From: an uncultured Methanosarcinales archaeon
GTDB taxonomy: Archaea > Nanobdellota > Nanobdellia > Woesearchaeales > JAGVZT01
DNA length: 64,000 nt
NCBI GenBank assembly: GCA_964419615.1
Contig: CAYQPU010000002.1
Location: 9,778-73,777 of the forward strand
Direction of reading: 5' to 3'
Shown here: positions 1-64,000 of the stretch, in pieces
Position numbering within the stretch: position 1 is the first letter of the stretch
Layout: each line of letters opens with the position of its first letter
Notes under the pieces: model-generated
Database searches by the model: none
Told to the model about the DNA's origin: nothing
Seen by the model: the letters and a program-made list of their open reading frames with translations, nothing else
Made by a program: the position numbers and the translations under genes

Positions 1-1293
1 ATTTTGTGAGTTATGTGTGTATTGTAGCATATAAACAAGTGGGTCATAGGGTATATCTACTATTTGTACAATCCCTCTCACTCTTCCAATATCTGGTCCA
101 CCTCCAGAATATTTAATTACACCATTTGCTGCTGCTTGAATTTCTGTCCCAATTGGTAAAGCAATATCATGACCTTGTGACTGATCATATGTGAATGGAC
201 TAATGTCGTCCCAGCTTTCTTGAACAGCATCCCAATTATCAACAGTTGTATCTCCAGTCCAAGTTAAAACATACCCAACTCTTAAGTCATGATCAGTAAA
301 ATTATCTATTGGAGGTACACAACCCAATTTATCTAGATCTATCACAGAATTCAAAAACCCTCTATCCAAAGGCAGATCTAATTCAGTATCATCATAAGAC
401 ATCTTAATAGGACCAGTTATAAACACAGTTGAACCATCTGGGAAGTTAATATATCTTAAATCAGTTTGAATATCTGGCCTTATTTCTAATACATAACCTT
501 GATTTGTATTGACCCATGAAAAACCTTCAATAGAGAAGTGACCTTGTTCATCAGTTTCTGCACAATATTCATCAACAGTTCCTCTATTTGCTCCAGTAGT
601 TTGCTCTACTAATGCACAAACAGTTCCAATGTCAAGTCTTGGTTCCCCCTTATCTCTAGCAAATGAAGAATTTAAATCATTAAAGACTACTCCCTGAATA
701 GAAAAAGGCTGCACACCCTTTACAACTTTAGCATCTAAATCTTCAGACACATCAACTCCAGAGTCAAAATATAGTTGGACAATACCATTAAGGTGATCTG
801 GTCCCAGTAAATTGTTAGTTGCAGGATCTCTAACAGCACCCTCTTGAGCATCAATAGCACTGAAAACAGCTGAATTATCATCAGCTGGTGCCCCAACAGC
901 TTCATTATAACATGCAGAAATTCCCAACTGTTTTAACTCATCAACAGTCTTGCCAGTAACATCCACTTCCCATAAAGTGCGCTGTCCCTTAAAAATACCA
1001 TCTTTACAATTACCAATCATTGTAGCAGGATCATGCAGATCACCTGAGTAAAATTCAATAGGTTTTATTGTAGCAGTACTAGTTAAAGTAGCAGTATTTG
1101 TAATGGTAGCAGTAGGTGTTGAACTAGCAGTAGGGCTATAAGTGGCAGTAGGAGTACTGGTGTGAGTTGCTGTCTCTGTAGCAGTAGCTTGAACTTCTGC
1201 AGTAGGAGTAGTTATAATTTGAGCAGAAGCACCAGGAGTACATCCTTTAAGAGCAAGCAAAGCCAATATTATTAATCGGTTCCATCTACTCAT
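1..1293 (-). CDS. Secreted/lipoprotein-like protein, N-terminal part only (gene runs off the window start): signal peptide, Thr/Pro/Ala-rich linker, C-terminal M23-peptidase-like segment
   Basis: Open frame on the minus strand from ATG at 1293 (MSRWNRLIILALLALKGCTPGASA...) with no stop before position 1, so it was absent from the ORF track. A TPTATYSPTASSTPTATITNTATLTSTAT linker follows the signal. The distal segment GHDIALPIGTEIQAAANGVIKYSG resembles the M23/LytM HxxxD...G motif region. Confidence 0.4.
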   Translation of the reverse strand, partial: MSRWNRLIILALLALKGCTPGASAQIITTPTAEVQATATETATHTSTPTATYSPTASSTPTATITNTATLTSTATIKPIEFYSGDLHDPATMIGNCKDGIFKGQRTLWEVDVTGKTVDELKQLGISACYNEAVGAPADDNSAVFSAIDAQEGAVRDPATNNLLGPDHLNGIVQLYFDSGVDVSEDLDAKVVKGVQPFSIQGVVFNDLNSSFARDKGEPRLDIGTVCALVEQTTGANRGTVDEYCAETDEQGHFSIEGFSWVNTNQGYVLEIRPDIQTDLRYINFPDGSTVFITGPIKMSYDDTELDLPLDRGFLNSVIDLDKLGCVPPIDNFTDHDLRVGYVLTWTGDTTVDNWDAVQESWDDISPFTYDQSQGHDIALPIGTEIQAAANGVIKYSGGGPDIGRVRGIVQIVDIPYDPLVYMLQYTHNSQN

Positions 1294-1503
1294 GCTGATC
1301 AATCTTATATAATCTTTTGGGTTTATAAATCTTTCTGTTTTTTGTCACCCTGGAATGGTTATTATTAAAAGAATTATTAGACTATTCAACAACAATTGAT
1401 TTAAAACATTCCAGAACACCAGGCCATCTTACCCTTATTATATATAATCAACATCTTACTTTAAAACAAAAATAATATAAATCAACACAAATGAAGCAAT
1501 CTT

Positions 1504-2052
1504 ATGATAACCTTTATGGAAATCTTTGACATGATTGTGATGACCCTATTTGTAGGTTATATATTCAGAGACATATTCTCAAGATATTCACACAAAACAC
1601 CTAAATTAGGTTTTGACTGGAATTCACTCAAATTTGCAATAATGATCACAGCCCCTGGATTAATCTTACACGAGTTATCCCATAAATTTGTTGCCATGAG
1701 TTTTGGGATGACAGCCACATTTCATGCAGCTTACATCTGGTTAATATTTGGATTAATAATGAAACTCCTAAATTTTGGTTTCATAGTTTTTGTTCCAGCT
1801 TTTGTAAGCATCGCAGGATCAGGTTCTAATCTGCAATTTGCACTAATTGCTTTAGCAGGACCCTTAACAAATTTATTAATCTGGCTAATAGCTGCATATC
1901 TAATAAAAAATAAAAAAATAAAAACAAAACACATCAACCTGGTTGTATTGACAAGAGAAATAAACAAATTCTTATTCATATTCAACATGATCCCAATCCC
2001 AGGCTTTGATGGATTTCAATTTCTGGTTAATCTGTTTAAGGTGTTCTTTTAA
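1504..2052 (+). CDS. Small membrane metalloprotease, M50 (site-2 protease)-like
   Basis: HExxH (LILHELSHKF) lies inside a predicted TM helix, with a downstream NMIPIPGFDG (LDG-like) motif. Four to five hydrophobic segments. Confidence 0.5.
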   Translation: MITFMEIFDMIVMTLFVGYIFRDIFSRYSHKTPKLGFDWNSLKFAIMITAPGLILHELSHKFVAMSFGMTATFHAAYIWLIFGLIMKLLNFGFIVFVPAFVSIAGSGSNLQFALIALAGPLTNLLIWLIAAYLIKNKKIKTKHINLVVLTREINKFLFIFNMIPIPGFDGFQFLVNLFKVFF

Positions 2053-2216
2053 GAAAGATTTATAAGAAACTAATCACATCCTACTCTGTATGGAAACCAT
2101 AACTATCCCAAAAGAAGAATATTTGCGATTAAAAAAGTTAGAGCAAGTAGACTGGGAATTAGTTGGGAAATTCAAAATAGGGTTAGAAGACATAAAAGAA
2201 GGAAGAATAAAAAGAG

Positions 2217-2522
2217 TTAGATAATTTTTTTCATTAATTCCTTAAATTCAGGAAGTAATTCTGCAATTTTATCAATGGTACTCTGTTGTGCCTTTTTACT
2301 GCTCATAGTAATTAAGAGGACAGAACCATATTCTTCATAGATTAAGAAGTAAACTCTTCTCTCTTGGATTTTCTTTTCCCTTAAAAAAGGGTATTTAAGA
2401 ATTTTTCCAACATTAAATGTTTTAGACAATCCGTCTTTTAATTTCTTAATTTGTATTCTTTGTTTTTTTGAGAGTTTCTTACACTCTTTTTCAAATTCAG
2501 CGGTTTCATAAACTTTAGGCAT
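2217..2522 (-). CDS. RelE/ParE-family toxin-like protein
   Basis: 101 aa. The pattern Y-x3-F-x-K-x2-KKL..KK...I.K......GK.L.......R.YF.IYE....V.LI.M..K matches the RelE/ParE fold. No antitoxin is seen upstream on the same strand. Confidence 0.45.
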   Translation of the reverse strand: MPKVYETAEFEKECKKLSKKQRIQIKKLKDGLSKTFNVGKILKYPFLREKKIQERRVYFLIYEEYGSVLLITMSSKKAQQSTIDKIAELLPEFKELMKKII

Positions 2523-2654
2523 AAACTAGCTTAATATAACTCCTCATTAAATATATTTCGGAACTATTTTCAAATATAGGAGCATCATCCTAAATTAAGT
2601 TGTTGTTTTATTTTGAGCAAGGCTACAGTTTAATATTTCTAACAAAACTTCCAC

Positions 2655-2808
2655 CAAGTTTGTGGCTCCAGGCCGGTTCACTCGACAGTTTGTTGAATTC
2701 TGATTGATTATCTTTAATATATCTGCGCAATATGACAAACTGTTCCGCACAGTCTCTAACGATTTTCGTTGTCTCGTTCACAGTATTTTTGGCCAGGGAG
2801 CCACAAAC
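2655..2808 (+). ncRNA. Copy 1 of a ~150-nt structured repeat element (candidate ncRNA or MITE)
   Basis: Terminal inverted arms aagtttgtggctccaggcc / ggccagggagccacaaact. Internal conserved blocks CCAGGCCGGTTC, CAGTTTGTT...ACAAACTGTTCC and GTCTCnTTCACA..TTGGCC are shared with the copies at 55805-55944 and 35219-35366. Confidence 0.4.
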
Positions 2809-3019
2809 TATTTTCGAATAATATCTTCTGTTATAGTTGGATCTTATCCAAAGCATGAAAACAAACAACTTTAATCAGGTTACCAGAAAGATAAAAATGC
2901 ACATGTGCAATTATTAAATTGGCTGGTAATAAAATATATGATGAAGCCCGGTTATAGGAAAAGTTTATATAAATTTATCAACTAATCAAACATGAGGGGA
3001 TAAATAAAAGCTCTTTGAA

Positions 3020-4450
3020 ATGGTAACAATAATACCAATAACAAACAAATGCAACCAGATGTGTGTATACTGCTCAGCACATGGAAGAGAAGATTCACCT
3101 AAAGAATATATTCTTAAGCAAATAAACTTGGCAAAAGACCATTTAATAATCACTGGAGGAGAAACAACACTCTCACCTGATTTAATTAAATACATTAAAA
3201 AGGCCAAAGAAAAAGATTTGTATGTTGAACTCCAGTCAAATGGGACTATGTTCTATTATAAAGATTTTGCAAAAAGAGTGGTTGATGCGGGCGTAGACTT
3301 ATTTAATATTGCAATGCAATCACACATTAAAGAAACCTATAACAGAATCACTCAAACCAAAGGACTTTTGCCAAAAAAAATCCAAGGTATCAAAAACCTT
3401 CTTGATCTAAATGCAAAGGTAAGGATAACGTGTGTTATTAATAAATTGAATTACACAGAGCTTGAAGAATTTAGCAAACATATACTTGAAAACTTTGATA
3501 ACATCTTCTTGTTAGAATTCAACTTTATAAAAGCTTTAGGTCTAGCAGAAAAAAACAAAGAGATTGTACCAACTTATGAGCAAGTCTCACCTTATTTAAT
3601 AAATGCCCTAAAACTTTGCAAAGGCAGATTCAGAATATTAATAGATCACATCCCACTTTGCTATATAAAAGGATTTGAAGAAAATCACGCAGATGTTTTC
3701 AAGATCACAAATAAAAAAAATAAAGACTTTTTCAGTGAAAAAACTCATCTAAGTGAATGCAAGCAATGCACTCTTAATTCAATCTGCCTGGGCCCTAGAA
3801 AAGATTATCTTGAAGTTTACACACCAAAGCTAATTCCATCAAACAAAGATCCAGATAAAATAACTCAAGGAGCCACTGGTAAATCAGAAATCCTTATTAA
3901 TGATGATAACTACAAAAACCCAGTAAAAAACATTGCAGGCATGCATGTATTCAAGCTTGGCCAGTTAACCCCAGAAGTTAATGGGGTTATAGATCAGATA
4001 TACTTAAATTTTGACAAATTAATTGAAAATAACACCTCATTTGAATTAATTGATTTTCCAGTATGCTTATTTCGTCCATACAAAAGATACATTAAAAAAT
4101 CAGGCAAGCAGCAGAAAATAGAGATATGCAATGACTGTATCCATTCAAAAGACTGCTTTGGATTTAATAAAATATTCCTAGATGAGGAAAATAAATTAAA
4201 AATGCCCATAATCAACAAAAGCAGCATACTAACTGACAATGAAAAATGTATGCTTCAGATACTAAACCATGAGAACAACATCTCAACACAAAGAATCCTT
4301 GAACTAACGCCAAACTTCCTCATATGCGCAGACTGTGCAGGTGGTGCAAATGTGATGCAGGCTGGAGAAAAGCTAATCAATAAAAAGCTTGTTGGAAGAG
4401 AATTAAAAAACAAAGGTTATATTTGGAGACTAGTAAAAAATGAAAATTAA
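3020..4450 (+). CDS. Radical SAM protein (MoaA/PqqE-like core, auxiliary Cys cluster) with a ~190-aa Cys-containing C-terminal extension
   Basis: CNQMCVYC (CxxxCxxC) at residues 11-18, GGETTLSPDL, and the paralog C-terminal motif CKQCTLNSICLGPRKDYLEVY. Extra CNDCIHSKDC and CADCAGG sites in the extension. Confidence 0.7.
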   Translation: MVTIIPITNKCNQMCVYCSAHGREDSPKEYILKQINLAKDHLIITGGETTLSPDLIKYIKKAKEKDLYVELQSNGTMFYYKDFAKRVVDAGVDLFNIAMQSHIKETYNRITQTKGLLPKKIQGIKNLLDLNAKVRITCVINKLNYTELEEFSKHILENFDNIFLLEFNFIKALGLAEKNKEIVPTYEQVSPYLINALKLCKGRFRILIDHIPLCYIKGFEENHADVFKITNKKNKDFFSEKTHLSECKQCTLNSICLGPRKDYLEVYTPKLIPSNKDPDKITQGATGKSEILINDDNYKNPVKNIAGMHVFKLGQLTPEVNGVIDQIYLNFDKLIENNTSFELIDFPVCLFRPYKRYIKKSGKQQKIEICNDCIHSKDCFGFNKIFLDEENKLKMPIINKSSILTDNEKCMLQILNHENNISTQRILELTPNFLICADCAGGANVMQAGEKLINKKLVGRELKNKGYIWRLVKNEN

Positions 4451-5669
4451 AAAAGATTACCCTGCATTACATAGAAAAATTGATGGCAAACAAATTATTT
4501 ACTTTGATAATGCGTGCGCCATGCTCAAACCAAAGCTGGTGATTGATGCTATTAATTATTATTATCATAATCTAGGCAGCTGTGCAGGCTCAAGAGGAAC
4601 ATACAGCCTAAATGAAGAAACAAATGATATATGCGAAAGATCAAGAGAATTAGTAGCTAATTTCATTAATGCTAGTCCAAGAGAAATAATATGGACAAAA
4701 AACACAACAGAGAGCATTAACCTTGTAGCAAACTCTTTTAGATTTAATAAAGATGATGAAGTTATAGTATCAACATTAGACCACCACAGCAATATTCTAC
4801 CATTCTATGAACAAAGGAAAAGAGGAGTTAGACTTAAAATTCTGGAAATCAAAGATGAATTTGATTTAGAGCAATTAAAAAAAACAATCACCCCTAGAAC
4901 AAAGATTATATCTCTAACCCATGCTTCTAATGTAACAGGCCAAGTTCTTCCAATGAAAGATATCTGTGATATTGCTCATGAAAAAGACATATTAGTCTTA
5001 AGCGATGAAGCTCAGTTCATAGCTCATAAAGAATTAGATTTAAGGAACATAGATGCTGACTTTGCAGCATTCTCATCACATAAAATAGGGGGAGATACTG
5101 GACTTGGTGTATTATATGTCAAAGAAGAATTACTTGAGCAGTTAGAAAATTACAATGTTGGGGGAAGTACAGTAACTGATGTTTTATACGAAAAAGACAA
5201 ATTCATACCAAAATACATTAGAGGAGTTAGAAGATTTGAAGCTGGATTGCAGCATTATTCTGGAATAATTGGAATTGGTGCAGCAGTAAAGCAACTCACA
5301 AGAATTGGTCTTGAAAATATTGAAACTCATGAAAAAAAGCTAATAAGGACCTTATGGAAAGGGTTATCATGTTTTGATTTCAGATTCTTGTCCAGGAAAT
5401 CTCCAAGTAATATTCCTGTTTTCTCTTTTGTCCCAAAAATAAACCCAAATGATTTTGCAGTATATATGGACAAAGAAGTAAAGAACTATAAAATTATGAT
5501 GCGGGCAGGAAACCACTGCGCAAGTCCCTTATATTATTCAAAAGGCATATATCCAAGCCAAGGAGAAGGAAGTGTCAGAATCTCGTTATTTGCCTACAAT
5601 ACAAAGGAAGAGTTGGATATTTTTATTGAAAAAACAAATGAGTTAATTGATAAATTAAACAAATTGTAA
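4440..5669 (+). CDS. Class V aminotransferase / cysteine desulfurase-like (NifS/SufS/CsdA family), PLP-dependent
   Basis: SSHKIGGDTG (PLP-lysine SxHK motif) and LDHHSNILP. The 409-aa size fits; the start overlaps the upstream radical-SAM gene and the stop abuts the next one. Confidence 0.7.
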   Translation: MKIKKDYPALHRKIDGKQIIYFDNACAMLKPKLVIDAINYYYHNLGSCAGSRGTYSLNEETNDICERSRELVANFINASPREIIWTKNTTESINLVANSFRFNKDDEVIVSTLDHHSNILPFYEQRKRGVRLKILEIKDEFDLEQLKKTITPRTKIISLTHASNVTGQVLPMKDICDIAHEKDILVLSDEAQFIAHKELDLRNIDADFAAFSSHKIGGDTGLGVLYVKEELLEQLENYNVGGSTVTDVLYEKDKFIPKYIRGVRRFEAGLQHYSGIIGIGAAVKQLTRIGLENIETHEKKLIRTLWKGLSCFDFRFLSRKSPSNIPVFSFVPKINPNDFAVYMDKEVKNYKIMMRAGNHCASPLYYSKGIYPSQGEGSVRISLFAYNTKEELDIFIEKTNELIDKLNKL

Positions 5670-5670
5670 A

Positions 5671-6576
5671 ATGGAAGATACACAAACAATAATTCTTGTG
5701 ACTGGTGATTGCAACCAGAACTGTGTATTTTGTTCTGGAGAGCAAAGCGGTGCAGATAGAGAAGCTCAGAGTGATGAAGAGATTCTAAAACTCATTAAAA
5801 ATTAAAAGTGCACTCTTTCTATTGAGGGAGGAGAACCAACATTATCAAACAAACTTGCAGAATACACAGTAATTTCAAAAAAAGGAGGAACCAAAGACAT
5901 TATTCTTGTGACAAACGGTGTTAGATTATGTTATAAAGATTACTGCAAAAAATTACTCAAAGCAGGAGTCACTTTATTTAACATTAACTTCCCTCACAGT
6001 GATGAGAAAAAATGTGATGCTATAACACGAACAAAAGGTCATTATAAACTAAGAAAAAAAGGAATTAAGAACTTAATTGAACTCGGAGCAGGAGACAAAG
6101 TAAGGTTTAATTTTGTTATCAATAAAACAAATTTTGACAACATGGTTGATTATGTCAAGATGGTTAAAACCGAATTTCCTGAGATATTCTATATTGAGTT
6201 TAATTATGTCAAAGTATTAGGATATGTAAAAAAGAGAAAAGCACTTGTACCAACATTAACTCAGGTTCAACCATTCTTTAATAAAGCACTGGAATTCTGC
6301 AAGAAAAATGATGTAAGAATAATTGTAGATGGAATTCCTCTTTGCTTGATGCAAGGATATGAGCATCTAAACATTGACACACAATTCATCATAGATTCCA
6401 TACTTAACCCATTTATTGAAGAAAAAATCAAACCCAAGGTTTGTAATTCCTGTTCACTAAGTAAAATTTGTTCAGGAATGAGAAAAGATTATTATGAAAT
6501 ATTTGGAGCTGATGAACTTAAACCTTCTAGTACAAACCCCAAGCAAATTATAAAAATAATAAAATGCAAAGAATAG
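5671..6576 (+). pseudogene. Radical SAM paralog interrupted by an in-frame TAA
   Basis: MEDTQTIILVTGDCNQNCVFC (CxxxCxxC) from 5671. An in-frame TAA at 5803-5805 is followed in the same frame by KCTLSIEGGEPTLS (the GGEP motif). The ORF track lists only 5908..6576. The C-terminal CNSCSLSKICSGMRKDYYEIFGADELKP matches the paralog motif. Confidence 0.6.
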
Positions 6577-7481
6577 ACCTTCAATTAAACATGACCTGCA
6601 ATGAGAATTGTTTATTTTGCGCTTCAGCTGATGGCTCAAATTCATTTACAGACACTAAGAAATCAATTGAAATAATTCAGGATGCAATTGAATCTGGTGT
6701 GACAGATATCTGTTTTTCTGGTGGAGAACCCACCTTAAGAGACGATCTTCCAATATTAGTTAATTACATCAAAAAACAAAATCCACTGATTAAAGTTACT
6801 GTATTAACAAATGCTATGAGGCTTTGTTATGAATGGTACTCAAAAAAACTAGACAAAGTGGATTATTTTAACATCTCGGTTCATGGTTCAAATAGTAAAC
6901 CAAATGATGCACTAACCCGAACTCCAGGAAGTTTTGATAAAACAATATCTGGAGCAACAGTGATTCAAGAATTAGGTTATACTTTTGGATTTTATTTTGT
7001 TATAACTAAAACTAACTATAAGGAGATTGTCGAGTTTGCAGAGTTTGTAAAAAAGAATTTTCCAAAATGTAAGGCCATTACATTTTCTTTCCCATATTTA
7101 TCAGGGAACATGCTCAAACATTTATTCTTATTGCCAAAACTTTCAAAAATAAGTCCTTTGTTGGATGAATCTAAGAAACTATGTGAAGATGCAGGAATTG
7201 GATGGGAATTATCCAGTTGCGGTCTTATGCCATTATGTACTTTAAGTGTGCCAATCAGAGCAAAGGTAATAAAGAATAATGAGTCTTATAATGAAGAATC
7301 AATTCAAACAACATCACAAGAAGGAAATAAAGATTATGTGGTAACAAAACAAAACTATCAGAACCAACATTTTGTTAGGAGCTCTGCTTGTGAGAATTGC
7401 ACCCACAATTCTTTGTGTCCAGGTGTGTGGAAACAATATTCAGAAATCTATGGTACAGACGAGCTAAAGACTATTCACTAA
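6564..7481 (+). CDS. Radical SAM protein, MoaA/PqqE-like paralog
   Basis: CNENCLFC at the N-terminus, GGEPTLRDDL, TNAMRL, and the C-terminal CENCTHNSLCPGVWKQYSEIYGTDELK. Confidence 0.7.
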   Translation: MQRIDLQLNMTCNENCLFCASADGSNSFTDTKKSIEIIQDAIESGVTDICFSGGEPTLRDDLPILVNYIKKQNPLIKVTVLTNAMRLCYEWYSKKLDKVDYFNISVHGSNSKPNDALTRTPGSFDKTISGATVIQELGYTFGFYFVITKTNYKEIVEFAEFVKKNFPKCKAITFSFPYLSGNMLKHLFLLPKLSKISPLLDESKKLCEDAGIGWELSSCGLMPLCTLSVPIRAKVIKNNESYNEESIQTTSQEGNKDYVVTKQNYQNQHFVRSSACENCTHNSLCPGVWKQYSEIYGTDELKTIH

Positions 7482-7524
7482 ATGTTTTTTTGAAACCTGA
7501 AGCTTTAAACTTGGGTTAATTCTC

Positions 7525-9162
7525 TTATGCTTTGATAGAATGTTTATTTATCTCTTTATATGCAATCTCCCTGAATTCTACTGGATCACCTGTTCTTGGT
7601 GAAAGTTCTTTAAATGAATTAAGTATTTCTTTGTGTATTATATTTTCAGTGTTTTCTTTATTAAGTTGATTTATTTTCAGCATTGCAGATTCACCTGTAA
7701 AAACATAATCGATGCGAAACAATGCCTCTTCCTTGCCAACTACAACCTTAATCAGATTGTCTGAATAATATTTATTAATTGCTTCAATTATTTTTTCTTT
7801 TCCGATAAAAAACAGACCATAAAAGAACTTGTCTTTTCCTGTTTTTGGCAGATAATAAATCTGATCACCTTCTTCTCTTACTTGTCCCAGCTGCTTTAGC
7901 TTTTCAAGTGGCTCAGAAAAAACATCATTCAACTCTTTTTTGAAGTTTTGCTTAAAATTACTTTTTGAGATTTGGGATATGTTTACAATAATCTCAAAGA
8001 CAAACCTTTGCATTTCTTCAGCTTCTGAGAACTCAATCATGCTAAATTTACTTTTTATTGGATCTAAGGTGGGTGGGTTGCTAAAGTAACGAATTTTATT
8101 TTTAATATATGAACTAGCATGATGACCAAGTCCCAACACAGATCCTTTACAATCAACATTAAAGTGATACACATCTGGTATTTTCTGGGCAGAAGAAAGC
8201 AAAAAGAGCATTGAAGCGGCATTTCCTGCATCAAGTATTCTCTCATCTGGAGATTCATATCCCTTGCTTACAGCATACTTGATTATTTGGGGCATGCACT
8301 CTCTTAGTTCATTAAAATGCTTTTGAAATTCACCAAGACTTCCATTAAAATACTTTTTCAGATATGAGACTGTAGGCTGGCATTTGTAAAGCCTAACTGT
8401 TGTAGGCTGAAGATCAAGTAATCTCTTAAAACTTTTTGTAAAGGTCTTTTTTGTATCTTTGTATAGTCCAATTATCATATCTGTGTTATACTGTTCAAAG
8501 CCAAGCTCTCTGCAATTTGTAATGCATTTTGTGATCATATCTTCATTTTGATAATCTCTATTTATTGACTTAAGAACATTCAAATTTAGTGACTGTACTC
8601 CAAAACTAACCCTATTAAATCCAGCTTGTTTTAATATTTTCAATTTATTGAATGTTGTGCTCTGAGGATTTAATTCAAATGTTTTTTCACTGGTGTCTAA
8701 AAAACTTGCATATCTAAAGAATATTTCAAGTATCTCTGATAAGTCAGTATTATCAAAAAGACTTGGAGTCCCGCCTCCAAAATACAGATTATGGAACTTT
8801 CTTTTTTTTAGCACTTCTTTAAAAAGATGTATTTGATTAATCAGACATTCTGCATATTCCTTTACCTGTCTCTTGTTTTTAACAATTCCTTTATGATATA
8901 TGCAAAAATAGCACTTTGAATAACAATAAGGCACACCAATATAAACATTAATCTTATCAGTTTTATTATCAGACAGATAACTTAGCCATTTTTTCCTTAT
9001 ATAATCTCCATTAACTACCTTTGATTTTTTAAGCAGCTGCCTTTCAAATAAATCTGTTAAAAAGAAATTGTGGTGATAGCCATGTTTTTTTAATTGATCC
9101 ATGTAAAAAGAATACACAAACTTCTCAGCTTTGATCTCTTTGTTTATGTCTTTTAAGTCCAT
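7525..9162 (-). CDS. HemN/HemW-like radical SAM protein (coproporphyrinogen-III-oxidase family fold) with a C-terminal extension
   Basis: YIGVPYCYSKCYFCIYH matches the HemN-type Cx3Cx(F/Y)C signature. FGVQSLN matches the HemN-family GVQS motif. 545 aa. Confidence 0.65.
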   Translation of the reverse strand: MDLKDINKEIKAEKFVYSFYMDQLKKHGYHHNFFLTDLFERQLLKKSKVVNGDYIRKKWLSYLSDNKTDKINVYIGVPYCYSKCYFCIYHKGIVKNKRQVKEYAECLINQIHLFKEVLKKRKFHNLYFGGGTPSLFDNTDLSEILEIFFRYASFLDTSEKTFELNPQSTTFNKLKILKQAGFNRVSFGVQSLNLNVLKSINRDYQNEDMITKCITNCRELGFEQYNTDMIIGLYKDTKKTFTKSFKRLLDLQPTTVRLYKCQPTVSYLKKYFNGSLGEFQKHFNELRECMPQIIKYAVSKGYESPDERILDAGNAASMLFLLSSAQKIPDVYHFNVDCKGSVLGLGHHASSYIKNKIRYFSNPPTLDPIKSKFSMIEFSEAEEMQRFVFEIIVNISQISKSNFKQNFKKELNDVFSEPLEKLKQLGQVREEGDQIYYLPKTGKDKFFYGLFFIGKEKIIEAINKYYSDNLIKVVVGKEEALFRIDYVFTGESAMLKINQLNKENTENIIHKEILNSFKELSPRTGDPVEFREIAYKEINKHSIKA

Positions 9163-9296
9163 ATTACTAAAAAGAAGTTTAATGTATAAATAATTTATTA
9201 TAACGAGAATTTTTCAATTAAGAGAAATATGTATTAAAAAAACTTAACAATACATTTATTAACTATTATGCTATACTTTTGTCTTGTGAAACTTTA

Positions 9297-10193
9297 ATGA
9301 CAAATGTTATGGAAATTACCGTAGGATATAAGTGCAATTGTAATTGTAGGTTTTGTTCTGTTGGTCATATGAGAAAAGAATTAACTCTTAGTACAGACCA
9401 AATTAAAAATAAAATTTTGGAAGCAAAAGAAAAAAACATACCAAATATTGGTTTTGGTGGTGGTGAACCAACTATTAGAAAAGATCTTTTTGAGGTCGTA
9501 TCCTTTGCCAAAAAACAGGGATTTAAAGTTATCAGAATCCAAACTAATGGAGTAATGCTTGGTTATGATACTTTTGTTGATAAATTACTCAAAGCAGGAG
9601 CAACATTCTTTAAAATCTCAATCCATGGTCATAATGCAAAGATACATGACCATCTAACTCAATTACCAGGTAGTTTTAATATGGCAATTAAAGGAATAAA
9701 AAACCTTAAAAAAAGAGGTATGTCAGTTGAAATCAATATTGTAATTAACAAATTAAATTACAAGTACCTGCCTCAAATAACTGACTTTTTTATAAAAATG
9801 CAGATTTACAAGTTCTGCTTTATTTATCCTGTTTATGAAGGTAATCTGATTGATAATTTTGGTAAGATTGGCGTAAAGCTAGGTGAAATTTCTCCTTACT
9901 TGACAGATGCTCTGGATAGGGTTAAAGAGCTTGATCTTGACAAAGGAATTTGTCTAAATGTGCCTCCATGTATCCTAAGCCAAGATCCAGATATGCACTA
10001 TGGTTATGTTTACAAGTTTGATACAGTTGTATCAACACCACAAGGAACCAATGACATAGATAATTCAAATAAAGAGAATCTAGTTAAGCCAAAGCAGTGC
10101 AGAAGATGTGTTTTTAATAAAAACTGTATGGGTATATATAAGAGTTACACTAGGTTTTTTGGGATTGATGAGTTTAAACCAGTTCTTAAGTGA
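9297..10193 (+). CDS. Radical SAM protein, MoaA/PqqE-like paralog
   Basis: YKCNCNCRFC, GGGEPTIRKDL, IQTNGVML, and the C-terminal CRRCVFNKNCMGIYKSYTRFFGIDEFKPV. The track ORF starts at a TTG at 9279; the ATG at 9297 is preferred by analogy with the paralog N-termini. Confidence 0.7.
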   Translation: MTNVMEITVGYKCNCNCRFCSVGHMRKELTLSTDQIKNKILEAKEKNIPNIGFGGGEPTIRKDLFEVVSFAKKQGFKVIRIQTNGVMLGYDTFVDKLLKAGATFFKISIHGHNAKIHDHLTQLPGSFNMAIKGIKNLKKRGMSVEINIVINKLNYKYLPQITDFFIKMQIYKFCFIYPVYEGNLIDNFGKIGVKLGEISPYLTDALDRVKELDLDKGICLNVPPCILSQDPDMHYGYVYKFDTVVSTPQGTNDIDNSNKENLVKPKQCRRCVFNKNCMGIYKSYTRFFGIDEFKPVLK

Positions 10194-10199
10194 TTTGCA

Positions 10200-10880
10200 A
10201 ACAAATTAAGTTACTTAAAATGTCCTTGGGTCTAAACTTACAGCTTAGCTGTAAGTCCGGAACGTAGTGACAGGAGCCCCGCCCAATTTCACTTCGCTTT
10301 GCTACGTTCCTGGGTTGCTCTGGCAACCAATCTCACTCTGTTCGTTGCTTTTAGCATAGCTAAAAACTTCAGGGCGAGGACTTTTAATGCAGTCACTCCG
10401 CACATTCGTGCTATGTTCGGCATCCATAAGCTTTCGCTTCTGGAGTCTGAAAACATTCAGCTAAGCTGAATGTCAGGAACGTTAGTGAGATTATTTACAG
10501 CTCTGCTGTAAGTCCGGAATGTAGTGAAGCGAAATGAGATTATCTTTAGCTAAGCTAAAGATAACGAACGCTAGTGAATTTATCTGCGTGTTGAAGTGAG
10601 GAGCGTAAAAGCCCCCACCTCTCAGAAATTGTAAATTTCTGATGATGGTTGCTAGAGCAACCTGGGAACGGTAGTGAGCATGCTCAGAAACTTTTGGTTT
10701 CTGACATGTAGGAAAGCTCTGCTTTCCAGATGATCAGGACGAAAAGTCCTGACATTTAGGTGGGGGATGACTTGGAAAGCTAAGCTTTACAAGCCAGGAA
10801 TGAAGTGAAGCGAAATGAGATTGGCTCCGAACAGCAGATTTTCTTTACATAAGTAAAATGAGTAGAAAAATTTAAATACA
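10200..10880. other. GC-enriched non-coding block of ~11 hairpins; six have AGC-loop-GCU apices and five of those are each followed by a GGAAYG.AGTGA box (possible small-RNA array, origin-like or regulatory region)
   Basis: No ORF in any frame, and local GC is well above the surrounding ~30%. Hairpins: cttacagc-tta-gctgtaag, acattcagc-taa-gctgaatgt, ttacagc-tct-gctgtaa, ttatctttagc-taa-gctaaagataa, ggaaagc-tct-gctttcc, cttggaaagc-taa-gctttacaag. Others: ggttgc-tctg-gcaacc, ggttgc-taga-gcaacc, cagaaat-tgtaa-atttctg, cagaaac-ttttgg-tttctg, caggac-gaaaa-gtcctg. Boxes tccggaacgtagtga, caggaacgttagtga, tccggaatgtagtgaagcgaaatgagatt, cgaacgctagtga and ccaggaatgaagtgaagcgaaatgagatt are present, plus inverted copies ctacgttcctgg. 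Confidence 0.3.
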
Positions 10881-10961
10881 GAAAGACTCCCATTAATCTC
10901 TAAGCTACAAGATGGATTACTAATTAATCAGAAATCAGTAATGTAAAAAATTATAAAAAAA

Positions 10962-11468
10962 GTGTGTGTGAATGTGAAAAACAGATTATGGGTTATATTA
11001 TCAATCTTCAGTTTATTTATGCTTTTGAGTGGATGTAATACAAATGAAGGGGTTAATATGAAGGATTCATTAGACAAACAACAGAAAGTTAGAATTTCGG
11101 ATGTTAGAGACTTAAACGCATATTATGAACCACCAGACGGATTTAGGTTCATTTTTGGCTTAGTTGTTGAAGATCAGGAAGTAGCAAGAAATGGTTTGTT
11201 GAATGTGACCATATCATCAAAAAAAGGTAAGTTGCTGTTAGAGAAATCAATTAACGTAAAATCCAAGGAATTCGGGAAATACACTGTTAATTCAAATAGT
11301 GTGGATAAGGAAATTTTAAGTTATTCTGGTAAGATTCCAATTAGTGAATTCAATGAATCTGAAGTTCCTGAGGGATTGTTTTGTTTAGGTTTTAAGGACT
11401 CAGAAGGAAATCAATTTAATCAAATCTGTTCAAATGTGAAAGGGCTTCCACCTTTCCATAATGATTGA
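10962..11468 (+). CDS. Putative secreted lipoprotein
   Basis: N-terminal signal with a lipobox-like LLSGC (MCVNVKNRLWVILSIFSLFMLLSGCNT). 168 aa; no other recognisable domain. Confidence 0.35.
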   Translation: MCVNVKNRLWVILSIFSLFMLLSGCNTNEGVNMKDSLDKQQKVRISDVRDLNAYYEPPDGFRFIFGLVVEDQEVARNGLLNVTISSKKGKLLLEKSINVKSKEFGKYTVNSNSVDKEILSYSGKIPISEFNESEVPEGLFCLGFKDSEGNQFNQICSNVKGLPPFHND

Positions 11469-11511
11469 CTTATAAGCAAAGCTTAAATACACATTTCTTA
11501 ACTCATTTTAC

Positions 11512-12624
11512 ATGGAATTGATCATTGATATTTTGTCTATAATCTGTGTAATCATTTTAGGGATTATCACAAGCTATGAAGATATTAAAGAGAATAAAAT
11601 AAGAAACAAATGGGTGGGACCTGCAATTCTAATTGCTTTGGTTTTATTCATCGCAAGAATTGCGAGTGTGAAAATCCTTGGACAAGGCCTCGTCTCTGGA
11701 TATATCTGGGAATATCTGTCCAATTTTGTATTGTCTTTTGGAGTAGGTTTTGTTATATGGGAATTAAAACTTTGGAATGCGGCTGATTCAAAGTTAATGC
11801 TTGCCTATGCTGCATTGATCCCTTTCACATTTTATTACTGGGGTTATACAGACAAGTTCCCCAGTTTCACCCTTTTTACCAATACATTTATACCTTACTT
11901 GTTGATTGGTACAACCTACCTAATTATAAAAACAGATAAGAAAACAATATGGGATGTAATTAAACAAAAAGTAATTAGAACACTGCCAAGTTCACTTTCT
12001 ATGATTATAGGTTTCTTATGGATTACTAATAAGTTTACTAGCTTGCTTAATTTTAGTGGGACAGAGAGATTTAATATTGTTATTGTCATAGCTATGATGA
12101 TTATATCTGAAAGATATTTAAAAGTGAAAGTTACCTATCTGGGAATCGGGCTCAGTTTACTAGCAGTAATTCTTGACTTTAACATGTTTGACCTAAAGTT
12201 TTTTCTTAAGATGTTAAAGACCATTTTCTTTTATATTATGTTAAGGTTTTTTATTGTAAGCTTAGGATTCAAATTCTTTACAAAAAGAGTCAGAGTTGCA
12301 GATCTTGAGCCAGGGATGGTTCTTGCAGACAAAATAATAGAGAGTGAAGGCAAGTATAGAGTACAGGAAAGGATTCAGATCAGTATTTCACAAGCTGTTT
12401 TAGAAAAAGTTAAAGCAGATGATGTAATTAAGCCAAATCCTGAGGGACTAAGCAAAGAAGAAATTGAAAAAATCAAAAATTTGCGCAAATCAAAAAAACT
12501 AGACATTTATTCAGTGAATATTGCAAAGATTTATCCTTTTGCTCCGTTTTTGTTTTTAGGAGTAATTCTAACCCTTATTTGTAAAGGAAGTGTACTCACA
12601 AGAATCTATATGTTGTTAACATAA
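11512..12624 (+). CDS. A24-family prepilin/preflagellin peptidase-like polytopic membrane protein with a C-terminal soluble extension
   Basis: N-terminal TM then SYEDIKENKIRNKWVG (first catalytic Asp motif of the PibD/FlaK type). Second motif NAADSKLMLAYAAL (GxxD-KL-like). About 8 TM segments. Confidence 0.45.
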   Translation: MELIIDILSIICVIILGIITSYEDIKENKIRNKWVGPAILIALVLFIARIASVKILGQGLVSGYIWEYLSNFVLSFGVGFVIWELKLWNAADSKLMLAYAALIPFTFYYWGYTDKFPSFTLFTNTFIPYLLIGTTYLIIKTDKKTIWDVIKQKVIRTLPSSLSMIIGFLWITNKFTSLLNFSGTERFNIVIVIAMMIISERYLKVKVTYLGIGLSLLAVILDFNMFDLKFFLKMLKTIFFYIMLRFFIVSLGFKFFTKRVRVADLEPGMVLADKIIESEGKYRVQERIQISISQAVLEKVKADDVIKPNPEGLSKEEIEKIKNLRKSKKLDIYSVNIAKIYPFAPFLFLGVILTLICKGSVLTRIYMLLT

Positions 12625-12679
12625 TTAAACATAAGATATAAAAAGTCAACAGAAAAGTTTAAATAACTACCAACATATC

Positions 12680-13135
12680 TTGAAAATTGGTGAGAGGATG
12701 GATGTAATAAAAACTATTGACAATATCTCAATATATAAAGATAATGTAGTACTTAGTGTGAATGAAAAAATATATCCTCTGGATATAATCTATTCTGCTT
12801 CCTATGTGTTTATGGATCGGGCATATGTTGTGATGGGTGGAGGTGGAGATGATTCAGAGGTTTTGGTGACTCTGAGGCCCAAAAAGAAAGAAAATCTAGA
12901 AGAACTTGGTAGGGATTTTAATAATGAGCTTATTAATTATGCTGTTTACAAAGAACAAAGTGTCAAGAGTAGAGGGATTAAAGAAACAATTGTTCGAAAA
13001 GCACTTGAATCTAATGTCCCAAGTTCAGGCGAATGTTCTGATGATGAATTGGGTGAGGACTCTGATGAGAGCTATAAAGATGATCCTTTAGGCATAGCTG
13101 TTCCATGGGAAGAAAAGGAAGGGAAGAATGAATAA
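12680..13135 (+). CDS. Small acidic protein, paralog of the next gene; candidate HxsD-like accessory protein
   Basis: 151 aa. It shares ...Y..D..YV.....G...VLVTL+PK.K..L+ELG.+F.N.LI... with 13128..13373. ELINYAVYKE loosely resembles the LLNDYxLRE signature I recall for the His-Xaa-Ser system protein HxsD. It lies immediately upstream of the SPASM maturase. Confidence 0.3.
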   Translation: MKIGERMDVIKTIDNISIYKDNVVLSVNEKIYPLDIIYSASYVFMDRAYVVMGGGGDDSEVLVTLRPKKKENLEELGRDFNNELINYAVYKEQSVKSRGIKETIVRKALESNVPSSGECSDDELGEDSDESYKDDPLGIAVPWEEKEGKNE

Positions 13136-13373
13136 TATCACAGTAAAAAAAGGGGTTGTTCGAATATTGGTTGATACCCGGTACTATGGTTTTGGAGCAG
13201 TACTCACAGCTGCAAAGGCATACCTGGATTCCTGTTGGGTCTTTGTTGATGGGGATCTTGAAGATCAGGTTTTGGTTACATTAAAACCTAAAGACAAGAA
13301 AATTGATGTAGATTTGTTAGGATTCGAGTTTTTTAATTTTATGCTGGGGACAATTCAAAATGCCTACACCTAG
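13128..13373 (+). CDS. Small protein, paralog of 12680..13135; candidate HxsD-like
   Basis: 81 aa. VLVTLKPKDKKIDVDLLGFEFFNFMLG aligns with VLVTLRPKKKENLEELGRDFNNELINY of the preceding gene. It overlaps its neighbours by 8 and 14 nt (operonic). Confidence 0.3.
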   Translation: MNNITVKKGVVRILVDTRYYGFGAVLTAAKAYLDSCWVFVDGDLEDQVLVTLKPKDKKIDVDLLGFEFFNFMLGTIQNAYT

Positions 13374-14784
13374 GGCTTTTGATTTTATTGGTAGAACTAA
13401 GAAAATTGGTTCCAAGTATTTTGTTGCAAATATAGATGGTTCTTTTACTATGTTAACTGAAGAGGAGTATAGGAATCTTCTTTTAAAGAATCTTGACAAA
13501 GAGCTTTTTTTGGATTTAGAATCCAAGGGAGTTATTATCACGAGTAAGAATATTGATGTTATTGCTGGGCATTTTAGAAGAAGAAGGCAGGTTGTTTATC
13601 AGGGACCAAATTTACATATAGTCATACCAACTTTGAGGTGCAACCAGGTTTGTCTTTATTGTCATGCAGCCTCAAGAAGAATGGATGCCAAAGATTGTGA
13701 TATGGATAAGGAAACTGCAAAAAAAACTGTAGAATTTATTTTCCAGACTCCCTCCAGACCAATAACAATAGAATTCCAGGGGGGCGAGCCGCTTGTTAAG
13801 TTTGACATTATTAAATATATGCATAAATATGCAAACGAACTAAACAAGAAATATGAAAAAGACATTAGGTTTTCTATTGTTTCAAACCTAACATTGATGG
13901 ATGATAAAAAATTGGATTTTATAACAAAGAACATTATTGGGCTTTGTACAAGCCTGGACGGTCCAAAATACGTGCATGATAAGAACAGAAAGATGATTGG
14001 CGGATCTGGGAGCTATAACCTTGTTACAAATTGGATTCGAACATTTAATCAAGGATACAAGGAAGGCTATGCAAAACTTAATGCACTTGCAACCATCACC
14101 AGGCATTCTTTACCTTACCCAAAAGAAATCATTGATGAATATAAAGATTTAGGTTTGCGCGGAGTTTGGCTTAGGTGGGTGGACCCATTTGGATTTGCTG
14201 GATTTGCGTGGGACAAGATCAGCTATAGTGCTGAAGAATTTCTTGAGTTTTGGAAAAAGGGAGTAGATTATGTGTATGATGAATTAAAGGGATTTAAAGA
14301 GCTATCTTCTCTAATTTTGCTTCGAAAGATTTTTGCAAGATATGAACCCGCTTTTTTGGACATACTTAACCCGTGTGGTGCTGGCATTGGCCAGATGGCA
14401 TATATGCACGATGGCAGTATCTACAGCTGTGATGAGGGCAGAATGTATGGGGGAGACTTCTTTAAATTAGGGAATGTTAACCAATCATTTAGTAAAGTTA
14501 TGAGCTCTCCTAAAATGTGCAGCCTTATTGCGAGTTCTGTTAGTGAAAGCTATTTTTGTGATCATTGTGTATATCAACCTTATTGCGGGGTGTGTCCAGT
14601 CTGGAATTTTGCAGACACTGGCACTGTTGTTCCAAAATTGTCAATGGATCTTAGATGTAAAATATTAACCGGTCAGTTTGACTATTTGATTAATAAATAC
14701 TTCACTAATAAAAAATTCCAAAAAACAGTGGATAAGTTAATCAAATTGGGTGATTCTCAGATAGAAAAGAATCTGTGTATTTAA
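13360..14784 (+). CDS. Radical SAM/SPASM-domain maturase (anSME-like; HxsB/HxsC-like) with a ~95-aa N-terminal extension
   Basis: CNQVCLYCHAAS (CxxxCxxC), FQGGEPLV, and a C-terminal SPASM-type Cys array (CGAGIGQMAYMHDGSIYSCDEG ... CDHCVYQPYCGVCPVWNF). An N-terminal domain precedes the core and could serve as a leader-peptide recognition element. Confidence 0.75.
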   Translation: MPTPRAFDFIGRTKKIGSKYFVANIDGSFTMLTEEEYRNLLLKNLDKELFLDLESKGVIITSKNIDVIAGHFRRRRQVVYQGPNLHIVIPTLRCNQVCLYCHAASRRMDAKDCDMDKETAKKTVEFIFQTPSRPITIEFQGGEPLVKFDIIKYMHKYANELNKKYEKDIRFSIVSNLTLMDDKKLDFITKNIIGLCTSLDGPKYVHDKNRKMIGGSGSYNLVTNWIRTFNQGYKEGYAKLNALATITRHSLPYPKEIIDEYKDLGLRGVWLRWVDPFGFAGFAWDKISYSAEEFLEFWKKGVDYVYDELKGFKELSSLILLRKIFARYEPAFLDILNPCGAGIGQMAYMHDGSIYSCDEGRMYGGDFFKLGNVNQSFSKVMSSPKMCSLIASSVSESYFCDHCVYQPYCGVCPVWNFADTGTVVPKLSMDLRCKILTGQFDYLINKYFTNKKFQKTVDKLIKLGDSQIEKNLCI

Positions 14785-14795
14785 TTTTGCAAAAA

Positions 14796-14804
14796 TTTAT
14801 ATAT
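14796..14804 (+). promoter_or_regulatory. Candidate TATA box (tttatatat) for the precursor gene, with the SD-like ggaaggtga at 14829-14837
   Basis: An AT-rich TATA-like octamer ~40 nt upstream of the ATG at 14841. A purine-rich ribosome-binding site is correctly spaced. Confidence 0.25.
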
Positions 14805-14840
14805 CAATAGAATTCAGATATATTAAAAAGGAAGGTGAGT

Positions 14841-15272
14841 ATGGGAAATAAAATTTTGCCAAGAGTTAAAAAATCCCTCCGAGGTTATCTTATGGGGGAG
14901 GATGGTAAGATTAGTAAGCAATCCATGCTTGTTATTGGAACTTTTTTAGGCGCTGCAGCGCTCTCCACAATCACTATAAGTAAAAGCGTTAGTGCCCAAC
15001 ATGTGTCTCATGGTTCACATTGTTCTCATAGCAGCCACAGTGCCCATAGCAGCCATAGTTCACATAGCAACCACGGAAGTCACAGCAGTCACGGTTCTCA
15101 CGGAAGTCACGGTTCTCATGGATCCCATGGATCCCATGGTAGTCATGGTTCCCATAGTAATCATGGTAGTCATGGAAGCCATGGTTCCCATGGTTCCCAT
15201 GGTTCCCATAGTAATCATGGTAGTCATGGATCTCATTGGAATGGATGCTGGCCGGGAGCTAACGTCATATAG
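14841..15272 (+). CDS. His-Xaa-Ser repeat precursor-like protein (HxsA-like): leader with a hydrophobic segment plus ~30 tandem H-G-S/H-S-S/H-x-S triplets
   Basis: MGNKILPRVKKSLRGYLMGEDGKISKQSMLVIGTFLGAAALSTITISKSVSAQ, then HVSHGSHCSHSSHSAHSSHSSHSNHGSHSSH(GSH)n...HSNHGSHGSHWNGCWPGANVI. The ATG at 14841 with its SD is preferred over the track's GTG at 14835. It sits between two SPASM radical-SAM genes. Confidence 0.6.
   Translation: MGNKILPRVKKSLRGYLMGEDGKISKQSMLVIGTFLGAAALSTITISKSVSAQHVSHGSHCSHSSHSAHSSHSSHSNHGSHSSHGSHGSHGSHGSHGSHGSHGSHSNHGSHGSHGSHGSHGSHSNHGSHGSHWNGCWPGANVI
14995..15235 (+). repeat. Tandem 9-bp coding repeat (tcc cat gga / agt cat ggt variants) encoding the (HGS)n array
   Basis: Direct reading shows tcacggaagtcacggttctcatggatcccatggatcccatggtagtcatggttcccat... 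with near-perfect periodicity of 9 nt. Confidence 0.8.
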
Positions 15273-15300
15273 ATTGTAAAACCATTATTTTTGTATTGAA

Positions 15301-17238
15301 ATGCAAATCAGATTATTTAACATTAAAAAGAAGAAGTTTGAATATATTAATGAAAGAGATATCTCTAATCATCTAAGTGAGTTAGATAAGCTAATTCATA
15401 TTGTAAGCAACCATAGAAATAGATATTATTACTTACCAAAAAAAACCGCAATAATTGAAATCCCAAAAAGTATCTCTTGTTACCAGTCTCATCCTTCAGA
15501 CACAGAATCAGATCTGTTCAAAATTGTTGATAAGGATATAAAAAGAGACCGAGAAAAGCCTCTTTTTAAAGATCTAATTATAAATATGCACTCAAAATGT
15601 AATTTGGATTGTAAGTATTGTTTTGGATTTTCAAAAGATAAAGAGTTAGAGACACCCACTGAAACAATAGTGGCTCTCATTAGCTATCTCTATAAAAAAA
15701 GATATTCTCTGAATAGAATCTATTTCTTGGGATCTGGTGAAACACTACTTGAGTTTAATAGATTTAAAGATATAGTTTCGATACTTAAACAGTATTATCC
15801 AAATGTTCCAATAATAGTTGTTACAAATGGTATTTTATCAAAGCAAAAAATAGACTGGTTGATTAAAAGAAAGATAAATATAAGGTTGAGTTGTGATGGT
15901 CCAGCTTTTATAAATGATGTTTCTAGACCCATAAAAAATAGCACAAAAAAACCATCAGAGACAGTTCATGCTAACCTCCAATACATAGTAAAGAATACAT
16001 CTTTATTTACAATAGCACCAACTATTACAAAATTATCTCAGGGATTTGAATCAAACATACTATACTTTTTTTGGAAATTAGGTGTGAAACTTGATAAGAT
16101 CAGCTGGAACCATGCATCATGCAGAGGAAAAGCAAAGGAACAGCCTACTATCTTAATGAATTATGATGAAATTAACAGATCACAAATTGTGTGGGATGAG
16201 TTGGAAGATATACTTGGAGATTACACTAAAACAAATATGTTTGTTAATATGATGGGAACACCTTTTCTTTGTGGAACCATTAATTTTGGCTGGATCACAA
16301 TTGATGAAAGAGGATGTATTAGTAGCTGTTCAAAGCATGTAAATTCTCTGAATAATTCCTTAATTGAAAAACTTTTAATTGGAAGATATGATTTTGAATC
16401 CAAAAAAATCCTTATTTCAAGTAACTCAATTAAGAATACAAATAATTGGATTATATCTGTAATGGAAAAGACAGATTGTTTTAATTGTGAATATCTTTCA
16501 CTTTGTCGGGGCCCATGCTTCTATGATTCACTTGTGATTGAAGACAATATTGGTGAAGATAACAAAACAAATATCCAGTGTATTAAAAGGAAAAATTATG
16601 TTAATAATATCCTACAATATTTGATTGAGACTCATATGTGGAAGAAATATCCACACCACTTAGTAGAGAATGGAATAGAATACTTTAACTATTCTCATAA
16701 TAAGTTTGAGATTAGAGATCCCAATGACCTCCCAAATAAGTTTCAAAGTGCGATCAAGATTAAGATAGACGTTGAAAATAATTTAGGCAAACAAATAGAT
16801 CACTTAATTAATTTAAGTAATTCTGAAAATTATTGTTTTAGATTTTTTTTACTTGAATTTAAAATAAACTTAACCAATCCGGAACAAATAGCTAAGAAAA
16901 TAAACCACTTTCTTGGAAAATTACAGCAAAATTTTGTGTGTTTCCTTGTATTAAAGCCTCTCCCTTATTGTGTTAGGAGATATATTAAAAAAACTTTTTC
17001 AATACCAAACACTTGTCTTGAATGCAACAAAATGTTTACCGTAAAAGACAACAAAGTAATATTTTGTGATGGATCAGATGGGAAGAAATTTGATAAATAT
17101 GTAGACAGGACGCAGATTTTCAATGACTTTAAGAAAATTAATAAGAACACTAATAATCTCTGCCTAAATTGCATTTACAAGGATAGAAAATTATGTTTTG
17201 GTTATGTTGAAAATATTAATTGTATTGCGAACAATTAA
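15301..17238 (+). CDS. Large radical SAM/SPASM-domain protein (second maturase of the pair; HxsC/HxsB-like) with N- and C-terminal extensions
   Basis: ~100-aa N-terminal domain, then CNLDCKYCFGFS, GSGETLLEF and VVTNG. A SPASM-like CFNCEYLSLCRGPCFYD is followed by a Cys-rich tail (CLECNKMF..FCDGSD..CLNCIYKDRKLCFGY). 645 aa. Confidence 0.65.
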   Translation: MQIRLFNIKKKKFEYINERDISNHLSELDKLIHIVSNHRNRYYYLPKKTAIIEIPKSISCYQSHPSDTESDLFKIVDKDIKRDREKPLFKDLIINMHSKCNLDCKYCFGFSKDKELETPTETIVALISYLYKKRYSLNRIYFLGSGETLLEFNRFKDIVSILKQYYPNVPIIVVTNGILSKQKIDWLIKRKINIRLSCDGPAFINDVSRPIKNSTKKPSETVHANLQYIVKNTSLFTIAPTITKLSQGFESNILYFFWKLGVKLDKISWNHASCRGKAKEQPTILMNYDEINRSQIVWDELEDILGDYTKTNMFVNMMGTPFLCGTINFGWITIDERGCISSCSKHVNSLNNSLIEKLLIGRYDFESKKILISSNSIKNTNNWIISVMEKTDCFNCEYLSLCRGPCFYDSLVIEDNIGEDNKTNIQCIKRKNYVNNILQYLIETHMWKKYPHHLVENGIEYFNYSHNKFEIRDPNDLPNKFQSAIKIKIDVENNLGKQIDHLINLSNSENYCFRFFLLEFKINLTNPEQIAKKINHFLGKLQQNFVCFLVLKPLPYCVRRYIKKTFSIPNTCLECNKMFTVKDNKVIFCDGSDGKKFDKYVDRTQIFNDFKKINKNTNNLCLNCIYKDRKLCFGYVENINCIANN

Positions 17239-17653
17239 CATAAGTTACATATAAACCTAAAACATCATTCTCCTTAGTGTCTATCATATAAGAACCCTTG
17301 TCTGTAGTAATTATTGCTATTTCCTTCTCGTGTATGATTTTATTCAATTGGAGTGCAATGGGTTCTGAAGTATCATTAATTCCTAAAGTTTTATTGTTAA
17401 TTGATATAATTGTTTCACCAACCGAGATAGAAGTATTACCAAATTTACTATAAGTGCTAATGTTGACTATTGTTAACCCACAAACAGGATTATTTGAATA
17501 TGCTTCTTTACTTAAGTTTACCCATAACAAAGTTTCATTCATAGAATCATTAACACTAGAAGAATTGGAAAATACTTGGAAAAATAAGTAAAATACAGCA
17601 ACCACTATTATAAACCACACAATTTTCTTTTTTGAATATTTATCTTTTATCAA
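17216..17653 (-). CDS. Small membrane-anchored extracytoplasmic protein (hypothetical)
   Basis: N-terminal TM (KKIVWFIIVVAVFYLFFQVF), then a Ser/Asn-rich region with several N-x-S/T sequons. No domain recognised. Confidence 0.3.
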   Translation of the reverse strand: MIKDKYSKKKIVWFIIVVAVFYLFFQVFSNSSSVNDSMNETLLWVNLSKEAYSNNPVCGLTIVNISTYSKFGNTSISVGETIISINNKTLGINDTSEPIALQLNKIIHEKEIAIITTDKGSYMIDTKENDVLGLYVTYVNCSQYN

Positions 17654-17887
17654 GATGAATTAATAACCTCTTTGTTATATTTTTAAAACTTTCTATTTTT
17701 ATATCCTATTCAAAAGTAGTTTCCAAATATAAAAAGATTTTTGAAACCAGTTTAGTTAATAACATAAATTAAACAGTTTGTGCATAAGATCTTAATCTTA
17801 TTTAACTGCTTAGCTTGGATTTTCAGAAAAAACTTTATTGATTATCCAAAGAAAAGATTTAAATAACATTATTGAGACTTTCTAAAC

Positions 17888-18817
17888 ATGGGCAAAAGAG
17901 TAGACATTAAGACTGGTTTTAAGTGCAACAATAATTGTAAGTTCTGTGTACAGGCTTGGAAAAAGCCAGAAGGCAATCGACCCAAAGAAGATATTTCTAA
18001 AGACCTGTATGATGCAAAAAAAGCAGGATGCGTGGGAGTTGTTTTTACTGGTGGAGAGGTTTCAATAAGGGCAGATTTTTTTGAGCTTTTAGAGTGTGCA
18101 CATGACATTGGATTTGCTGAAATCCAAGTACAAACAAATGCAAGAAGGTTTTATTACATGGATTTTTGCATAAAAGCAGTGAGGGCAGGCATGAATGATT
18201 TTGGGCCAGCAATTCATGGACATACAGCAGAGTTGCATGATTCATTGACACAAAGCCAAGGAAGCTTTAATCAAGCCTGCCAAGCTATAAAAAATATAAA
18301 ATCTCTTGGAGTTAATGTGATTACAAACACTGTTGTTGTTAGACCCAATTATAAGTTTATTCCAGAGATAGCAAAATTACTGGTCAGCCTTGATGTGAAT
18401 CAATACCAGTTTGCATTTATGCATGCTGTAGGCAACGCTATGGATAATTATAATAAAATGATGCCAAGAGTAAGTCTGGCTGCTCCCTACATTAAAAAAG
18501 GACTTCAGATAGGAATTGATGCAGGCAAAAAAGTAATGGCTGAAGCAATGCCTTATTGTGTTATGAAAGGATATGAGAGATACACTTCTGAACTTTACAT
18601 ACCTGAAACTGAAATTAGGGATACAACCAGTTATGATCCTGATTTTGGAAATACCAGGAGAACACAAGGAAAGGTGAAATTTTCAAAATGCAAGCAGTGC
18701 AAGTACGACCTTATCTGTGAAGGTCCATGGAAAGAGTATCCGGAAAGAATGGGCTCAAAGGAGTTTGTACCTGTGAAAGGTGACAAAATAATAAGTGCTA
18801 AGGAGATCCTATGCTAG
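17888..18817 (+). CDS. Radical SAM protein, MoaA/PqqE-like paralog
   Basis: FKCNNNCKFC, FTGGEVSIRADF, VQTNARRF, and the C-terminal CKQCKYDLICEGPWKEYPERMGSKEFVPV. Confidence 0.7.
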   Translation: MGKRVDIKTGFKCNNNCKFCVQAWKKPEGNRPKEDISKDLYDAKKAGCVGVVFTGGEVSIRADFFELLECAHDIGFAEIQVQTNARRFYYMDFCIKAVRAGMNDFGPAIHGHTAELHDSLTQSQGSFNQACQAIKNIKSLGVNVITNTVVVRPNYKFIPEIAKLLVSLDVNQYQFAFMHAVGNAMDNYNKMMPRVSLAAPYIKKGLQIGIDAGKKVMAEAMPYCVMKGYERYTSELYIPETEIRDTTSYDPDFGNTRRTQGKVKFSKCKQCKYDLICEGPWKEYPERMGSKEFVPVKGDKIISAKEILC

Positions 18818-19773
18818 AACAATATAAACCTGTTAACTATGGTGAAGAGTATGTGGAATTTTGTGGGAGTTCACAATACCCAATGTTTGTTGCAACTGCA
18901 CTAGGTGTTAAGCCTTGTTTTGATGATTGGGTTCCTTGCAATAAATATGGAGAATTTGTAGGAATCTGTAAGGAATACGGGTTATTTGTTGAGCCGGATG
19001 TGGTTTTTGTAAAAACGAGTTTAGATAAAAAACAGGTTGTAGGAGGAGACACAATTACAACAACATTTACAGAGGTTGTGCCGTTTAAGGAAAATGCCAA
19101 GAATGGGCAGGTGCATGTTTTTGTATCAAAAGCCAAAGACCAAGCAATTAGAACTAGGAGGTGTGGGTGGTATCCGGGAATTATTAGTGGCAGATCAGTA
19201 AATAAACCATTTGTTGACCACATGAGATTTGGAAAGAACTTGGGTTTCCCAGAATGCTGTGTGGATTTCTTTAGAAAGTACAATAATTGGGCAAAATACT
19301 CACACCCATACGAAAGCTATAATAGCACACCAAACAAAAGTAGTCCGTCCTCATATTATTGTAATAATTTCACAATGGATTTTATCTATTTTTATATTCA
19401 CCATATCCCATGTAATTTTAAATGCGATGCAACTATCGCTTCTGCAAAAGTTGTAGAGAATAAAATAAAAGATGTTGAACCAAAATTTGTTGAGAAAACT
19501 AATAAGATTCTAAAAAGTCCGTTGTTAGTCTTTGGTGAACGTAATTTCATATTGTTTGAGGAAGGTAATTACTCAAAAGGAGAATTAAAATACAAAAAAA
19601 CAAAATATATCTCAAATTACGCCCGAAAAGAGGATAGAGTTGGATTTATTAATGATGTTCAAAAAGGCAATAGTTTGTTTTTCAAAGATAAGAAATTATG
19701 TGTAGAGAAAAATGAAAACTTAATCTTTGAGATAGAGAAAGAGCCTGAATGGTTTATAATTGATTTTCAATAA
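18811..19773 (+). CDS. Hypothetical Cys-motif protein (GFPxCC ... HIPCxFKC); distant paralog of 43213..44115
   Basis: GFPECCVDFF ... YYCNNFTMDFIYFYIHHIPCNFKCDATI is shared with GYPKCCCKTI ... YCMNCCIPLIYHLPCSPKCQQT of the 43213 gene. Confidence 0.3.
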   Translation: MLEQYKPVNYGEEYVEFCGSSQYPMFVATALGVKPCFDDWVPCNKYGEFVGICKEYGLFVEPDVVFVKTSLDKKQVVGGDTITTTFTEVVPFKENAKNGQVHVFVSKAKDQAIRTRRCGWYPGIISGRSVNKPFVDHMRFGKNLGFPECCVDFFRKYNNWAKYSHPYESYNSTPNKSSPSSYYCNNFTMDFIYFYIHHIPCNFKCDATIASAKVVENKIKDVEPKFVEKTNKILKSPLLVFGERNFILFEEGNYSKGELKYKKTKYISNYARKEDRVGFINDVQKGNSLFFKDKKLCVEKNENLIFEIEKEPEWFIIDFQ

Positions 19774-20251
19774 AATGATTAAAGAACTTGAAGAATATCT
19801 TAGATTCCCAGTCAAAAGGGTTATTGTTAAATTAGACTATGAGACCCCTCATGATGAGGCTTTCTCATACGCAATTTGTCAGAGATTCTTTAATAAACCA
19901 GATCAGTTAAAAACTGCGATGCAACTTGGAAATAAGGCTCTCAACCAATTGCTAAAAAAAGAAGATTATATCCAGATTAGTCATCTATTTGCACTTGTTG
20001 GGAATATGTACTATCTCCAGGAGAAATATAAAATCAGTGCGGGATACTTTTTAAAGAGCATAAATTATAATAAAAAAGATCTTACCAGTTGGATTGAGCT
20101 GATATTCTCAATAAGAGCCATGGGAGATTTTGATACATTTGATAAGTGTATATTTAATCTTAAAAAGCTATATACGCTTGGACAAAGAGAAGAAGAGATT
20201 ACACAACAAACGCTGCTAAAACTAATTGAGCAGGCATGTAAAAATGGGTAA
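19760..20251 (+). CDS. Hypothetical helical protein (TPR-like repeat character)
   Basis: 163 aa, helical with an A/L/Y/K-rich periodicity. It overlaps the start of the next radical-SAM gene. Confidence 0.25.
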   Translation: MIFNKMIKELEEYLRFPVKRVIVKLDYETPHDEAFSYAICQRFFNKPDQLKTAMQLGNKALNQLLKKEDYIQISHLFALVGNMYYLQEKYKISAGYFLKSINYNKKDLTSWIELIFSIRAMGDFDTFDKCIFNLKKLYTLGQREEEITQQTLLKLIEQACKNG

Positions 20252-21149
20252 TAAATCAGAAGTAATCGGGTTGATCCATAAATGCAATTGTTTATGTATT
20301 ATGTGTCCAAATTCTTTAAGTTATCGTAAACTTAAAGATATGACTAAACTTGAATTTTTTGAGTGGGTAGACAGACTTACACCAGATGTCAACCACATTA
20401 CCTTTACAGGAGGTGAACCAACTCTCCGACGCGATTTGTTTGAGCTTATTAATTATGTTAATCAGAAGAGGCCAGACATACATATGAGGCTGCTTACAAA
20501 TGCCAGGATGTTTTATTACAAATCTTATTTGGATGATTTTCTTGCTCAAGGCCTAAAAAACCTCGAATTTGGCATCCCTATTTGTGGACCAAATGCAAAA
20601 ACCCATGATAAGGTTACAAAGGCTAAAGGTAGCTTTGAGCAAACCATGGGGGGAATGAAGAACCTCATGGCAAATGGATTTTTAGTTGAATTAAGAATTG
20701 TGATTAATAAGATCAATCTTGATGAGTTGAATAATATGTCTGAGCTGATCAAAAAAGAACTAAATGATGTACTCAGGATCACATTTTATTACATGCAAAT
20801 CACAGGAAATGCTTTAAAAAATAAGGACGAAGTTTTTATTTCATATAAAAAAATTCGTGATAAAATTGATATTGCGCTTAACAGTCTGAATGGGTTTACA
20901 ATTGGACTTTGTCATTTCCCACTTTGCACTGTTAATCCAAAATGGTGGCCAATTGTTTGGAGGAGCGTTGTTGATAGGAAGCTGTTTTTCCCTGAAAAAT
21001 GTAATTTGTGTTTGTATAAAAAGTATTGCCTGGGAGTTATGAAAAGTTATAGGGCCAATTTTGGGGTAGGAGAATTTCAGCCAATTAAACAAAAGTACAA
21101 TATTGTTGAGAGCAATGATCTAGCACGGCCAATAAAAGAGGTGCTATAA
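20226..21149 (+). CDS. Radical SAM protein, MoaA/PqqE-like paralog
   Basis: HKCNCLCIMC, FTGGEPTLRRDL, LLTNARMF, and the C-terminal CNLCLYKKYCLGVMKSYRANFGVGEFQPI. The alternative ATG at 20244 is possible. Confidence 0.7.
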   Translation: MSRHVKMGNKSEVIGLIHKCNCLCIMCPNSLSYRKLKDMTKLEFFEWVDRLTPDVNHITFTGGEPTLRRDLFELINYVNQKRPDIHMRLLTNARMFYYKSYLDDFLAQGLKNLEFGIPICGPNAKTHDKVTKAKGSFEQTMGGMKNLMANGFLVELRIVINKINLDELNNMSELIKKELNDVLRITFYYMQITGNALKNKDEVFISYKKIRDKIDIALNSLNGFTIGLCHFPLCTVNPKWWPIVWRSVVDRKLFFPEKCNLCLYKKYCLGVMKSYRANFGVGEFQPIKQKYNIVESNDLARPIKEVL

Positions 21150-22089
21150 TGCCAGAACGTATTACAATTATCCAGGATTACAGATGCAATAACAACTGTA
21201 TGTTTTGCTGTAATGGAGACAAAAGAAATGATTTCAAAGGAATGAACACAATAGAAGTAATGGAAACAATGAGGGTTGGAAGAAAAAGAGGGGCAACTTT
21301 TATTGACTTTATTGGTGGTGAGCCAACAATGAGAAGCAATATTATCCCACTTGTGAAATATGCTAAAAAATTGGGCTTTATAACTATAGCAACAACATCT
21401 AATGGGAGGATGTATTCTTATCCAGAATTTACAAAAAAAATGATTGATGCGGCCCAAATGCACAAATTCATGATTATTTAACAAGAGTTCCGGGTTCATT
21501 TGACCAGGCATTAAAAGGCATAGAAAATGCAAAAAAATTTGGTATAGAGCGAATTGAAATCAACACAACAATTGTTAAACCAAATTACAAGCATCTGCCG
21601 AAAATGGCCCAGATGTACAATGAGCTAGGAGTTGCTGAACCTAATTATATCTTTCCAGATCCTACGCCTATTGGATATGCATATAAATACTTTGATGAAA
21701 TAGTCCCAACATACACAGAATCAATGCTTTATGTTAGAAAAGCTATTCAGGTAGGGGTTGATGGTTTAAATGACCAGATACTAACACAATATGTTCCCGC
21801 ATGTTTTATGAAAGGCTATGAAAAACATATAGGTGAGTTCTTTTTTGAACCTGAAACAGAACATCATGCTTCAGATTTTATTAATGAGAATGTTATTGAG
21901 GGAAGAAAACAAGCAGGAAAATTAAAAGGTCCTCAATGCCGCAAATGTAAATTTGATCCAGTCTGTGAGGGAGTATGGAAACAATATGGTAAGAAGATAG
22001 GCCTTCATGAACTAGTGCCTGTTCCAGGAAAACCATTTAGAACAAAGAAAGAACTCTTGATTGAGTTCTACGGTGAAGAGACTTTGTGA
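21149..22089 (+). pseudogene. Radical SAM paralog disrupted by a -1 frameshift in a GCGGCCC run (~21449-21455)
   Basis: The N-terminal part (21149-21481) carries YRCNNNCMFC and IGGEPTMRSNI. The C-terminal part (21604-22089, a different frame) carries CRKCKFDPVCEGVWKQYGKKIGLHELVPV. Re-reading in the shifted frame from 21451 gives GPNAQIHDYLTRVPGSFDQALKGIENAKKFG, which aligns with the paralog FGPAIHGHTAELHDSLTQSQGSF. Confidence 0.6.
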
Positions 22090-23579
22090 AAATAGTATGT
22101 TGCTGAACCATAAGAATAATTCTTATATATAGAAAGATTATGAATTTCTTTTATTTCATTACAAATAGGATAATATTCAGGTGACCAATCTTTAATGCAA
22201 TAAAAATCTTCAAAAAACAGCCAACAGCTATTTGAAGTATTTATTTTGGGATCAATTAATTTTTCCAGGCCAACAGCTGTCAGATTTGTTGTTGATTCAA
22301 AAGCAATAGGAAATGCAGCAGCAATAGTACATCCTTGCAGCTCTTTTTCTACTTTCTCAATAATCTGTGTCTCTAAACTCACATAATCAACTGCCTCACC
22401 ATACACAATTCCTTTAATCTGAAAAGAGGTCAGAATCAAAATCAAAACCAAAGAGCATAATTTAAACAATTGTTTGTATTTTCCTTTAAACAGAGTAGAT
22501 AATTCTTTAATACCTTTAGCAGCCAAAACTATTATTACCAAATAAAACATCATAAACATTCTGTCTCTAATCCATAATTCATTATGCCATGTTCCAAAGT
22601 GAAATAACCAAAAAAAGACAACATATGTGAGAGAAAAAGCTCCAAATCTTGACCACAATCCGAAAATAGCAAATAACGGAATCAAATATACCAAATAATC
22701 CCACTTTATTATCTCGTGACCATATCTTTTTGTATTCTCGACCAAGTTTTCTAAGCTCCAATTCTTTCTAAGTTTATTATTGTAATCATCTTCTCTTGTT
22801 TGATCATAATGCTCAGAATACCACCCTGCAATTCTTAGAAAATGTGGCGTAACAATCAAGAAAACAAATAAACAGCCTATCAGCAAATGCTTAAGTTCTT
22901 TTTTTGAGATCTTTCTTGAAAATATAAATCTCCCAATGAAAAATAAAGGAATTAAAACATAATTCTCAGGCCGGATAACACAGGTAAAAGAGATCACTGC
23001 CAAACTTAGGTACATAAGTCTGCTCCTCTTTAATCTGTAATATAAAAACATTAGAGTGATACTAAAAACAATGAAAAACAGACTAGTTACATTAGTCTCT
23101 GCACTTCCAGACCATTTCAAATGAATGGGTAACACACTAAAAATTAATGTGCTATAAAGGCTTATCTTCTCATCCCTAAAAATTGTGTAGGTCATAAAAA
23201 AGATAAGAACAATTGTTGAGGCTCCCAGAATGGCAGAGATATATATAGGCACATAATTGTTAACTCCAAACAGCTTGAAGGAAAAAGATATTAAAAATGG
23301 CCAGCCGAGGGATTTTCTATAATTACCAATATCATTTTGAATTAACAGATCTTTCCCAGTCTTCATATACATAAATTCATCATTGAGCATAAGGTGTGCT
23401 TTTGGGATTACAAATAATCTTACTAACAACGAGATTAAGAAGATTATCCAAAGAAAAACTTGATACTTCCTATTTATCCTAAAAAACTTTCTAATATCTT
23501 TAAAATTAACCATGAATAAAACAATTGATAGTGAAAGACTAAACTTTACTAAGAGCACTACTAAACTATTGCTAAACAT
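22068..23579 (-). CDS. GT-C-fold glycosyltransferase-like polytopic membrane protein (ArnT/PMT-like), paralog of the next gene
   Basis: ~12 TM segments. The N-terminal loop LNDEFMYMKTGKDLL has a DE/DEx-type motif typical of the GT39/GT83 families. 503 aa. Confidence 0.4.
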   Translation of the reverse strand: MFSNSLVVLLVKFSLSLSIVLFMVNFKDIRKFFRINRKYQVFLWIIFLISLLVRLFVIPKAHLMLNDEFMYMKTGKDLLIQNDIGNYRKSLGWPFLISFSFKLFGVNNYVPIYISAILGASTIVLIFFMTYTIFRDEKISLYSTLIFSVLPIHLKWSGSAETNVTSLFFIVFSITLMFLYYRLKRSRLMYLSLAVISFTCVIRPENYVLIPLFFIGRFIFSRKISKKELKHLLIGCLFVFLIVTPHFLRIAGWYSEHYDQTREDDYNNKLRKNWSLENLVENTKRYGHEIIKWDYLVYLIPLFAIFGLWSRFGAFSLTYVVFFWLFHFGTWHNELWIRDRMFMMFYLVIIVLAAKGIKELSTLFKGKYKQLFKLCSLVLILILTSFQIKGIVYGEAVDYVSLETQIIEKVEKELQGCTIAAAFPIAFESTTNLTAVGLEKLIDPKINTSNSCWLFFEDFYCIKDWSPEYYPICNEIKEIHNLSIYKNYSYGSATYYFHKVSSP

Positions 23580-23666
23580 AGATCCTAAGTTATTCTATTT
23601 GTATTTATTCTTTTTGCCATATGTATCATTCTGGAAGTTTATGATTGACCTCAAAAAGTTATCTTA

Positions 23667-25166
23667 TCAATTTAGATGTATTCTATAAAATGTATACTCA
23701 CTTTCACCGTGCTTATAAGCTTTGTACACAGTATTATCATATTTATTGAGTAATTCATCACACTTTTTCCTAAACTTATCAGTCCACCAATCTTTACAGT
23801 AATAATCTTCAAAAAACAGCAGACACTCATTTGACAAAGAAAATTCTGTTCTATCAGATAACAAGAGTTTGTTAGCATTAATAACTTTCAGATTAGTAGT
23901 TGATTCAAACACAATTGGTTGCATAGTAAGAATTGTACAATTTTTGATCTCTTTTTCAGCAATCTCAGGAATATTTGTTTGAAGAGTCCAAGCATCATTT
24001 GGTTTTGAAGATAGGTGATTGATAGACTGGAAAAGAATAACCAAAATAATGAAAAAGCTTATCAGATTAAAAATAGTATTTTTCCACTGCTTTTTTAATC
24101 CAGCAATCTTTTTAATAGTCAGGACTGCTAGAGCAATAAAAACAGGGTAAAAAGTCAAGTATATTCTCCTTCTTCCTCCTAGAGTATCTAGCCAGGAAGT
24201 AAAATATACAAGCCAGAACAAAACTAAGTAAATGCTTGCAAATAAACCAAATTTTGAAACAACCCCTATAACAGCAAATAAAGTAATAAAAACAGGGAAT
24301 TTTGGATTACTAAACACTTCTCCACCATAATCAAATGAATTTGAAACCAGATTCTTTAAACTCCAGTTCTCTCCTTTAACTTTACCTTCAGAATCACTTT
24401 GCATCTGGTTATAGCTAGTGTACCAGTCTAATTGTTGGATTAAATTTGGTGCAGCTAAAACAAGAGCAAGAATAGCTGCAATAATAACATGTTTTGAAAT
24501 CTTTTTGTTATAAATCCATATTCCTGCAAAAAACAAAAGAAACAAAACATGATTCTCAGGCCTTATAATACAAGCAAAACTAATCACAGCAAGACTCAAG
24601 TAAAGCAAGGATTTTTTTTGATCATGATAATACACAAACATTGTAAAAACCGCAAGAGTAATAAAAAACACACTCACTATATTTGTTTCTGCACTTCCTG
24701 ACCACTCAAGATGCAGAGGTAGGAAAGTCAGAATTGCTGATGAAATCAAACTCACTCTCTCGCTTTTTGAGATTGCATAAGTCATCAAGAACATAGATAA
24801 AGTAGTTAAAACACCAAAAAAAGCTGAAGTATATAGCGCAACATGATTGTTAATACCAAACAATCTAAACGCAAATGATATCAAGACTGGCCAGCCAATA
24901 GATTTCTGATATCCTGGTGTTGAGTTATTCAGCAGTAAATTCTTCCCTGCCTTCATGTAGTAATATTCATCATTATACATATAATGGTAAACATTATTTA
25001 GAAAAAGCCTCATAATAAACGAAACTAACAAGAGTATAATTAGCAAGATCCAATATTTTTTCTTAACCCTGAAAAATTCTTTTAAATTTTTAAAATTGAT
25101 TAGAAATAACACAACCATAATCCAAAAACTAATTCTAGCAAAAATAATAATTAGCATATCATTCAT
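23667..25166 (-). CDS. GT-C-fold glycosyltransferase-like membrane protein, tandem paralog
   Basis: YNDEYYYMKAGKNLL and GWPVLISFAFRLFGIN are conserved with 22068..23579 (GWPFLISFSFKLFGVN). 499 aa. Confidence 0.4.
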   Translation of the reverse strand: MNDMLIIIFARISFWIMVVLFLINFKNLKEFFRVKKKYWILLIILLLVSFIMRLFLNNVYHYMYNDEYYYMKAGKNLLLNNSTPGYQKSIGWPVLISFAFRLFGINNHVALYTSAFFGVLTTLSMFLMTYAISKSERVSLISSAILTFLPLHLEWSGSAETNIVSVFFITLAVFTMFVYYHDQKKSLLYLSLAVISFACIIRPENHVLFLLFFAGIWIYNKKISKHVIIAAILALVLAAPNLIQQLDWYTSYNQMQSDSEGKVKGENWSLKNLVSNSFDYGGEVFSNPKFPVFITLFAVIGVVSKFGLFASIYLVLFWLVYFTSWLDTLGGRRRIYLTFYPVFIALAVLTIKKIAGLKKQWKNTIFNLISFFIILVILFQSINHLSSKPNDAWTLQTNIPEIAEKEIKNCTILTMQPIVFESTTNLKVINANKLLLSDRTEFSLSNECLLFFEDYYCKDWWTDKFRKKCDELLNKYDNTVYKAYKHGESEYTFYRIHLN

Positions 25167-25249
25167 AATGTAATAATTCCTATTGTTGTATTTATTTGTT
25201 TATATTGCAATTCAATAATACTTAAAAAACCTGATTACTTTATTCAAAT

Positions 25250-26848
25250 ATGCCAAAAAGAGTGAAATGGATAGTTATAAGTGGGGGTGTGCTTTCTGGC
25301 CTGGGAAAAGGGATTGTCACAGCTTCAATTGGCAGAATTCTACAGCAAAACTATAAAGTGATCCCTGTAAAATGTGATGGTTATCTGAATGTGGATCCAG
25401 GCACAATGAACCCCTGTGAGCATGGGGAAGTCTTTGTTCTAGATGATGGTGGAGAAGTTGATATGGATTTTGGGCATTATGAGCGATTCATGAATATCAA
25501 CTGCAAATTTGGTTGGAATCTGACCTCAGGGAAAATATTTCGTTCTGTCATAGAAAAAGAGAGGAGAGGAGAATATCTGGGCCAAACAGTACAAATTGTA
25601 CCACATGTGATAAATGAGATCAAGTTAAAACTAAAAAAAATAGCTGAATCTGAAAAAGCTGATATAATGCTCCTTGAAATAGGAGGAACTGTAGGAGACA
25701 TTGAGAATATGATATTTTATGAGGCAGCGCGTCAATTAAAATTAGAATATGGTCAAAAAAATGTTCTAAACATCCATTTAACCTATGTTCCTGAACTAAA
25801 TTCTGTTGGAGAGCAAAAAACAAAGCCCACGCAACAAAGTACTGATCTGTTGCAACAGGCAGGAATCCAACCCGATATAATAATTGGTAGATCTAATGTG
25901 CCACTTTCAAAACAATCAAAAGCAAAAATTGGTATGTTCTGCAATTTAAAACTTGAGGAGGTAATTAGTAATCCTGATGTGAACAGTGTTTATGAATTGC
26001 CCTTAATATTTGAAAAAGAGGATTTAACTAAAATAATTTCACATAAAACAGATTTGGATTTGAAACAGCTCAAAACCTGGAGAACACTTGTTAATAACAT
26101 GAACACTACAAAAAAACAAGTTAACATATTAATCTGTGGTAAATACACTCAACTTCATGATTCTTATGTAAGTATTTTGGAAGCTCTAACTCATTCCGGA
26201 GCTCAACTTGGGGTTAAGGTAAACACAGACTGGATAGAAACAACTGATCTTGAAAATAAAGACTTTGATTTAAATCAAATCTCGCAAGCTGATGGAGTTA
26301 TCATCCCCGGCGGCTTTGGAACCAGAGGCGCAGAAGGAAAAATAAAAGTAATCCAGGAGTTAAGAGAAAAAAACATTCCTTTCTTAGGACTTTGCTATGG
26401 TCTGCAATTAGCTGTTGTTGAATATGCAAGAAATATATGTGGCCTTGAAAATGCAAATTCAATTGAAGTAGATCCAGACACAGATCATCCTGTTGTTTAT
26501 ATCCTACCTGGCCAAGAATTAATTAATCAAAAAGGAGGAACATTAAGATTGGGTGCTTTCCCAGCCAAAACAAAAAAAGGTTCAATGGTAAGTAAATTGT
26601 ACAAAGCAGGGCTGGTTTATGAAAGACACAGACACAGATATGAAGTAAATCCACTATATCATCAATTATTGCAAAGTAATGGAATGATTTTCTCGGGTAT
26701 GAGTCCAGACAATAAATTGGTGGAACTAATTGAGCTTCCAGATCACAAATTCTTTATTGGAACTCAAGCACATCCTGAGTTAAAATCCAGGCTTGAAAGG
26801 CCTAGTCCTTTGTTCACCGGCTTCTTAAAGGCTTGTGTTGATAAGTGA
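25250..26848 (+). CDS. pyrG: CTP synthase
   Basis: N-terminal synthetase domain (ISGGVLSGLGKGIVTASIG) and a C-terminal glutamine amidotransferase with GLCYGLQ (catalytic Cys) and HPE. 532 aa. Confidence 0.9.
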   Translation: MPKRVKWIVISGGVLSGLGKGIVTASIGRILQQNYKVIPVKCDGYLNVDPGTMNPCEHGEVFVLDDGGEVDMDFGHYERFMNINCKFGWNLTSGKIFRSVIEKERRGEYLGQTVQIVPHVINEIKLKLKKIAESEKADIMLLEIGGTVGDIENMIFYEAARQLKLEYGQKNVLNIHLTYVPELNSVGEQKTKPTQQSTDLLQQAGIQPDIIIGRSNVPLSKQSKAKIGMFCNLKLEEVISNPDVNSVYELPLIFEKEDLTKIISHKTDLDLKQLKTWRTLVNNMNTTKKQVNILICGKYTQLHDSYVSILEALTHSGAQLGVKVNTDWIETTDLENKDFDLNQISQADGVIIPGGFGTRGAEGKIKVIQELREKNIPFLGLCYGLQLAVVEYARNICGLENANSIEVDPDTDHPVVYILPGQELINQKGGTLRLGAFPAKTKKGSMVSKLYKAGLVYERHRHRYEVNPLYHQLLQSNGMIFSGMSPDNKLVELIELPDHKFFIGTQAHPELKSRLERPSPLFTGFLKACVDK

Positions 26849-26857
26849 ATTATGTAA

Positions 26858-27880
26858 TTGTCCGAAACCTTTATATACTTCTCACTACTTTTTAATAGTA
26901 AGGGGTTGGAAACAATAGCAAAACTAAGAGAATTTGAAAGGGCAGTAAAAAAATCATTTTCAAATGTACGGGCAGATATTCTAACTATAAAAGATTACTT
27001 AGAAAAGCAGCATGATCTTATTAATCAAGACATTTCTGAATTACAATCTCAAATCTTTGAAATGCAAAGGCTTGTAAGTAAAACAAACGCAGAACTTGAA
27101 AACAAATACTATGAAAAGTCCGCTGCTAAGAAAGGAACAAAATCAAGATCAAGAATTCACAAACAACTTAGAACTCAAATTGACTCACTAAATAGTCAAC
27201 TAAGTGATCTAAATAAAAAGGTTAAAAATATTGAAAACAAAAAGGTTTCTGAGTCAAAACTAAATAAAACGTTATCCAAAGTTAAGAGAAGCATAACAGC
27301 CTTAGAATCTGATATCGAAAGTAATTATGTTGAAATCTCTAAAAATATTAAATCATACAAAAGAAGTCTTTCAAAAAAAACAGTTAAAAAAACCAAATCA
27401 AAAAAGCAGAAGGGGCCAGGTTTGTTTGTCACACTATTTTCAAAAAGAACTCCTAAACCAGTAAAAAAGAGAAAAGCAAAACCCAAAAGAAAATCAAAAA
27501 AGAAAAAGAAAAAAAACATACAGGTAATACCAATATTAATCATATTCTTTGCAGTAATCTTATTGGGAGTTGGAATCTGGTATATCTATAATAATTCGCC
27601 AATAATTCCACCTGCTTTCGAAAATGAAACTGGAACACAATTACCTACTGATATGACAATTCTAGAAGTGTATGAAACAGACTTTGTTAACATTATGCCA
27701 AACATGTCTGACCCAGATCAAGACAAACTCACATACATATTTGGCTATCCATTAAATAAGTCTGGGCAATGGCAAACACAAAAAGGAGATGCTGGACAGT
27801 ATTCGATAGTAATCTCAGTATCTGATGGACAGAGCACAACTGAGATGGAATTTTTATTAATCGTGCTTCCAAAACAATAA
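26858..27880 (+). CDS. Coiled-coil / Lys-rich / single-TM protein with a C-terminal Ig-like (cadherin-like) domain
   Basis: Coiled-coil N-half, a KKRKAKPKRKSKKKKKK stretch, the TM segment IPILIIFFAVILLGVGIWYIY, and a C-terminal DPDQDKLTYIFGYPLN...YSIVISVSDGQS. Confidence 0.3.
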   Translation: MSETFIYFSLLFNSKGLETIAKLREFERAVKKSFSNVRADILTIKDYLEKQHDLINQDISELQSQIFEMQRLVSKTNAELENKYYEKSAAKKGTKSRSRIHKQLRTQIDSLNSQLSDLNKKVKNIENKKVSESKLNKTLSKVKRSITALESDIESNYVEISKNIKSYKRSLSKKTVKKTKSKKQKGPGLFVTLFSKRTPKPVKKRKAKPKRKSKKKKKKNIQVIPILIIFFAVILLGVGIWYIYNNSPIIPPAFENETGTQLPTDMTILEVYETDFVNIMPNMSDPDQDKLTYIFGYPLNKSGQWQTQKGDAGQYSIVISVSDGQSTTEMEFLLIVLPKQ

Positions 27881-27905
27881 TTACTCAAAAATAGAATTTC
27901 TAATC

Positions 27906-29117
27906 TCAGAATAAAATAATATTTCTTTTAATACACTCTTGCTCAATATTATTTTTAATTTTATCAATATTAGGAACTTTTACCTGTTTTTTACTTTGTA
28001 AAGAGTCGATTTTCTCCTTAATATGCTCTAACCTATATTCAAGCTCCTTTAAAGACAAATTTGCCCCATCAGATTTAATAGACCTATTCAAACCTTCGTA
28101 TTCCTCATTTTTAACCTTAAAATCCCTGCTCAAATCACTCAAGTAACCAATGGAGAACTTATCAATAATTTGAATGCTTTTCTGAGCAATGCTTTCCTTA
28201 ACCTCCACTTTTTTATCAACAATCTGCTCTTTCAAATTCTGCAAAACATCAAAAATCTCTAACTGCTTATCCTTTAACAATGTTTCAAAAGGTCCTTGCA
28301 GATAAAGTTCTATTAATGCATGATCAAGACTCATCTTAGAATATTTTTTTAAAGGTCTCTGCAACACAGAAAAATCACTCACAACCTGATTTTTAATATT
28401 CTTTAATTTTTCTTCCATAGAATTTTTTTCTTCAAGTTTTGATAAATATTCCTTGTAAACGCTGCTGTTTTTATGAGACTTTAATTTTGACTCAATCTTT
28501 TTTAATTGTTTATTCAGTTTTTCATTCTCATCCTTAATTGCTGTGAAAACTTGGGCAGACTTCTTCTTTTGGCTTTTTGCATTCTCAAATTCCAAAACCA
28601 AATTTTTCAGCCTCATTAGCCTCTCTTTTTCAGGAGAACCAACCATAATTCTTTTGTGTAATTCATCAATAGTTCTTACATTATCAGCCACTTTACTCAC
28701 TTCATTTGCAAAAAACTCTTTTAGCACATAAAATGCCCTGGCAGTGGACTGACTATATGATTTTAGCTCTTCATCATATGTATCAAAACTAACTTCAATC
28801 TTTGAGAGATAATCTCTTGTCTTCTGAACATATGAATCCCTATTTCCCTGCATAATTTGAATAGTTCTTTGATTGATATCTGGATTATGTAATTTAGCTT
28901 TTTCCAGGGTATCAACATTCTTGTATGCATTCTTTATAATTACCAAAATTTTTTCACGTAACTTATGTTTCATCCCACCTAATTTGTCATTTATCTTCTC
29001 CTCTTCAGAATTAATCCAAGCTTCTAATTCCGAATACTTGATTTTTTTCTTAAGAAACGATATCATCATAAACCACCACAGTTTTCCTTTTACTCTTAAA
29101 GCCCTTAATAATCTCAA
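27906..29117 (-). CDS. Hypothetical coiled-coil protein
   Basis: 403 aa, K/E-rich with a heptad character. No catalytic motif. Confidence 0.25.
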   Translation of the reverse strand: MRLLRALRVKGKLWWFMMISFLKKKIKYSELEAWINSEEEKINDKLGGMKHKLREKILVIIKNAYKNVDTLEKAKLHNPDINQRTIQIMQGNRDSYVQKTRDYLSKIEVSFDTYDEELKSYSQSTARAFYVLKEFFANEVSKVADNVRTIDELHKRIMVGSPEKERLMRLKNLVLEFENAKSQKKKSAQVFTAIKDENEKLNKQLKKIESKLKSHKNSSVYKEYLSKLEEKNSMEEKLKNIKNQVVSDFSVLQRPLKKYSKMSLDHALIELYLQGPFETLLKDKQLEIFDVLQNLKEQIVDKKVEVKESIAQKSIQIIDKFSIGYLSDLSRDFKVKNEEYEGLNRSIKSDGANLSLKELEYRLEHIKEKIDSLQSKKQVKVPNIDKIKNNIEQECIKRNIILF

Positions 29118-29274
29118 CTGGCTTTTTAAAATAATCAGTCAATAAAATCACCAATTCCTGATTTGCTTTTCCCTTGATTGGCGCTGCCTTTAATTTCACC
29201 ACAAGTAATTCCTCTTTGTAACCCAAAACCTCGCTCTGCCTGGATTTTGGCTTAACAAGTATTTTTACTCTCAC
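29050..29274 (-). CDS. DUF167/YggU-family small protein
   Basis: 74 aa. VKLKAAPIKGKANQELVILLTDYF matches the KGKAN-E(L/V) signature of the UPF0235/YggU family. Confidence 0.5.
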   Translation of the reverse strand: MRVKILVKPKSRQSEVLGYKEELLVVKLKAAPIKGKANQELVILLTDYFKKPVEIIKGFKSKRKTVVVYDDIVS

Positions 29275-29327
29275 GATAATATAATATTAACACAAATTTT
29301 AAATAATTTGTCTTAAAATGAGGGGTT

Positions 29328-29927
29328 ATGGGAGATTACACTCAATCTACAGAGTATAGTGGCGCAGCTGCAGCCCTCTTAATAGTCATTAATCAGTTAA
29401 AGCCAAGCCATAAACTAACAAAACTAAATGAATTCAAAATATGGCTTTACTCTGTTAATTTACCCACTAGAGCATGTTCAATCTATGGTCTAGCAAGCTA
29501 CGCACTAACAAAAGGAGTGAAGTGTAGTATAATGGTAGGTAAGCAAGAGTACGATTTTCCAGATTATAGATTCAAAGGTTATAAAAAAGATGATATTGAA
29601 ATAGCCAAGTATACTGAAGACATACATCTACACAAATTCAAGGAATTGGGTGGAATCCTAGAGGAAAAAGCCATCACAATAGCTAAAGTCAAACAGATGC
29701 TTAAATCTAATAGGATACTAATCCTTAGAACTGATGCTGGTTCATTCAGAGACCTTAGACCCTCCTCAAATTACATTGTTGTTACTGGGTTTAGGAATAA
29801 GAGTTTTGAGATTCATGATCCATACCAAGGCAAAATAAACTTACGTGAGACTCAGATAGTGCAGTGTTTTGAAGATTTGGTAGTCAAGAGAAAAAGAGAC
29901 CCTAGAATGATAATATTCTCAAAATAA
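29328..29927 (+). CDS. Peptidase C39-like domain protein with substituted catalytic positions
   Basis: YSGAAAALLIVINQL lies where C39 enzymes have CGxAALxMV (Ser replaces Cys). NYIVVTGF...EIHDPYQG resembles HYVVL....I.DP but with Asn replacing His. Confidence 0.3.
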   Translation: MGDYTQSTEYSGAAAALLIVINQLKPSHKLTKLNEFKIWLYSVNLPTRACSIYGLASYALTKGVKCSIMVGKQEYDFPDYRFKGYKKDDIEIAKYTEDIHLHKFKELGGILEEKAITIAKVKQMLKSNRILILRTDAGSFRDLRPSSNYIVVTGFRNKSFEIHDPYQGKINLRETQIVQCFEDLVVKRKRDPRMIIFSK

Positions 29928-29940
29928 TATTCGCTCTATT

Positions 29941-31266
29941 CTAAAGATGCTGAGTTTTTCGTTTGGAATACTGAACCGGATTTTTAATCCTCTTGCATAA
30001 ATTATCAGGCTTGCAAATTCGTATATCTGCATAATAAGACAAATTTTGACAATTAGGGGGGAGTATTGCTTGTTTTCTATGCTTTCTATATTTGATCTGA
30101 CCTTCCAAAATAGTTGGTTTTAATGGCTCTTCATTTTTTTTATTCCAAGCCCTGGCTCTTTGTTCAATTTGCTCAAAACTCCAGCCACAACTCTTTAGAA
30201 AATTCATCATACAAAACAAAAACCTTTTTCTCCCATCTTTTAAGCCCTTCATACCCAAACACATACAAGGAGGAAAAAACTTCTCAGGAATAGCGATTTC
30301 AGGAATCTCAACAACTTTTTCTTCCTTTGGTTTAACATAATGCTTAACTTGATAATCAAATGCTTGCACTATCAATTGTCTGGCTTCTCCTTGCATTAAA
30401 GTTGAATCATTTAAAAATTTGAATTCTCCAACTTTCACATTCTCAGGCTTAGCCATCTCCTTTGAAAAATCTGCCACTTTATTTGGATCAATTGGAATTG
30501 ATACCAATCTTGATTTTTCATGTAAAGAATATGGCATTCGATAAAGATGCCTGCTTGAAATAAGTACAGTATCAATCTCTAAAAAAGCATCAACATTAAG
30601 TTTTTTTATCCTTAATCCAGACTTTGTTTTTGACAAAGCTGTAACCTTTCCTGGATCAAGATTAACTCTCTGTGCAATCTTGTCTAAATCATTACATTCA
30701 AAGTCCATAATCTTTTTTTCAAGCTCAGGTTGAATCATATCTCGAAGATAAAGGGCAATTGCCCTTGCTCCATCGGGAAACAAAGTTTTGGTTTTCCTTC
30801 CTGTAACCTCCTCAGGGAATGCATTAAATGGAACTCCTAAATGAAATCCCTTATTTCCTGAGAACTTACAACTAACAGACTTAATATTATAATATTGTAG
30901 TGCTTTAACAAGCAATTCAGCTGCAAATTTGGAATAGTCAACCGAAGCACAATCAATATCCAAAACAAGGTCCCACCCTGCTCTTTGTTCCTCTAATTGC
31001 TTCCTACTAAGTGAAACATCCAACTGTAAAGGATTATTCCATATCTCTTCAGATGCATGAAATGAAGTTGCTCCCTGCTTTGCAGCTTCAAAAACATCTA
31101 AGGGATACTGCAGAATATCCGGTCTTTTTCCAAAACCCCTATCTCCGTATCTTGTGGCTATTTCCTTGCCCTTTGCAGCTTCACAAATAGCATCCTGAAT
31201 GTCCTTTCTTTTATAATGTTTAATTGCAGTGCTAATTAAAAGCATGCTCTGGCTAAAGATTCTCAC
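29941..31266 (-). CDS. DNA primase: PriS catalytic core fused to a PriL-CTD-like Fe-S module
   Basis: WDLVLDIDC (DxD) and SGNKGFHLGV are PriS motifs. The C-terminal FPPCMCLGMKGLKDGRKRFLFCMMNFLKSCGW has 4 Cys and a PPCM motif like the PriL C-terminal domain. 441 aa. Confidence 0.55.
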   Translation of the reverse strand: MRIFSQSMLLISTAIKHYKRKDIQDAICEAAKGKEIATRYGDRGFGKRPDILQYPLDVFEAAKQGATSFHASEEIWNNPLQLDVSLSRKQLEEQRAGWDLVLDIDCASVDYSKFAAELLVKALQYYNIKSVSCKFSGNKGFHLGVPFNAFPEEVTGRKTKTLFPDGARAIALYLRDMIQPELEKKIMDFECNDLDKIAQRVNLDPGKVTALSKTKSGLRIKKLNVDAFLEIDTVLISSRHLYRMPYSLHEKSRLVSIPIDPNKVADFSKEMAKPENVKVGEFKFLNDSTLMQGEARQLIVQAFDYQVKHYVKPKEEKVVEIPEIAIPEKFFPPCMCLGMKGLKDGRKRFLFCMMNFLKSCGWSFEQIEQRARAWNKKNEEPLKPTILEGQIKYRKHRKQAILPPNCQNLSYYADIRICKPDNLCKRIKNPVQYSKRKTQHL

Positions 31267-31358
31267 ATTTAATAGTTTTTGGGTTAAAAATAAAAATACA
31301 ATGCAAATTATCCTGATAAATAAAACACTATTTAAACTTTAAAAACAATTACACAAAA

Positions 31359-31691
31359 ATGGATGATTTCAAAGATTTACAAGATTGGGCAAATAAACTA
31401 GCAATGAGCAAATTATTAGTTATTGTAGAAGGTAAAAATGACATTAAGGCTTTAAACAAATTAGGGGTAACAAACATTAGAGAACTAAAAAAACCACTAT
31501 ATGCTGAAGTAGAATCAATAGCAAGCCTTGCAATAAGGGTGGTAATTCTAACTGATTGTGACAAAGAAGGTAAGAAACTGTATGGCAAACTAAAAAAAGA
31601 CTTGAATAAACTCGGAGTAAAAATTGATGGCCAATATAGAGAATTTTTGTTAAAGTCTGGTTACAGTCACATTGAAGGACTAAAATCATAA
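31359..31691 (+). CDS. Small Toprim-domain protein
   Basis: LLVIVEGKNDIKAL (Toprim Glu) and VVILTDCDKEGKKL (DxD). 110 aa; divergent from the primase gene. Confidence 0.5.
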   Translation: MDDFKDLQDWANKLAMSKLLVIVEGKNDIKALNKLGVTNIRELKKPLYAEVESIASLAIRVVILTDCDKEGKKLYGKLKKDLNKLGVKIDGQYREFLLKSGYSHIEGLKS

Positions 31692-31736
31692 ATTATATAA
31701 ACTACATATTTATAAATAGCTTAAAAGAGGGGAAAT

Positions 31737-34700
31737 ATGCGTTTGAATAAATACTTATTAATAGCATTAATTCTACTTATACTAACTTACACAGCCTATG
31801 CAGATACAGTATGTTGCCAATATGATGTACCAGGCGGAGGTACAAGCTGGGTTTCAGCAGATTGTGCGGACAGCAGTTGCTCATATGATTTAACATGCAG
31901 TGTGGAAGGGGATTATTCATTCCAAGTATATAATGTTGAAGCAGCACAAGCACAGGCAACAACACCTGCCTCATGTAATTGCATATCATCCAACATCGGA
32001 GGAGGATATGGCTGCTGCCAGCCAGGTGGAGGTACTGATTGTGTTGATGCAGGTGGATCATGTCAAAGTGCAGGAGCCTGTAGTGGGACTTACTTATGTG
32101 GAGGACAAGGAGGATCAACACCTAATGATTGGGAAGATTGCTCAAACACACCTGCAACAGATACAGATGCAGGTGACACTCCAGGAACAGCTGGGACATG
32201 CTCAGTTTACTCATCTTGTTCTGGTGGAGCATGTACAAGTTCAGACTATGCAGATACTTGTGGTTCAACAACTAGCTTAACCGAATATTATAATAGTGCT
32301 AATACCTGCTTGTCTAGATCATACCTTTGTGTAGATTTTGAACAAGTAGCAACAGGAGGAACATCAAATGATCCATCAACAACTTCAACTTGTATAGGTG
32401 GTGTTTCAGCAGAGTGCTCATCAAACACTTTTTCAACCATTAATCAGGTGAATAACACAGATTTTTGTGTTGATCCTTCTGACTGTTATTTTAATGGAGG
32501 TGCAGGTGGGGGAAATTGTGATTTCAGGGAATATTATTCAGAAGATTCAGCTGATGCCTGCACGGGAATTGATGCTTGCACAGGAACGCAAGATTATGAT
32601 CCAGACACTAATTCTAATACTTGTAATGAATGTGTTGGTGCAACTAAATGGGCATTAAATGGTGAAGTAGCTCAATTAGATTGCTGTGGTGATGACTCGG
32701 GGGAAAACTATCTTTATTATGAACAATATTCAGCAGATGGTTGTAATGATATCACAAATGAAGACTGCGTTGGTTTAGATGATGATGGTACTGACAATAG
32801 TTGTTGTGATACTTCAACAGATTGTGTTTTGGGAAATTCCTGTTATAATGCAGGATTTGGTCCAGTTGACTTGGATGGGGACGGAGTTGATGGTGAATTT
32901 TGCAGATCAGGTGGAAACACCTGGCAAGACTGTGATGCAAGTGAAGGATTCTGTACTAGTTCCAGTTGTGGCTCAAAAACCTGGATTACAGGAGGAGAAT
33001 CGTCTCAATTTGGGGAATATGACTCTGGTTCTGAAACAGAATGTTGTGAAGATGATTCAGGAGAGTATTTTCTTGAAAATTTAAATGTTTCAACACAAGC
33101 ATGTTGTGGGGAATCAAACAATTGTGTTGATAATGCAAGCCAATGTATTAATGATGGTCAACCAGGATTTTTAATATCTGATGGTGGGAGAGATCAAATA
33201 GCTGTGTGTAATGGTGGGACTCCTCCAACATATGAAGAATGTGATGATTCTGAATCTTTATGTAATGTATGTGCGGGTGTAGGCTCAACCACTTGGTCAA
33301 CTGCAGGTGAAACTTGTGGTGAATATGGAAGTTCAGCAGATGGAGGAGATGGCATAACAGAATGTTGTGGTGATGATGCTATTGAATTTTATGTCACAAC
33401 AGGTGTTGGGTCTGGAAGTTGCTGTGATGCAGCATCAGATTGTGTAGATTCTAACAATACATGTTTCACTGGAACTGAAATTTGCCAGGCTCCAACAAAT
33501 CCTGCTCTATATGCAGATGAGGACTGTGACGGAGAAACAGATTATGATAGTCAAGACGGATATATTGGTGATGCAAGCTGCCCAGTACAAATAATAAACA
33601 TAGACCTTAATGAAACAATAGCTCGGATTGGATCGCAATTTGAAGTTAATTGCACTGTAACTCCGGCTGGAGTAAACTCTGTGGATGTTCAAGTATCAAA
33701 TGGTTCATGTAATTGGAGAAGTTGGGACTTATCAGCAGGAATTGCCACATTTGATTGTGTTCACACTTCATGCAGTGCAAGTACATCTGTGACTTGTACA
33801 GTCAACGCATCAAGAAGTACTCAAACAGGAATTGATCAAGCTGATGCAATAACTATATGCTCCTTAGATGGAGGAGATTGCCTAGGTTGTCCTTGCTGTG
33901 TAGACTTTGCATGTGATGATGACTATAACAAATGTGTCAGTTGTAGAGTGGATAGTGTTCAAGATAGACCACCTATTTTTTATGGAGGCGGATTATGTGA
34001 AGATGCCTCACCATTAGTTGATTGCTATGCTAATTCATCTTGTGATGAGCTTGACACATTAGAATGTATTGACATAAGTACAATTTGTAATAATACCTGT
34101 CAGCCAGCAAACAGGGATCTATCTGAAGAATTTTGCATTGATAACACTGGCTGCGTGCAGTTGAACTGGAATTTAACTGGAGAAAAAGCAGCGCATGGAG
34201 AATATGAAGGTTCTCAACCAACACCTGAATGCTGTGGGGATGATGCAGGTGAAACATTTAGATACAGAGAAATTGCAAGCTACTCTGGTTCAAATCAAGT
34301 GGTAGATTCATATAGTATTTCAACTGATATAAAAGATTCGGCATGTTGCAATGATGTAACAGATTGTGTTTTTGAAGGAGTTTGCTATAGAGACTTTGAT
34401 GAAGTCTATACAATCAACATAGGTTCAGCTGAAAAATCAACCTGTGAAGGATTAAGCAAACATGATTGTAGAAAAATAGAATCCTGCTTTTGGAGAAATG
34501 ATGCATGCGTTTACAATGTAAGACTTGATTCCACATATGGTACAATTGTATACAATGATGTAAATAAAGATGGATATGACGAAGTATGTGATCCTGGTGA
34601 ATGGATGGTTGGAGATCTTAATTCATCATTTTACGGATTTGTATACAATGTTACACTTGGCGGGATTCAAGGAGCAACAGTGCAGATATCAGGTGTATCT

Positions 34701-35198
34701 GAATTATCTAATGCAACATATCACTTCAATGGTACCACAGATATAAACGGCTATTATGATATTGAAGTATTTGGAAACGGAACTTATGATATAATTGTAA
34801 CAAAATCATTATTTGGTACTGATACAGAAATCAACAGATATATTGGAATGTTTGACGACATAGAAATAAACTTTACATTAATGGATGCACATGAACAATG
34901 CGAACCGGATTGTACATATCAAGGAGATAGCATATGTCACACTGATTGCAATTCTAAATTGGGGTGCAGCTTTTTTGATAACAATACATTATCACTATGT
35001 GCAGGAAAACAAAGTGGATGGACAGTTGATTACAATGGCAGCCATGCAGTAGATTGTTGTGAAAGTCAACCATATGAAAGTAAAGAACTTAAAATAATTG
35101 ATACAGACACAACACTCATCTCAGATCTTGTGAGATTAGTAAGAGTTGTATTCTTTAAAGGTAAGCCAGTAAAGATGGTAATAGATGTGTTTAGGTAG
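31737..35198 (+). CDS. Giant Cys-rich secreted/surface protein with repeated (E/D)CCGDD modules and a carboxypeptidase-regulatory-like beta domain near the C-terminus
   Basis: Signal peptide MRLNKYLLIALILLILTYTAYA. At least six CCGDD/ECCEDD/ECCGDDAGE repeats with regularly spaced Cys. YGFVYNVTLGGIQGATVQISGV...TDINGYYDIEV resembles CarboxypepD_reg. Many N-x-S/T sequons. 1153 aa. Confidence 0.5.
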   Translation: MRLNKYLLIALILLILTYTAYADTVCCQYDVPGGGTSWVSADCADSSCSYDLTCSVEGDYSFQVYNVEAAQAQATTPASCNCISSNIGGGYGCCQPGGGTDCVDAGGSCQSAGACSGTYLCGGQGGSTPNDWEDCSNTPATDTDAGDTPGTAGTCSVYSSCSGGACTSSDYADTCGSTTSLTEYYNSANTCLSRSYLCVDFEQVATGGTSNDPSTTSTCIGGVSAECSSNTFSTINQVNNTDFCVDPSDCYFNGGAGGGNCDFREYYSEDSADACTGIDACTGTQDYDPDTNSNTCNECVGATKWALNGEVAQLDCCGDDSGENYLYYEQYSADGCNDITNEDCVGLDDDGTDNSCCDTSTDCVLGNSCYNAGFGPVDLDGDGVDGEFCRSGGNTWQDCDASEGFCTSSSCGSKTWITGGESSQFGEYDSGSETECCEDDSGEYFLENLNVSTQACCGESNNCVDNASQCINDGQPGFLISDGGRDQIAVCNGGTPPTYEECDDSESLCNVCAGVGSTTWSTAGETCGEYGSSADGGDGITECCGDDAIEFYVTTGVGSGSCCDAASDCVDSNNTCFTGTEICQAPTNPALYADEDCDGETDYDSQDGYIGDASCPVQIINIDLNETIARIGSQFEVNCTVTPAGVNSVDVQVSNGSCNWRSWDLSAGIATFDCVHTSCSASTSVTCTVNASRSTQTGIDQADAITICSLDGGDCLGCPCCVDFACDDDYNKCVSCRVDSVQDRPPIFYGGGLCEDASPLVDCYANSSCDELDTLECIDISTICNNTCQPANRDLSEEFCIDNTGCVQLNWNLTGEKAAHGEYEGSQPTPECCGDDAGETFRYREIASYSGSNQVVDSYSISTDIKDSACCNDVTDCVFEGVCYRDFDEVYTINIGSAEKSTCEGLSKHDCRKIESCFWRNDACVYNVRLDSTYGTIVYNDVNKDGYDEVCDPGEWMVGDLNSSFYGFVYNVTLGGIQGATVQISGVSELSNATYHFNGTTDINGYYDIEVFGNGTYDIIVTKSLFGTDTEINRYIGMFDDIEINFTLMDAHEQCEPDCTYQGDSICHTDCNSKLGCSFFDNNTLSLCAGKQSGWTVDYNGSHAVDCCESQPYESKELKIIDTDTTLISDLVRLVRVVFFKGKPVKMVIDVFR

Positions 35199-35218
35199 CT
35201 GATTCTTTCTGTGTTAAA

Positions 35219-35366
35219 TTAGTTACACCTTAGCCATCTGTGTGAGTGAGACCTAAATCATTACCAAAGTCAAAATGGAACAGTTAGTCAATATTCTAGC
35301 CAAATCAGGTAACTAACTCATAAAACAAATAACAAACTGGCTCACGAACTGGCTTGGTGTAACTAA
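35219..35366 (-). ncRNA. Copy 3 (inverted orientation) of the ~150-nt structured repeat element
   Basis: The reverse complement reads ttagttacaccaagccagttcgtgagccagtttgtta...actaactgttcc...ttaggtctcactcacacagatggctaaggtgtaactaa. It matches copies 1 and 2 block for block, and its terminal helix sequence differs but remains complementary. Confidence 0.4.
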
Positions 35367-35553
35367 TCAGCTTTTGTAAACAAAACATTTAATAATGCAC
35401 TCAGCTTACCTGTTCCTATGAAGCACACAATTAACTTTAGATGTTGTTGTTAGAACTAGCTTCATTGATATTCTATTTTATTTTAAAAATAATAAATAAT
35501 ACTTTAATCACATACAGGAGGTAAACAAATGAAATATAAATTAACAACAAAGG

Positions 35554-35961
35554 GTGAGTATCCCTGCAGAAGCATACCAGCTTCTAAAAGTAAAAGAGCT
35601 CAAAGAGCATGAGCAAATTAATAGAAAACACCATGTAAAAATCATTAAAGAGATACAGAAAAATAGATATGTCATACCAATTATTGTTGATTCAAAACAT
35701 AAAATAATTCTTGATGGACATCATAGATTTAATGCAATAAAAAGATTGGGCTACAAAGACATACCTGCTGTTATTGTTGATTATGAGAGTTCAGATGTGC
35801 AAGTTGCTTCTTGGAGAAACAATATCATTGTAACAAAATCTGATGTAATTAGGAGAGGCTTGAATAAAGACTTGTATCCCCCAAAAACATCAAGACACAC
35901 AATAAGGAATCTACCACAAATTAGGATACCATTAAAATTATTGGAGGTAACAAATGAATAA
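35554..35961 (+). CDS. ParB/Sulfiredoxin-like nuclease-domain protein
   Basis: IPIIVDSKHKIILDGHHRFNAIKRLGYKDIPAVIV carries the DGHHR-type ParB N-terminal domain signature. 135 aa. Confidence 0.5.
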   Translation: MSIPAEAYQLLKVKELKEHEQINRKHHVKIIKEIQKNRYVIPIIVDSKHKIILDGHHRFNAIKRLGYKDIPAVIVDYESSDVQVASWRNNIIVTKSDVIRRGLNKDLYPPKTSRHTIRNLPQIRIPLKLLEVTNE

Positions 35962-36838
35962 TATAATTGAATTAATAGGAAACACACCTGTTGTAGAGAT
36001 AAACAAGCTAAATCCAAACAAAAAAGTTAGGGTATTTGCAAAACTAGAAGGATACAATCCTGGCGGATCAGTAAAAGACAGAATTGCTTTATCCATGATA
36101 GAAGCTGCAGAAAAAAGTGGAGAATTAACTTTAGATAAAGTGATACTTGAACCAACCTCAGGAAACACAGGTATTGGTTTAGCCATGGTTGCAGCTATAA
36201 AGGGATGCAAAACAGTTCTTGTGATGTCAAATGGAATGAGTGAAGAGCGAAAGCAAATGCTTTATGCATTTGGAGCAGAAATTGTGCAGACAGATCCTGA
36301 ATTAGGAACAGATGGGGCAATAAAAAAAGCTCATGAGATGCTAACAGAAAATCCTGAAAAATATTGGATGCCAAATCAGTTTGATAACAAAGCAAATATA
36401 CTTGCACATTATAACGGTACAGCAGTTGAAATTATAGAAGGTGTACCTGAAATAACACATTTTGTTGCAGGAATGGGAACTTCAGGAACCCTAATGGGTA
36501 CTGGTAAACGACTTAGAGAGTATAATCCAGAGGTTAAAATCATCGGAATAGAACCAGAACCTCTTCATGCTATTCAAGGGTTAAAGAACATGGGTGAAGC
36601 AATAGTTCCAGGTATCTATGAAGAAAATAAACTAGATTGGAAGATTGAAGTAAGAACAGAAGATGCTTATGAAACAGCTAGACAATTAGCGTTGCAGGAA
36701 GGAATATTTGTTGGAATGAGTTCAGGTGCAGCAATGTATGGGGCAATGAATGTGGCAAATTCATTAAACAAAGGCACAATTGTGGTAATATTTCCAGATG
36801 GTGGAGAAAAATATTTAAGCACTCCCTTATTCAGGTGA
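35954..36838 (+). CDS. cysK: Cysteine synthase / O-acetylserine sulfhydrylase-family PLP enzyme (CysK/CysM/CBS-like)
   Basis: GGSVKDRIALSMI (PLP lysine), TSGNTGIGLA and GMGTSGTLMG. 294 aa. Confidence 0.75.
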   Translation: MNNIIELIGNTPVVEINKLNPNKKVRVFAKLEGYNPGGSVKDRIALSMIEAAEKSGELTLDKVILEPTSGNTGIGLAMVAAIKGCKTVLVMSNGMSEERKQMLYAFGAEIVQTDPELGTDGAIKKAHEMLTENPEKYWMPNQFDNKANILAHYNGTAVEIIEGVPEITHFVAGMGTSGTLMGTGKRLREYNPEVKIIGIEPEPLHAIQGLKNMGEAIVPGIYEENKLDWKIEVRTEDAYETARQLALQEGIFVGMSSGAAMYGAMNVANSLNKGTIVVIFPDGGEKYLSTPLFR

Positions 36839-36844
36839 TATAAA

Positions 36845-38236
36845 ATGACACTAAGGATATTCAACACTCTAACAAGGAAAAAAGAAGAGTTTAAGCCAAT
36901 TGAAGATGGAAAAATAAGAATGTACATATGTGGACCAACTGTTCAAGGTCCAGCACATATTGGGCACGCTAGAACATACATTGCATTTGATGTTATAAGA
37001 CGATATTTGATTTATAGAGGCTTTCAAGTTAAATATGTGATGAATATAACTGATGTGCATGATGATATCATCAAGGTAGCTAATGCTGAGAATAAAACAA
37101 TGCAGGAAATATCAGAAAAATTTACAAATATCTTTTTTAGGGATCTAAAGGCACTTAAAATCATGGATGCTGACCTGTACCCAAAAGTCACAGAAACCAT
37201 CCCTGAAATAATAGAAATGGTAAAAAAGCTTGAAGAGAGTGGAAATGCATATGAACGTGACGGATCAGTTTACTTTGAAATATCTTCATTTGAAGATTAC
37301 GGAAAGTTTGCTAGAATCAAATTAGATGAAACTAAAACTGGTACAAGAGTTGATACAGATAAATATGACAAGGATAACCCAATGGACTTTGCATTATGGA
37401 AAGCAATGAAACCAAATGAACCTTTTTGGGAAAGTCCTTGGGGGAAAGGAAGACCAGGATGGCACATAGAATGTTCCGCAATGTCCTGCAAGCACCTGGG
37501 TGAGCAAATTGATATTCATGGGGGTGCCAGAGACTTAATATTCCCGCATCATCAAAATGAAATTGCGCAATCAGAAGCAAGTACTGGTAAAAAGCCTTTT
37601 GTTAAGTATTGGGTCCACACTGGTTTTCTAAATGTGAATGGAGAGAAGATGTCAAAAAGTCTTGGTAACTACATTGAAGTTCCTGATTTGGTTAAAGACT
37701 ATGATATAAATTCAATTAGATACTTCATGGTAAGTACTCAATACTCGGGTCCAATTGATTTTTCAGATAAAAGCATTGCTTTTGCAAAGAACAGTTTGGA
37801 AAGAATCCAAAATTTAGTTTTTGCACTACAAGATGTTAAAGATGGTGAAAATGAAAAAGCAATTGAAGAGATAACAAAGAAATGCAAATCGGAATTTATT
37901 GAATCTATGGATGATAATTTCAACACACCAAGAGCATTTGCAGCCATATTTGAACTAGTAAAAGAGATAAATCCTTTAATCAAAGAAAAGCAACTCAGCA
38001 AAAATAATGCTGAACATGTACTTAGTTTTTTCCAAGAAGTAAATTCTATATTTGATTTCCTTGAATTTGAAAAAGGTGAGATTGGTTCAGATATTGAAGC
38101 ACTTGTCCAGCAAAGAGAACAAGCAAGAAAGGACAAAAACTATGCGAAAGCAGATAAAATAAGAAATCAATTAAATGGAATGGGGATTATCCTTGAAGAT
38201 TCAACAGACGGAGTTAAGTGGAAAAAGAAAACATAG
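36845..38236 (+). CDS. cysS: Cysteinyl-tRNA synthetase
   Basis: Class I HIGH (PAHIGHAR) and KMSKS (EKMSKSLGN) motifs, with Cys/His zinc ligands (WHIECSAMS). 463 aa. Confidence 0.9.
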   Translation: MTLRIFNTLTRKKEEFKPIEDGKIRMYICGPTVQGPAHIGHARTYIAFDVIRRYLIYRGFQVKYVMNITDVHDDIIKVANAENKTMQEISEKFTNIFFRDLKALKIMDADLYPKVTETIPEIIEMVKKLEESGNAYERDGSVYFEISSFEDYGKFARIKLDETKTGTRVDTDKYDKDNPMDFALWKAMKPNEPFWESPWGKGRPGWHIECSAMSCKHLGEQIDIHGGARDLIFPHHQNEIAQSEASTGKKPFVKYWVHTGFLNVNGEKMSKSLGNYIEVPDLVKDYDINSIRYFMVSTQYSGPIDFSDKSIAFAKNSLERIQNLVFALQDVKDGENEKAIEEITKKCKSEFIESMDDNFNTPRAFAAIFELVKEINPLIKEKQLSKNNAEHVLSFFQEVNSIFDFLEFEKGEIGSDIEALVQQREQARKDKNYAKADKIRNQLNGMGIILEDSTDGVKWKKKT

Positions 38237-38239
38237 TTA

Positions 38240-38791
38240 TTAAAGAAAATACAAAAAGTACCCCTCAGGTTTAACTAATTTTTTTAATTGATTAGTTATT
38301 CTTCTCTTAAAAAACAAAGAACCCCATCTATATTGAGAAGTGGGTGACGTAAACAAACCAAAAGCATTTGCAATATCAATTTCACCTGCATAGTTTTTCA
38401 TTAAAAATTCAAGACTTTTTCTTGGTAGTAAATCAACCTCATAGTGCTCAAACAATTCAGTCTCTAAATCAGCAATATCAATTCCAATAACATGAACTCC
38501 TAATTTTTCTAAAGCTCTTGGACCTAATGGCAAAAACTCATATTTGTCTGGATCACTATCCTTACTTTGTTTTGAACCACATCCAAGATCAAGAATAATC
38601 TTGTCCTCCAATTCACCATCAGTAAAATGAAGATAGTAACTTAGTTGCTTTCTAATGCTTTTAAACATGGTACCTGTAATTGAAACATCATATTCTTCTT
38701 CAAGCAAAGGAACAACTTGTTTTGTAAGAACTTCGGCTTGATCTTTGTACTGAGTAAGAACATATACCTTTCTGTAATTGTAAATTCTCAT
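38240..38791 (-). CDS. Putative SAM-dependent methyltransferase-like protein
   Basis: IILDLGCGSKQS resembles MTase motif I. 183 aa. Confidence 0.35.
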   Translation of the reverse strand: MRIYNYRKVYVLTQYKDQAEVLTKQVVPLLEEEYDVSITGTMFKSIRKQLSYYLHFTDGELEDKIILDLGCGSKQSKDSDPDKYEFLPLGPRALEKLGVHVIGIDIADLETELFEHYEVDLLPRKSLEFLMKNYAGEIDIANAFGLFTSPTSQYRWGSLFFKRRITNQLKKLVKPEGYFLYFL

Positions 38792-38792
38792 T

Positions 38793-39428
38793 CTAACCTA
38801 CAAATTCTAAAAGCTTTTCCAATGACTTAATTGTCAAAGAAGCTTGAATACCTGGAAAACTATATTCCTCTCTATCCACTAAGATGTCATAAACATTTGC
38901 AGCTTTGCCAGCTTGTATGTCTTGTACTGTATTCCCTACAAAAAAAGCCTTATCTGCGGATTCACCTAGCATTTCCAAGCACGCATTAATTCCTTGAGGA
39001 TCTGGCTTAGGTTTAATTCCATAGGCTGAGTTTGCATTAACTATAGCATCAAACTCTAAATTAAGCAAAGCCATTTCTGGATCAGATATGCGTTTTGGAG
39101 CCATGGTTACAATACCAAGTTTTAGACCTTTACTTTTCAGCTCATTTAGCACCCAAACATCTTCATAAGCACTTGAATATTTTTCTCTTAATTCAACAGT
39201 ATTAAGAATTTCAAACAGCGGCCAAAACTCAGAAGGTTTCAACCCGAAATCATTTGTTATAATTTCATTTCTATTCCGCTCAAACCAAAATTTGTCTATC
39301 AGTTCATCACTAGTAGTTTTACCATAAATATCCAGGACTTGGCCCACAATAATTTGCCTATGCTCTGCATCAGTATAAATCAGTGTCCCATCCAGATCAA
39401 ATAAAGCAGTAGTATACTTCATGAACAA
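38793..39428 (-). CDS. HAD-superfamily hydrolase
   Basis: ALFDLDGTLIYTD (the DxDGT nucleophile motif) and a downstream GNTVQD. 211 aa. Confidence 0.75.
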   Translation of the reverse strand: MFMKYTTALFDLDGTLIYTDAEHRQIIVGQVLDIYGKTTSDELIDKFWFERNRNEIITNDFGLKPSEFWPLFEILNTVELREKYSSAYEDVWVLNELKSKGLKLGIVTMAPKRISDPEMALLNLEFDAIVNANSAYGIKPKPDPQGINACLEMLGESADKAFFVGNTVQDIQAGKAANVYDILVDREEYSFPGIQASLTIKSLEKLLEFVG

Positions 39429-39620
39429 TGGGAATCCTCATATATTTAAAATATTAATGATGTAGATTCAGTTTTGAATAATTCCTCATTAAATTTAACA
39501 TTATTCCAAAAATTTGTATTTTCTTTCTTTTTATTTCTTAATTTAAGTAAAAAATCTTCACACATTATTAATAAAATCTTGGTTTCCCATTATTGATATA
39601 GCAATCATAACAACATAAAG

Positions 39621-40097
39621 GTGAAACAAATGATAACAGAACCATTAAGATTTACACAAGAACAAAAAGAGGTTATCAAACAAACTTACGAAGCATTGGA
39701 AAAAAAGCTATTGGCATATGATGGGAGCCTTGAAATTGAAATAAGCATAACACCCCATGGTAATTTAGATAATTATTATTTTAAAGTCATAGCACACAAC
39801 ATGGCAGACTATTTAGGAATGAATGGTCCAGTCGATGGTCAACAAGATAAAACACAATTTGTACATATTGGAATCTTTCCCCCCTCTGAATCAAGTTATT
39901 ATGTGACTTTTAGGTTTGATTTTGGCTCCACTGAAATGAGAACTGAATTTGCAGATATAATAACAGAAAGCGGAGTAGTTAAGGTTAGTGACAAGGGTCC
40001 TGTTTTGTACAGCACAACCTCAGAAGATTTAACTGATATTGATTTTGAAAAACCAATAATGCTTTACTATAAACTGGCTGAAAATTATCCTGGTTAA
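39621..40097 (+). CDS. Hypothetical protein
   Basis: 158-aa ORF. Good coding character, no recognisable motif. Confidence 0.3.
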   Translation: MKQMITEPLRFTQEQKEVIKQTYEALEKKLLAYDGSLEIEISITPHGNLDNYYFKVIAHNMADYLGMNGPVDGQQDKTQFVHIGIFPPSESSYYVTFRFDFGSTEMRTEFADIITESGVVKVSDKGPVLYSTTSEDLTDIDFEKPIMLYYKLAENYPG

Positions 40098-40110
40098 ATG
40101 GAGGAACAAT

Positions 40111-40644
40111 ATGACAAAACTACCAACACAAGAGGAAATCAATGCCTGGTTAGACACAAAAGAAGGAAAACATGTACTTCACACAATGCATGCAATAGAT
40201 GCTGCAAGACATGGAATGTGGTTTGATTTAAACGATTTATTCTTTGACAATAAAATGGCTGAAATGTCAGGTGATGAACAATATCAATATCTAAAAGAAC
40301 TAATGCCTATTGAAAGCATTTATTGGGCAGCATACTTACCAGTTCAAGATTGTCTAGTGTTAGGTGATGAAGATAACTTTTTTGAACATCATGATGATTC
40401 TCTCGCAGAAAGACTAGTAAAATTCGGTGCTGTTCAAATTGACAAAAAATTCATTCAAGGTACAGTAGCAATAGTTAAAAGCAACGAATGGAAAATCTTT
40501 GACACAACAATACCTAGTGAGTATCAAACTGTACAAACATGTGTGACTGGATTACAAAAGGAAGGCCATGTTTTGTTAGAAAGAACAGTCGATGAAGATT
40601 CCAAACCTTATTATGAAATTCATATGCCAAAATCGAAGTATTAA
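40111..40644 (+). CDS. Hypothetical protein
   Basis: 177-aa ORF directly following the previous gene. No motif recognised. Confidence 0.3.
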   Translation: MTKLPTQEEINAWLDTKEGKHVLHTMHAIDAARHGMWFDLNDLFFDNKMAEMSGDEQYQYLKELMPIESIYWAAYLPVQDCLVLGDEDNFFEHHDDSLAERLVKFGAVQIDKKFIQGTVAIVKSNEWKIFDTTIPSEYQTVQTCVTGLQKEGHVLLERTVDEDSKPYYEIHMPKSKY

Positions 40645-40680
40645 GATTTCTGCTTTTGAATAATAAAAAAAGGAAAGACC

Positions 40681-40824
40681 TACATCTTTCCAATTTTAAA
40701 CATTTTTGTACCACACTCAGAACATACTCCCTTAACAGCGTCCCTACCATTGTCCATAATATGTGGTTTAGCGTCTTTCATTTCTCTTTTCTCTTTACAC
40801 TTCATGCAATATCCTTGTACCATT
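40681..40824 (-). CDS. Small zinc-ribbon protein (DUF5679-like), missed by the ORF track (<60 aa)
   Basis: Minus-strand ORF MVQGYCMKCKEKREMKDAKPHIMDNGRDAVKGVCSECGTKMFKIGKM (47 aa) with CxxC...CxxC. GGAGG lies 8 nt upstream of the ATG. It matches a small archaeal protein family I recall. Confidence 0.5.
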
Positions 40825-40848
40825 CTTTTTCCTCCTTATCAAAATAAT

Positions 40849-41009
40849 AGCCCCAGGCAGACTTTCAAAATCCTTCTTCCAAAGCGGATTCGACAAAGTC
40901 GAAGACGCCATTTTTGGTCGAACTTTTCAGCGAAGCGGAAAAAGGTCGTTTTCGAACTGCCGCCAATCGGCCCAGAACCGAGTATCCTTGACCACTAGAC
41001 CATGGGGCT
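40849..41009 (-). tRNA. tRNA-Gln(CUG): tRNA-Gln(CUG) with an ~88-nt non-canonical intron in the T-loop (position 59/60 or 60/61)
   Basis: Minus strand. 5' exon AGCCCCA-UG-GUCU-AGUGGUCAA-GGAU-A-CUCGG-UUCUGGG-CCGAU-UGGC-GGCAG-UUCGAA, then an 88-nt insert (40863-40950), then 3' exon U-CUGCC-UGGGGCU-A. This gives a 7-bp acceptor stem, A14, G18G19, U33, anticodon CUG, T-stem GGCAG/CUGCC, T-loop UUCGAAU, discriminator A. No encoded CCA; oligo-U follows. Confidence 0.55.
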
Positions 41010-41078
41010 ATATATCAAGCAAAATATTACATCATTTAAAAAGATTTTTATATTCTAATCTCTAAGGTTCAAATTACC

Positions 41079-41741
41079 ATGACAAAAACAAACATATTCT
41101 CAATATTATCATTAGTATTTGCATTTTTGTTTTTTCCTTTAGGATTGATATTTGGAATAATTGCGTTAATTCAAATAAAAAAGACAGGTGAACAAGGAAA
41201 AGGGTCTGATGCCACAGGTATTGACAGTTGGCAGAGGAGCAGGCATTATGAGATGAGGATAGGAGAATCAAATATGCCTTACGCCAAAGCAGACATTATA
41301 GTTGATACAGATAACAAAATGGTATATGGTCATGTCTTGAGAATAAAACCAAGACATGATGTGATTGGTGCAGAGAGTATTTTCAAACGTATGAAGTACA
41401 AGCACATACTTGTGCTTGGAGATAAAGGATATGACAGCGAACCTTTACATAGAGTAGCAGAGCAGGAAGGATTCCTGCTCTATGCTCCTCCTAGAGATAG
41501 CTCAAGGAAGTCTCCAAGAGGCAAGCACAGAAAACGTTGTGCAAGGTATCCTCCTGACGGGAAAGGGATGCGCAGCATTGTTGAATCTGTGATAAGAAGC
41601 TTAAAATCAAGATCTGTCTCTCTGAAATCACGACTGCATTACATGAAAAAAAGAGAATTTGCTTGGAAAATACTCTCATATAACATTGAACTTTTTGCGC
41701 AACTGATTAATCAGTTGCACTGGCTGATAAATTCAGCTTAA
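41079..41741 (+). mobile_element. IS5/IS4-family DDE transposase C-terminal remnant fused in-frame to an N-terminal transmembrane peptide
   Basis: ILVLGDKGYDSEPLHRVAEQEGFLLYAPPR...RYPP...RSIVESVIRSLKS...EFAWKILSYNIELFAQL matches the C-terminal conserved region of IS5-family transposases. The HTH and first catalytic Asp are absent. Local GC is elevated. It lies next to the tRNA. Confidence 0.45.
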
Positions 41742-41807
41742 TAAATCTATTCTGGACAGAGCAAATTTTTCTTAACTTTTATATACTCAAACAAATTAAT
41801 CAACACT

Positions 41808-42410
41808 ATGAAACGAATAGGAGACGGAGCAGAAGCCATAATCTATCAAAATAAAAACATAGTTCTAAAAGACAGAATAAAAAAGTCATACAGATTAGAA
41901 CAAATAGATAATAAGCTAAGAAAATTCAGAACAAGAAGAGAAGCAAAATTATTAGGAAAACTATCTAAATTAGGCTTCACACCTAAATTAGTTGATTCTG
42001 ACGACAAAAACATGCAAATAAAAATGGAGTTTATTGATGGGCCCAGATTAAGAGATGTATTAAATGCAAATAACTTTCGAAAATACTGCCCTGAAATAGG
42101 GAAAAAAATAGCAATTCTTCACAACAACAACATAATCCATTCAGACCTTACAACCTCAAACATGGTTGTCAAAGACAAAATTTATTTTATTGACTTTGGA
42201 CTTAGCTATGAATCACAAAAAATAGAAGACAAAGCAGTTGACCTGCATCTATTAAAACAAGCTCTAGAATCAAAACACCATAAGATATTCAAAAAAGCAT
42301 TCCAAGAAGTATTAAACTCGTATCAAAAAGAAATCAAGCAAAGTTCCGAAATCCTAAAGAGATTCAAAAAAGTAGAAGCTAGAGGAAGATACAAAAAAAA
42401 AGGATCATAA
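41808..42410 (+). CDS. bud32: Bud32 / Kae1-associated kinase (KEOPS subunit)
   Basis: A 200-aa atypical kinase with IAILHNNNIIHSDLTTSNMVV and IDFGLS, typical of archaeal Bud32. Confidence 0.75.
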   Translation: MKRIGDGAEAIIYQNKNIVLKDRIKKSYRLEQIDNKLRKFRTRREAKLLGKLSKLGFTPKLVDSDDKNMQIKMEFIDGPRLRDVLNANNFRKYCPEIGKKIAILHNNNIIHSDLTTSNMVVKDKIYFIDFGLSYESQKIEDKAVDLHLLKQALESKHHKIFKKAFQEVLNSYQKEIKQSSEILKRFKKVEARGRYKKKGS

Positions 42411-43103
42411 ACTATTTAATATTTCCAAGTAATCAACACCATAACCTTTTTTTGTAAAAAAATCACAAATAACCTTTAGATCACGTTTTAAGTACTTCTT
42501 TGCATTCAAATCCTTCAAAGGAGTTGTTGAAGACATATCAATAAGCACTGCCTTCTCATCATTATTCAGAATATTAAATTGAGAGAGATCTCCATGCACA
42601 TAACCATACTTATACAATTTTTTAACATTACCAATAATATCATCAAAGAATTCATCTGGTTTTTTAGGGAAAACATCTTTTAATTTTGGAGCTGGGCTTT
42701 CCTTTCCAACCATCTCCATAATCAGAACATTATTTTTTACAACAAAAGGCGTTGGAGCATTAACACCTGCTTCACGTGCATTTAAAAGGTTCCGATATTC
42801 TCGCTGAGCCCAGGCAAAAACAACCTTTCTTCTCTGCTTTTTGATTTCAGCAAATCTTGGGTCAAACCTAATATAATTATACATCTGGTTAAAATCACAA
42901 GTCTGAAGCCGGTAAATCTTTAAAACAACATCTCCATAATCTCCCTGACCCCAGAAAACATTTGATTCCTTGCCAATACTTATTGGGACAAGGCTTTCCT
43001 CTTCAAAATATCTCTTAACACTTAACTCAAAAAGAGTCCTCAAAGTAAACTGATCAAAAACATTCTTGTAGACCTTGAATTTTTCAGGTATTGTTTTACC
43101 CAT
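42405..43103 (-). CDS. RIO-type serine/threonine protein kinase
   Basis: LVHGDLSQFNIL, VLIDMSS and an N-terminal RIO fold (KESNVFWGQ...VVLKIYR). 232 aa. Confidence 0.75.
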   Translation of the reverse strand: MGKTIPEKFKVYKNVFDQFTLRTLFELSVKRYFEEESLVPISIGKESNVFWGQGDYGDVVLKIYRLQTCDFNQMYNYIRFDPRFAEIKKQRRKVVFAWAQREYRNLLNAREAGVNAPTPFVVKNNVLIMEMVGKESPAPKLKDVFPKKPDEFFDDIIGNVKKLYKYGYVHGDLSQFNILNNDEKAVLIDMSSTTPLKDLNAKKYLKRDLKVICDFFTKKGYGVDYLEILNSL

Positions 43104-43212
43104 AACAATAACTTAGCAGTTTAAGGTTTAAAAACCTTTTCAAAAGAGATTCACTGCAGAATTAAGTCATATGTTAGAAAGGAATATAAATAAAGCTTTA
43201 AACTGACAACCT

Positions 43213-44115
43213 ATGTTAGCAGATTCGCCTGAAGAAATCCGACAAAATATCTTGAAGGCTTATTCAAGAGTAAAAGATAGAAAAGTCTCAGATTATCTAA
43301 AAACAGAAATAATATATGTTCTCTCTGGATCAAAGCCAAACATTACTTTTGAAAACCCTAATGAAATGGAAAGCTTTGAAATTGTAAAAATATGTAGAAA
43401 ACTTGGTTTGATTTGTTTGAAAATTAGATCATTCAATATAATAAAATATGTGGTTGGTACAAGTCAAGAAGATGTTGATAGAATTATTGAACTTAATAAC
43501 ACAATATTCTCACCCAATATACAGGATCGAACAATAGAAAGTACGATTGAATATGGGTTATTGATGGGCTACCCCAAGTGTTGTTGTAAGACAATCAGAT
43601 CGACAATCAGATCGGTTTCCAAAGGACATTATAATGCAGTTGGTCAATATTTCAAATTAAACAGCCCCTGGCCGTATTGCATGAATTGTTGCATCCCATT
43701 AATATACCACCTTCCCTGCTCACCTAAATGTCAGCAAACTCAAAAAATTGGAAAAGATTTCCTGAATACGCGACAAATGGTGTTTAATATGTTCTCTAAA
43801 GCAAACCAAGAAAGACTAAAAAATAAATTCAGATGCAAAACACTCCATTTTGATCAAAATCAATACATTCTGTTCAAACTAAAAAAGGAGGATAAAACTG
43901 AAATAAGGGAAATACTCAAAAAGAGAAACAACCCTACTTTTGAAAATACTCTTGTTGGCTACCCAACTCAAAAGCAATCAGAATTCATAAACCTAATTGA
44001 AGTAAATGATAAAGTTGAAGTGGAAGGAGACAAAATTACTCTAAGCAAACCAGACAGAACAATTACCCATAAAAAGATAGACCCCTCAGTTGGAGTACTA
44101 TTTGAGTTTGTATAA
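43213..44115 (+). CDS. Hypothetical Cys-motif protein (GYPKCC ... HLPCSPKC), paralog of 18811..19773
   Basis: GYPKCCCKTIRS...PYCMNCCIPLIYHLPCSPKCQQT. 300 aa. Confidence 0.3.
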   Translation: MLADSPEEIRQNILKAYSRVKDRKVSDYLKTEIIYVLSGSKPNITFENPNEMESFEIVKICRKLGLICLKIRSFNIIKYVVGTSQEDVDRIIELNNTIFSPNIQDRTIESTIEYGLLMGYPKCCCKTIRSTIRSVSKGHYNAVGQYFKLNSPWPYCMNCCIPLIYHLPCSPKCQQTQKIGKDFLNTRQMVFNMFSKANQERLKNKFRCKTLHFDQNQYILFKLKKEDKTEIREILKKRNNPTFENTLVGYPTQKQSEFINLIEVNDKVEVEGDKITLSKPDRTITHKKIDPSVGVLFEFV

Positions 44116-44583
44116 CTGGTAGATCCAGTCTTTATCACAGTTAATCTTTTTTTCAACCTTAAACAACTCTTTAATTATTGAATCAATCAGATCAAATTTA
44201 CTAGACCTTTTAAGAATACTAATCACAACTTTATCTTTGGCAACTCTATTTATCTCCTTTAAACCCTTTTCAATATCATCAAAATTTTGTACAGCAGTAA
44301 GACTAATCACATAATCAAAATAATTATCCTTAAATGGCAAATTTTCAGCTCTACCTTGCATAAAAAAACCATGCTTTGCCTTTTTTAGCAACTCCAAGCT
44401 GGGATCTACTCCAACAACCTGACAATTAAGCAAATGCAAATAATGACCCGTTCCACAACCAACATCCAGCAGTAATTGATTTTCCTTTGGATTTATTATC
44501 TTTGCAATAATCTTTGCTTTCTCTAACTGCTCTTCCCCATAAAGTTCATTATAGCCTTCAGAAATCTCATCATAATAACTCAT
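44098..44583 (-). CDS. Class I SAM-dependent methyltransferase
   Basis: LLDVGCGTGHYL (motif I) and FDYVISLTAVQNF (Methyltransf_11-like). 161 aa. Confidence 0.65.
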   Translation of the reverse strand: MSYYDEISEGYNELYGEEQLEKAKIIAKIINPKENQLLLDVGCGTGHYLHLLNCQVVGVDPSLELLKKAKHGFFMQGRAENLPFKDNYFDYVISLTAVQNFDDIEKGLKEINRVAKDKVVISILKRSSKFDLIDSIIKELFKVEKKINCDKDWIYQLYKLK

Positions 44584-45587
44584 GGTTCAGAAACCACCCT
44601 TTTATCCATATAATCAGTCAGGTTATACTTTGTAATATGGTAAATCTCAAGTTTAAAACCGTAAAAATCATCGGCAACTTGACTAGAACTAACAGAGGTA
44701 ATATTCCACAAACTCTTATTGCCTACAGTTGAATCAATACACCTTTTACTATAATAACAATAATCAACATAAGTCCAAGGATCATCACTAACAAAGCCAA
44801 ACTCATTTGGATTAATAAATGACTCCATACCACAGCAAGCTGAAGCATTTGAGTTGTTCTCAAATCGCATTAAGAAACTTGGAGCATCTGTCTCAAAAGT
44901 ATAGTTAATATCCAAAATATGGTTATTAATCAGATCAACAGTCCAATCAGTTGAATTTGCAAACCCTATCTCATTTGAGTAGTCTTCATTAATAATGTAA
45001 TATGGATCATAAAATCTATTTAGTTCCAAAACACCAGTGATAATAGAGGTAGTATTCCAAATAGCAATACCTGCATCAAGGTTAATAGTTATGTTTAAAT
45101 CAATTGCAACCTGACTAAAACCAGTATCATTATCTTGGTGAATAGTAACATCATTAACAGTAAAATTAAGGTACAGCATCATTTCTTCAGCTGCCAAATC
45201 CTGAACCATCACCAGTTTTTCTGGAAATGTGTTATTAACCATATTATTAATACCATAAGTTTCATTTAGGCTTTGGGAATTCAAAGTACCAAACAAAACA
45301 ACTTCTGAGAAATTCGCTTGGACATCTGAAAGAGGTTTACCTGAATCATTAACATAACTAACTAATGCTTTAACAGCACTATAACTCGAACCAGTTAAAG
45401 CTCTTTTAAGAAGAGTTGTATGCAAGCTCTCCATCAAACCATTGGCCTTATTAATTCTTGTTTGCACTGTCATAATTCTGCTTACCTGAGGAAGACTTTC
45501 ATAATTGGGCATAAAAAAAGCAATAACCGCAACCACCAATGTAACTGTGATCAAAGTCAGAAACATGGCCCTTTTATTCATTGCCAA
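44580..45587 (-). CDS. Membrane-anchored extracellular protein, heavily sequon-decorated (hypothetical; possible pilus/archaellum-associated)
   Basis: N-terminal TM FLTLITVTLVVAVIAFF, then a long Asn/Thr-rich domain with many N-x-S/T sites. Confidence 0.3.
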   Translation of the reverse strand: MAMNKRAMFLTLITVTLVVAVIAFFMPNYESLPQVSRIMTVQTRINKANGLMESLHTTLLKRALTGSSYSAVKALVSYVNDSGKPLSDVQANFSEVVLFGTLNSQSLNETYGINNMVNNTFPEKLVMVQDLAAEEMMLYLNFTVNDVTIHQDNDTGFSQVAIDLNITINLDAGIAIWNTTSIITGVLELNRFYDPYYIINEDYSNEIGFANSTDWTVDLINNHILDINYTFETDAPSFLMRFENNSNASACCGMESFINPNEFGFVSDDPWTYVDYCYYSKRCIDSTVGNKSLWNITSVSSSQVADDFYGFKLEIYHITKYNLTDYMDKRVVSEP

Positions 45588-46111
45588 ATTCTCACCTCAG
45601 CTGTAGCCGGACCCCAGGTAAACTCCTCTCTCAGTAATCCTAAAATCAATCTTTTTGATGTCACCAATTGCTCTGACTCATTTTGTAAAGCATTACCTGA
45701 ATTAATTGTTAAGTTAAAGCTATCTGTAGTATTGTAAATCCAAAGCTCAAAACCAAAATTATCGGGAACAGAATTATCAGCAACAGCCAATAAAAAATTT
45801 TCCGCAAGAAAAGTTCGATTGGTCATATAAAAAACAGTAGCCTGCTCAATTAAAGTATTATCTGCATTAGTAATATTCGTGCTTCCATTTGTATAAAGTG
45901 AATAAACAAAGTCATCATTAACCTCATACACTTTTGTCTCTGCAAGTAAATCCATAATATCATCACTAAGAAAAATACCTTGCAATTGGTAAGGTTTTTG
46001 ACTGTGAAAAGAAAAAATCAGGATAACGCTTAAAACTAAAACACTAATTGCAATAAATGCATCTAGCATAAAAAAATACCCCTTTTTCATAAAAAGAAAA
46101 ACCCTAATCAA
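45578..46111 (-). CDS. Type IV pilin-like protein (class III signal peptide candidate)
   Basis: N-terminus MKKGYFFMLDAFIAISVLVLSVILIF: a basic leader then G then a hydrophobic helix, as in archaeal pilins/archaellins. An N-glycosylation-rich domain follows. Confidence 0.35.
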   Translation of the reverse strand: MIRVFLFMKKGYFFMLDAFIAISVLVLSVILIFSFHSQKPYQLQGIFLSDDIMDLLAETKVYEVNDDFVYSLYTNGSTNITNADNTLIEQATVFYMTNRTFLAENFLLAVADNSVPDNFGFELWIYNTTDSFNLTINSGNALQNESEQLVTSKRLILGLLREEFTWGPATAEVRIWQ

Positions 46112-46138
46112 TGTATATAAATTTTGTGCAAATATTAA

Positions 46139-46684
46139 TTATTTAGACAATCCAATCTTCTCAAAACTCTTTAGCAAAGAAAATTTTATCTCTGGATGAT
46201 TATCTTCAAATTGGTTAATAAAATCTGTAATATCTTTATTGTAAGGTTTTGATTCTTTGAATTTAAAATCTTTAATGTTGGCAAACATCGTAACCTCTTT
46301 TTGACTAACAGTCTTGAGTAGTTTAACCTCTTTTGTATTATCTTCAGATTTAGTTGATGTGAACATTCTTTCTAATTGCAGTTGGATCTCTTGATCTAAG
46401 TTCCAGGGAACGACCACAATATCGCATTCACCCTTATCACCAACAATAACTTTTGATCTAATTACCTTAGCAATTTTCTTTGTTAAAAAAATAGACACAG
46501 CAGCGTTCTCAGAGCCATCATCCACAACTCTAATCACACTGTTAGGCTTAAACCTTTTATTGATTCTAATATCTTTTCTAACTCTTTTCTCAATAAGCTT
46601 AACAAAACAAGAATTACATAATGGGCCTGGAAATGGATCTATCCTAAATGTACTCTTTTCTTTGCTGCATTTGAAACATTTCAT
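46139..46684 (-). CDS. Zinc-ribbon plus degenerate PP-loop ATPase-like protein (TtuA/NcsA/TilS-like fold, P-loop substituted)
   Basis: CFKCSKEK...CNSCF zinc ribbon. VIRVVDDGSENAAVSIFL aligns to the SGGKDS PP-loop, with S/G/K replaced. DIVVVPWNLDQEIQ resembles the H/N-LDD-E motif. Confidence 0.3.
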   Translation of the reverse strand: MKCFKCSKEKSTFRIDPFPGPLCNSCFVKLIEKRVRKDIRINKRFKPNSVIRVVDDGSENAAVSIFLTKKIAKVIRSKVIVGDKGECDIVVVPWNLDQEIQLQLERMFTSTKSEDNTKEVKLLKTVSQKEVTMFANIKDFKFKESKPYNKDITDFINQFEDNHPEIKFSLLKSFEKIGLSK

Positions 46685-46733
46685 AATAATAAAAAATAAA
46701 AAGAATTAGTATATAAAATGAATGAAAATAAAC

Positions 46734-47135
46734 TTACAGATGCTTAAAGTCGTCATATTCCAATATCGGAACAGACTCAACAGGTATTTCAGTTTCTGCA
46801 TTTTCCATCCATATACCAAAATTTGAAGCTTCTCTAAAAATCATGTAAGCTGTTTTATCTATCCTTAGCTGTAAAACATTATCAACCTTTGTCTGCCTAC
46901 AAAATAATCCATTGCTTCCTGTTGAATCATGCTCATACATAAGTTGCATACCTTCATATGGTCCTACAATAAAAGCTTGATCAACATTTAAATCCTCTAT
47001 AGCTAAATATTCAGGATTAATTCCAATTATTCTCAAACCTGCATCACTTAATTCATCAATCGGTACTCTAAATTCAACTCCAGCCTTCGCCAGCGTTTCT
47101 AGCCCATTTCTAACTTTATCTCTCATTTTTATCAT
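46734..47135 (-). CDS. Hypothetical protein
   Basis: 133-aa ORF, no motif. Confidence 0.25.
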   Translation of the reverse strand: MIKMRDKVRNGLETLAKAGVEFRVPIDELSDAGLRIIGINPEYLAIEDLNVDQAFIVGPYEGMQLMYEHDSTGSNGLFCRQTKVDNVLQLRIDKTAYMIFREASNFGIWMENAETEIPVESVPILEYDDFKHL

Positions 47136-47249
47136 ACCTATTAATTAAATTTAGAGAGTGAATTTACTTATTTAAATCTTTCTTAATTTACCACTTGCAA
47201 GTGGCCTAGTTTAAAAAAATTTATTAACCCTGACCAATTTCGTAATCTT

Positions 47250-47648
47250 ATGAACCTTGAAGAACTCAAATCAATGTCAATGGGTGCAATCAAAGGATTG
47301 TATAGTTTTGATCCCGAATACCAGGTTACAAAAATTGCATTAGCCTCAACAGGAAGATTTACAAAAATAGCAAAAGTTAGTGATTCTATTACACTGGAAA
47401 GATTCATTGAAGCAAGATTATCTAATTCTGACACTTGGATGATGCTAAATAATCCTCAGCCTTCTGAAGGATTTAGTTGGATCTTAGCTTATGTTGATAA
47501 TGGCGAATATGTGCCACCAGGTAAATTAAATCTTGACCAATTAACACGGATAGTAAGGCAGAGGATTCTGGGTTTTGATCCAAATCAAAAAGCAGTAGAT
47601 GCTTACAACAATGTTCCTGAATTAGATCTAGCTAAATTGTCTCAATAA
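47250..47648 (+). CDS. Hypothetical protein
   Basis: 132-aa ORF, no motif. Confidence 0.25.
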   Translation: MNLEELKSMSMGAIKGLYSFDPEYQVTKIALASTGRFTKIAKVSDSITLERFIEARLSNSDTWMMLNNPQPSEGFSWILAYVDNGEYVPPGKLNLDQLTRIVRQRILGFDPNQKAVDAYNNVPELDLAKLSQ

Positions 47649-47662
47649 GAATAGGATCCTTC

Positions 47663-47995
47663 TTATTTCATCAATCCCAATGCAACCAAATCATCCCTTC
47701 TCTTTTGATACATATCTCCGCTCTCAGGAGTTAACTGAGTTGAAATGCTTTTACTTCCCGACATAAAAGAGATCATATTTCCAGTATTCGCAAGCATATA
47801 ACGGGGAGTTGTCAATAATTGAATAGTGTCTGGCTCAAAATTATAATGAAAGTAAAAAGTCATCATTTCACAAGCCCTTACCTCAAACACTCTCATTGGA
47901 CTATTTTTTGCATATATAATTGAATTTGGCTCCAAACTATCAATATCTTCCCTAGATATTATCTGAACCAGCCTTTCTTCTAATAGTTTATTCAT
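47663..47995 (-). CDS. Hypothetical protein
   Basis: 110-aa ORF, no motif. Confidence 0.25.
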   Translation of the reverse strand: MNKLLEERLVQIISREDIDSLEPNSIIYAKNSPMRVFEVRACEMMTFYFHYNFEPDTIQLLTTPRYMLANTGNMISFMSGSKSISTQLTPESGDMYQKRRDDLVALGLMK

Positions 47996-48143
47996 AATAA
48001 AGTGGAAAATCAGATTAATTCATATATGTTTTCATTAAGCCCTAAAGTGTCACTACTCGAGAAAAGCTATAAACGAAAAGTATTTATATAAGTTATATTT
48101 ACTATAGAGTAGATAATAAATCATAATCACCTCTTTTTCCCGC

Positions 48144-48167
48144 GAAGGTTCTCTTCGGAGAGCCTTC
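48144..48167. terminator. Perfect 10-bp GC-rich hairpin with a UUCG tetraloop flanked by T-runs (possible terminator or RNA structural element)
   Basis: gaaggttctc-ttcg-gagagccttc, with ctcttttt upstream and ggtttta downstream. It lies just 3' of the Lon-like gene (minus strand). Confidence 0.3.
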
Positions 48168-48180
48168 AAGGGTTTTATCA

Positions 48181-50151
48181 TCATTTAGGCTTTTTCCTTG
48201 ATTTCCGAGAAACAGTTTTTCTTTTTTTGAATATAGTTTTAAGCTTTTTAGACTTTCTGGATTTATTTTTAGCCTTTTTTATCTTGGTTTTCCTTTTTGA
48301 TTTTCTAGGTTGGTTTTTCCGCTTTTTAACAGATTTTTTCTTCTTTGTAGGTGGTTTTTTCATAAGCTTACTTCGCTTAATCTTAATCTCAATAAACTTA
48401 CCCTTAGAAGTCTTTCCAAGCCTTCTTAGGTAAACTGCCACTACCACAATAATAAGCAAAACTGCGAACTGTGAAGCAAAAACAGCAATATCTCCAATAA
48501 CAATTTTCCTTTGGTGATTAAAATACATATCAAAATTACTTAACTCCAAAGCATACTCTGAATAAAGCACTGCTGATTCAGGATCTTCAATTTCTAAACT
48601 TCTTGCATACTCATAATAACTGTAACCTAAAATTGGAAACACATCTCTTTTTGTTTCTTTAACAATGATCCTTTTTGAAATCTCCAGCTTTCTTGCAAGC
48701 ATTCTTTTCATATCATCCCTACTTAAACCAACCACACTCAAGATAAGGTTAGTTCTTGCTTTAACCTTTGATGCTCTAAAAATACAAAGCTCATAATCCT
48801 GATTTTGCATATCTTGCTGTGCTTCATCAAGATCCTTTCTAATTTCAAATAATGGCATTGGAAAAAATGAATTAGCATACTGTACTCTTTCTTCAGCTTC
48901 TGCAAGTTTATCAAGACAAAATTTTTGCAAATCCACCTTTCCAATCTCAAATTCCTTGCCATCTTGACCAAAAAATTCAGCCCAAGATTGCGCAGAATAA
49001 ACTCTTTCAATACCAAGTGAGAGTTGCAATAAAGATTGATTCTTATTACCATCAATCAAAGCTTTCTTACTTTCAGCAAGATGCTCATGCGCTTCCTTAA
49101 GTCTCTCACTAACAACCAGATACGTTTGCAAATCTGAAATAGTGCTCAGTGGAATTGCAGAGATTTGGTTCTTAAATCGATTAACATCCCGACTTGCAAT
49201 ACTATTGTATTTCAAGATCTCTTCATTTGAAAGATCATAAGTTAATAATTTTAAATATTGATACTGAACATTAGCTCCAAAACAAAATGAAGCTACAGAA
49301 TAATATGCTTTATTATCAAGAGCCCTTTGTGCGCTCAGGGTTAGATTATTACCCTTATCAAAAATATCTCTATGTTTTGGGAAACTGGAAAATTGAGAAT
49401 CAAATAAAATATCAACATTTCGTTTACATAAATTTGCAGCTACCTGACTCATAGTCTCAACATACTGTTCATCAATCATAACCTCTTCATCATACTCATA
49501 ATACCTTTTACCAGTCATTTCAAAAACAACATCATTAATCTCAGCCACTTCTCTCACTTCCACACCAAGTTCAGAACCAAATTGAACTAAATCCAAAGTC
49601 TTATTTGAACCATCTGTCACATTTATAATTTCCTGATATCTTTTACCCTCTGGGATTAAAACAACACCCATCTTGATTTCCCCTGCAGCCTCAATCTTTT
49701 CTTTAATACCTGCCACAGGTCCGATAATACCCCCGGAATTAATAGTTCCAGTAACTGTAATACCATCATCAAATCTAAGATGTTGCAGAACAATAACTGT
49801 CAAGGCAGTTGCAGCTCCTCCTGCTGAAGGACCTCCCACAATAGGAGATCCAGATCTAACCTCATAAAAAAAATCATACTTGTCACAGTCTTTATCCAAA
49901 AAATCACAAGCAAACTCTTTTGCCATTCTAAAAGAAATCTGAGTATCTACTTTTGTTAAGGGATAAGTTGAAATAAACACTCTGCCACTACCGGACCTAA
50001 TCTCCAAATCAAGATCAGCAATAGCTCCAGTCAATCCATCTGGAGTCTGAGTCACAGCTAAGACTTTCATATGTCCTTTTTGTGCCATAGCAGATTGTGA
50101 GAGCATAGCTATTGATATAAATAGAATTAAGATTAGTCTTATTCTTCTCAT
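48181..50151 (-). CDS. Membrane-anchored Lon-like (S16) protease-domain protein lacking an AAA+ module
   Basis: Signal peptide MRRIRLILILFISIAMLSQSAMA. GPSAGGAATAL (catalytic Ser) and GIIGPVAGIKEKIEAAGE (catalytic Lys). No Walker A anywhere. C-terminal TM IAVFASQFAVLLIIVVVAVYL and a K/R-rich tail. 656 aa. Confidence 0.55.
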   Translation of the reverse strand: MRRIRLILILFISIAMLSQSAMAQKGHMKVLAVTQTPDGLTGAIADLDLEIRSGSGRVFISTYPLTKVDTQISFRMAKEFACDFLDKDCDKYDFFYEVRSGSPIVGGPSAGGAATALTVIVLQHLRFDDGITVTGTINSGGIIGPVAGIKEKIEAAGEIKMGVVLIPEGKRYQEIINVTDGSNKTLDLVQFGSELGVEVREVAEINDVVFEMTGKRYYEYDEEVMIDEQYVETMSQVAANLCKRNVDILFDSQFSSFPKHRDIFDKGNNLTLSAQRALDNKAYYSVASFCFGANVQYQYLKLLTYDLSNEEILKYNSIASRDVNRFKNQISAIPLSTISDLQTYLVVSERLKEAHEHLAESKKALIDGNKNQSLLQLSLGIERVYSAQSWAEFFGQDGKEFEIGKVDLQKFCLDKLAEAEERVQYANSFFPMPLFEIRKDLDEAQQDMQNQDYELCIFRASKVKARTNLILSVVGLSRDDMKRMLARKLEISKRIIVKETKRDVFPILGYSYYEYARSLEIEDPESAVLYSEYALELSNFDMYFNHQRKIVIGDIAVFASQFAVLLIIVVVAVYLRRLGKTSKGKFIEIKIKRSKLMKKPPTKKKKSVKKRKNQPRKSKRKTKIKKAKNKSRKSKKLKTIFKKRKTVSRKSRKKPK

Positions 50152-50256
50152 AATTTCCCTCTTTTTTATAATCAGATATATTGATAATATATAAGAGTTG
50201 TGTTTAAAAACATGTTTTATAGAAAAACTTATATTTAGCTATGGAAAAATCAAATT

Positions 50257-50850
50257 ATGGTGTCTGCGTACATTGGGGCAATGTTAATTGGCCTTTTCCA
50301 TGGATTAGAACCGGGACATGGCTGGCCAATAGCTGCATTATATTCATTAAAAAAACAAAATAAATATTTGTTTGGATTAATAAGCGCATTAATCATATCA
50401 TTTTTTCACTTTTTTTCATCAATCATTGTTGTAATTGCATTTATGTTCTTAAAAAACAGATTTAATTTGGGTGAGATGCCAATCCTAAGATACATTGCAG
50501 GAGTACTATTGTTGTACATGGCATATAAATTTTGGACAGACCACTCACACTCTGAAAAGACCAAAGTTGGAACCTTAAAGGAAATTGCAATCTTTGCATT
50601 TGTACTTGGATTTGCACATCAAGAAGAATTTGCTTTGCTAGCATTTTGTTTAAATAATGTAAATTGTCTACTGCTGATGATATTGTATGCAAGCGCTGTA
50701 ACAGTATCTTTAATCACATTAACAATGTTATCAATCAAAGCCTATGAACAAATAGAACAAAAAATGCATAATTTGGAACATCTATTACCAAAGATTTCTG
50801 CAGTGATATTGTTTGTATTAGCAGTATTGTATTTTTTAAATTTGGTTTAA
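50257..50850 (+). CDS. NicO/RcnA-like nickel/cobalt transporter-family membrane protein
   Basis: GLFHGLEPGHGWPI resembles the H-x-x-E-P-G-H-G signature of the NicO family. Six hydrophobic segments. 197 aa. Confidence 0.4.
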   Translation: MVSAYIGAMLIGLFHGLEPGHGWPIAALYSLKKQNKYLFGLISALIISFFHFFSSIIVVIAFMFLKNRFNLGEMPILRYIAGVLLLYMAYKFWTDHSHSEKTKVGTLKEIAIFAFVLGFAHQEEFALLAFCLNNVNCLLLMILYASAVTVSLITLTMLSIKAYEQIEQKMHNLEHLLPKISAVILFVLAVLYFLNLV

Positions 50851-52262
50851 GTTACTAACACATTCTCTTGCAATAATGGACCATAGGCAATTGCTTGCAT
50901 TACTTGAACATCTGTTTTAGTGAAAAAAGCTGATCCTTCATGGCACTGATCATAACCTTGCTCTTCTTGAGACATATATCTTAAAATAAGATTACCTTGA
51001 CTGTTAAATTCTACTCCAAGAGGATAATACTGTGATTCCCTCGGGTAGATGTGAAAATAAAAACAAGGACCATTCTGCAGAAAATTAAGAAATTGCATTA
51101 ATTGTCTATTATCCTTTATACCAAGAGTTGTAGATATAAAATCGGGTTCTTCTTTATTCATTATCATAATTCTTAATGCCTCAGCGTCACTATCATTCAT
51201 ATCATATACTTGTTTCATATCATCCAAAAGAGTTGGAGACAATTCTTCTCCATTCTTTATTTCCATCCATGCAAAAAGTGATCTAAGATTTAGCCTCTGC
51301 CTATAATCATGATCAGACCAATACACATGCCCATGATCATAGGCTAGGTAAGCAATATCATCATGTATTAGTTTGCCTTCGTCAATCCTGATTTCACCTG
51401 CACCTTCTAAAGCTAAGTATTCAAAATAAGAAGTGGTAGCATCATCTATATCTAAAAATCCTTCAATTAATTCAAATAAATAATTTGCAGATCTTTTTTT
51501 ACCTTTTTCCCACTCAAAACCAGCAAAAGATTTAACCACTGTATCAGAAAACCTACTCTTTGCGGCAGTATAAGCTGAATTCAACCTACTCATAACTTCA
51601 TTGGCTCTTAATCTCATGGCAGATTTAATTAATTCATATTCATGCTCAATTACTGCATATTTTTCTTTTCCTAAAAAGTAGGTTTTTTGTTCATCCGGTT
51701 TTAATTCTGCAATCTCTGAGCTCTCCAACGTTATTGGCTTTGGAGAATTTTTAAATCTTTTAAACCAATCACTATAATCTATACCTTTTACAGCGTTATT
51801 ATAATCTCCAAAAATCATATTATATTGTTTGGCATTTTCAGGATGAATAAAATCCGGAAACCACATTCGCGACAGAGTGATATAAGCACTCCTTACTTGA
51901 GCAAAGGTACAATCTTCTGGCAGATGTAAGAATTTAAATGGATTCTGTTCAATTTCCGCTTCCTCTCCGGTTGGAATACTTGATGAAACTTCAATACCCC
52001 TGTAAGCCTTCATCCTCTGTTCTTCATCTTTGATAATCGCATAATATTCCTTTGAATGCAAAAATGCCTTGCCTTTAGATTCAATTGTATTTTTTTCAAA
52101 TTCAATATCTTCACCCAGTTGATCATCTAAGGTTACAGAAGTTCTAGCAGAAAAATTTGTAGGAGTCTCTCTTAGATCATCGTAATCCATGATCTGAAAT
52201 ACAATATTTCTGGTATTAATATCACTGTGAATCCCAACTTTATCTGAAAAATCATGTTCCAT
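50847..52262 (-). CDS. Hypothetical protein (weak J-domain-like segment)
   Basis: 471 aa. AYITLSRMWFPDFIHPEN is only loosely HPD-like. Confidence 0.25.
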   Translation of the reverse strand: MEHDFSDKVGIHSDINTRNIVFQIMDYDDLRETPTNFSARTSVTLDDQLGEDIEFEKNTIESKGKAFLHSKEYYAIIKDEEQRMKAYRGIEVSSSIPTGEEAEIEQNPFKFLHLPEDCTFAQVRSAYITLSRMWFPDFIHPENAKQYNMIFGDYNNAVKGIDYSDWFKRFKNSPKPITLESSEIAELKPDEQKTYFLGKEKYAVIEHEYELIKSAMRLRANEVMSRLNSAYTAAKSRFSDTVVKSFAGFEWEKGKKRSANYLFELIEGFLDIDDATTSYFEYLALEGAGEIRIDEGKLIHDDIAYLAYDHGHVYWSDHDYRQRLNLRSLFAWMEIKNGEELSPTLLDDMKQVYDMNDSDAEALRIMIMNKEEPDFISTTLGIKDNRQLMQFLNFLQNGPCFYFHIYPRESQYYPLGVEFNSQGNLILRYMSQEEQGYDQCHEGSAFFTKTDVQVMQAIAYGPLLQENVLVT

Positions 52263-52370
52263 TTTGTAATCACTAGGGAATCAAGTTATATATAAAAGGC
52301 TTTGTGAGAAATAAATAAAAAAGCAACATTTTTATATATAAATCCACTGTACGTTGAATGGTGATATGAA

Positions 52371-52916
52371 ATGTGGATAATATTAGGTGGAGGATTATTT
52401 TTTACTGCTTTAGTATTTGCAGTAACATACAATACTTTTGTGGTTTTACAAAACAGAATAGATAACGCAGAAAGTCAAATTGATGTTCAACTAAAGAAAA
52501 GACATGATCTAGTACCAAATCTTGTGGAAACAGTAAAAGGCTATGCTAAACATGAAAAAACAGTATTTAGCGAAGTAACAAAAGCTAGAACTGCTTGGTC
52601 AAAAGCAAAATCAGTAGAGCAGAAAGGAAAAGCAGCAAACATGCTTTCAGGCGCTCTAAAAAGTCTTTTTGCAGTAGCAGAAGCTTATCCTGACTTAAAG
52701 GCAAACGAGAACTTTTTATTGCTTCAAGAAGAATTAAGTGGAATTGAAAACAAAATTGCCTATGCAAGACAATTCTTTAATGACACAGTTCTTAAATTCA
52801 ACAACAAAGTAGAACAGTTTCCTTCAAACTTAATTGCTAATATCTTTAAATTTGAAGAGCAAAAATTCTTTGAAATAGAAAAGGCAGAGAAAAAACCGGT
52901 AAAGGTTTCTTTTTAA
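52371..52916 (+). CDS. lemA: LemA-family membrane protein
   Basis: N-terminal TM plus [44 protein letters not shown], the canonical LemA core. Confidence 0.8.
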
Positions 52917-52959
52917 GCCTTTCCAATTCTTTTTATATTTCTTATATATCTCTTTTTGA

Positions 52960-53952
52960 ATGGCAGCAAATAAAAAATCAGACACAAATCAAGGTCCTCT
53001 GTTTGGAATAATCAGACCTAGAAATGATAGATTTCCTAATGGAGACCCTGCAACAGATAGTAGATTTAAAGTAAAACCAGGTAATGAACATAAAGTAACC
53101 CAACCTCAATGGAAAACCATTGATGGTCACGACCAAAGACATATTTCTGCTCCACAAAGAGATTACATTGTACAGTTGGAGAATTCCTTTAGACAAGATA
53201 TGGGAATTTTAATAGCAGATACTAATCTTTTATTCTCGGATCCTGTAGATTACCAAAGCAAATGGGCTTTGCGTACAGAAAGAACTTGGGAGATAGCAAA
53301 TGAATTGGCAACACTTTATGGCCCAGATGAGCTTGCTGTTGAAGGTTTAAGAGGTTTAGATGTTGTTGAAAGAAAAAATCTTGATCCTTTTTATCAAGCT
53401 GAGGGAAACACAATTCTTACAGTATTAATGAAAGAGCCAATGTATACAGAATTGGGCATTCATCCAAAAAGTCAAGAGCATGAGATTTCTTCCCACAATA
53501 ATTTCTTTGGTGAAGTTGATAAAGGAGCATTGGAATTAATCCTGTGTGGAGTTGCAGAAAAAGTATGCGAAGAGTGGCACTGTAATTATGATATGTCTGG
53601 CCAAGATGACAAAGAGTTAGTATTTGAGATGTACTGGGATGCCATTCCAGGTGAAGATTTTGAGCGTATGATTGCTAGATTAGAGCTTCAAGAAAGTGAT
53701 GGTGAAGATGGAAAAGAATACTCAATTTTGGCAGTAGGCCTACCATTAAAGCAATACTTAAATGAAGTAATGGCTGAGGATCAAATCCACTTTTTGATGC
53801 CAGAAACAAAAAGGCATTCTAAGGACAAACCAGATTATCACAATCATGTTTTAACCCAGACTGGTGTTCAGGCAGCTTATGAGAGTAGAGGTTGCTCCCC
53901 TAACTGTGGTCCTGAAACGCACATACCACGTCCAAGACCTCATCGTGGTTAA
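52960..53952 (+). CDS. Hypothetical protein
   Basis: 330-aa ORF, acidic, no motif. Confidence 0.25.
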   Translation: MAANKKSDTNQGPLFGIIRPRNDRFPNGDPATDSRFKVKPGNEHKVTQPQWKTIDGHDQRHISAPQRDYIVQLENSFRQDMGILIADTNLLFSDPVDYQSKWALRTERTWEIANELATLYGPDELAVEGLRGLDVVERKNLDPFYQAEGNTILTVLMKEPMYTELGIHPKSQEHEISSHNNFFGEVDKGALELILCGVAEKVCEEWHCNYDMSGQDDKELVFEMYWDAIPGEDFERMIARLELQESDGEDGKEYSILAVGLPLKQYLNEVMAEDQIHFLMPETKRHSKDKPDYHNHVLTQTGVQAAYESRGCSPNCGPETHIPRPRPHRG

Positions 53953-54538
53953 TTGTTTGGCCAAACATAACTGGCCAAGTATATTTTTTTAATTTTTCTT
54001 GTAATTCTTGTCTAATCTTAACATCAGTTGTTTCAATCAAATCTTTGACAATAATAAAATTATATCCTTTTGAAAAACCACCTTGAATAGTAGCGTGAAC
54101 ACAACCCTCTCCAAAAATACCTGTGATAATCAAATGTGTGATTTTATTTTCTTTTAAGAACTTGTCAAACTTTGGATTAGTAAATGCGTCATAAGTGTTT
54201 TTTGTTATAACAAGATCTTCTTTATCAGGTTTTAATTTAAAAAACTCTTCACTAAAGCCAGACTCATCACTTGAATAATACCTGCACTCAGGATCTTTAT
54301 ACAACTCAACAATATTCTTTGCCAAAAACTCCTCTCTCCATGGAACACAATTAACATAAACAACCTTGCCTCCATGTCTTTTGTACTTTTGAATAAACTG
54401 CTTAAGTTTTGGGATCATTTCTCTGATTTTGTTAAAGGAAATATTTGTACCTTTGCTTTCACATTTCTCATGGCAGCAGTCGTTTATAATATCAATAACA
54501 ATCAAAGCAGTGTTTTGGATAGTGATTTTGGGTTTCAT
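53900..54538 (-). CDS. Isochorismatase-family cysteine hydrolase (nicotinamidase-like)
   Basis: TALIVIDIINDCC (catalytic Asp region) and LIITGIFGEGCVHATIQGG (catalytic Cys). 212 aa. Confidence 0.7.
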   Translation of the reverse strand: MKPKITIQNTALIVIDIINDCCHEKCESKGTNISFNKIREMIPKLKQFIQKYKRHGGKVVYVNCVPWREEFLAKNIVELYKDPECRYYSSDESGFSEEFFKLKPDKEDLVITKNTYDAFTNPKFDKFLKENKITHLIITGIFGEGCVHATIQGGFSKGYNFIIVKDLIETTDVKIRQELQEKLKKYTWPVMFGQTINHDEVLDVVCAFQDHS

Positions 54539-54583
54539 TTAAGTACAAATAGAATCAGATTATAAAAATATTGGTAAAAATAA

Positions 54584-55183
54584 TTATTTGGGATAATACA
54601 AAACAGCAAAATATCCTAATTTAACAACTTCAAATCCAATTTCATTAAAATCATGAGGATGTCCATCTAAAGCGTGAGCAACATACACTCCTTCATCCTT
54701 AATAACTCTTCTTACTTCAACATACTTCTCATAATCCAGCTGATGATCATGTGTAGTTGTATCATTACTAAAAACAACATCTATTGATCCATTTGGAAAA
54801 GGTATGTTAGTAAATGATGCATGTTTAATTTCTCTTCCATCTTGATGATAAGGATGCATTAGTGTATTTTCATCAAGATCCAATGCAATTCTCCTAGCCG
54901 GATGCAAATCTTTAACTCTTAAATAAGCAAATAATTTAGATCCAAATCCTACTCCAATATCAAGATAAATTTTTTCAACAACATTATGGAAAATTTGATC
55001 AAACTCAGGATATTGCTGACGGGCTTCATCCCATTCTTCTGGTCTAATTGTTGCTTCTTCAAAACCCATGCCTTTTATAGTATTTGCAGCATGCAATTTT
55101 TCTAAAGACATTTTTTGATTAGGAGTAGTTGTCGTTCTAATATTAATTCCAGCATCTCTAAACATAGCATTAACATCAACCAT
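54584..55183 (-). CDS. Class I SAM-dependent methyltransferase-like protein
   Basis: IYLDIGVGFGSKL (motif I-like) and IDVVFSND. 199 aa. Confidence 0.5.
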   Translation of the reverse strand: MVDVNAMFRDAGINIRTTTTPNQKMSLEKLHAANTIKGMGFEEATIRPEEWDEARQQYPEFDQIFHNVVEKIYLDIGVGFGSKLFAYLRVKDLHPARRIALDLDENTLMHPYHQDGREIKHASFTNIPFPNGSIDVVFSNDTTTHDHQLDYEKYVEVRRVIKDEGVYVAHALDGHPHDFNEIGFEVVKLGYFAVLYYPK

Positions 55184-55257
55184 AATTTAAAGAATGAAAA
55201 ATTTATTTATAAATATTTTTTTTTAACCACTCTTAGATAGTATAAACATACTAATCT

Positions 55258-55761
55258 TTATTCAAACAAAGCTTCATACATATTATTATGATGCTCATCA
55301 AAGATAACCATATCTTGCTTATATTCATGCAGACCCTTCATTAACTCCAATAATGCTGCATGACTTGAACCACCATTTGCATACACTCTCATCCATGTTT
55401 TTGGTTGAAAACCATGAACATCCATTGATTTTCCCCTATCAACAATTTCATCAAGATTTAATTCAAAAAAATCAACAGTAATTCCATTTTTCACGTATCT
55501 GTCAACAGCTCCATGTGGTCCACTAACAAATCCTTCCATTCTGGTTAAGTAGATTGTTGGATCTGGTTTTGAATTTTCATCCACATCAGTTAATCTATAT
55601 CCTAGCTCATCGGCCAGAATAAAATCAACAGGCTTGTCATTTGGTCCTCTGTGATCCTTATCAAGAGGTTCAAACCAACCACAATATGTTGTAAATATAT
55701 CAAAATAAGTACTTGTAAAATCTAAATCCCGTATGTTATTAACTTTGTTTGCCATAAACAA
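55258..55761 (-). CDS. Hypothetical protein
   Basis: 167-aa ORF, no motif. Confidence 0.25.
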   Translation of the reverse strand: MFMANKVNNIRDLDFTSTYFDIFTTYCGWFEPLDKDHRGPNDKPVDFILADELGYRLTDVDENSKPDPTIYLTRMEGFVSGPHGAVDRYVKNGITVDFFELNLDEIVDRGKSMDVHGFQPKTWMRVYANGGSSHAALLELMKGLHEYKQDMVIFDEHHNNMYEALFE

Positions 55762-55804
55762 GCTAATTTAATTTACTTTATAAAACTTGCTTTTAGACAA
55801 GTTA

Positions 55805-55944
55805 GCTCCACCAGGCCGGTTCTTGAGCCAGTTTGTTAACACAAATGCAAATATAATTCAAACTTTCCCAAGTTATTAACAAACTGTTCCTTATTACTTT
55901 TCCCATGAACCTTAGTCTCACTCACATCTTGGCCTAGGTGGAGC
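55805..55944 (+). ncRNA. Copy 2 of the ~150-nt structured repeat element
   Basis: gctccaccaggccggttcttgagccagtttgttaac...gttattaacaaactgttcc...ttagtctcactcacatcttggcctaggtggagc. It sits in the divergent intergenic region upstream of the helicase gene. Confidence 0.4.
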
Positions 55945-56002
55945 AATCCCCACTAGATAATTCTACACAATCCTTTTATACAATCAAATATTAGCATCTT
56001 GC

Positions 56003-58585
56003 ATGAACATACAGTACAAAGAAGAACCAGACAATGAAGAGCAAATCCTAACTATTTTGCACCCCATTGTCAAAGAATGGTTCTATTCAAAATTCAAAGA
56101 ATTCTCCTTACCACAAAGATATGGTGTATCTGAAATTCATGCAAGGCAAAATATACTTGTCTCAGCTCCAACAGGAGCCACAAAAACCTTAACAGCTTTC
56201 CTGTCAATACTAAACGAATTAGTAGACTGCGCAGAAAAAGAAATATTGGAAGATAAAATTTATGCTGTCTACATCTCTCCATTAAAAGCATTAAACCATG
56301 ACATAGAAGTAAATCTAGCTACCCCATTAAAGGAAATTGAAGCAATAGCAGGCAAACCACTTGGAATAAGAGTGGCAGTCAGAACAGGTGACACAACAGC
56401 CTACCAAAAATCAAAAATGCTCAAGAATCCACCACATATTCTAATCACAACACCTGAATCACTGGGGATTGTTCTTTCCACAGTTAAATTCAGAGAATTA
56501 CTAACAAACGTTGACTGGTGCATTGTGGATGAAATACATGCTCTTGCTGAAAACAAAAGAGGAGTACATCTATCTTTGAGCTTAGAAAGACTTCAAAGAT
56601 TAAGCACACACATATGCCGAGTTGGATTATCAGCAACAGTAGCTCCATTAATTGAAGTATCAAAATTTCTTGTTGGTTATGATAATGGTGAACTCAGACC
56701 ATGCAAAATAGTCGATGTACAATTTATAAAAGACATGGATCTAAAAGTTTTAAGTCCAGTACCTGATCTAATAGAAACATCACATCATGACCTACACCAA
56801 AAAATGTATGAACTAATGGATAAACTAATACAAGATCACAAAACAACATTAGTCTTTACAAACACAAGGGCGGCAACAGAAAGAGTTGTTGATAACCTAA
56901 AAGACAAATACCCACAAAAGTACAAAGATAATATTGGAGCACACCATGGTTCTTTAAGCAAAACACTTAGACTAAGTATTGAAAACAAACTTAGAAATGG
57001 AGAACTAAAAGCAGTTGTATGCTCAACAAGTTTAGAACTTGGAATTGATATAGGTTACATTGACTTAGTAATTCTTTTAGGATCTCCAAAATCAGTTGCA
57101 AGAGCGTTGCAAAGAATAGGAAGATCAGGTCATAAACTACATGACACAACAAAGGGTAGAATAATTGTTCTAGATAGGGATGACTTAGTTGAATGCTCAG
57201 TTCTATTAAAAAGTGCTGTGGAAAAGAAAATGGACAAACTGCACATCCCAACAAACTGCTTAGATGTAATGTCACAACACATTTATGGGATAGCAATAGC
57301 AGGCCAGATTCATATTGATACATTATTCAAATTAATAAAAAAAAGCTACTGCTATCACAAACTCCCAAGAAAAGACTTTATGCAAATAATAGACTATCTT
57401 GCAGGAGAGTATGTCTCACTAGAAGAAAGACATGTATATGCAAAAATATGGTACGACAAAGACACTGGAATGATAGGTAGGAAAGGAAGAATGGCCAGAG
57501 TCATCTACATGACAAACATTGGCACAATACCTGACGAAACAAGAGTGCTAGTTAAAGTTGGAAACAACTTAATTGGCACAATTGAGGAAGCTTACCTTGA
57601 AAAACTAAAAAGAGGGGATGTGTTTGTTCTCGGAGGACAAACCTATGAATTCCTATTTGCCAGAGGTATGGTTGCGCAGGTCTCAGCAAGCACTTATCGG
57701 CCTCCAAATGTGCCAAGATGGTTTAGCGAAACCCTACCCTTAAGTTTTGATCTGGCCTTAGAAATTGGCAGGTTCAGAAGATTAATGGAAGACAAATTTG
57801 CAAACAAAATGTCAGAACAAGAAATAATCAAATTTATTTTAGATTTTCTATATGTTGATCAAAACGGTGCAATAGCAATCTATAACTACTTCAAATACCA
57901 ATATGAATACGCAGAAATACCACACGATAAAAAGATTGTAATAGAACATTATAAATCAGAAAGAGGTTCGTTTTACATCTTCCATTCTCTATTAGGCAGA
58001 AGAGTAAATGACTGCTTAAGTAGAGCGATTGGATTAGCAGTCTCAAGACAAGTCCTTAAAGGAGTTGAAATTGGAATCAATGATAATGGGTTTTACTTAT
58101 TTACTAACAAAAAACCTAACATAATGTCAGCTGTTAAAATCCTAAGGTCTGACAAGCTTAATCTTGTAATGAAAGTTGCAATAGAAAAAACTGAGATCTT
58201 AAAAAGAAGATTCAGGCACTGTGCAACACGAGCATTAATGATACTTAGAAACTACAAAGGCAGGAGAAAAAGAGTGGGAAAGCAGCAAGTAAGCTCTATG
58301 ATCCTTATGGCAACAGTAAAAAGAATAGACCCAAACTTTACAATCCTTAGGGAAGCGCGAAGAGAAGTATTAGAGGATTTAATGGATATAAAAAACACAG
58401 GGAAAATTTTAAAACAAATAGAAGATGAAAAAATTAAAATCAAACAGATCAACACACAAATCCCATCTCCATTTGCATTTAACCTTGTAACCCAAGGCCA
58501 TGCAGACATAATGAAAATGGAAGACAGATTGGAATTTCTAAAAAGAATGCACAATATGGTCAAGGCTAAGATTAGCTTGGGATAA
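56003..58585 (+). CDS. lhr: Lhr-like large superfamily-2 (DExH) helicase
   Basis: Motif I VSAPTGATKT (variant Walker A), motif II CIVDEIHAL, motif VI QRIGRSGH, and a long C-terminal Lhr-type extension. 860 aa. Confidence 0.7.
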   Translation: MNIQYKEEPDNEEQILTILHPIVKEWFYSKFKEFSLPQRYGVSEIHARQNILVSAPTGATKTLTAFLSILNELVDCAEKEILEDKIYAVYISPLKALNHDIEVNLATPLKEIEAIAGKPLGIRVAVRTGDTTAYQKSKMLKNPPHILITTPESLGIVLSTVKFRELLTNVDWCIVDEIHALAENKRGVHLSLSLERLQRLSTHICRVGLSATVAPLIEVSKFLVGYDNGELRPCKIVDVQFIKDMDLKVLSPVPDLIETSHHDLHQKMYELMDKLIQDHKTTLVFTNTRAATERVVDNLKDKYPQKYKDNIGAHHGSLSKTLRLSIENKLRNGELKAVVCSTSLELGIDIGYIDLVILLGSPKSVARALQRIGRSGHKLHDTTKGRIIVLDRDDLVECSVLLKSAVEKKMDKLHIPTNCLDVMSQHIYGIAIAGQIHIDTLFKLIKKSYCYHKLPRKDFMQIIDYLAGEYVSLEERHVYAKIWYDKDTGMIGRKGRMARVIYMTNIGTIPDETRVLVKVGNNLIGTIEEAYLEKLKRGDVFVLGGQTYEFLFARGMVAQVSASTYRPPNVPRWFSETLPLSFDLALEIGRFRRLMEDKFANKMSEQEIIKFILDFLYVDQNGAIAIYNYFKYQYEYAEIPHDKKIVIEHYKSERGSFYIFHSLLGRRVNDCLSRAIGLAVSRQVLKGVEIGINDNGFYLFTNKKPNIMSAVKILRSDKLNLVMKVAIEKTEILKRRFRHCATRALMILRNYKGRRKRVGKQQVSSMILMATVKRIDPNFTILREARREVLEDLMDIKNTGKILKQIEDEKIKIKQINTQIPSPFAFNLVTQGHADIMKMEDRLEFLKRMHNMVKAKISLG

Positions 58586-59081
58586 CCGCATTATACACAT
58601 GAGGAAATAATTTGTATGGAATTTTACTTTGAAGCTTTGCTTCATATTCCTGATTGTCCTCAGCAGCCTCTGGAAGTCTCACTCTAAACCAAAATTCAGG
58701 TAAAGTAACTTCTTCCTTATTGGATTGATTTATTAGTGTAATTTTTCTCATAAGCCTCTCCCTTACTCCAGATGGCTCAAAATAAGATTGGCTAACATCA
58801 AATGTAAACAAATCTGTCTGAGTTGAATCCAAAGGTAGCACAGATACCATTGCACTATAATCAACAACAGCATAATTAGCTGAATATATCTCACCAGTAT
58901 TATGATCAGTAAAAACATCCAATCCATCATCCACACAATTAAAGCATAAATTAGAAACTGTTAATTCAAATTTATTAAAACCTAACAAATATCTAATTTT
59001 ATCGAATAGTCCTATAGAATCTTGTTTTGCCATACTATGAGAAAATACAGCATTTATATAAATATTTTGGAAAATGTCCAC
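58572..59081 (-). CDS. Hypothetical protein
   Basis: 169-aa ORF, no motif. Confidence 0.25.
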   Translation of the reverse strand: MDIFQNIYINAVFSHSMAKQDSIGLFDKIRYLLGFNKFELTVSNLCFNCVDDGLDVFTDHNTGEIYSANYAVVDYSAMVSVLPLDSTQTDLFTFDVSQSYFEPSGVRERLMRKITLINQSNKEEVTLPEFWFRVRLPEAAEDNQEYEAKLQSKIPYKLFPHVYNAVIPS

Positions 59082-59141
59082 TTGTTAATGATTACACCTA
59101 ATTGGAAAACTATAAAAAGACAGCCATAGTATTCTAAAGTA

Positions 59142-60485
59142 ATGTCTAGTATAATTGAACTTGGAAAAGTAAGAAAAGGAGATGACAAAGAGGTTGGTGA
59201 AAAAGCTTCTTTGCTTGGAGAAGCATTTAATATTGTACCAGTTCCTGCAAGTTTTGTTTTAAAAACCAAATCCTTCCAGCGATTTGTTGCCAATCACAGG
59301 CAGAAAATAAACAATATTTTGGTTGATCCACAACTTGAGTATGAAGAAAAAGCAAATCAAATTCAATCTTTATTAAAATCCTTCCAAATACCAACTGAAT
59401 TACAAACGGAAATTTCTCAAGCTTATGAAAAATTAAGCATTGACTATACAAACATTGAAAGTGCTTTTGATCTTGTAAAACCAAAAAATTATACCTCAGT
59501 TGTACTTAGAGCTAATGCTTATGTAAAAGAAACAGGAAGTCCGCTTGCAAGCTCATATAAATTGGGAATAAACAAAAAATTAAATGAAAACATTCAAGAA
59601 ACATGGATTGATCTGTTTTGTGAAGACACAATTGAATTCATGGATGCAGAAGGATTAGACTTTGATGATGTTGGAGTTAGTCTGATTGTAAGCAAGATGG
59701 TACTAGCACACAAATCAGGAGTAATGTACTCAACAAACCCAGAAAGGGAGGAAGATCAAATTCTAGTTGAGGCTTGCTGGGGAACAGATGATTATTTCTT
59801 AATTGATGACAATGAACCTGACAGATATGATTTAGATAAAGAAGATTTGGAAATTGAAAATGTTGTGGTTGAAGAACAGCAATATGCATATGTGTTTGAC
59901 AAAGAAACACGAGAAAAGGGTAAAAGAACAATTCCTGACAGAGAGCGAACAATCAAGGTATTAAAAGATAATGAGATTGTGAAACTTGGAGCAATTGCAC
60001 GAAAGCTTGAAAACCACTTTGGAAAACCAGTTGAAGCAGAATTTATAATTGATAAGTCAAAAGCATATGTAACTCAAATAATGTTCTTAGAAGAAGATGA
60101 AGAAATCCTTGATGTAGATGGCAGTGACGAAGTTGTAGAAGGCATGAATGAAAACAAAGTTGATGATAGATACCCAGGCTTAGATGCAGCAGAGGACGAA
60201 CTGATTAGAATAAATGGAGAACAAGAAATAAGCAAGGAAGAAACTGAATCAGAAGAAAAGGCGCAAGAATCAGAGCAAATAACAGATGGACCCTCACAAG
60301 AAGTAGATGGATTTGAACTGGAAATAAAAAAAGTCATAGACAAATACTGCACAATAAACCCTGAACTAAAAAAAGTGTTTTATTTACTTCAAAAAGATAT
60401 ATTGGATCTATTTGATGAAGATGAAGAAATAGATGTTGCAGAAAAAGAAGATTCTGATGAATTTGAAGTAGATGAAGAGTTATAA
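59142..60485 (+). CDS. PEP-utilising-enzyme N-terminal (PPDK_N / ATP-grasp-like) domain protein with an acidic C-terminal tail
   Basis: VGEKASLLGEAFNIVPVPASFVLKTKSFQRF resembles the GGKGANLGE...VP.GFVI signature of PEP synthase / PPDK N-domains. No His-domain or PEP-binding domain follows; an E/D-rich tail instead. Confidence 0.4.
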   Translation: MSSIIELGKVRKGDDKEVGEKASLLGEAFNIVPVPASFVLKTKSFQRFVANHRQKINNILVDPQLEYEEKANQIQSLLKSFQIPTELQTEISQAYEKLSIDYTNIESAFDLVKPKNYTSVVLRANAYVKETGSPLASSYKLGINKKLNENIQETWIDLFCEDTIEFMDAEGLDFDDVGVSLIVSKMVLAHKSGVMYSTNPEREEDQILVEACWGTDDYFLIDDNEPDRYDLDKEDLEIENVVVEEQQYAYVFDKETREKGKRTIPDRERTIKVLKDNEIVKLGAIARKLENHFGKPVEAEFIIDKSKAYVTQIMFLEEDEEILDVDGSDEVVEGMNENKVDDRYPGLDAAEDELIRINGEQEISKEETESEEKAQESEQITDGPSQEVDGFELEIKKVIDKYCTINPELKKVFYLLQKDILDLFDEDEEIDVAEKEDSDEFEVDEEL

Positions 60486-60553
60486 GTTCTTTTCCCCTCA
60501 AAAGTGATAATTTTGCCAATCTTTATATATTCATTTTAATTTCTAAATATAAA

Positions 60554-61315
60554 ATGGTATATAAAAACTCACAAAATGAACTGGATGCTGAAGTACTAGA
60601 ATTAATACAAAATAATCGTCCTTTAAGAAAATCTTTAATTGAGATATTTGAAAGAGATTGGTTAGGGAAGAAAGCAGAATATAATCCTGGCGTTGGGACT
60701 GGAGATGCTCCTATGATTATAAATACCTCACTTGAGTCGATTGATTTAGTACGACTCTTAGTACAAAGCGACTTTAAGATGGACAAACTACCTGAAGATG
60801 TTCAAGAAGTCACCCATATGGTCGAAATAAGTACACGTAATCTAAGCATAGAAAAAATACTTGATCCTTTGGTTAAATATGGTATACTGGATGTAGAATC
60901 AGAAAAAATCTCTAAATGTGCAACTGTCTTAACATATTCATTAACTGAGAAATCTAAAAATCAAAGAAAAGCTTTAGAAGATGCATGTGCATTTGCAATT
61001 GTTCCGGATAACAGTGTGAGAATGTTTGAAATCTACATTGATACTATAACAACTTATGGTGGTATGGATGGGATTCTCTTAGTTGATAATGGAGAGATTA
61101 AAATGCTTGCTTATGATCATAATCCTGAGGGCAAAGACAGGATAGTGGGATTTGGTTTTCCAGAGGAATGTATTGACTTAGTTGACATTACATCAGAAGG
61201 GATAGTTTCAGATAGATGTACTATTAATTATATGTATGAAGGAAAAAAAAGATTTAGATTACATGCACAAATCCTAGAAAAACATGGTTTAATGCCTGAA
61301 CCAAGGGAGAACTAA
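60554..61315 (+). CDS. Hypothetical protein, member 1 of a tandem three-gene paralog family
   Basis: LEDACAFAIVPDN aligns with FSDAIAYAEIPDT and LSDAVAFAEIPPE in the two downstream genes. The N-terminal M(V/T)Y(K/Q/E)NS..(L/E)D...LE.I is shared. Confidence 0.3.
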   Translation: MVYKNSQNELDAEVLELIQNNRPLRKSLIEIFERDWLGKKAEYNPGVGTGDAPMIINTSLESIDLVRLLVQSDFKMDKLPEDVQEVTHMVEISTRNLSIEKILDPLVKYGILDVESEKISKCATVLTYSLTEKSKNQRKALEDACAFAIVPDNSVRMFEIYIDTITTYGGMDGILLVDNGEIKMLAYDHNPEGKDRIVGFGFPEECIDLVDITSEGIVSDRCTINYMYEGKKRFRLHAQILEKHGLMPEPREN

Positions 61316-61316
61316 A

Positions 61317-61907
61317 ATGACATATCAAAACAAAGGAGATCAACTTGACTCAAAACTTTTAGAAGAGATAACAATTAATGGATTAGTAAGACATGTAATG
61401 AAGAGTGTTCTATATAGTGATTCATTAGGTAGGGGGTCATTTATTCCATTTACAAATGGATCTGAAGATAATACAATTATTAGACTTATTATGAAAGAAG
61501 TTTTAGTTTCCAGAGGAACAAATGCATATTGGCTGTTTATTGCGGATAAGTATGAGGATTCAAAAGAAGCTTTCTCAGATGCTATTGCGTATGCTGAAAT
61601 CCCTGACACAAAGCACCATTTTCTCGATGATCATTTGGGAAACATAGTCAAATATAAAGGTCAAACTGGTTTATTCACCTTACATGCTGGAGAACCCAAA
61701 TTTATCTTCAGTGGCGCAACAAATGATAAATTACCTTTCATTTATGTTGTACATATTGAACCAAGAGAACTAAGTGGATTTAATCAAGGTAATCTTTTAT
61801 TAGATCACGCAAAATCAGGACTTGGTGCAAGTGTTTTCTACGAAGGAGACTTAGAATACGATGCATATTCTCCAAAATTAATTGAAAAAGGATTGTTGAA
61901 ACTGTAA
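61317..61907 (+). CDS. Hypothetical protein, tandem paralog 2
   Basis: MTYQNKGDQLDSKLLEEI...FSDAIAYAEIPDTKHHFLDDHLGNIVKY...LFTLHAGEPKF parallels paralog 3. Confidence 0.3.
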   Translation: MTYQNKGDQLDSKLLEEITINGLVRHVMKSVLYSDSLGRGSFIPFTNGSEDNTIIRLIMKEVLVSRGTNAYWLFIADKYEDSKEAFSDAIAYAEIPDTKHHFLDDHLGNIVKYKGQTGLFTLHAGEPKFIFSGATNDKLPFIYVVHIEPRELSGFNQGNLLLDHAKSGLGASVFYEGDLEYDAYSPKLIEKGLLKL

Positions 61908-61965
61908 AAGAGTAGGCTTAGGGCATGACACCAAGCAACTTTAAATATTTAAATTCCTATACAAA

Positions 61966-62550
61966 ATGACATATGAAAATTCAAGTGAGCAATTAGAACC
62001 CAGGATTAAGTCTTTAATTGAAGACAATCATTATGTAAGAGCTGTTCTCCAAGACGTTTTATGGAGTTTTGCAAAGTATAGAAAATTTGGCATTCCTCTT
62101 TCTAAAGATGAACGAGACCTGGCAATAGATGAACTTATTTTTAAAGGAGTGATCAAAAGTGCTTTTACTGATACATATTTCTTATCTGTTACTGAAGATT
62201 ATAAAGAAAAGACAAAAGCATTATCAGATGCTGTTGCATTTGCTGAGATTCCACCTGAAAAAGAACAATTGTTTCTTGATAATTTAGGTGAAACAATTAA
62301 ATACTGTGATCATGAAGGGTTACTAACAATACATGCTGGCAAAGCTATTTGGTTATTCCATTATACAGATCAGTGGGGAGTGAGATCTGTTTACAGATTT
62401 GATGTTACTGCAGAAAGATTAATTGATGTTAAAGAAGGTGTTCTCAATCTTGACCAAAACCATCCTGGAGGAACCACAAGTATTGTTTATGATGCATCAA
62501 CAGATTATCCTCCTTTGTTTGATATACTAAATAAAAAAGGTTTAGTTTGA
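61966..62550 (+). CDS. Hypothetical protein, tandem paralog 3
   Basis: MTYENSSEQLEPRIKSLI...LSDAVAFAEIPPEKEQLFLDNLGETIKY...LLTIHAGKAIW. Confidence 0.3.
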   Translation: MTYENSSEQLEPRIKSLIEDNHYVRAVLQDVLWSFAKYRKFGIPLSKDERDLAIDELIFKGVIKSAFTDTYFLSVTEDYKEKTKALSDAVAFAEIPPEKEQLFLDNLGETIKYCDHEGLLTIHAGKAIWLFHYTDQWGVRSVYRFDVTAERLIDVKEGVLNLDQNHPGGTTSIVYDASTDYPPLFDILNKKGLV

Positions 62551-62818
62551 GAAACAGATTCTATGTGAACTAAAGAGATTTTTAGGCTGTGTTACAATCT
62601 GACTGATAATTTAGAGTCAGTCTGATCAATATCAGTCAATACAGTGTATTGAAGGCATGGCGAGGCGAATGCTGAGTAAGATTCTAAATCATCAGTTGTA
62701 TGATCTCAATGTCAACAGATTTCTGGTCACATTTAATTGTTACTGACAAGTAAGTACAAAAACAAAAGATTTAAATACTAGTTATACCTATATAGTAGTA
62801 ATTAGGGGGTGGATAAAT

Positions 62819-63031
62819 ATGAGTTATATGCCGAATATAGCAGACTTAGCTGAATTATACCAAAATACACTTGCTCCATTAGTAGAGGGTGGAGTCCCAG
62901 AGATGCCAAATGAGTTGCTGCGATTTGCAGATATGTTTGGCAGTGCACTAGATATTCAATTATCTGGTGGAACTGTGATTGGTGGAATAGTTTTAGCTAT
63001 TGCAATAGGTTATTCTGTAATCAGAAGCTAA
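62819..63031 (+). CDS. Small protein with a C-terminal hydrophobic helix (hypothetical)
   Basis: 70 aa. GGTVIGGIVLAIAIGYSVI resembles a TM segment. An RBS-like gggggtgg is upstream. Confidence 0.25.
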   Translation: MSYMPNIADLAELYQNTLAPLVEGGVPEMPNELLRFADMFGSALDIQLSGGTVIGGIVLAIAIGYSVIRS

Positions 63032-63035
63032 TAAA

Positions 63036-64000
63036 AATGCTAAAAACAATAAGAAAAACAGTTTCAAGAAACAAACTGAAAAACCTTCAGTACAAAACAG
63101 GACTATTCTCAGCTGCAAAAAAAGATGTCAAAACTGGCTATAATGCAGCTTGGATAAGAGATAATATATATGAAGCTCTGGGCTTAGAACCAAGCAAAGA
63201 TGTCAAATCAATAAAAAAGACATATCATGCTTTATTTGACGTATTCTTAATGCATGAATGGAAAATAGATCAAGCTATCAAAAGTAAGCCAAAGTATGAC
63301 TTTGAATATATTCATGCTAGATATAATCCTGAAACATTCACAGAATTTCATGAACCATGGGGAAACAAGCAAAATGATGCAATAGGTGCATTCCTATTCA
63401 AAGTAGGAGATTTATACAAAAAAGGATTAGTTGTTTTTAGAAACCATGATGATCTTAGATTACTTCAAAAGCTTGTTTACTATTTAGCCAGTATTGAATA
63501 TTGGCAAGATAAAGACAATGGAATCTGGGAAGAAAATGAAGAAGTTCATGCAAGCTCAGCTGGAGCATGCTTAGCTGGATTAAATTCAATCTCACCAATT
63601 GTATTTGTGCCTAAACCACTAATGCAAAAAGGAAGAGAAGCTCTAAACCAGTTACTTCCAAGAGAGTCAAAAACAAAGGAAGTTGATTTAGCACTTTTAA
63701 CTTTAATTTACCCATACAACATAGTTAATGATACTCAAAAATCACAAATCCTTTGGAATGTTGAAAAAAAACTAGTTAGAAAAAATGGAATAATCAGATA
63801 CAAAAATGATAGGTACTACAGTAATGGAAAAGAAGCAGAATGGTGCTTTGGATTTCCATGGTTAGCCAAGATCTACAAGGATATGGGAAATTATGAAAAA
63901 TATGAACTTTACATAAAGAAAACTCACAGCATAATGAACTCTAAATTAGAGATTCCAGAATTATACTATGCAGAAACAGATCGTCATAATGAAAACACAC
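63036..64000 (+). CDS. Glycoside hydrolase family 15 (glucoamylase/glucodextranase-like), N-terminal part; gene runs off the window end
   Basis: IEYWQDKDNGIWEENEEVHASSAGACLAGL and NGIIRYKNDRYY...EWCFGFPWLAKIY match the GH15 (alpha/alpha)6 catalytic-domain signatures. No stop before 64000. Confidence 0.55.

Follow-up and report, generated by a model that had tools for sequence, protein, structure and literature searches.

The window (the whole 64,000-nucleotide stretch analysed) contains a locus that encodes about ten radical-SAM (rSAM) enzymes. Its features are collected in Table 1. A first-pass annotation had picked out a set of + strand ORFs between 10962 and 17238, and all of these are present. 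From 11512 to 17238 the gene spacing is operon-like (-14 to +57 nt). Twelve related loci were compared with the window; this small sample was chosen via homology, not at random. The annotated Aeromonas hxsDBCA locus was the positive control and scored as expected.

Table 1. Features of the locus, numbered from the first position of the window
Position	Strand	Feature	Basis
3020-4450	+	HxsC-family rSAM with extra ~200-aa Cys-containing C-terminal domain	HxsC 103 bits
4440-5669	+	SufS-like cysteine desulfurase	TIGR01979 346 bits (below cutoff 475); Aminotran_5 317 bits
5671-6576	+	HxsC-family gene with in-frame TAA at 5803-5805	HxsC C-terminal part 46.6 bits
6564-7481	+	HxsC-family small rSAM paralog, window-specific clade (tree)	HxsC4 122 bits; HxsC 99 bits
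7525-9162	-	HemN/HemZ-like radical-SAM protein, neighbour	NCBIfam 140-151 bits, all below cutoffs
9279-10193	+	HxsC-family small rSAM paralog	HxsC4 145.8 bits; HxsC 116.7 bits (both below cutoff)
10962-11468	+	Lipoprotein-like 168-aa ORF	Lipobox-like ...LLSGC start
11512-12624	+	A24-family (FlaK/PibD-like) polytopic membrane aspartyl peptidase	Arc_PepC and Peptidase_A24 matches
12680-13135	+	HxsD, long form, acidic C-terminal tail with DPLGIAVPW	TIGR03976
13128-13373	+	Small HxsD-like paralog, HxsD'	jackhmmer links; HxsD similarity
13360-14784	+	HxsB radical-SAM/SPASM maturase	TIGR03978
14796-14803	+	Putative archaeal TATA-like box, TTTATATA	Read from sequence, inference only
14830-14838	+	Shine-Dalgarno-like, GGAAGGTGA	Read from sequence, inference only
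14841-15272	+	HxsA4-class precursor	NF038313 match; leader plus repeats
15301-17238	+	645-aa radical-SAM/SPASM enzyme, rare unnamed family	TIGR04085 SPASM
17888-18817	+	HxsC-family small rSAM, ~300 aa	HxsC4 154 bits (cutoff 500); HxsC 84 bits (cutoff 267.9)
18811-19773	+	320-aa protein, accessory	Weak Pfam DUF483, 20.1 bits (below cutoff 25)
19760-20251	+	163-aa protein inside second rSAM operon	ORF position
20226-21149	+	HxsC ortholog, best candidate	TIGR03977 208.5 bits (cutoff 267.9)
21149-22089	+	Disrupted HxsC-family gene, two ORF pieces	Deletion/frameshift near 21455
22068-23579	-	PMT_2 gene (GT-C, dolichyl-phosphate-mannose protein mannosyltransferase-like)	Pfam PMT_2
23667-25166	-	PMT_2 gene, tandem second	Pfam PMT_2

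The precursor and its leader

The precursor begins at ATG 14841 or GTG 14835, and is preceded by putative promoter and ribosome-binding signals. Its sequence runs from MGNKILPRVKKSLRGYLMGEDGKISKQSMLVIGTFLGAAALSTITISKSVSAQ through 27 in-register His-x-x triplets to a GCWPGANVI tail. The ORF and its layout of leader, hydrophobic segment and His-x-Ser triplets were thus correctly recognised at first pass. The triplets are indeed consecutive (15000-15242, uninterrupted), but they number 27 and not ~30. Strict HxS accounts for 22 of the 27 (16 HGS, 4 HSS, 1 HVS and 1 HCS); the other five are HSN (three), HSA and HWN. Glycine is therefore the majority Xaa, not the invariant one that had been proposed. 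It is also the commonest Xaa across the precursor family, where Gly, Ser and Ala together make up ~81% and Arg/Lys <4%. The repeat is far beyond chance, with DNA periods of 9, 18 and 54 nt (Tandem Repeats Finder). The 16 HGS units have 8 different 9-nt spellings and draw on both families of Ser codon. Hence, the periodicity is held at the protein level and is not only a product of recent slippage.

The precursor matched HxsA4 (NF038313) with 88.3 bits against a cutoff of 55, and both leader and repeats were covered. Conversely, there was no match to canonical HxsA (TIGR03979), the family expected at first pass; the same library gave a true HxsA 230 bits. Homologs fall into 622 clusters, one of which has 29 HxS repeats.

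The leader begins at 14841 and reaches an invariant Gly, its last residue, at about 14906. This ~25-residue leader, with the consensus (F/L/I)P-x-I-K-K-x-I-x-x-F-L-x-x-E-E-G, is present in 119 of the top 120 precursor homologs. In a logo of 111 leaders the counts were 107/111 for P, 91 for F, 107 for E and 111/111 for G/A, with KK at about 90%. A hydrophobic segment follows (~14925-14978), and then a SAQ (AxA-like) site. The same leader and enzymes also accompany cores without HxS, namely CGxTG repeats (L016) and Cys-rich sequences (L007, L008).

Maturation enzymes and neighbouring genes

Two large radical-SAM/SPASM genes flank the precursor. The CxxxCxxC motif lies at residue 94 upstream and residue 100 downstream, and both enzymes therefore have an N-terminal extension of ~90-100 aa, in line with the ~95 aa first annotated. 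Both also carry a C-terminal CxxCx5CxxxC SPASM-type pattern. The upstream protein matched TIGR03978 (421.3 bits, cutoff 370) and, judged by sequence, is a bona fide HxsB. Its SPASM cysteines span residues 387-412 and it is 35% identical to Aeromonas HxsB. The best solved relative is CteB (5wgg, 106 bits). Scores were 148 bits to PapB and 133 to the SCIFF maturase; those to the cyclophane synthases GrrM, YhhB and AmcB (59-66 bits) were far under their cutoffs.

The suggestion of an HxsB/HxsC pair around the precursor holds for the upstream partner but not for the downstream one. HxsC (TIGR03977) is absent from the best 25 families scoring against the 645-aa enzyme, and HxsC was rejected as its identity. 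The best named family is HxsB, at just 57.7 bits, and the TIGR04085 SPASM model is passed with 29.2 bits (cutoff 27). The enzyme belongs to its own family of 600-650-aa SPASM proteins, with ~50 representatives at E<=1e-30 among 1.84 billion proteins. It has an N-terminal beta-rich domain (residues 1-55) and a ~190-aa C-terminal domain with a conserved CxxC...C. The closest folds to its confident AlphaFold2 model (pLDDT 86, pTM 0.89) are the peptide maturases CteB, anSME, TigE and ChlB. In the window, L002, L004 and L016 the gene for this family comes immediately 3' of the precursor gene, and one 2.8-kb contig carries both a family member and the closest precursor homolog (P0133/P0001). Adjacency was counted in six independent contexts, including L012/L013, where a B12-rSAM gene intervenes.

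The two small proteins upstream of HxsB are paralogs, as first noted: HxsD' is 32% identical to the N-terminal part of HxsD over 74 aa. Their assignment as HxsD-like by family model holds for one only. HxsD (151 aa) just passes TIGR03976 (51.9 bits, cutoff 50); an identical protein on a JGI contig bears Pfam PF27806 HxsD, and FNNELINY aligns as the counterpart of LLNDYxLRE in canonical HxsD. HxsD' scores 22.5 bits against HxsD_rel (NF038315), under the cutoff of 41, and is placed by paralogy; its Omnitrophota ortholog passes (63.2 bits). The HxsD' gene overlaps those for HxsD by 8 nt and HxsB by 14 nt, and jackhmmer links its product to the small ORF after HxsD in L002, L003, L006, L007, L008 and L009. 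The pair occurs in 8 of the 12 related loci.

The A24 peptidase that had been placed upstream on the same strand passes Arc_PepC (40.8 bits, cutoff 23.4) and falls just under the cutoff for Peptidase_A24 (22.8 bits, cutoff 26.5). The latter model is matched by 6 of 8 members of the A24-like family (best E 1.4e-11). D24 (SYEDIKENKIRN) and D92 (WNAADSKL, GxGDxKL-like) are invariant in 8 homologs. A sequence search of solved structures with the family profile found none. A homolog is present in 9/12 related loci, usually adjoining HxsD, the small HxsD-like protein and HxsB; those without one (L012/L013, L014, L015) are all short or cut contigs.

Outside 10962-17238 there are seven small rSAM paralogs of the HxsC family, of which two are broken. 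No window protein reaches the HxsC or HxsC4 cutoff. The best candidate ortholog, at 20226-21149, is 26% identical to residues 103-373 of Aeromonas HxsC; it is the core only and differs from canonical HxsC in lacking the ~100-aa N-terminal domain. In an NJ tree it clusters with canonical HxsC, L003_11422 and L002_9090. The tree also has HxsC-family orthogroups common to an Omnitrophota bacterium and DPANN archaea. The protein at 17888-18817 (CxxxCxxC at 13, C-terminal CxxCx5C) belongs to an orthogroup common to L004, L009, L010 and L012, and is 46-51% identical to its L004, L010 and L012 orthologs. The paralog at 9279-10193 has CxxxCxxC at 19 and CxxCx5C at 274-283. In the disrupted gene, 21149-21481 aligns to paralog residues 1-102 and 21604-22089 to residues 161-305. 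The gene at 5671-6576 reads MEDTQTIILVTGDCNQNCVFC...LIKN to its stop and carries on in the same frame into ORF 5908-6576; it is either a pseudogene or a sequencing error. The protein at 3020-4450 is 40% identical to it.

Other neighbours are less widely shared. The lipoprotein-like ORF matches no family and is probably not part of the system; none of the related loci, not even the closest (L006), has a homolog of it. Among the related loci, a homolog of the 320-aa protein was found in L002 only. The 163-aa protein has no family match and no homolog across the other loci, the HemN/HemZ-like protein has no homolog there, and the cysteine desulfurase, which possibly supplies Fe-S, has no real counterpart.

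The leader and the module of A24 peptidase, HxsD, HxsD' and HxsB are found again in DPANN archaea, Omnitrophota and Aminicenantes. Wherever the flank is long enough, the precursor gene has HxsD, HxsB, an HxsC-family or a 645-family rSAM gene beside it; HxsB was not found within 20 kb in L002. The closest HxsB, HxsD and A24 homologs (72%, 63% and 56% identity) are in one Woesearchaeota MAG. Together with a PriS-type primase and Arc_PepC in the window, this makes the archaeal, DPANN-like origin first suggested plausible. The host is probably a Woesearchaeota-like DPANN archaeon and the locus chromosomal.

Proposed pathway and competing explanations

We consider it likely that the locus is a divergent, enlarged His-Xaa-Ser (HXS) protein-maturation system of the HxsA3/HxsA4 class, in a probable DPANN archaeon. 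The conserved leader would dock the unexported precursor onto cytoplasmic HxsD/HxsD'/rSAM machinery. HxsB, the 645-aa enzyme and the HxsC-family paralogs would place radical-mediated modifications on the His/Ser-rich core. The A24-like peptidase, a candidate for the system's dedicated leader peptidase, would cut after the invariant Gly/Ala at the cytoplasmic membrane face. The residues around this proposed site, E-E-G before the cut and K-I-S-K after it, differ from the usual class III site (K/R-G before a hydrophobic residue), and the conserved Gly could instead belong to a motif that the maturases recognise. The leftover Lys-rich n-region, hydrophobic stretch and A-x-A-like site would serve as export signal or anchor. 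Outside the cell, the Ser-rich repeat may be O-glycosylated by the adjacent PMT_2 enzymes. This is a possible but weak lead: the two genes (44.7 and 34.1 bits to Pfam) encode 42% identical paralogs, and L002, L004 and L009 likewise have PMT_2 genes no more than a few kb away from the system.

A more specific chemistry, in which HxsB and/or the 645-aa enzyme turn each His-x-Ser into a three-residue cyclophane (triceptide-like, His to C-beta), predicts ~22-27 small rings at -2 Da each. The motif has the right length, with His first, both flanking enzymes resemble SPASM peptide maturases, and HtkB and HaaB are reported to be radical-SAM enzymes that form His-C2 to C-beta crosslinks (PMC11499958). 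However, HxsB is closer by score to thioether-forming maturases than to cyclophane synthases, and the same leader and enzymes accompany non-HxS cores in related loci. Moreover, just one change was detected in E. coli HXS, a gain of 8 Da (+8 Da) confined to a single repeat and not a loss of 2 Da from each (PMC13128918). We regard cyclophanes as rather unlikely. Less likely still is a type-IV-pilin-like subunit, with a class III signal removed by the A24 peptidase and a filament displaying the His-rich tail. The dedicated peptidase has a FlaK-like architecture (A24 domain plus Arc_PepC), the hydrophobic helix is preceded by an invariant Gly/Ala, and L002 has T2SSE and T2SSF genes 4-10 kb upstream. 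Yet between the Gly and the hydrophobic stretch there are six residues, most of them polar or charged (K-I-S-K-x-x), and positions -1 and -2 are acidic, unlike in known class III sites. The hydrophobic stretch is also followed by an AxA-like signal-peptidase site, and pilus assembly genes were not seen in other loci or scanned parts of the window.

For the divergent HXS system that we favour, the leading guess at a role, by homology with E. coli HXS, is a cell-envelope barrier that keeps viral DNA out, with metal capture as the main alternative. In 2026, canonical HXS was shown to protect against phages by blocking the entry of their DNA (PMC13128918). The homologous HxsB and HxsD and the exported HxS-repeat effector are shared with it, the distribution is patchy and cross-domain, like that of accessory and defence genes, and AbiEii, HEPN and nucleotidyltransferase genes are interspersed with the system in L016. 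On the other hand, the window neighbours (CTP synthase, CysRS, primase) are housekeeping genes and not a defence island, PADLOC gives only generic viperin-type rSAM matches, and the precursor has neither a peptidoglycan-binding domain nor the basic repeats that the E. coli model invokes. We thus hold the antiviral role only tentatively. Metal capture in its simplest form, a plain secreted Ni/Zn/Cu binder beside unrelated radical-SAM genes, would suit the poly-His/Ser/Cys composition, a weak ZrgA (zinc uptake) match in one homolog and the upstream CutA1, Cu-oxidase_4 and DsbD genes of L003. It is hardly credible given that maturase genes adjoin the precursor in every locus with enough flank, that leader conservation far exceeds the needs of a signal peptide, and that in bacteria HxsB and HxsD partner HxS proteins specifically.

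Comparison with known HXS systems

In E. coli, HxsA is cleaved non-canonically near its N-terminus and modified at a specific site before it is exported, and HxsB, HxsC and HxsD are each needed for these steps (PMC13128918). The likeness to the bacterial system is partial: models for HxsB, HxsD and HxsA4 are passed, whereas those for HxsC and canonical HxsA are not. The window precursor also differs in lacking the peptidoglycan-binding domain, and its repeats are nearly devoid of basic residues. Thus, the E. coli DNA-binding mechanism may not transfer. Neither is the archaeal version undescribed, as was first supposed; the locus type is already catalogued in the NCBIfam models HxsA3, HxsA4, HxsD_rel and HxsC4, and the homolog clusters come from Omnitrophota, Aminicenantes and DPANN archaea. 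What appears new here, from the sequence comparisons, is the invariant Gly/Ala of the leader, the apparent use of one leader and enzyme set for cores without HxS repeats, and a predicted A24 peptidase, with both catalytic Asp residues invariant, in most related loci with enough flank.

Membership of the locus in the HxsA3/HxsA4 class

When the window was read for ORFs, all seven plus-strand ORFs named by the first-pass annotation were present as described. Spacing between the genes across positions 11512-17238 ranges from -14 to +57 nt. Coordinates and model matches are collected in the table.

Features of the His-x-Ser locus and its surroundings (window coordinates; model scores in bits, cutoffs in brackets)
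Feature	Coordinates	Strand	Model or basis	Score (cutoff)	Outcome
HxsC-like gene	3020-4450
HxsC-like gene	5671-6576
HxsC-like gene	6564-7481
HemN-like radical-SAM gene	7525-9162	-
HxsC-like gene	9279-10193
A24-like peptidase, 370 aa	11512-12624	+	Arc_PepC (PF06819)	40.8	pass
A24-like peptidase	11512-12624	+	Peptidase_A24 (PF01478)	22.8 (26.5)	below cutoff
HxsD	12680-13135	+	TIGR03976	51.9 (50)	marginal pass
HxsD', 81 aa	13128-13373	+	NF038315 HxsD_rel	22.5 (41)	below cutoff
HxsB	13360-14784	+	TIGR03978	421.3 (370)	pass
Box TTTATATA upstream of precursor	14796-14803	+	read from sequence
Shine-Dalgarno-like GGAAGGTGA	ahead of GTG 14835	+	read from sequence
Precursor	14841-15272	+	NF038313 HxsA4	88.3 (55)	pass, residues 8-106
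Precursor	14841-15272	+	TIGR03979 HxsA	no match at E<=0.01 (121.65)	fail
Precursor triplet core	15000-15242	+
645-residue enzyme	15301-17238	+	HxsB, best named family	57.7 (370)	fail
645-residue enzyme	15301-17238	+	TIGR04085 SPASM	29.2 (27)	pass
HxsC-like gene	17888-18817
HxsC-like gene	20226-21149		TIGR03977 HxsC	208.5 (267.9)	below cutoff
HxsC-like gene	21149-22089
Two tandem PMT_2 paralogs	22068-25166	-
Secreted protein, 1153 aa	31737-35198	+
DDE_Tnp_1 transposase-like ORF	41079-41741	+

The precursor starts at ATG 14841, and an alternative in-frame GTG is found at 14835. Its N-terminal 53 residues comprise a leader, a hydrophobic stretch and the residues SAQ. The core that follows is an unbroken, in-register run of His-x-x triplets, ending in the C-terminal tail GCWPGANVI. 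The long repeat had been correctly recognised, but the earlier count of about 30 triplets was too high: there are 27, of which 22 are HxS (16 HGS, four HSS, HVS and HCS) and the others are HSN (three), HSA (one) and HWN (one). Tandem Repeats Finder detected periods of 9, 18 and 54 nt over the repeat. The 16 HGS units are spelt in eight different ways and serine codons are drawn from both families. Hence, selection acts on the protein repeat.

The match to NF038313 covers both leader and repeats. Conversely, TIGR03979, the model under which the precursor had been expected to fall, gave no match, although the true HxsA of Aeromonas, used as a positive control, scored 230.6 bits. A Pfam search found no peptidoglycan-binding domain in the precursor, and a leader HMM applied to all six frames found no further precursor in the window.

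The gene upstream of the precursor encodes HxsB according to TIGR03978, to which the Aeromonas control HxsB scored 649 bits. A CxxxCxxC motif is present at residue 94 of HxsB and at residue 100 of the 645-residue radical-SAM/SPASM enzyme encoded directly 3' of the precursor, and both proteins have SPASM-type C-terminal cysteines. Those of HxsB are equivalent to the SPASM set, with a Pfam SPASM score (20.8 bits) just under the cutoff of 21.5. Both small proteins had been described as HxsD-like. For HxsD this held; Pfam PF27806 (HxsD), on record for an identical protein, supports the assignment, and an LLNDYxLRE-like motif is kept in the alignment with canonical HxsD. The paralog HxsD' is 32% identical to HxsD, though it scored below the cutoff of its own model. 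Searches with jackhmmer tied it to a small ORF behind HxsD in six other loci, and one of these orthologs passes NF038315 at 63.2 bits. The long-form HxsD of HxsA3/HxsA4-class loci carries an acidic C-terminal tail, at the end of which stands a conserved motif, DP(L/M/K)GI(A)xPW(E). Canonical HxsD lacks this motif, which may serve for docking. Taken together, these matches assign the locus to the HXS-like systems of the HxsA3/HxsA4 class. The models for HxsB, HxsD and the HxsA4 precursor are passed; those for HxsC and canonical HxsA are not.

The radical-SAM enzymes

The two flanking enzymes had been likened to the bacterial HxsB/HxsC pair. Assignment of the 645-residue enzyme as HxsC was rejected: HxsC was absent from its 25 best families, and a tree and BLAST comparison with true HxsC also went against it. 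Residues C100/104/107 and C324...C393-x2-C396-x5-C402-x3-C406...C427 are invariant in 43 homologs. An AlphaFold2 model built from 43 sequences had a pLDDT of 86 and a pTM of 0.89, and its best structural matches in Foldseek were CteB (E 3e-15, 455-480 aligned columns), anSME, TigE and ChlB. Hence, in its CxxxCxxC motif, seven-cysteine SPASM motif and fold, the protein has the features of a SPASM peptide maturase. Its C-terminal domain of ~190 residues, with a conserved CxxC...C, had no matched counterpart. The family is rare. A word-indexed search recovered one relative only, even with a five-sequence profile, and an exhaustive HMMER search was needed; this put the family at ~50 representatives (E<=1e-30) in a set of 1.84 billion proteins. 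The gene lies immediately behind the precursor in the window and in three other loci (L002, L004 and L016), and one gene apart from it in L012/L013. In the closest relative, the two (P0133 and P0001) share one 2.8-kb contig.

Seven HxsC-like genes lie outside the region described by the first-pass annotation. All seven scored below the cutoffs for HxsC (267.9) and HxsC4 (500). The gene at 20226-21149, with the top HxsC score, is 5.4 kb from HxsB; it is 26% identical to the core of Aeromonas HxsC (the control, at 396 bits) and is without the ~100-aa N-terminal domain of HxsC. Against HxsC4 (NF038332) the best score in the window was 154.2 bits; the Omnitrophota locus, despite its named HxsA4, reached just 207.7. 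In a rough neighbour-joining tree, the HxsC paralogs fell into orthogroups common to the Omnitrophota and archaeal loci; one group contained canonical HxsC and 20226-21149, and three window paralogs formed a local expansion. Altogether, the 3.0-22.1 kb interval holds ~10 radical-SAM genes, the HemN-like gene included, plus a SufS-like desulfurase.

Two of the HxsC paralogs are broken. In the 5671-6576 gene, codon 44 is followed by a lone in-frame TAA (5803-5805), just past CxxxCxxC; the nearest paralog of this gene, 3020-4450, is 40% identical. This stop may reflect a pseudogene, a sequencing error or read-through. The 21149-22089 gene is split into two ORFs, with ~12 residues lost and a frameshift near 21455, and has intact orthologs in L002, L003 and L004. 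The two broken copies suggest birth-and-death turnover of radical-SAM paralogs. The 3020-4450 product has an extra C-terminal domain of ~200 residues (residues ~280-476) with CxxC-type cysteines (349, 370, 373, 379, 410, 436 and 439).

The first-pass annotation also proposed triceptide-type cyclophane chemistry. Cyclophane synthases that join His-C2 to C-beta do exist, namely HtkB and HaaB (PMC11499958). Triceptide synthases, these two included, share with the locus a three-residue repeat with an aromatic residue or His first and a radical-SAM/SPASM gene beside the precursor, but show no specific sequence relationship to HxsB. Against the GrrM/OscB, YhhB, XyeB, FxsB and AmcB families HxsB scored 66.2, 62.0 and 58.8 bits, far from the cutoffs of 310-445. 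The 645-residue enzyme, at 54.7 and 44.3 bits, also fell outside the cyclophane-synthase families. Cyclophane chemistry at the locus is possible but not specifically supported.

Leader, peptidase and genomic setting

At E<=1e-3, homologs of the precursor form 622 clusters. One relative (P0012) is annotated as 'His-Xaa-Ser repeat protein HxsA4 [Candidatus Omnitrophota bacterium]' and lies in L003, an Omnitrophota locus with the same gene set as the window. The Diapherotrites homolog is annotated 'hypothetical' because its 50.7 bits are below the HxsA4 cutoff of 55. Glycine had been taken as the invariant Xaa, which does not hold even in the window, given its HSS, HVS and HCS units. Among the best 120 of the 622 homologs, Xaa is G (575), S (407), A (216) or T (84), with R and K jointly under 4%; the median number of HxS per protein is 13 and the maximum 29, and frequent C-termini are HGSHGQW, HGSW, HSSY and GGWC. 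Hence, neither glycine nor repeat number is exceptional for the class.

The leader is present in 119 of those best 120 clusters and is common to the window precursor and HxsA3. Its logo (n=111) reads (F/L/I)-P-x-I-K-K-x-I-x-x-F-L-x-x-E-(E/D)-(G/A)-(K/N/R)-I-(S/T)-(K/R). The Gly/Ala at its end occurs in 111/111 sequences, and a hydrophobic stretch and then an AxA-like site lie behind it. The same leader and enzymes also accompany cores other than HxS: a CGxTG Cys-rich repeat in L016, short Cys-rich tails in L007, a 215-aa His/Cys-rich protein in L008 and, in L009, a protein of >900 aa with HDNCH...HSNC repeats. Since one leader and enzyme module serves cores without HxS triplets, recognition is apparently leader-based, which bears on the true recognition targets of HxsB, HxsC and HxsD. 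The L009 gene (5573-8503, minus strand, in an Aminicenantes MAG) encodes the leader and, behind it, dozens of HDNCHTESHSNCHSNC(S/T)YPES repeats; all other cargoes seen with this leader are far smaller.

Public gene calls place HxS-repeat genes in the wrong frame. The JGI contig L001 is identical to the window; its call at 2633-2902 is an out-of-frame 89-aa ORF (window 14992-15279, +1 frame). This ORF was rejected as a real gene, the leader and HxsA4 match being found solely in the HGS frame. In L012/L013, the calls at 3583-3996 and 4122-4394 (a different ORF and a minus-strand ORF) overlie the real leader-bearing gene at 3993-4457. As a result of such calls, the window precursor is missing from a collection of 5.8 billion protein clusters (best match 62% identity), and public annotation under-counts the family.

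We compared twelve related loci, from Diapherotrites, Woesearchaeota (two), a 'Methanosarcinales'-labelled MAG, unclassified archaea, Omnitrophota, Aminicenantes and metagenomes. The A24-like membrane protein has a homolog in nine (L002, L003, L004, L006-L010 and L016), and the usual order is A24-like, HxsD, HxsD', HxsB. No homolog was found in L012/L013, L014 or L015, which are short or cut contigs. Two aspartates are invariant: D24, within a D...N motif, and D92, within a GxGDxKL-like one. Six of eight family members match Pfam Peptidase_A24 (best E 1.4e-11) and six of eight match Arc_PepC; sequence profiles reached no solved structure for the family.

The window encodes a PriS-type primase, an Arc_PepC domain, CTP synthase, CysRS and an Lhr helicase, at a uniform G+C of ~33%. 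The closest HxsB (72%), HxsD (63%), HxsD' (84%) and A24-like protein (56%) are all in a Red Sea 'Candidatus Woesearchaeota' MAG. Our best inference is that the locus sits in a DPANN archaeal chromosome. The lipoprotein (10962), which the first-pass annotation had included in the system, was rejected as a core part, as were the HemN-like radical-SAM gene (7525), SufS (4440), a 163-aa ORF (19760) and a minus-strand 145-aa ORF (17216); none has homologs in the related loci.

Directly behind the radical-SAM island lie two PMT_2 (GT-C mannosyltransferase-like) paralogs, 42% identical; PMT_2 genes also adjoin the system in L002, L004 and L009. Further away, the 1153-aa secreted protein is extremely rich in Cys, Gly, Asp, Ser and Thr, has no Pfam match, lies in the sole stretch of raised G+C in the window (0.41 against ~0.33) and is probably a DPANN surface protein. 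The transposase-like ORF, far from the locus, is the only mobile-element sign noticed in the window. PADLOC models found nothing beyond generic viperin-type radical-SAM similarity, and scanning the window for Rfam families and tRNAs gave no matches. The only defence-island-like context seen was in L016, where AbiEii, AAA_14/DUF4143, HEPN and nucleotidyltransferase genes (3867-7149 and 14302-15409) are interleaved with Hxs-like genes.

Maturation would be guided by the leader in the cytoplasm, with several radical-SAM enzymes each making its own modification. The A24 peptidase would remove the leader after the invariant Gly/Ala, which in the window precursor, counted from the ATG, is Gly22 (EDG|KISK). 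The signal-like segment left behind would then direct export of the product, which may be O-glycosylated by the neighbouring PMT_2 enzymes. Encoding of the peptidase in cis, together with the invariant residue, makes cleavage a directly testable hypothesis. As alternatives for the role of the product we consider an antiviral barrier and metal binding. A wider reading, advanced tentatively and at rather less than even confidence, is that the HxS repeat is one cargo of a cross-domain leader-directed platform in DPANN, Omnitrophota and Aminicenantes, the first two being ultra-small or episymbiotic lineages. Here, HxsD/HxsD' would read the ~25-residue leader, the A24 peptidase would remove it, and up to ten radical-SAM enzymes would build heavily modified His- or Cys-rich extracellular polymers with an antiviral or metal-handling role. 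If so, family A24 would gain its first leader peptidase tied to radical-SAM maturation, and this enzyme would be a candidate for the protease step in bacterial HXS.

Comparison with known systems

The HxsA-D families are said to have been defined in Haft's TIGRFAMs. In E. coli, HXS blocks phage DNA entry (Li et al. 2026, Nat Commun 17:3910, PMC13128918); its action as a broad antiphage system at this step was shown only in 2026 (PMC13128918). There, HxsA undergoes a non-canonical N-terminal cleavage and a +8 Da change in its last repeat, both of which depend on each of HxsB, HxsC and HxsD, and HxsC binds HxsD (PMC13128918). [quoted passage not shown]

The locus shares with canonical HXS (TIGR03976-TIGR03979) an HxsB ortholog (35% identity), an HxsD ortholog, HxsC-lineage radical-SAM genes nearby and an exported protein (export being predicted for the window) with tandem His-x-Ser triplets. 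Contrary to what had been supposed, the gene order does not mirror the bacterial one: D-B-C-A is replaced by A24-D-D'-B-A-[645-aa radical SAM]. Canonical HxsA has five triplets, Arg/Ser as Xaa and a peptidoglycan-binding domain, whereas the window precursor has 27, Gly and no such domain, and carries a long conserved leader that HxsA lacks. The A24 peptidase, second HxsD, 645-residue enzyme and multiple HxsC paralogs are additional to the canonical set. The host differs too, being an archaeon rather than one of the Pseudomonadota. A deep-branching HXS relative would thus be chromosomally encoded in DPANN archaea and common to Omnitrophota and Aminicenantes.

SPASM maturases of solved structure (CteB/SCIFF, 5wgg and 5why; anSME, 4k37; TigE, 8vpo; ChlB, 9gm3) have the N-terminal domain, radical-SAM barrel and two-cluster SPASM of HxsB and the 645-residue enzyme. 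By sequence, HxsB matches CteB at 106 bits. However, identity is only 15-18%, and the 645-residue enzyme has its extra ~190-aa C-terminal domain.

The A24-like protein resembles the archaeal class III signal peptidases of family A24 (FlaK, PibD and EppA) in being polytopic, with two catalytic-Asp motifs and an Arc_PepC C-terminal domain; its putative substrate, like theirs, has Gly/Ala ahead of a hydrophobic helix. Conversely, it forms a distinct subfamily, found also in bacteria (Omnitrophota and Aminicenantes), with the window copy under the Pfam A24 threshold. Its genetic linkage is with radical-SAM maturases, not with genes for pili or archaella, and the putative site, EEG|KISK, is atypical.

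Also among the closest known relatives are the NCBIfam database models HxsA4 (NF038313), HxsA3 (NF038309), HxsD_rel (NF038315) and HxsC4 (NF038332). The small radical-SAM proteins of the window match HxsC4 best and HxsD' is of the HxsD_rel lineage; the set has no model for the A24 peptidase or the 645-residue SPASM family. In the literature that could be searched, no paper names HxsA3, HxsA4, HxsC4 or a DPANN version. The finding is real, but it is not 'undescribed': NCBIfam models already cover its core idea, in a large family. What the locus adds is an archaeal host, an A24 peptidase and a second HxsD that both recur, a rare 645-residue SPASM partner, a swarm of HxsC paralogs and a leader-centred logic with variable cores.

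Follow-up and report, generated by a model that had tools for sequence, protein, structure and literature searches.

The minus strand of the window, i.e., the 64-kb stretch of DNA analysed here, contains at positions 41009-40848 a tRNA-Gln(CUG) gene made up of a 59-nt exon, an 89-nt intron and a 14-nt exon. Read along this strand, exon 1 (AGCCCCAUGGUCUAGUGGUCAAGGAUACUCGGUUCUGGGCCGAUUGGCGGCAGUUCGAA) is followed by the 89 intervening nucleotides and then by exon 2 (UCUGCCUGGGGCUA). Exon 1 (40951..41009), delimited by direct reading and by ARAGORN on the spliced form, covers tRNA positions 1-59; it includes the 5' strand of the acceptor stem, the D-arm, the anticodon arm with its CUG, the variable loop, the T-stem strand GGCAG and residues U54-A59, and ends in UUCGAA. 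The intron (40862..40950) is located between T-loop positions 59 and 60. Exon 2 (40848..40861) provides U60, the 3' strand of the T-stem (CUGCC), the 3' strand of the acceptor stem (UGGGGCU) and the discriminator A73.

When the exons are joined in silico, the junction reads ...GGCAGUUCGAA-UCUGCCUGGGGCUA, and the resulting 73 nt form a full cloverleaf with a CUG anticodon. The acceptor stem is AGCCCCA/UGGGGCU (7 bp), and the D-arm consists of GUCU/GGAU together with A14 and G18G19. The anticodon arm has the stem CUCGG/CCGAU and the 7-nt loop UUCUGGG, with U33 and a purine at position 37; its C27.U43 mismatch counts against a functional gene. The variable loop has 4 nt. In the T-arm, the stem GGCAG/CUGCC closes the 7-nt loop UUCGAAU, which is complete solely after removal of the intron. 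The first pair A1-U72, invariant in 12 of 12 aligned homologs, and the discriminator A73 are both present, and we take them to be the features of archaeal tRNA-Gln that are recognised by GatDE. The initial annotation of this DNA had described a minus-strand cloverleaf that requires the removal of intervening nucleotides, and every stem it named can be read. It gave the intron as 88 nt; the actual length is 89 nt (40950-40862), as follows from its own coordinates, since 161 nt less 72 leave 89. Its range of 40849-41009 places the locus correctly and stops one base short of A73, which is at 40848.

A TATA-box-like element, TTTAAATG, is found by direct reading at 41033..41040 on the minus strand, at -31 to -24 from tRNA position 1. 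In the relatives L134, L136 and L133, the orthologs are preceded by boxes of the type TTTAAAT(G/A) or ATAAATA at a distance of about 30 nt. From its sequence and position, the element is likely an archaeal promoter. CCA is absent from the gene, and a T-rich tract, TTATTTT, is located 3' of A73. Taken together, the upstream box, the T-rich tract and the absence of CCA fit an independently expressed archaeal tRNA gene.

The gene is missed by standard finders on genomic DNA. Whether run with or without the anticodon-loop intron mode, ARAGORN had no match at the unspliced locus, and its standard run on the whole 64-kb window returned no tRNA. Rfam had no match at the locus, either at the gathering threshold or at E<=1. 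These misses on raw DNA are to be expected, as neither tool models T-loop introns. After deletion of the 89 nt, ARAGORN reported tRNA-Gln(ctg). Of the tRNA finders proposed in the initial annotation, ARAGORN was blank on genomic DNA, as was Rfam, and positive once the sequence was spliced. For annotation this means that a gene overlooked by ARAGORN and by Rfam/Infernal at curated thresholds would leave the genome seemingly without a tRNA-Gln(CUG). With a relaxed threshold, ARAGORN made 8 calls in the window, with 'introns' of 10-2360 nt or weak stems, which we judged to be noise; the two that were inspected, 2730-2835 and 56377-56451, are poor cloverleaves, the latter within an ORF. No hidden intact tRNA was found in the 64-kb window. 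We also considered and rejected a group I or group II self-splicing intron. The catalytic core of such introns spans a few hundred nucleotides and is recognised by Rfam models; the insertion has just 89 nt, and Rfam was blank at both thresholds.

The neighbouring genes in the window encode KEOPS Bud32, a RIO kinase, CysRS, an archaeal prepilin peptidase and a fused PriS-PriL primase. The best homologs of Bud32 are named Candidatus Woesearchaeota or Nanoarchaeia, and the G+C content of the window is about 33%. These three lines of evidence indicate that the DNA is that of a DPANN archaeon; judged by its sequence, the host is a Woesearchaeota (DPANN) archaeon, and the Bud32 homologs bear out the DPANN-type host suggested earlier. 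In the fused primase, the small- and large-subunit domains are contained in a single ORF (29941-31266, minus strand). Fused PriS-PriL occurs in Nanoarchaeota and other DPANN archaea, and in this respect it agrees with the host assignment. No EndA or RtcB domain was detected among the 58 window ORFs scanned.

Other features of the neighbourhood were noted in passing. The ORF directly upstream of the tRNA (41079-41741, plus strand) has a DUF4190 N-terminus followed by the C-terminal portion of a DDE transposase; at the same place, the relative L002 has an intact DUF4190 gene of 226 aa. Its make-up suggests an in-frame fusion with the remains of an IS. A block of about 2.6 kb (38240-40823) separates CysRS from the tRNA 3' end and contains five ORFs; one encodes a HAD hydrolase, one a DUF5679 zinc-ribbon protein, and the other three have no family. 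The block is missing in L002 and L004, where CysRS adjoins the tRNA; neither an integrase nor a repeated tRNA end was found. Elsewhere in the window, a further group of features (coordinates 3020-21149, with 14835-15272 and 15140-15223; 11512-12624; 29328-29927) includes at least ten clustered radical-SAM ORFs. The cluster includes a small ORF with collagen-like repeats, whose DNA contains a long palindromic repeat of the CATGG type with a weak 'mir-7131' match in Rfam. The archaeal prepilin peptidase is inside this cluster, and a C39-like peptidase follows about 8 kb downstream of it. The radical-SAM ORFs and the peptidases look like a peptide-maturation (RiPP-like) cluster, as far as their sequences indicate.

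Splice signal at position 59/60

The target of the archaeal splicing endonuclease is a 4-bp helix between two 3-nt bulges that bear the splice sites (PMC4090602). Relaxed half-motifs (hBH/HBh') are tolerated by some splicing endonucleases (PMC4090602; PMC3239211). In the window gene, the T-stem is the outer helix of such a motif, termed bulge-helix-bulge (BHB). The exon strand of the central 4-bp helix is U54 U55 C56 G57 (40953..40956, minus strand), as identified from folds and from the comparison of relatives. Its intron strand, UGAA (40867-40864), pairs with U54-G57 in the minimum-free-energy (MFE) fold of the precursor. In that same fold, the 3-nt bulge AG↓U60 (40863-40861; arrows mark cuts) adjoins the T-stem and holds the 3' splice site. 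The nucleotides of the 5' splice site, A58 A59↓A (40952-40950), directly follow the exon strand of the central helix.

Folded without constraints, the 162-nt precursor has an MFE structure that contains the acceptor stem and the T-stem as well as the exon-intron helix and the AGU bulge. This structure departs from a strict motif in its 5' half, where A58, A59 and the first A of the intron pair with UUU and lengthen the helix to 7 bp. When the strict motif is imposed, the energy rises by 3.7 kcal/mol and a 7x4 internal loop appears ahead of the 10-bp inner helix. The difference between the strands is exactly 3 nt, as required for a 3-nt bulge, and in the relatives L080, L091 and L114 the strict motif is itself the MFE structure. 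The motif in the window is best called relaxed (hBH-like), with a 5' half that appears non-strict in these folds. The search for a BHB or hBH motif at the junctions, which the initial annotation had recommended, did find one, exact in its 3' bulge and relaxed in its 5' half.

The geometry of the motif and the intron-less relatives set the intron position, previously given as 59/60 or 60/61. A 3' cut at G↓U60 implies a symmetrical 5' cut at A59↓A and yields the canonical T-loop UUCGAAU. Because all intron-less relatives have UUCGAAU, and because the BHB geometry sets the 3' cut at AG↓U60, the position is 59/60 and not 60/61.

For a wider sample, metagenomes were scanned with a D-arm/anticodon pattern. 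The scan returned 120 loci, from which 98 distinct tRNA-Gln(CUG) genes were parsed. The T-loop is uninterrupted in 82 of the 98, and 14, the window gene included, have an intron at 59/60; the remaining 2 parses are artefacts. Such introns had been described as rare, and among these related genes, at 14/98, they are not especially so. The 14 introns range from 20 to 118 nt and have unrelated interiors. All four pairs of the central helix form in 11 of the 14, and an AG↓U or AA↓U bulge is present at the same offset in every one (14/14). In an anchored alignment of the 14 introns, 94.6% of the central-helix cells are paired, versus 31-52% when the partner is slid by 1-3 columns. Changes from G-C to G.U and from U-A to U.G in this helix preserve pairing. 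The set had been selected on the T-stem, not on the central helix, and the 100% pairing of the T-stem is therefore partly by construction.

Related genes with and without the intron

The locus is present with 100% identity in contigs from three further samples, which are simply the same species. Samples containing the organism include JGI 3300009373 and 3300009320 and ENA ERZ23498658. In the relatives L002, L004 and L005, Bud32 is 75% identical and the tRNA gene is syntenic, between CysRS and a DUF4190 gene. The exons of this relative match those of the window at 69 of 73 positions (94.5%); in L002 and L004, exon 1 matches at 55/59 and exon 2 is identical. One of the four exon differences concerns the 28:42 pair of the L002-type relative, in which both sides have changed, from U-A to G.U, and are still paired. 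The L002-type intron, of 49 nt, is inserted at the same point and ends in UGAAAG↓U.

Intron length varies further in other relatives. L001, which is syntenic, has a 45-nt intron at 59/60 that ends in CGAGAG↓U and pairs with UUCG via G57-C and U54.G. L133 has a 28-nt intron at 59/60, and its gene neighbourhood differs from that of the window. No intron is found in L134, in which Bud32 is 72% identical and the gene neighbourhood is different; GGCAG-UUCGAAU-CUGCC is contiguous in this gene, and the same uninterrupted sequence is found in L065 and L010. L010 is one of 4 loci returned by a scan of a genome collection with a T-arm-specific pattern. Two of these were already known, and the other two are L010, an intron-less archaeal tRNA-Gln(CUG) in a MAG labelled Methanosarcinales, and L012 (Terriglobia). 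In a scan of viral contigs, the spliced T-arm and acceptor sequence matched a single contig. It was set aside as unrelated: the contig is GC-rich, and its tRNA ends in CCA and differs in the anticodon arm.

Among 12 homologs, spliced and native intron-less sequences align without gaps, and the acceptor, anticodon and T stems show compensatory changes. This covariation, together with the recurrence in relatives of conserved exons and differing introns at one site, makes the gene far more than a chance find. In evolutionary terms, the 59/60 intron has been gained, lost and resized (0, 28, 45, 49 and 89 nt) among close Woesearchaeota, while the splice signal stayed fixed.

Several of the related genes have introns elsewhere. 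An extra intron after approximately position 8/9 (AGCCCCGUA↓GA...CGG↓AAUCUAG) is present in L001, L021, L032, L091, L063 and L113, sometimes alongside introns at 37/38 and 59/60, giving up to three per gene. Relatives with the 8/9 intron have a partial acceptor-like repeat in the 5' leader. In L001, the tRNA-Gln gene with its two introns (near 8/9 and at 59/60) lies at about 1742-1930 on the plus strand, and a free-standing ORF resembling LAGLIDADG_3 homing endonucleases (1926-2588, minus strand) is located directly upstream of it. The tRNA-Gln(CUG) gene of L055 has a 31-nt insertion at another point in the T-loop, CCAGG-UU↓GCCGCC...GGGAA↓UUCGAAU-CCUGG. By its sequence, the intron would lie near 53/54-55/56, not at 59/60.

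Intron interior and alternative explanations

In the MFE folds, the interior of the intron is closed by a 10-bp inner helix, whose 5' strand is CCUUUUUCCG (40936..40945, minus strand) and whose 3' strand is UGGAAGAAGG (40872..40881). The L002 intron has a homologous inner helix, CCUUUUAU/AUAAAAGG. The folds and the alignment with the L002 intron also delimit a lineage-specific hairpin, GGCG-UC-UUCGAC-UUU-GUCGAA-UC-CGCU (40883..40909, minus strand). It belongs to about 40 nt that are missing from the 49-nt intron of this closest relative. The hairpin UUCGAC-UUU-GUCGAA had been noticed in the initial annotation and is indeed present in the MFE fold; the suggestion that it could encode a small RNA has no support, as set out below. 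An origin of the hairpin as a duplicated T-arm (TCGAATCCGC versus TCGAATCTGC) was rejected, in that shuffled sequences reach the local alignment score in 305 of 2000 cases.

Three other explanations of the locus were weighed. One accepts splicing and adds that the intron gives rise to a functional small RNA, either a guide or a stable circular RNA based on the GGCG-UUCGAC-UUU-GUCGAA-CGCU hairpin, on the model of the C/D-box RNA nested in archaeal tRNA-Trp introns. In its favour, 89 nt is far above the usual median of 12-25 nt, and the one class of long introns described in the literature nests C/D-box RNA (PMC4090602); the hairpin is stable and occurs in every fold, and the sequence is 100% identical in the contigs of three further samples. 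This identity merely reflects a shared species, however, and a C/D-box RNA was rejected because the boxes are absent: the 89 nt contain no RUGAUGA or UGAUGA C box, and the single CUGA, at intron positions 21-24, is in the wrong place. Rfam, again, is blank even at E<=1. The isolated intron folds no better than its own shuffles (z = -1.08), the hairpin has no further copy in the 64-kb window and no match in a scan of viral contigs, and the interiors of the 14 introns are unrelated. The segment with the hairpin is, moreover, the one absent from the closest relative. We regard this explanation as very unlikely. A narrower version of it, in which the module of about 40 nt (40883-40909 plus flanks) is not filler and the excised intron is circularised into a stable, functional small RNA, would be very unlikely; if true, the circular 89-nt intron RNA would be the archaeal counterpart of metazoan tRNA-intronic circular RNAs. 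In the preferred reading, given below, the constrained parts are the two intron ends and the closing helix alone, and the interior, hairpin included, is free to vary. Most likely, the interior has no function of its own.

It could instead be supposed that the locus is a dead pseudogene in which an 89-nt insertion broke the T-loop, while another tRNA-Gln copy or wobble by tRNA-Gln(UUG) suffices. The failure of tRNA finders and Rfam to recognise the locus, the position of the 5' splice site outside a strict bulge and the IS remnant immediately upstream speak for this scenario. What speaks against it is that the exons are 94.5% identical to those of the ortholog though Bud32 is just 75% identical, with the intron changing from 89 to 49 nt; that 14 independent introns share the insertion point, the UGAA/CGAA pairing and the AG↓U bulge; and that a promoter-like box and a T-tract terminator are kept. 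Because of the conservation of the exons and the recurrence of the splice signal, which random disruption would not give, a pseudogene is highly improbable. Nor does the insertion resemble the scar left by an element integrating at the T-loop or 3' half of the tRNA. Integrating elements classically target these parts of tRNA genes, the tRNA 3' end is adjoined by extra genes of about 2.6 kb in total (38240-40823) that are absent in L002, and a transposase fragment lies upstream. But there is no integrase, and neither exon end is duplicated in the 64-kb window; in L002 and L004 the intron occupies the same site although the 2.6-kb block is missing; and the intron ends are complementary to the T-loop in exact BHB register. 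We give an integration scar practically no credence and, on the grounds of the missing duplication and integrase and of the L002 intron that occurs without the block, consider it excluded.

Our preferred reading of the sequence is that this is very probably a functional tRNA-Gln(CUG) gene of a Woesearchaeota archaeon, with an 89-nt BHB intron at 59/60. Transcription would start from the gene's own TATA-type promoter. In the precursor, as sequence, folds and relatives show, GGCAG and CUGCC form the T-stem, and U54-G57 pair with UGAA of the intron. On the same evidence, this pairing exposes AG↓U60 in a 3-nt bulge, while the opposite strand bears A58 A59↓A at a distance of four base pairs. From what is known of archaeal tRNA splicing, EndA would then cut both sites, and an RtcB-type ligase would join the exons, giving rise to the 7-nt T-loop UUCGAAU; the intron would probably be circularised by this ligase step. 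CCA would be added after splicing. The locus provides a small, clean case in which constraint acts on the bulge-helix-bulge ends of such introns only.

Comparison with known archaeal introns

Position 59/60 is a listed non-canonical site of archaeal tRNA introns, with known lengths of 11-129 nt (PMC4090602). The 89-nt intron is longer than most such introns and is inside the reported range. The closest parallel in type is the 13-nt 59/60 intron of the pre-tRNA-Cys(GCA) of ARMAN-2 (Ca. Micrarchaeum); this intron has a relaxed hBH motif, and the ARMAN-2 endonuclease was shown to cut it in vitro (Fujishima et al. 2011, PMC3239211). The two introns share the T-loop site, a DPANN host, a relaxed hBH-like motif and the T-stem as outer helix. 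They differ in that the window intron is in tRNA-Gln of a Woesearchaeota archaeon, has 89 rather than 13 nt and has a structured interior.

In Thermoproteales and other Crenarchaeota, non-canonical BHB introns likewise have a 4-bp helix with flanking bulges, a motif that can move to positions such as 53/54, 56/57 and 59/60 (Marck & Grosjean 2003; Sugahara et al. 2008; reviewed in PMC4090602). Multiple introns per gene are found in these organisms, as they are in the relatives L001, L080 and L091. Unlike the window host, however, Crenarchaeota are TACK archaea with (alpha-beta)2 endonucleases, and most of their introns have 12-25 nt. The tRNA-Trp(CCA) intron of Haloferax and other Euryarchaeota resembles the window intron in being long, structured and removed via a BHB motif. 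That intron, by contrast, is at the canonical position 37/38 and has C, D', C' and D boxes, whereas the window intron lacks boxes and its interior is not conserved in relatives.

Within DPANN archaea, alpha4 EndAs with an L3 loop, present in multiple lineages, go with more disruption of tRNA genes (PMC5829648). Kaneta et al. (2018) included a Woesearchaeota genome among the DPANN genomes they analysed, and remarked that incomplete tRNA sets in these lineages indicate disrupted genes that have escaped detection (PMC5829648). The kind of intron, its 59/60 position and its occurrence in DPANN archaea are thus already established; the locus described here is an ordinary example that raises no new question.
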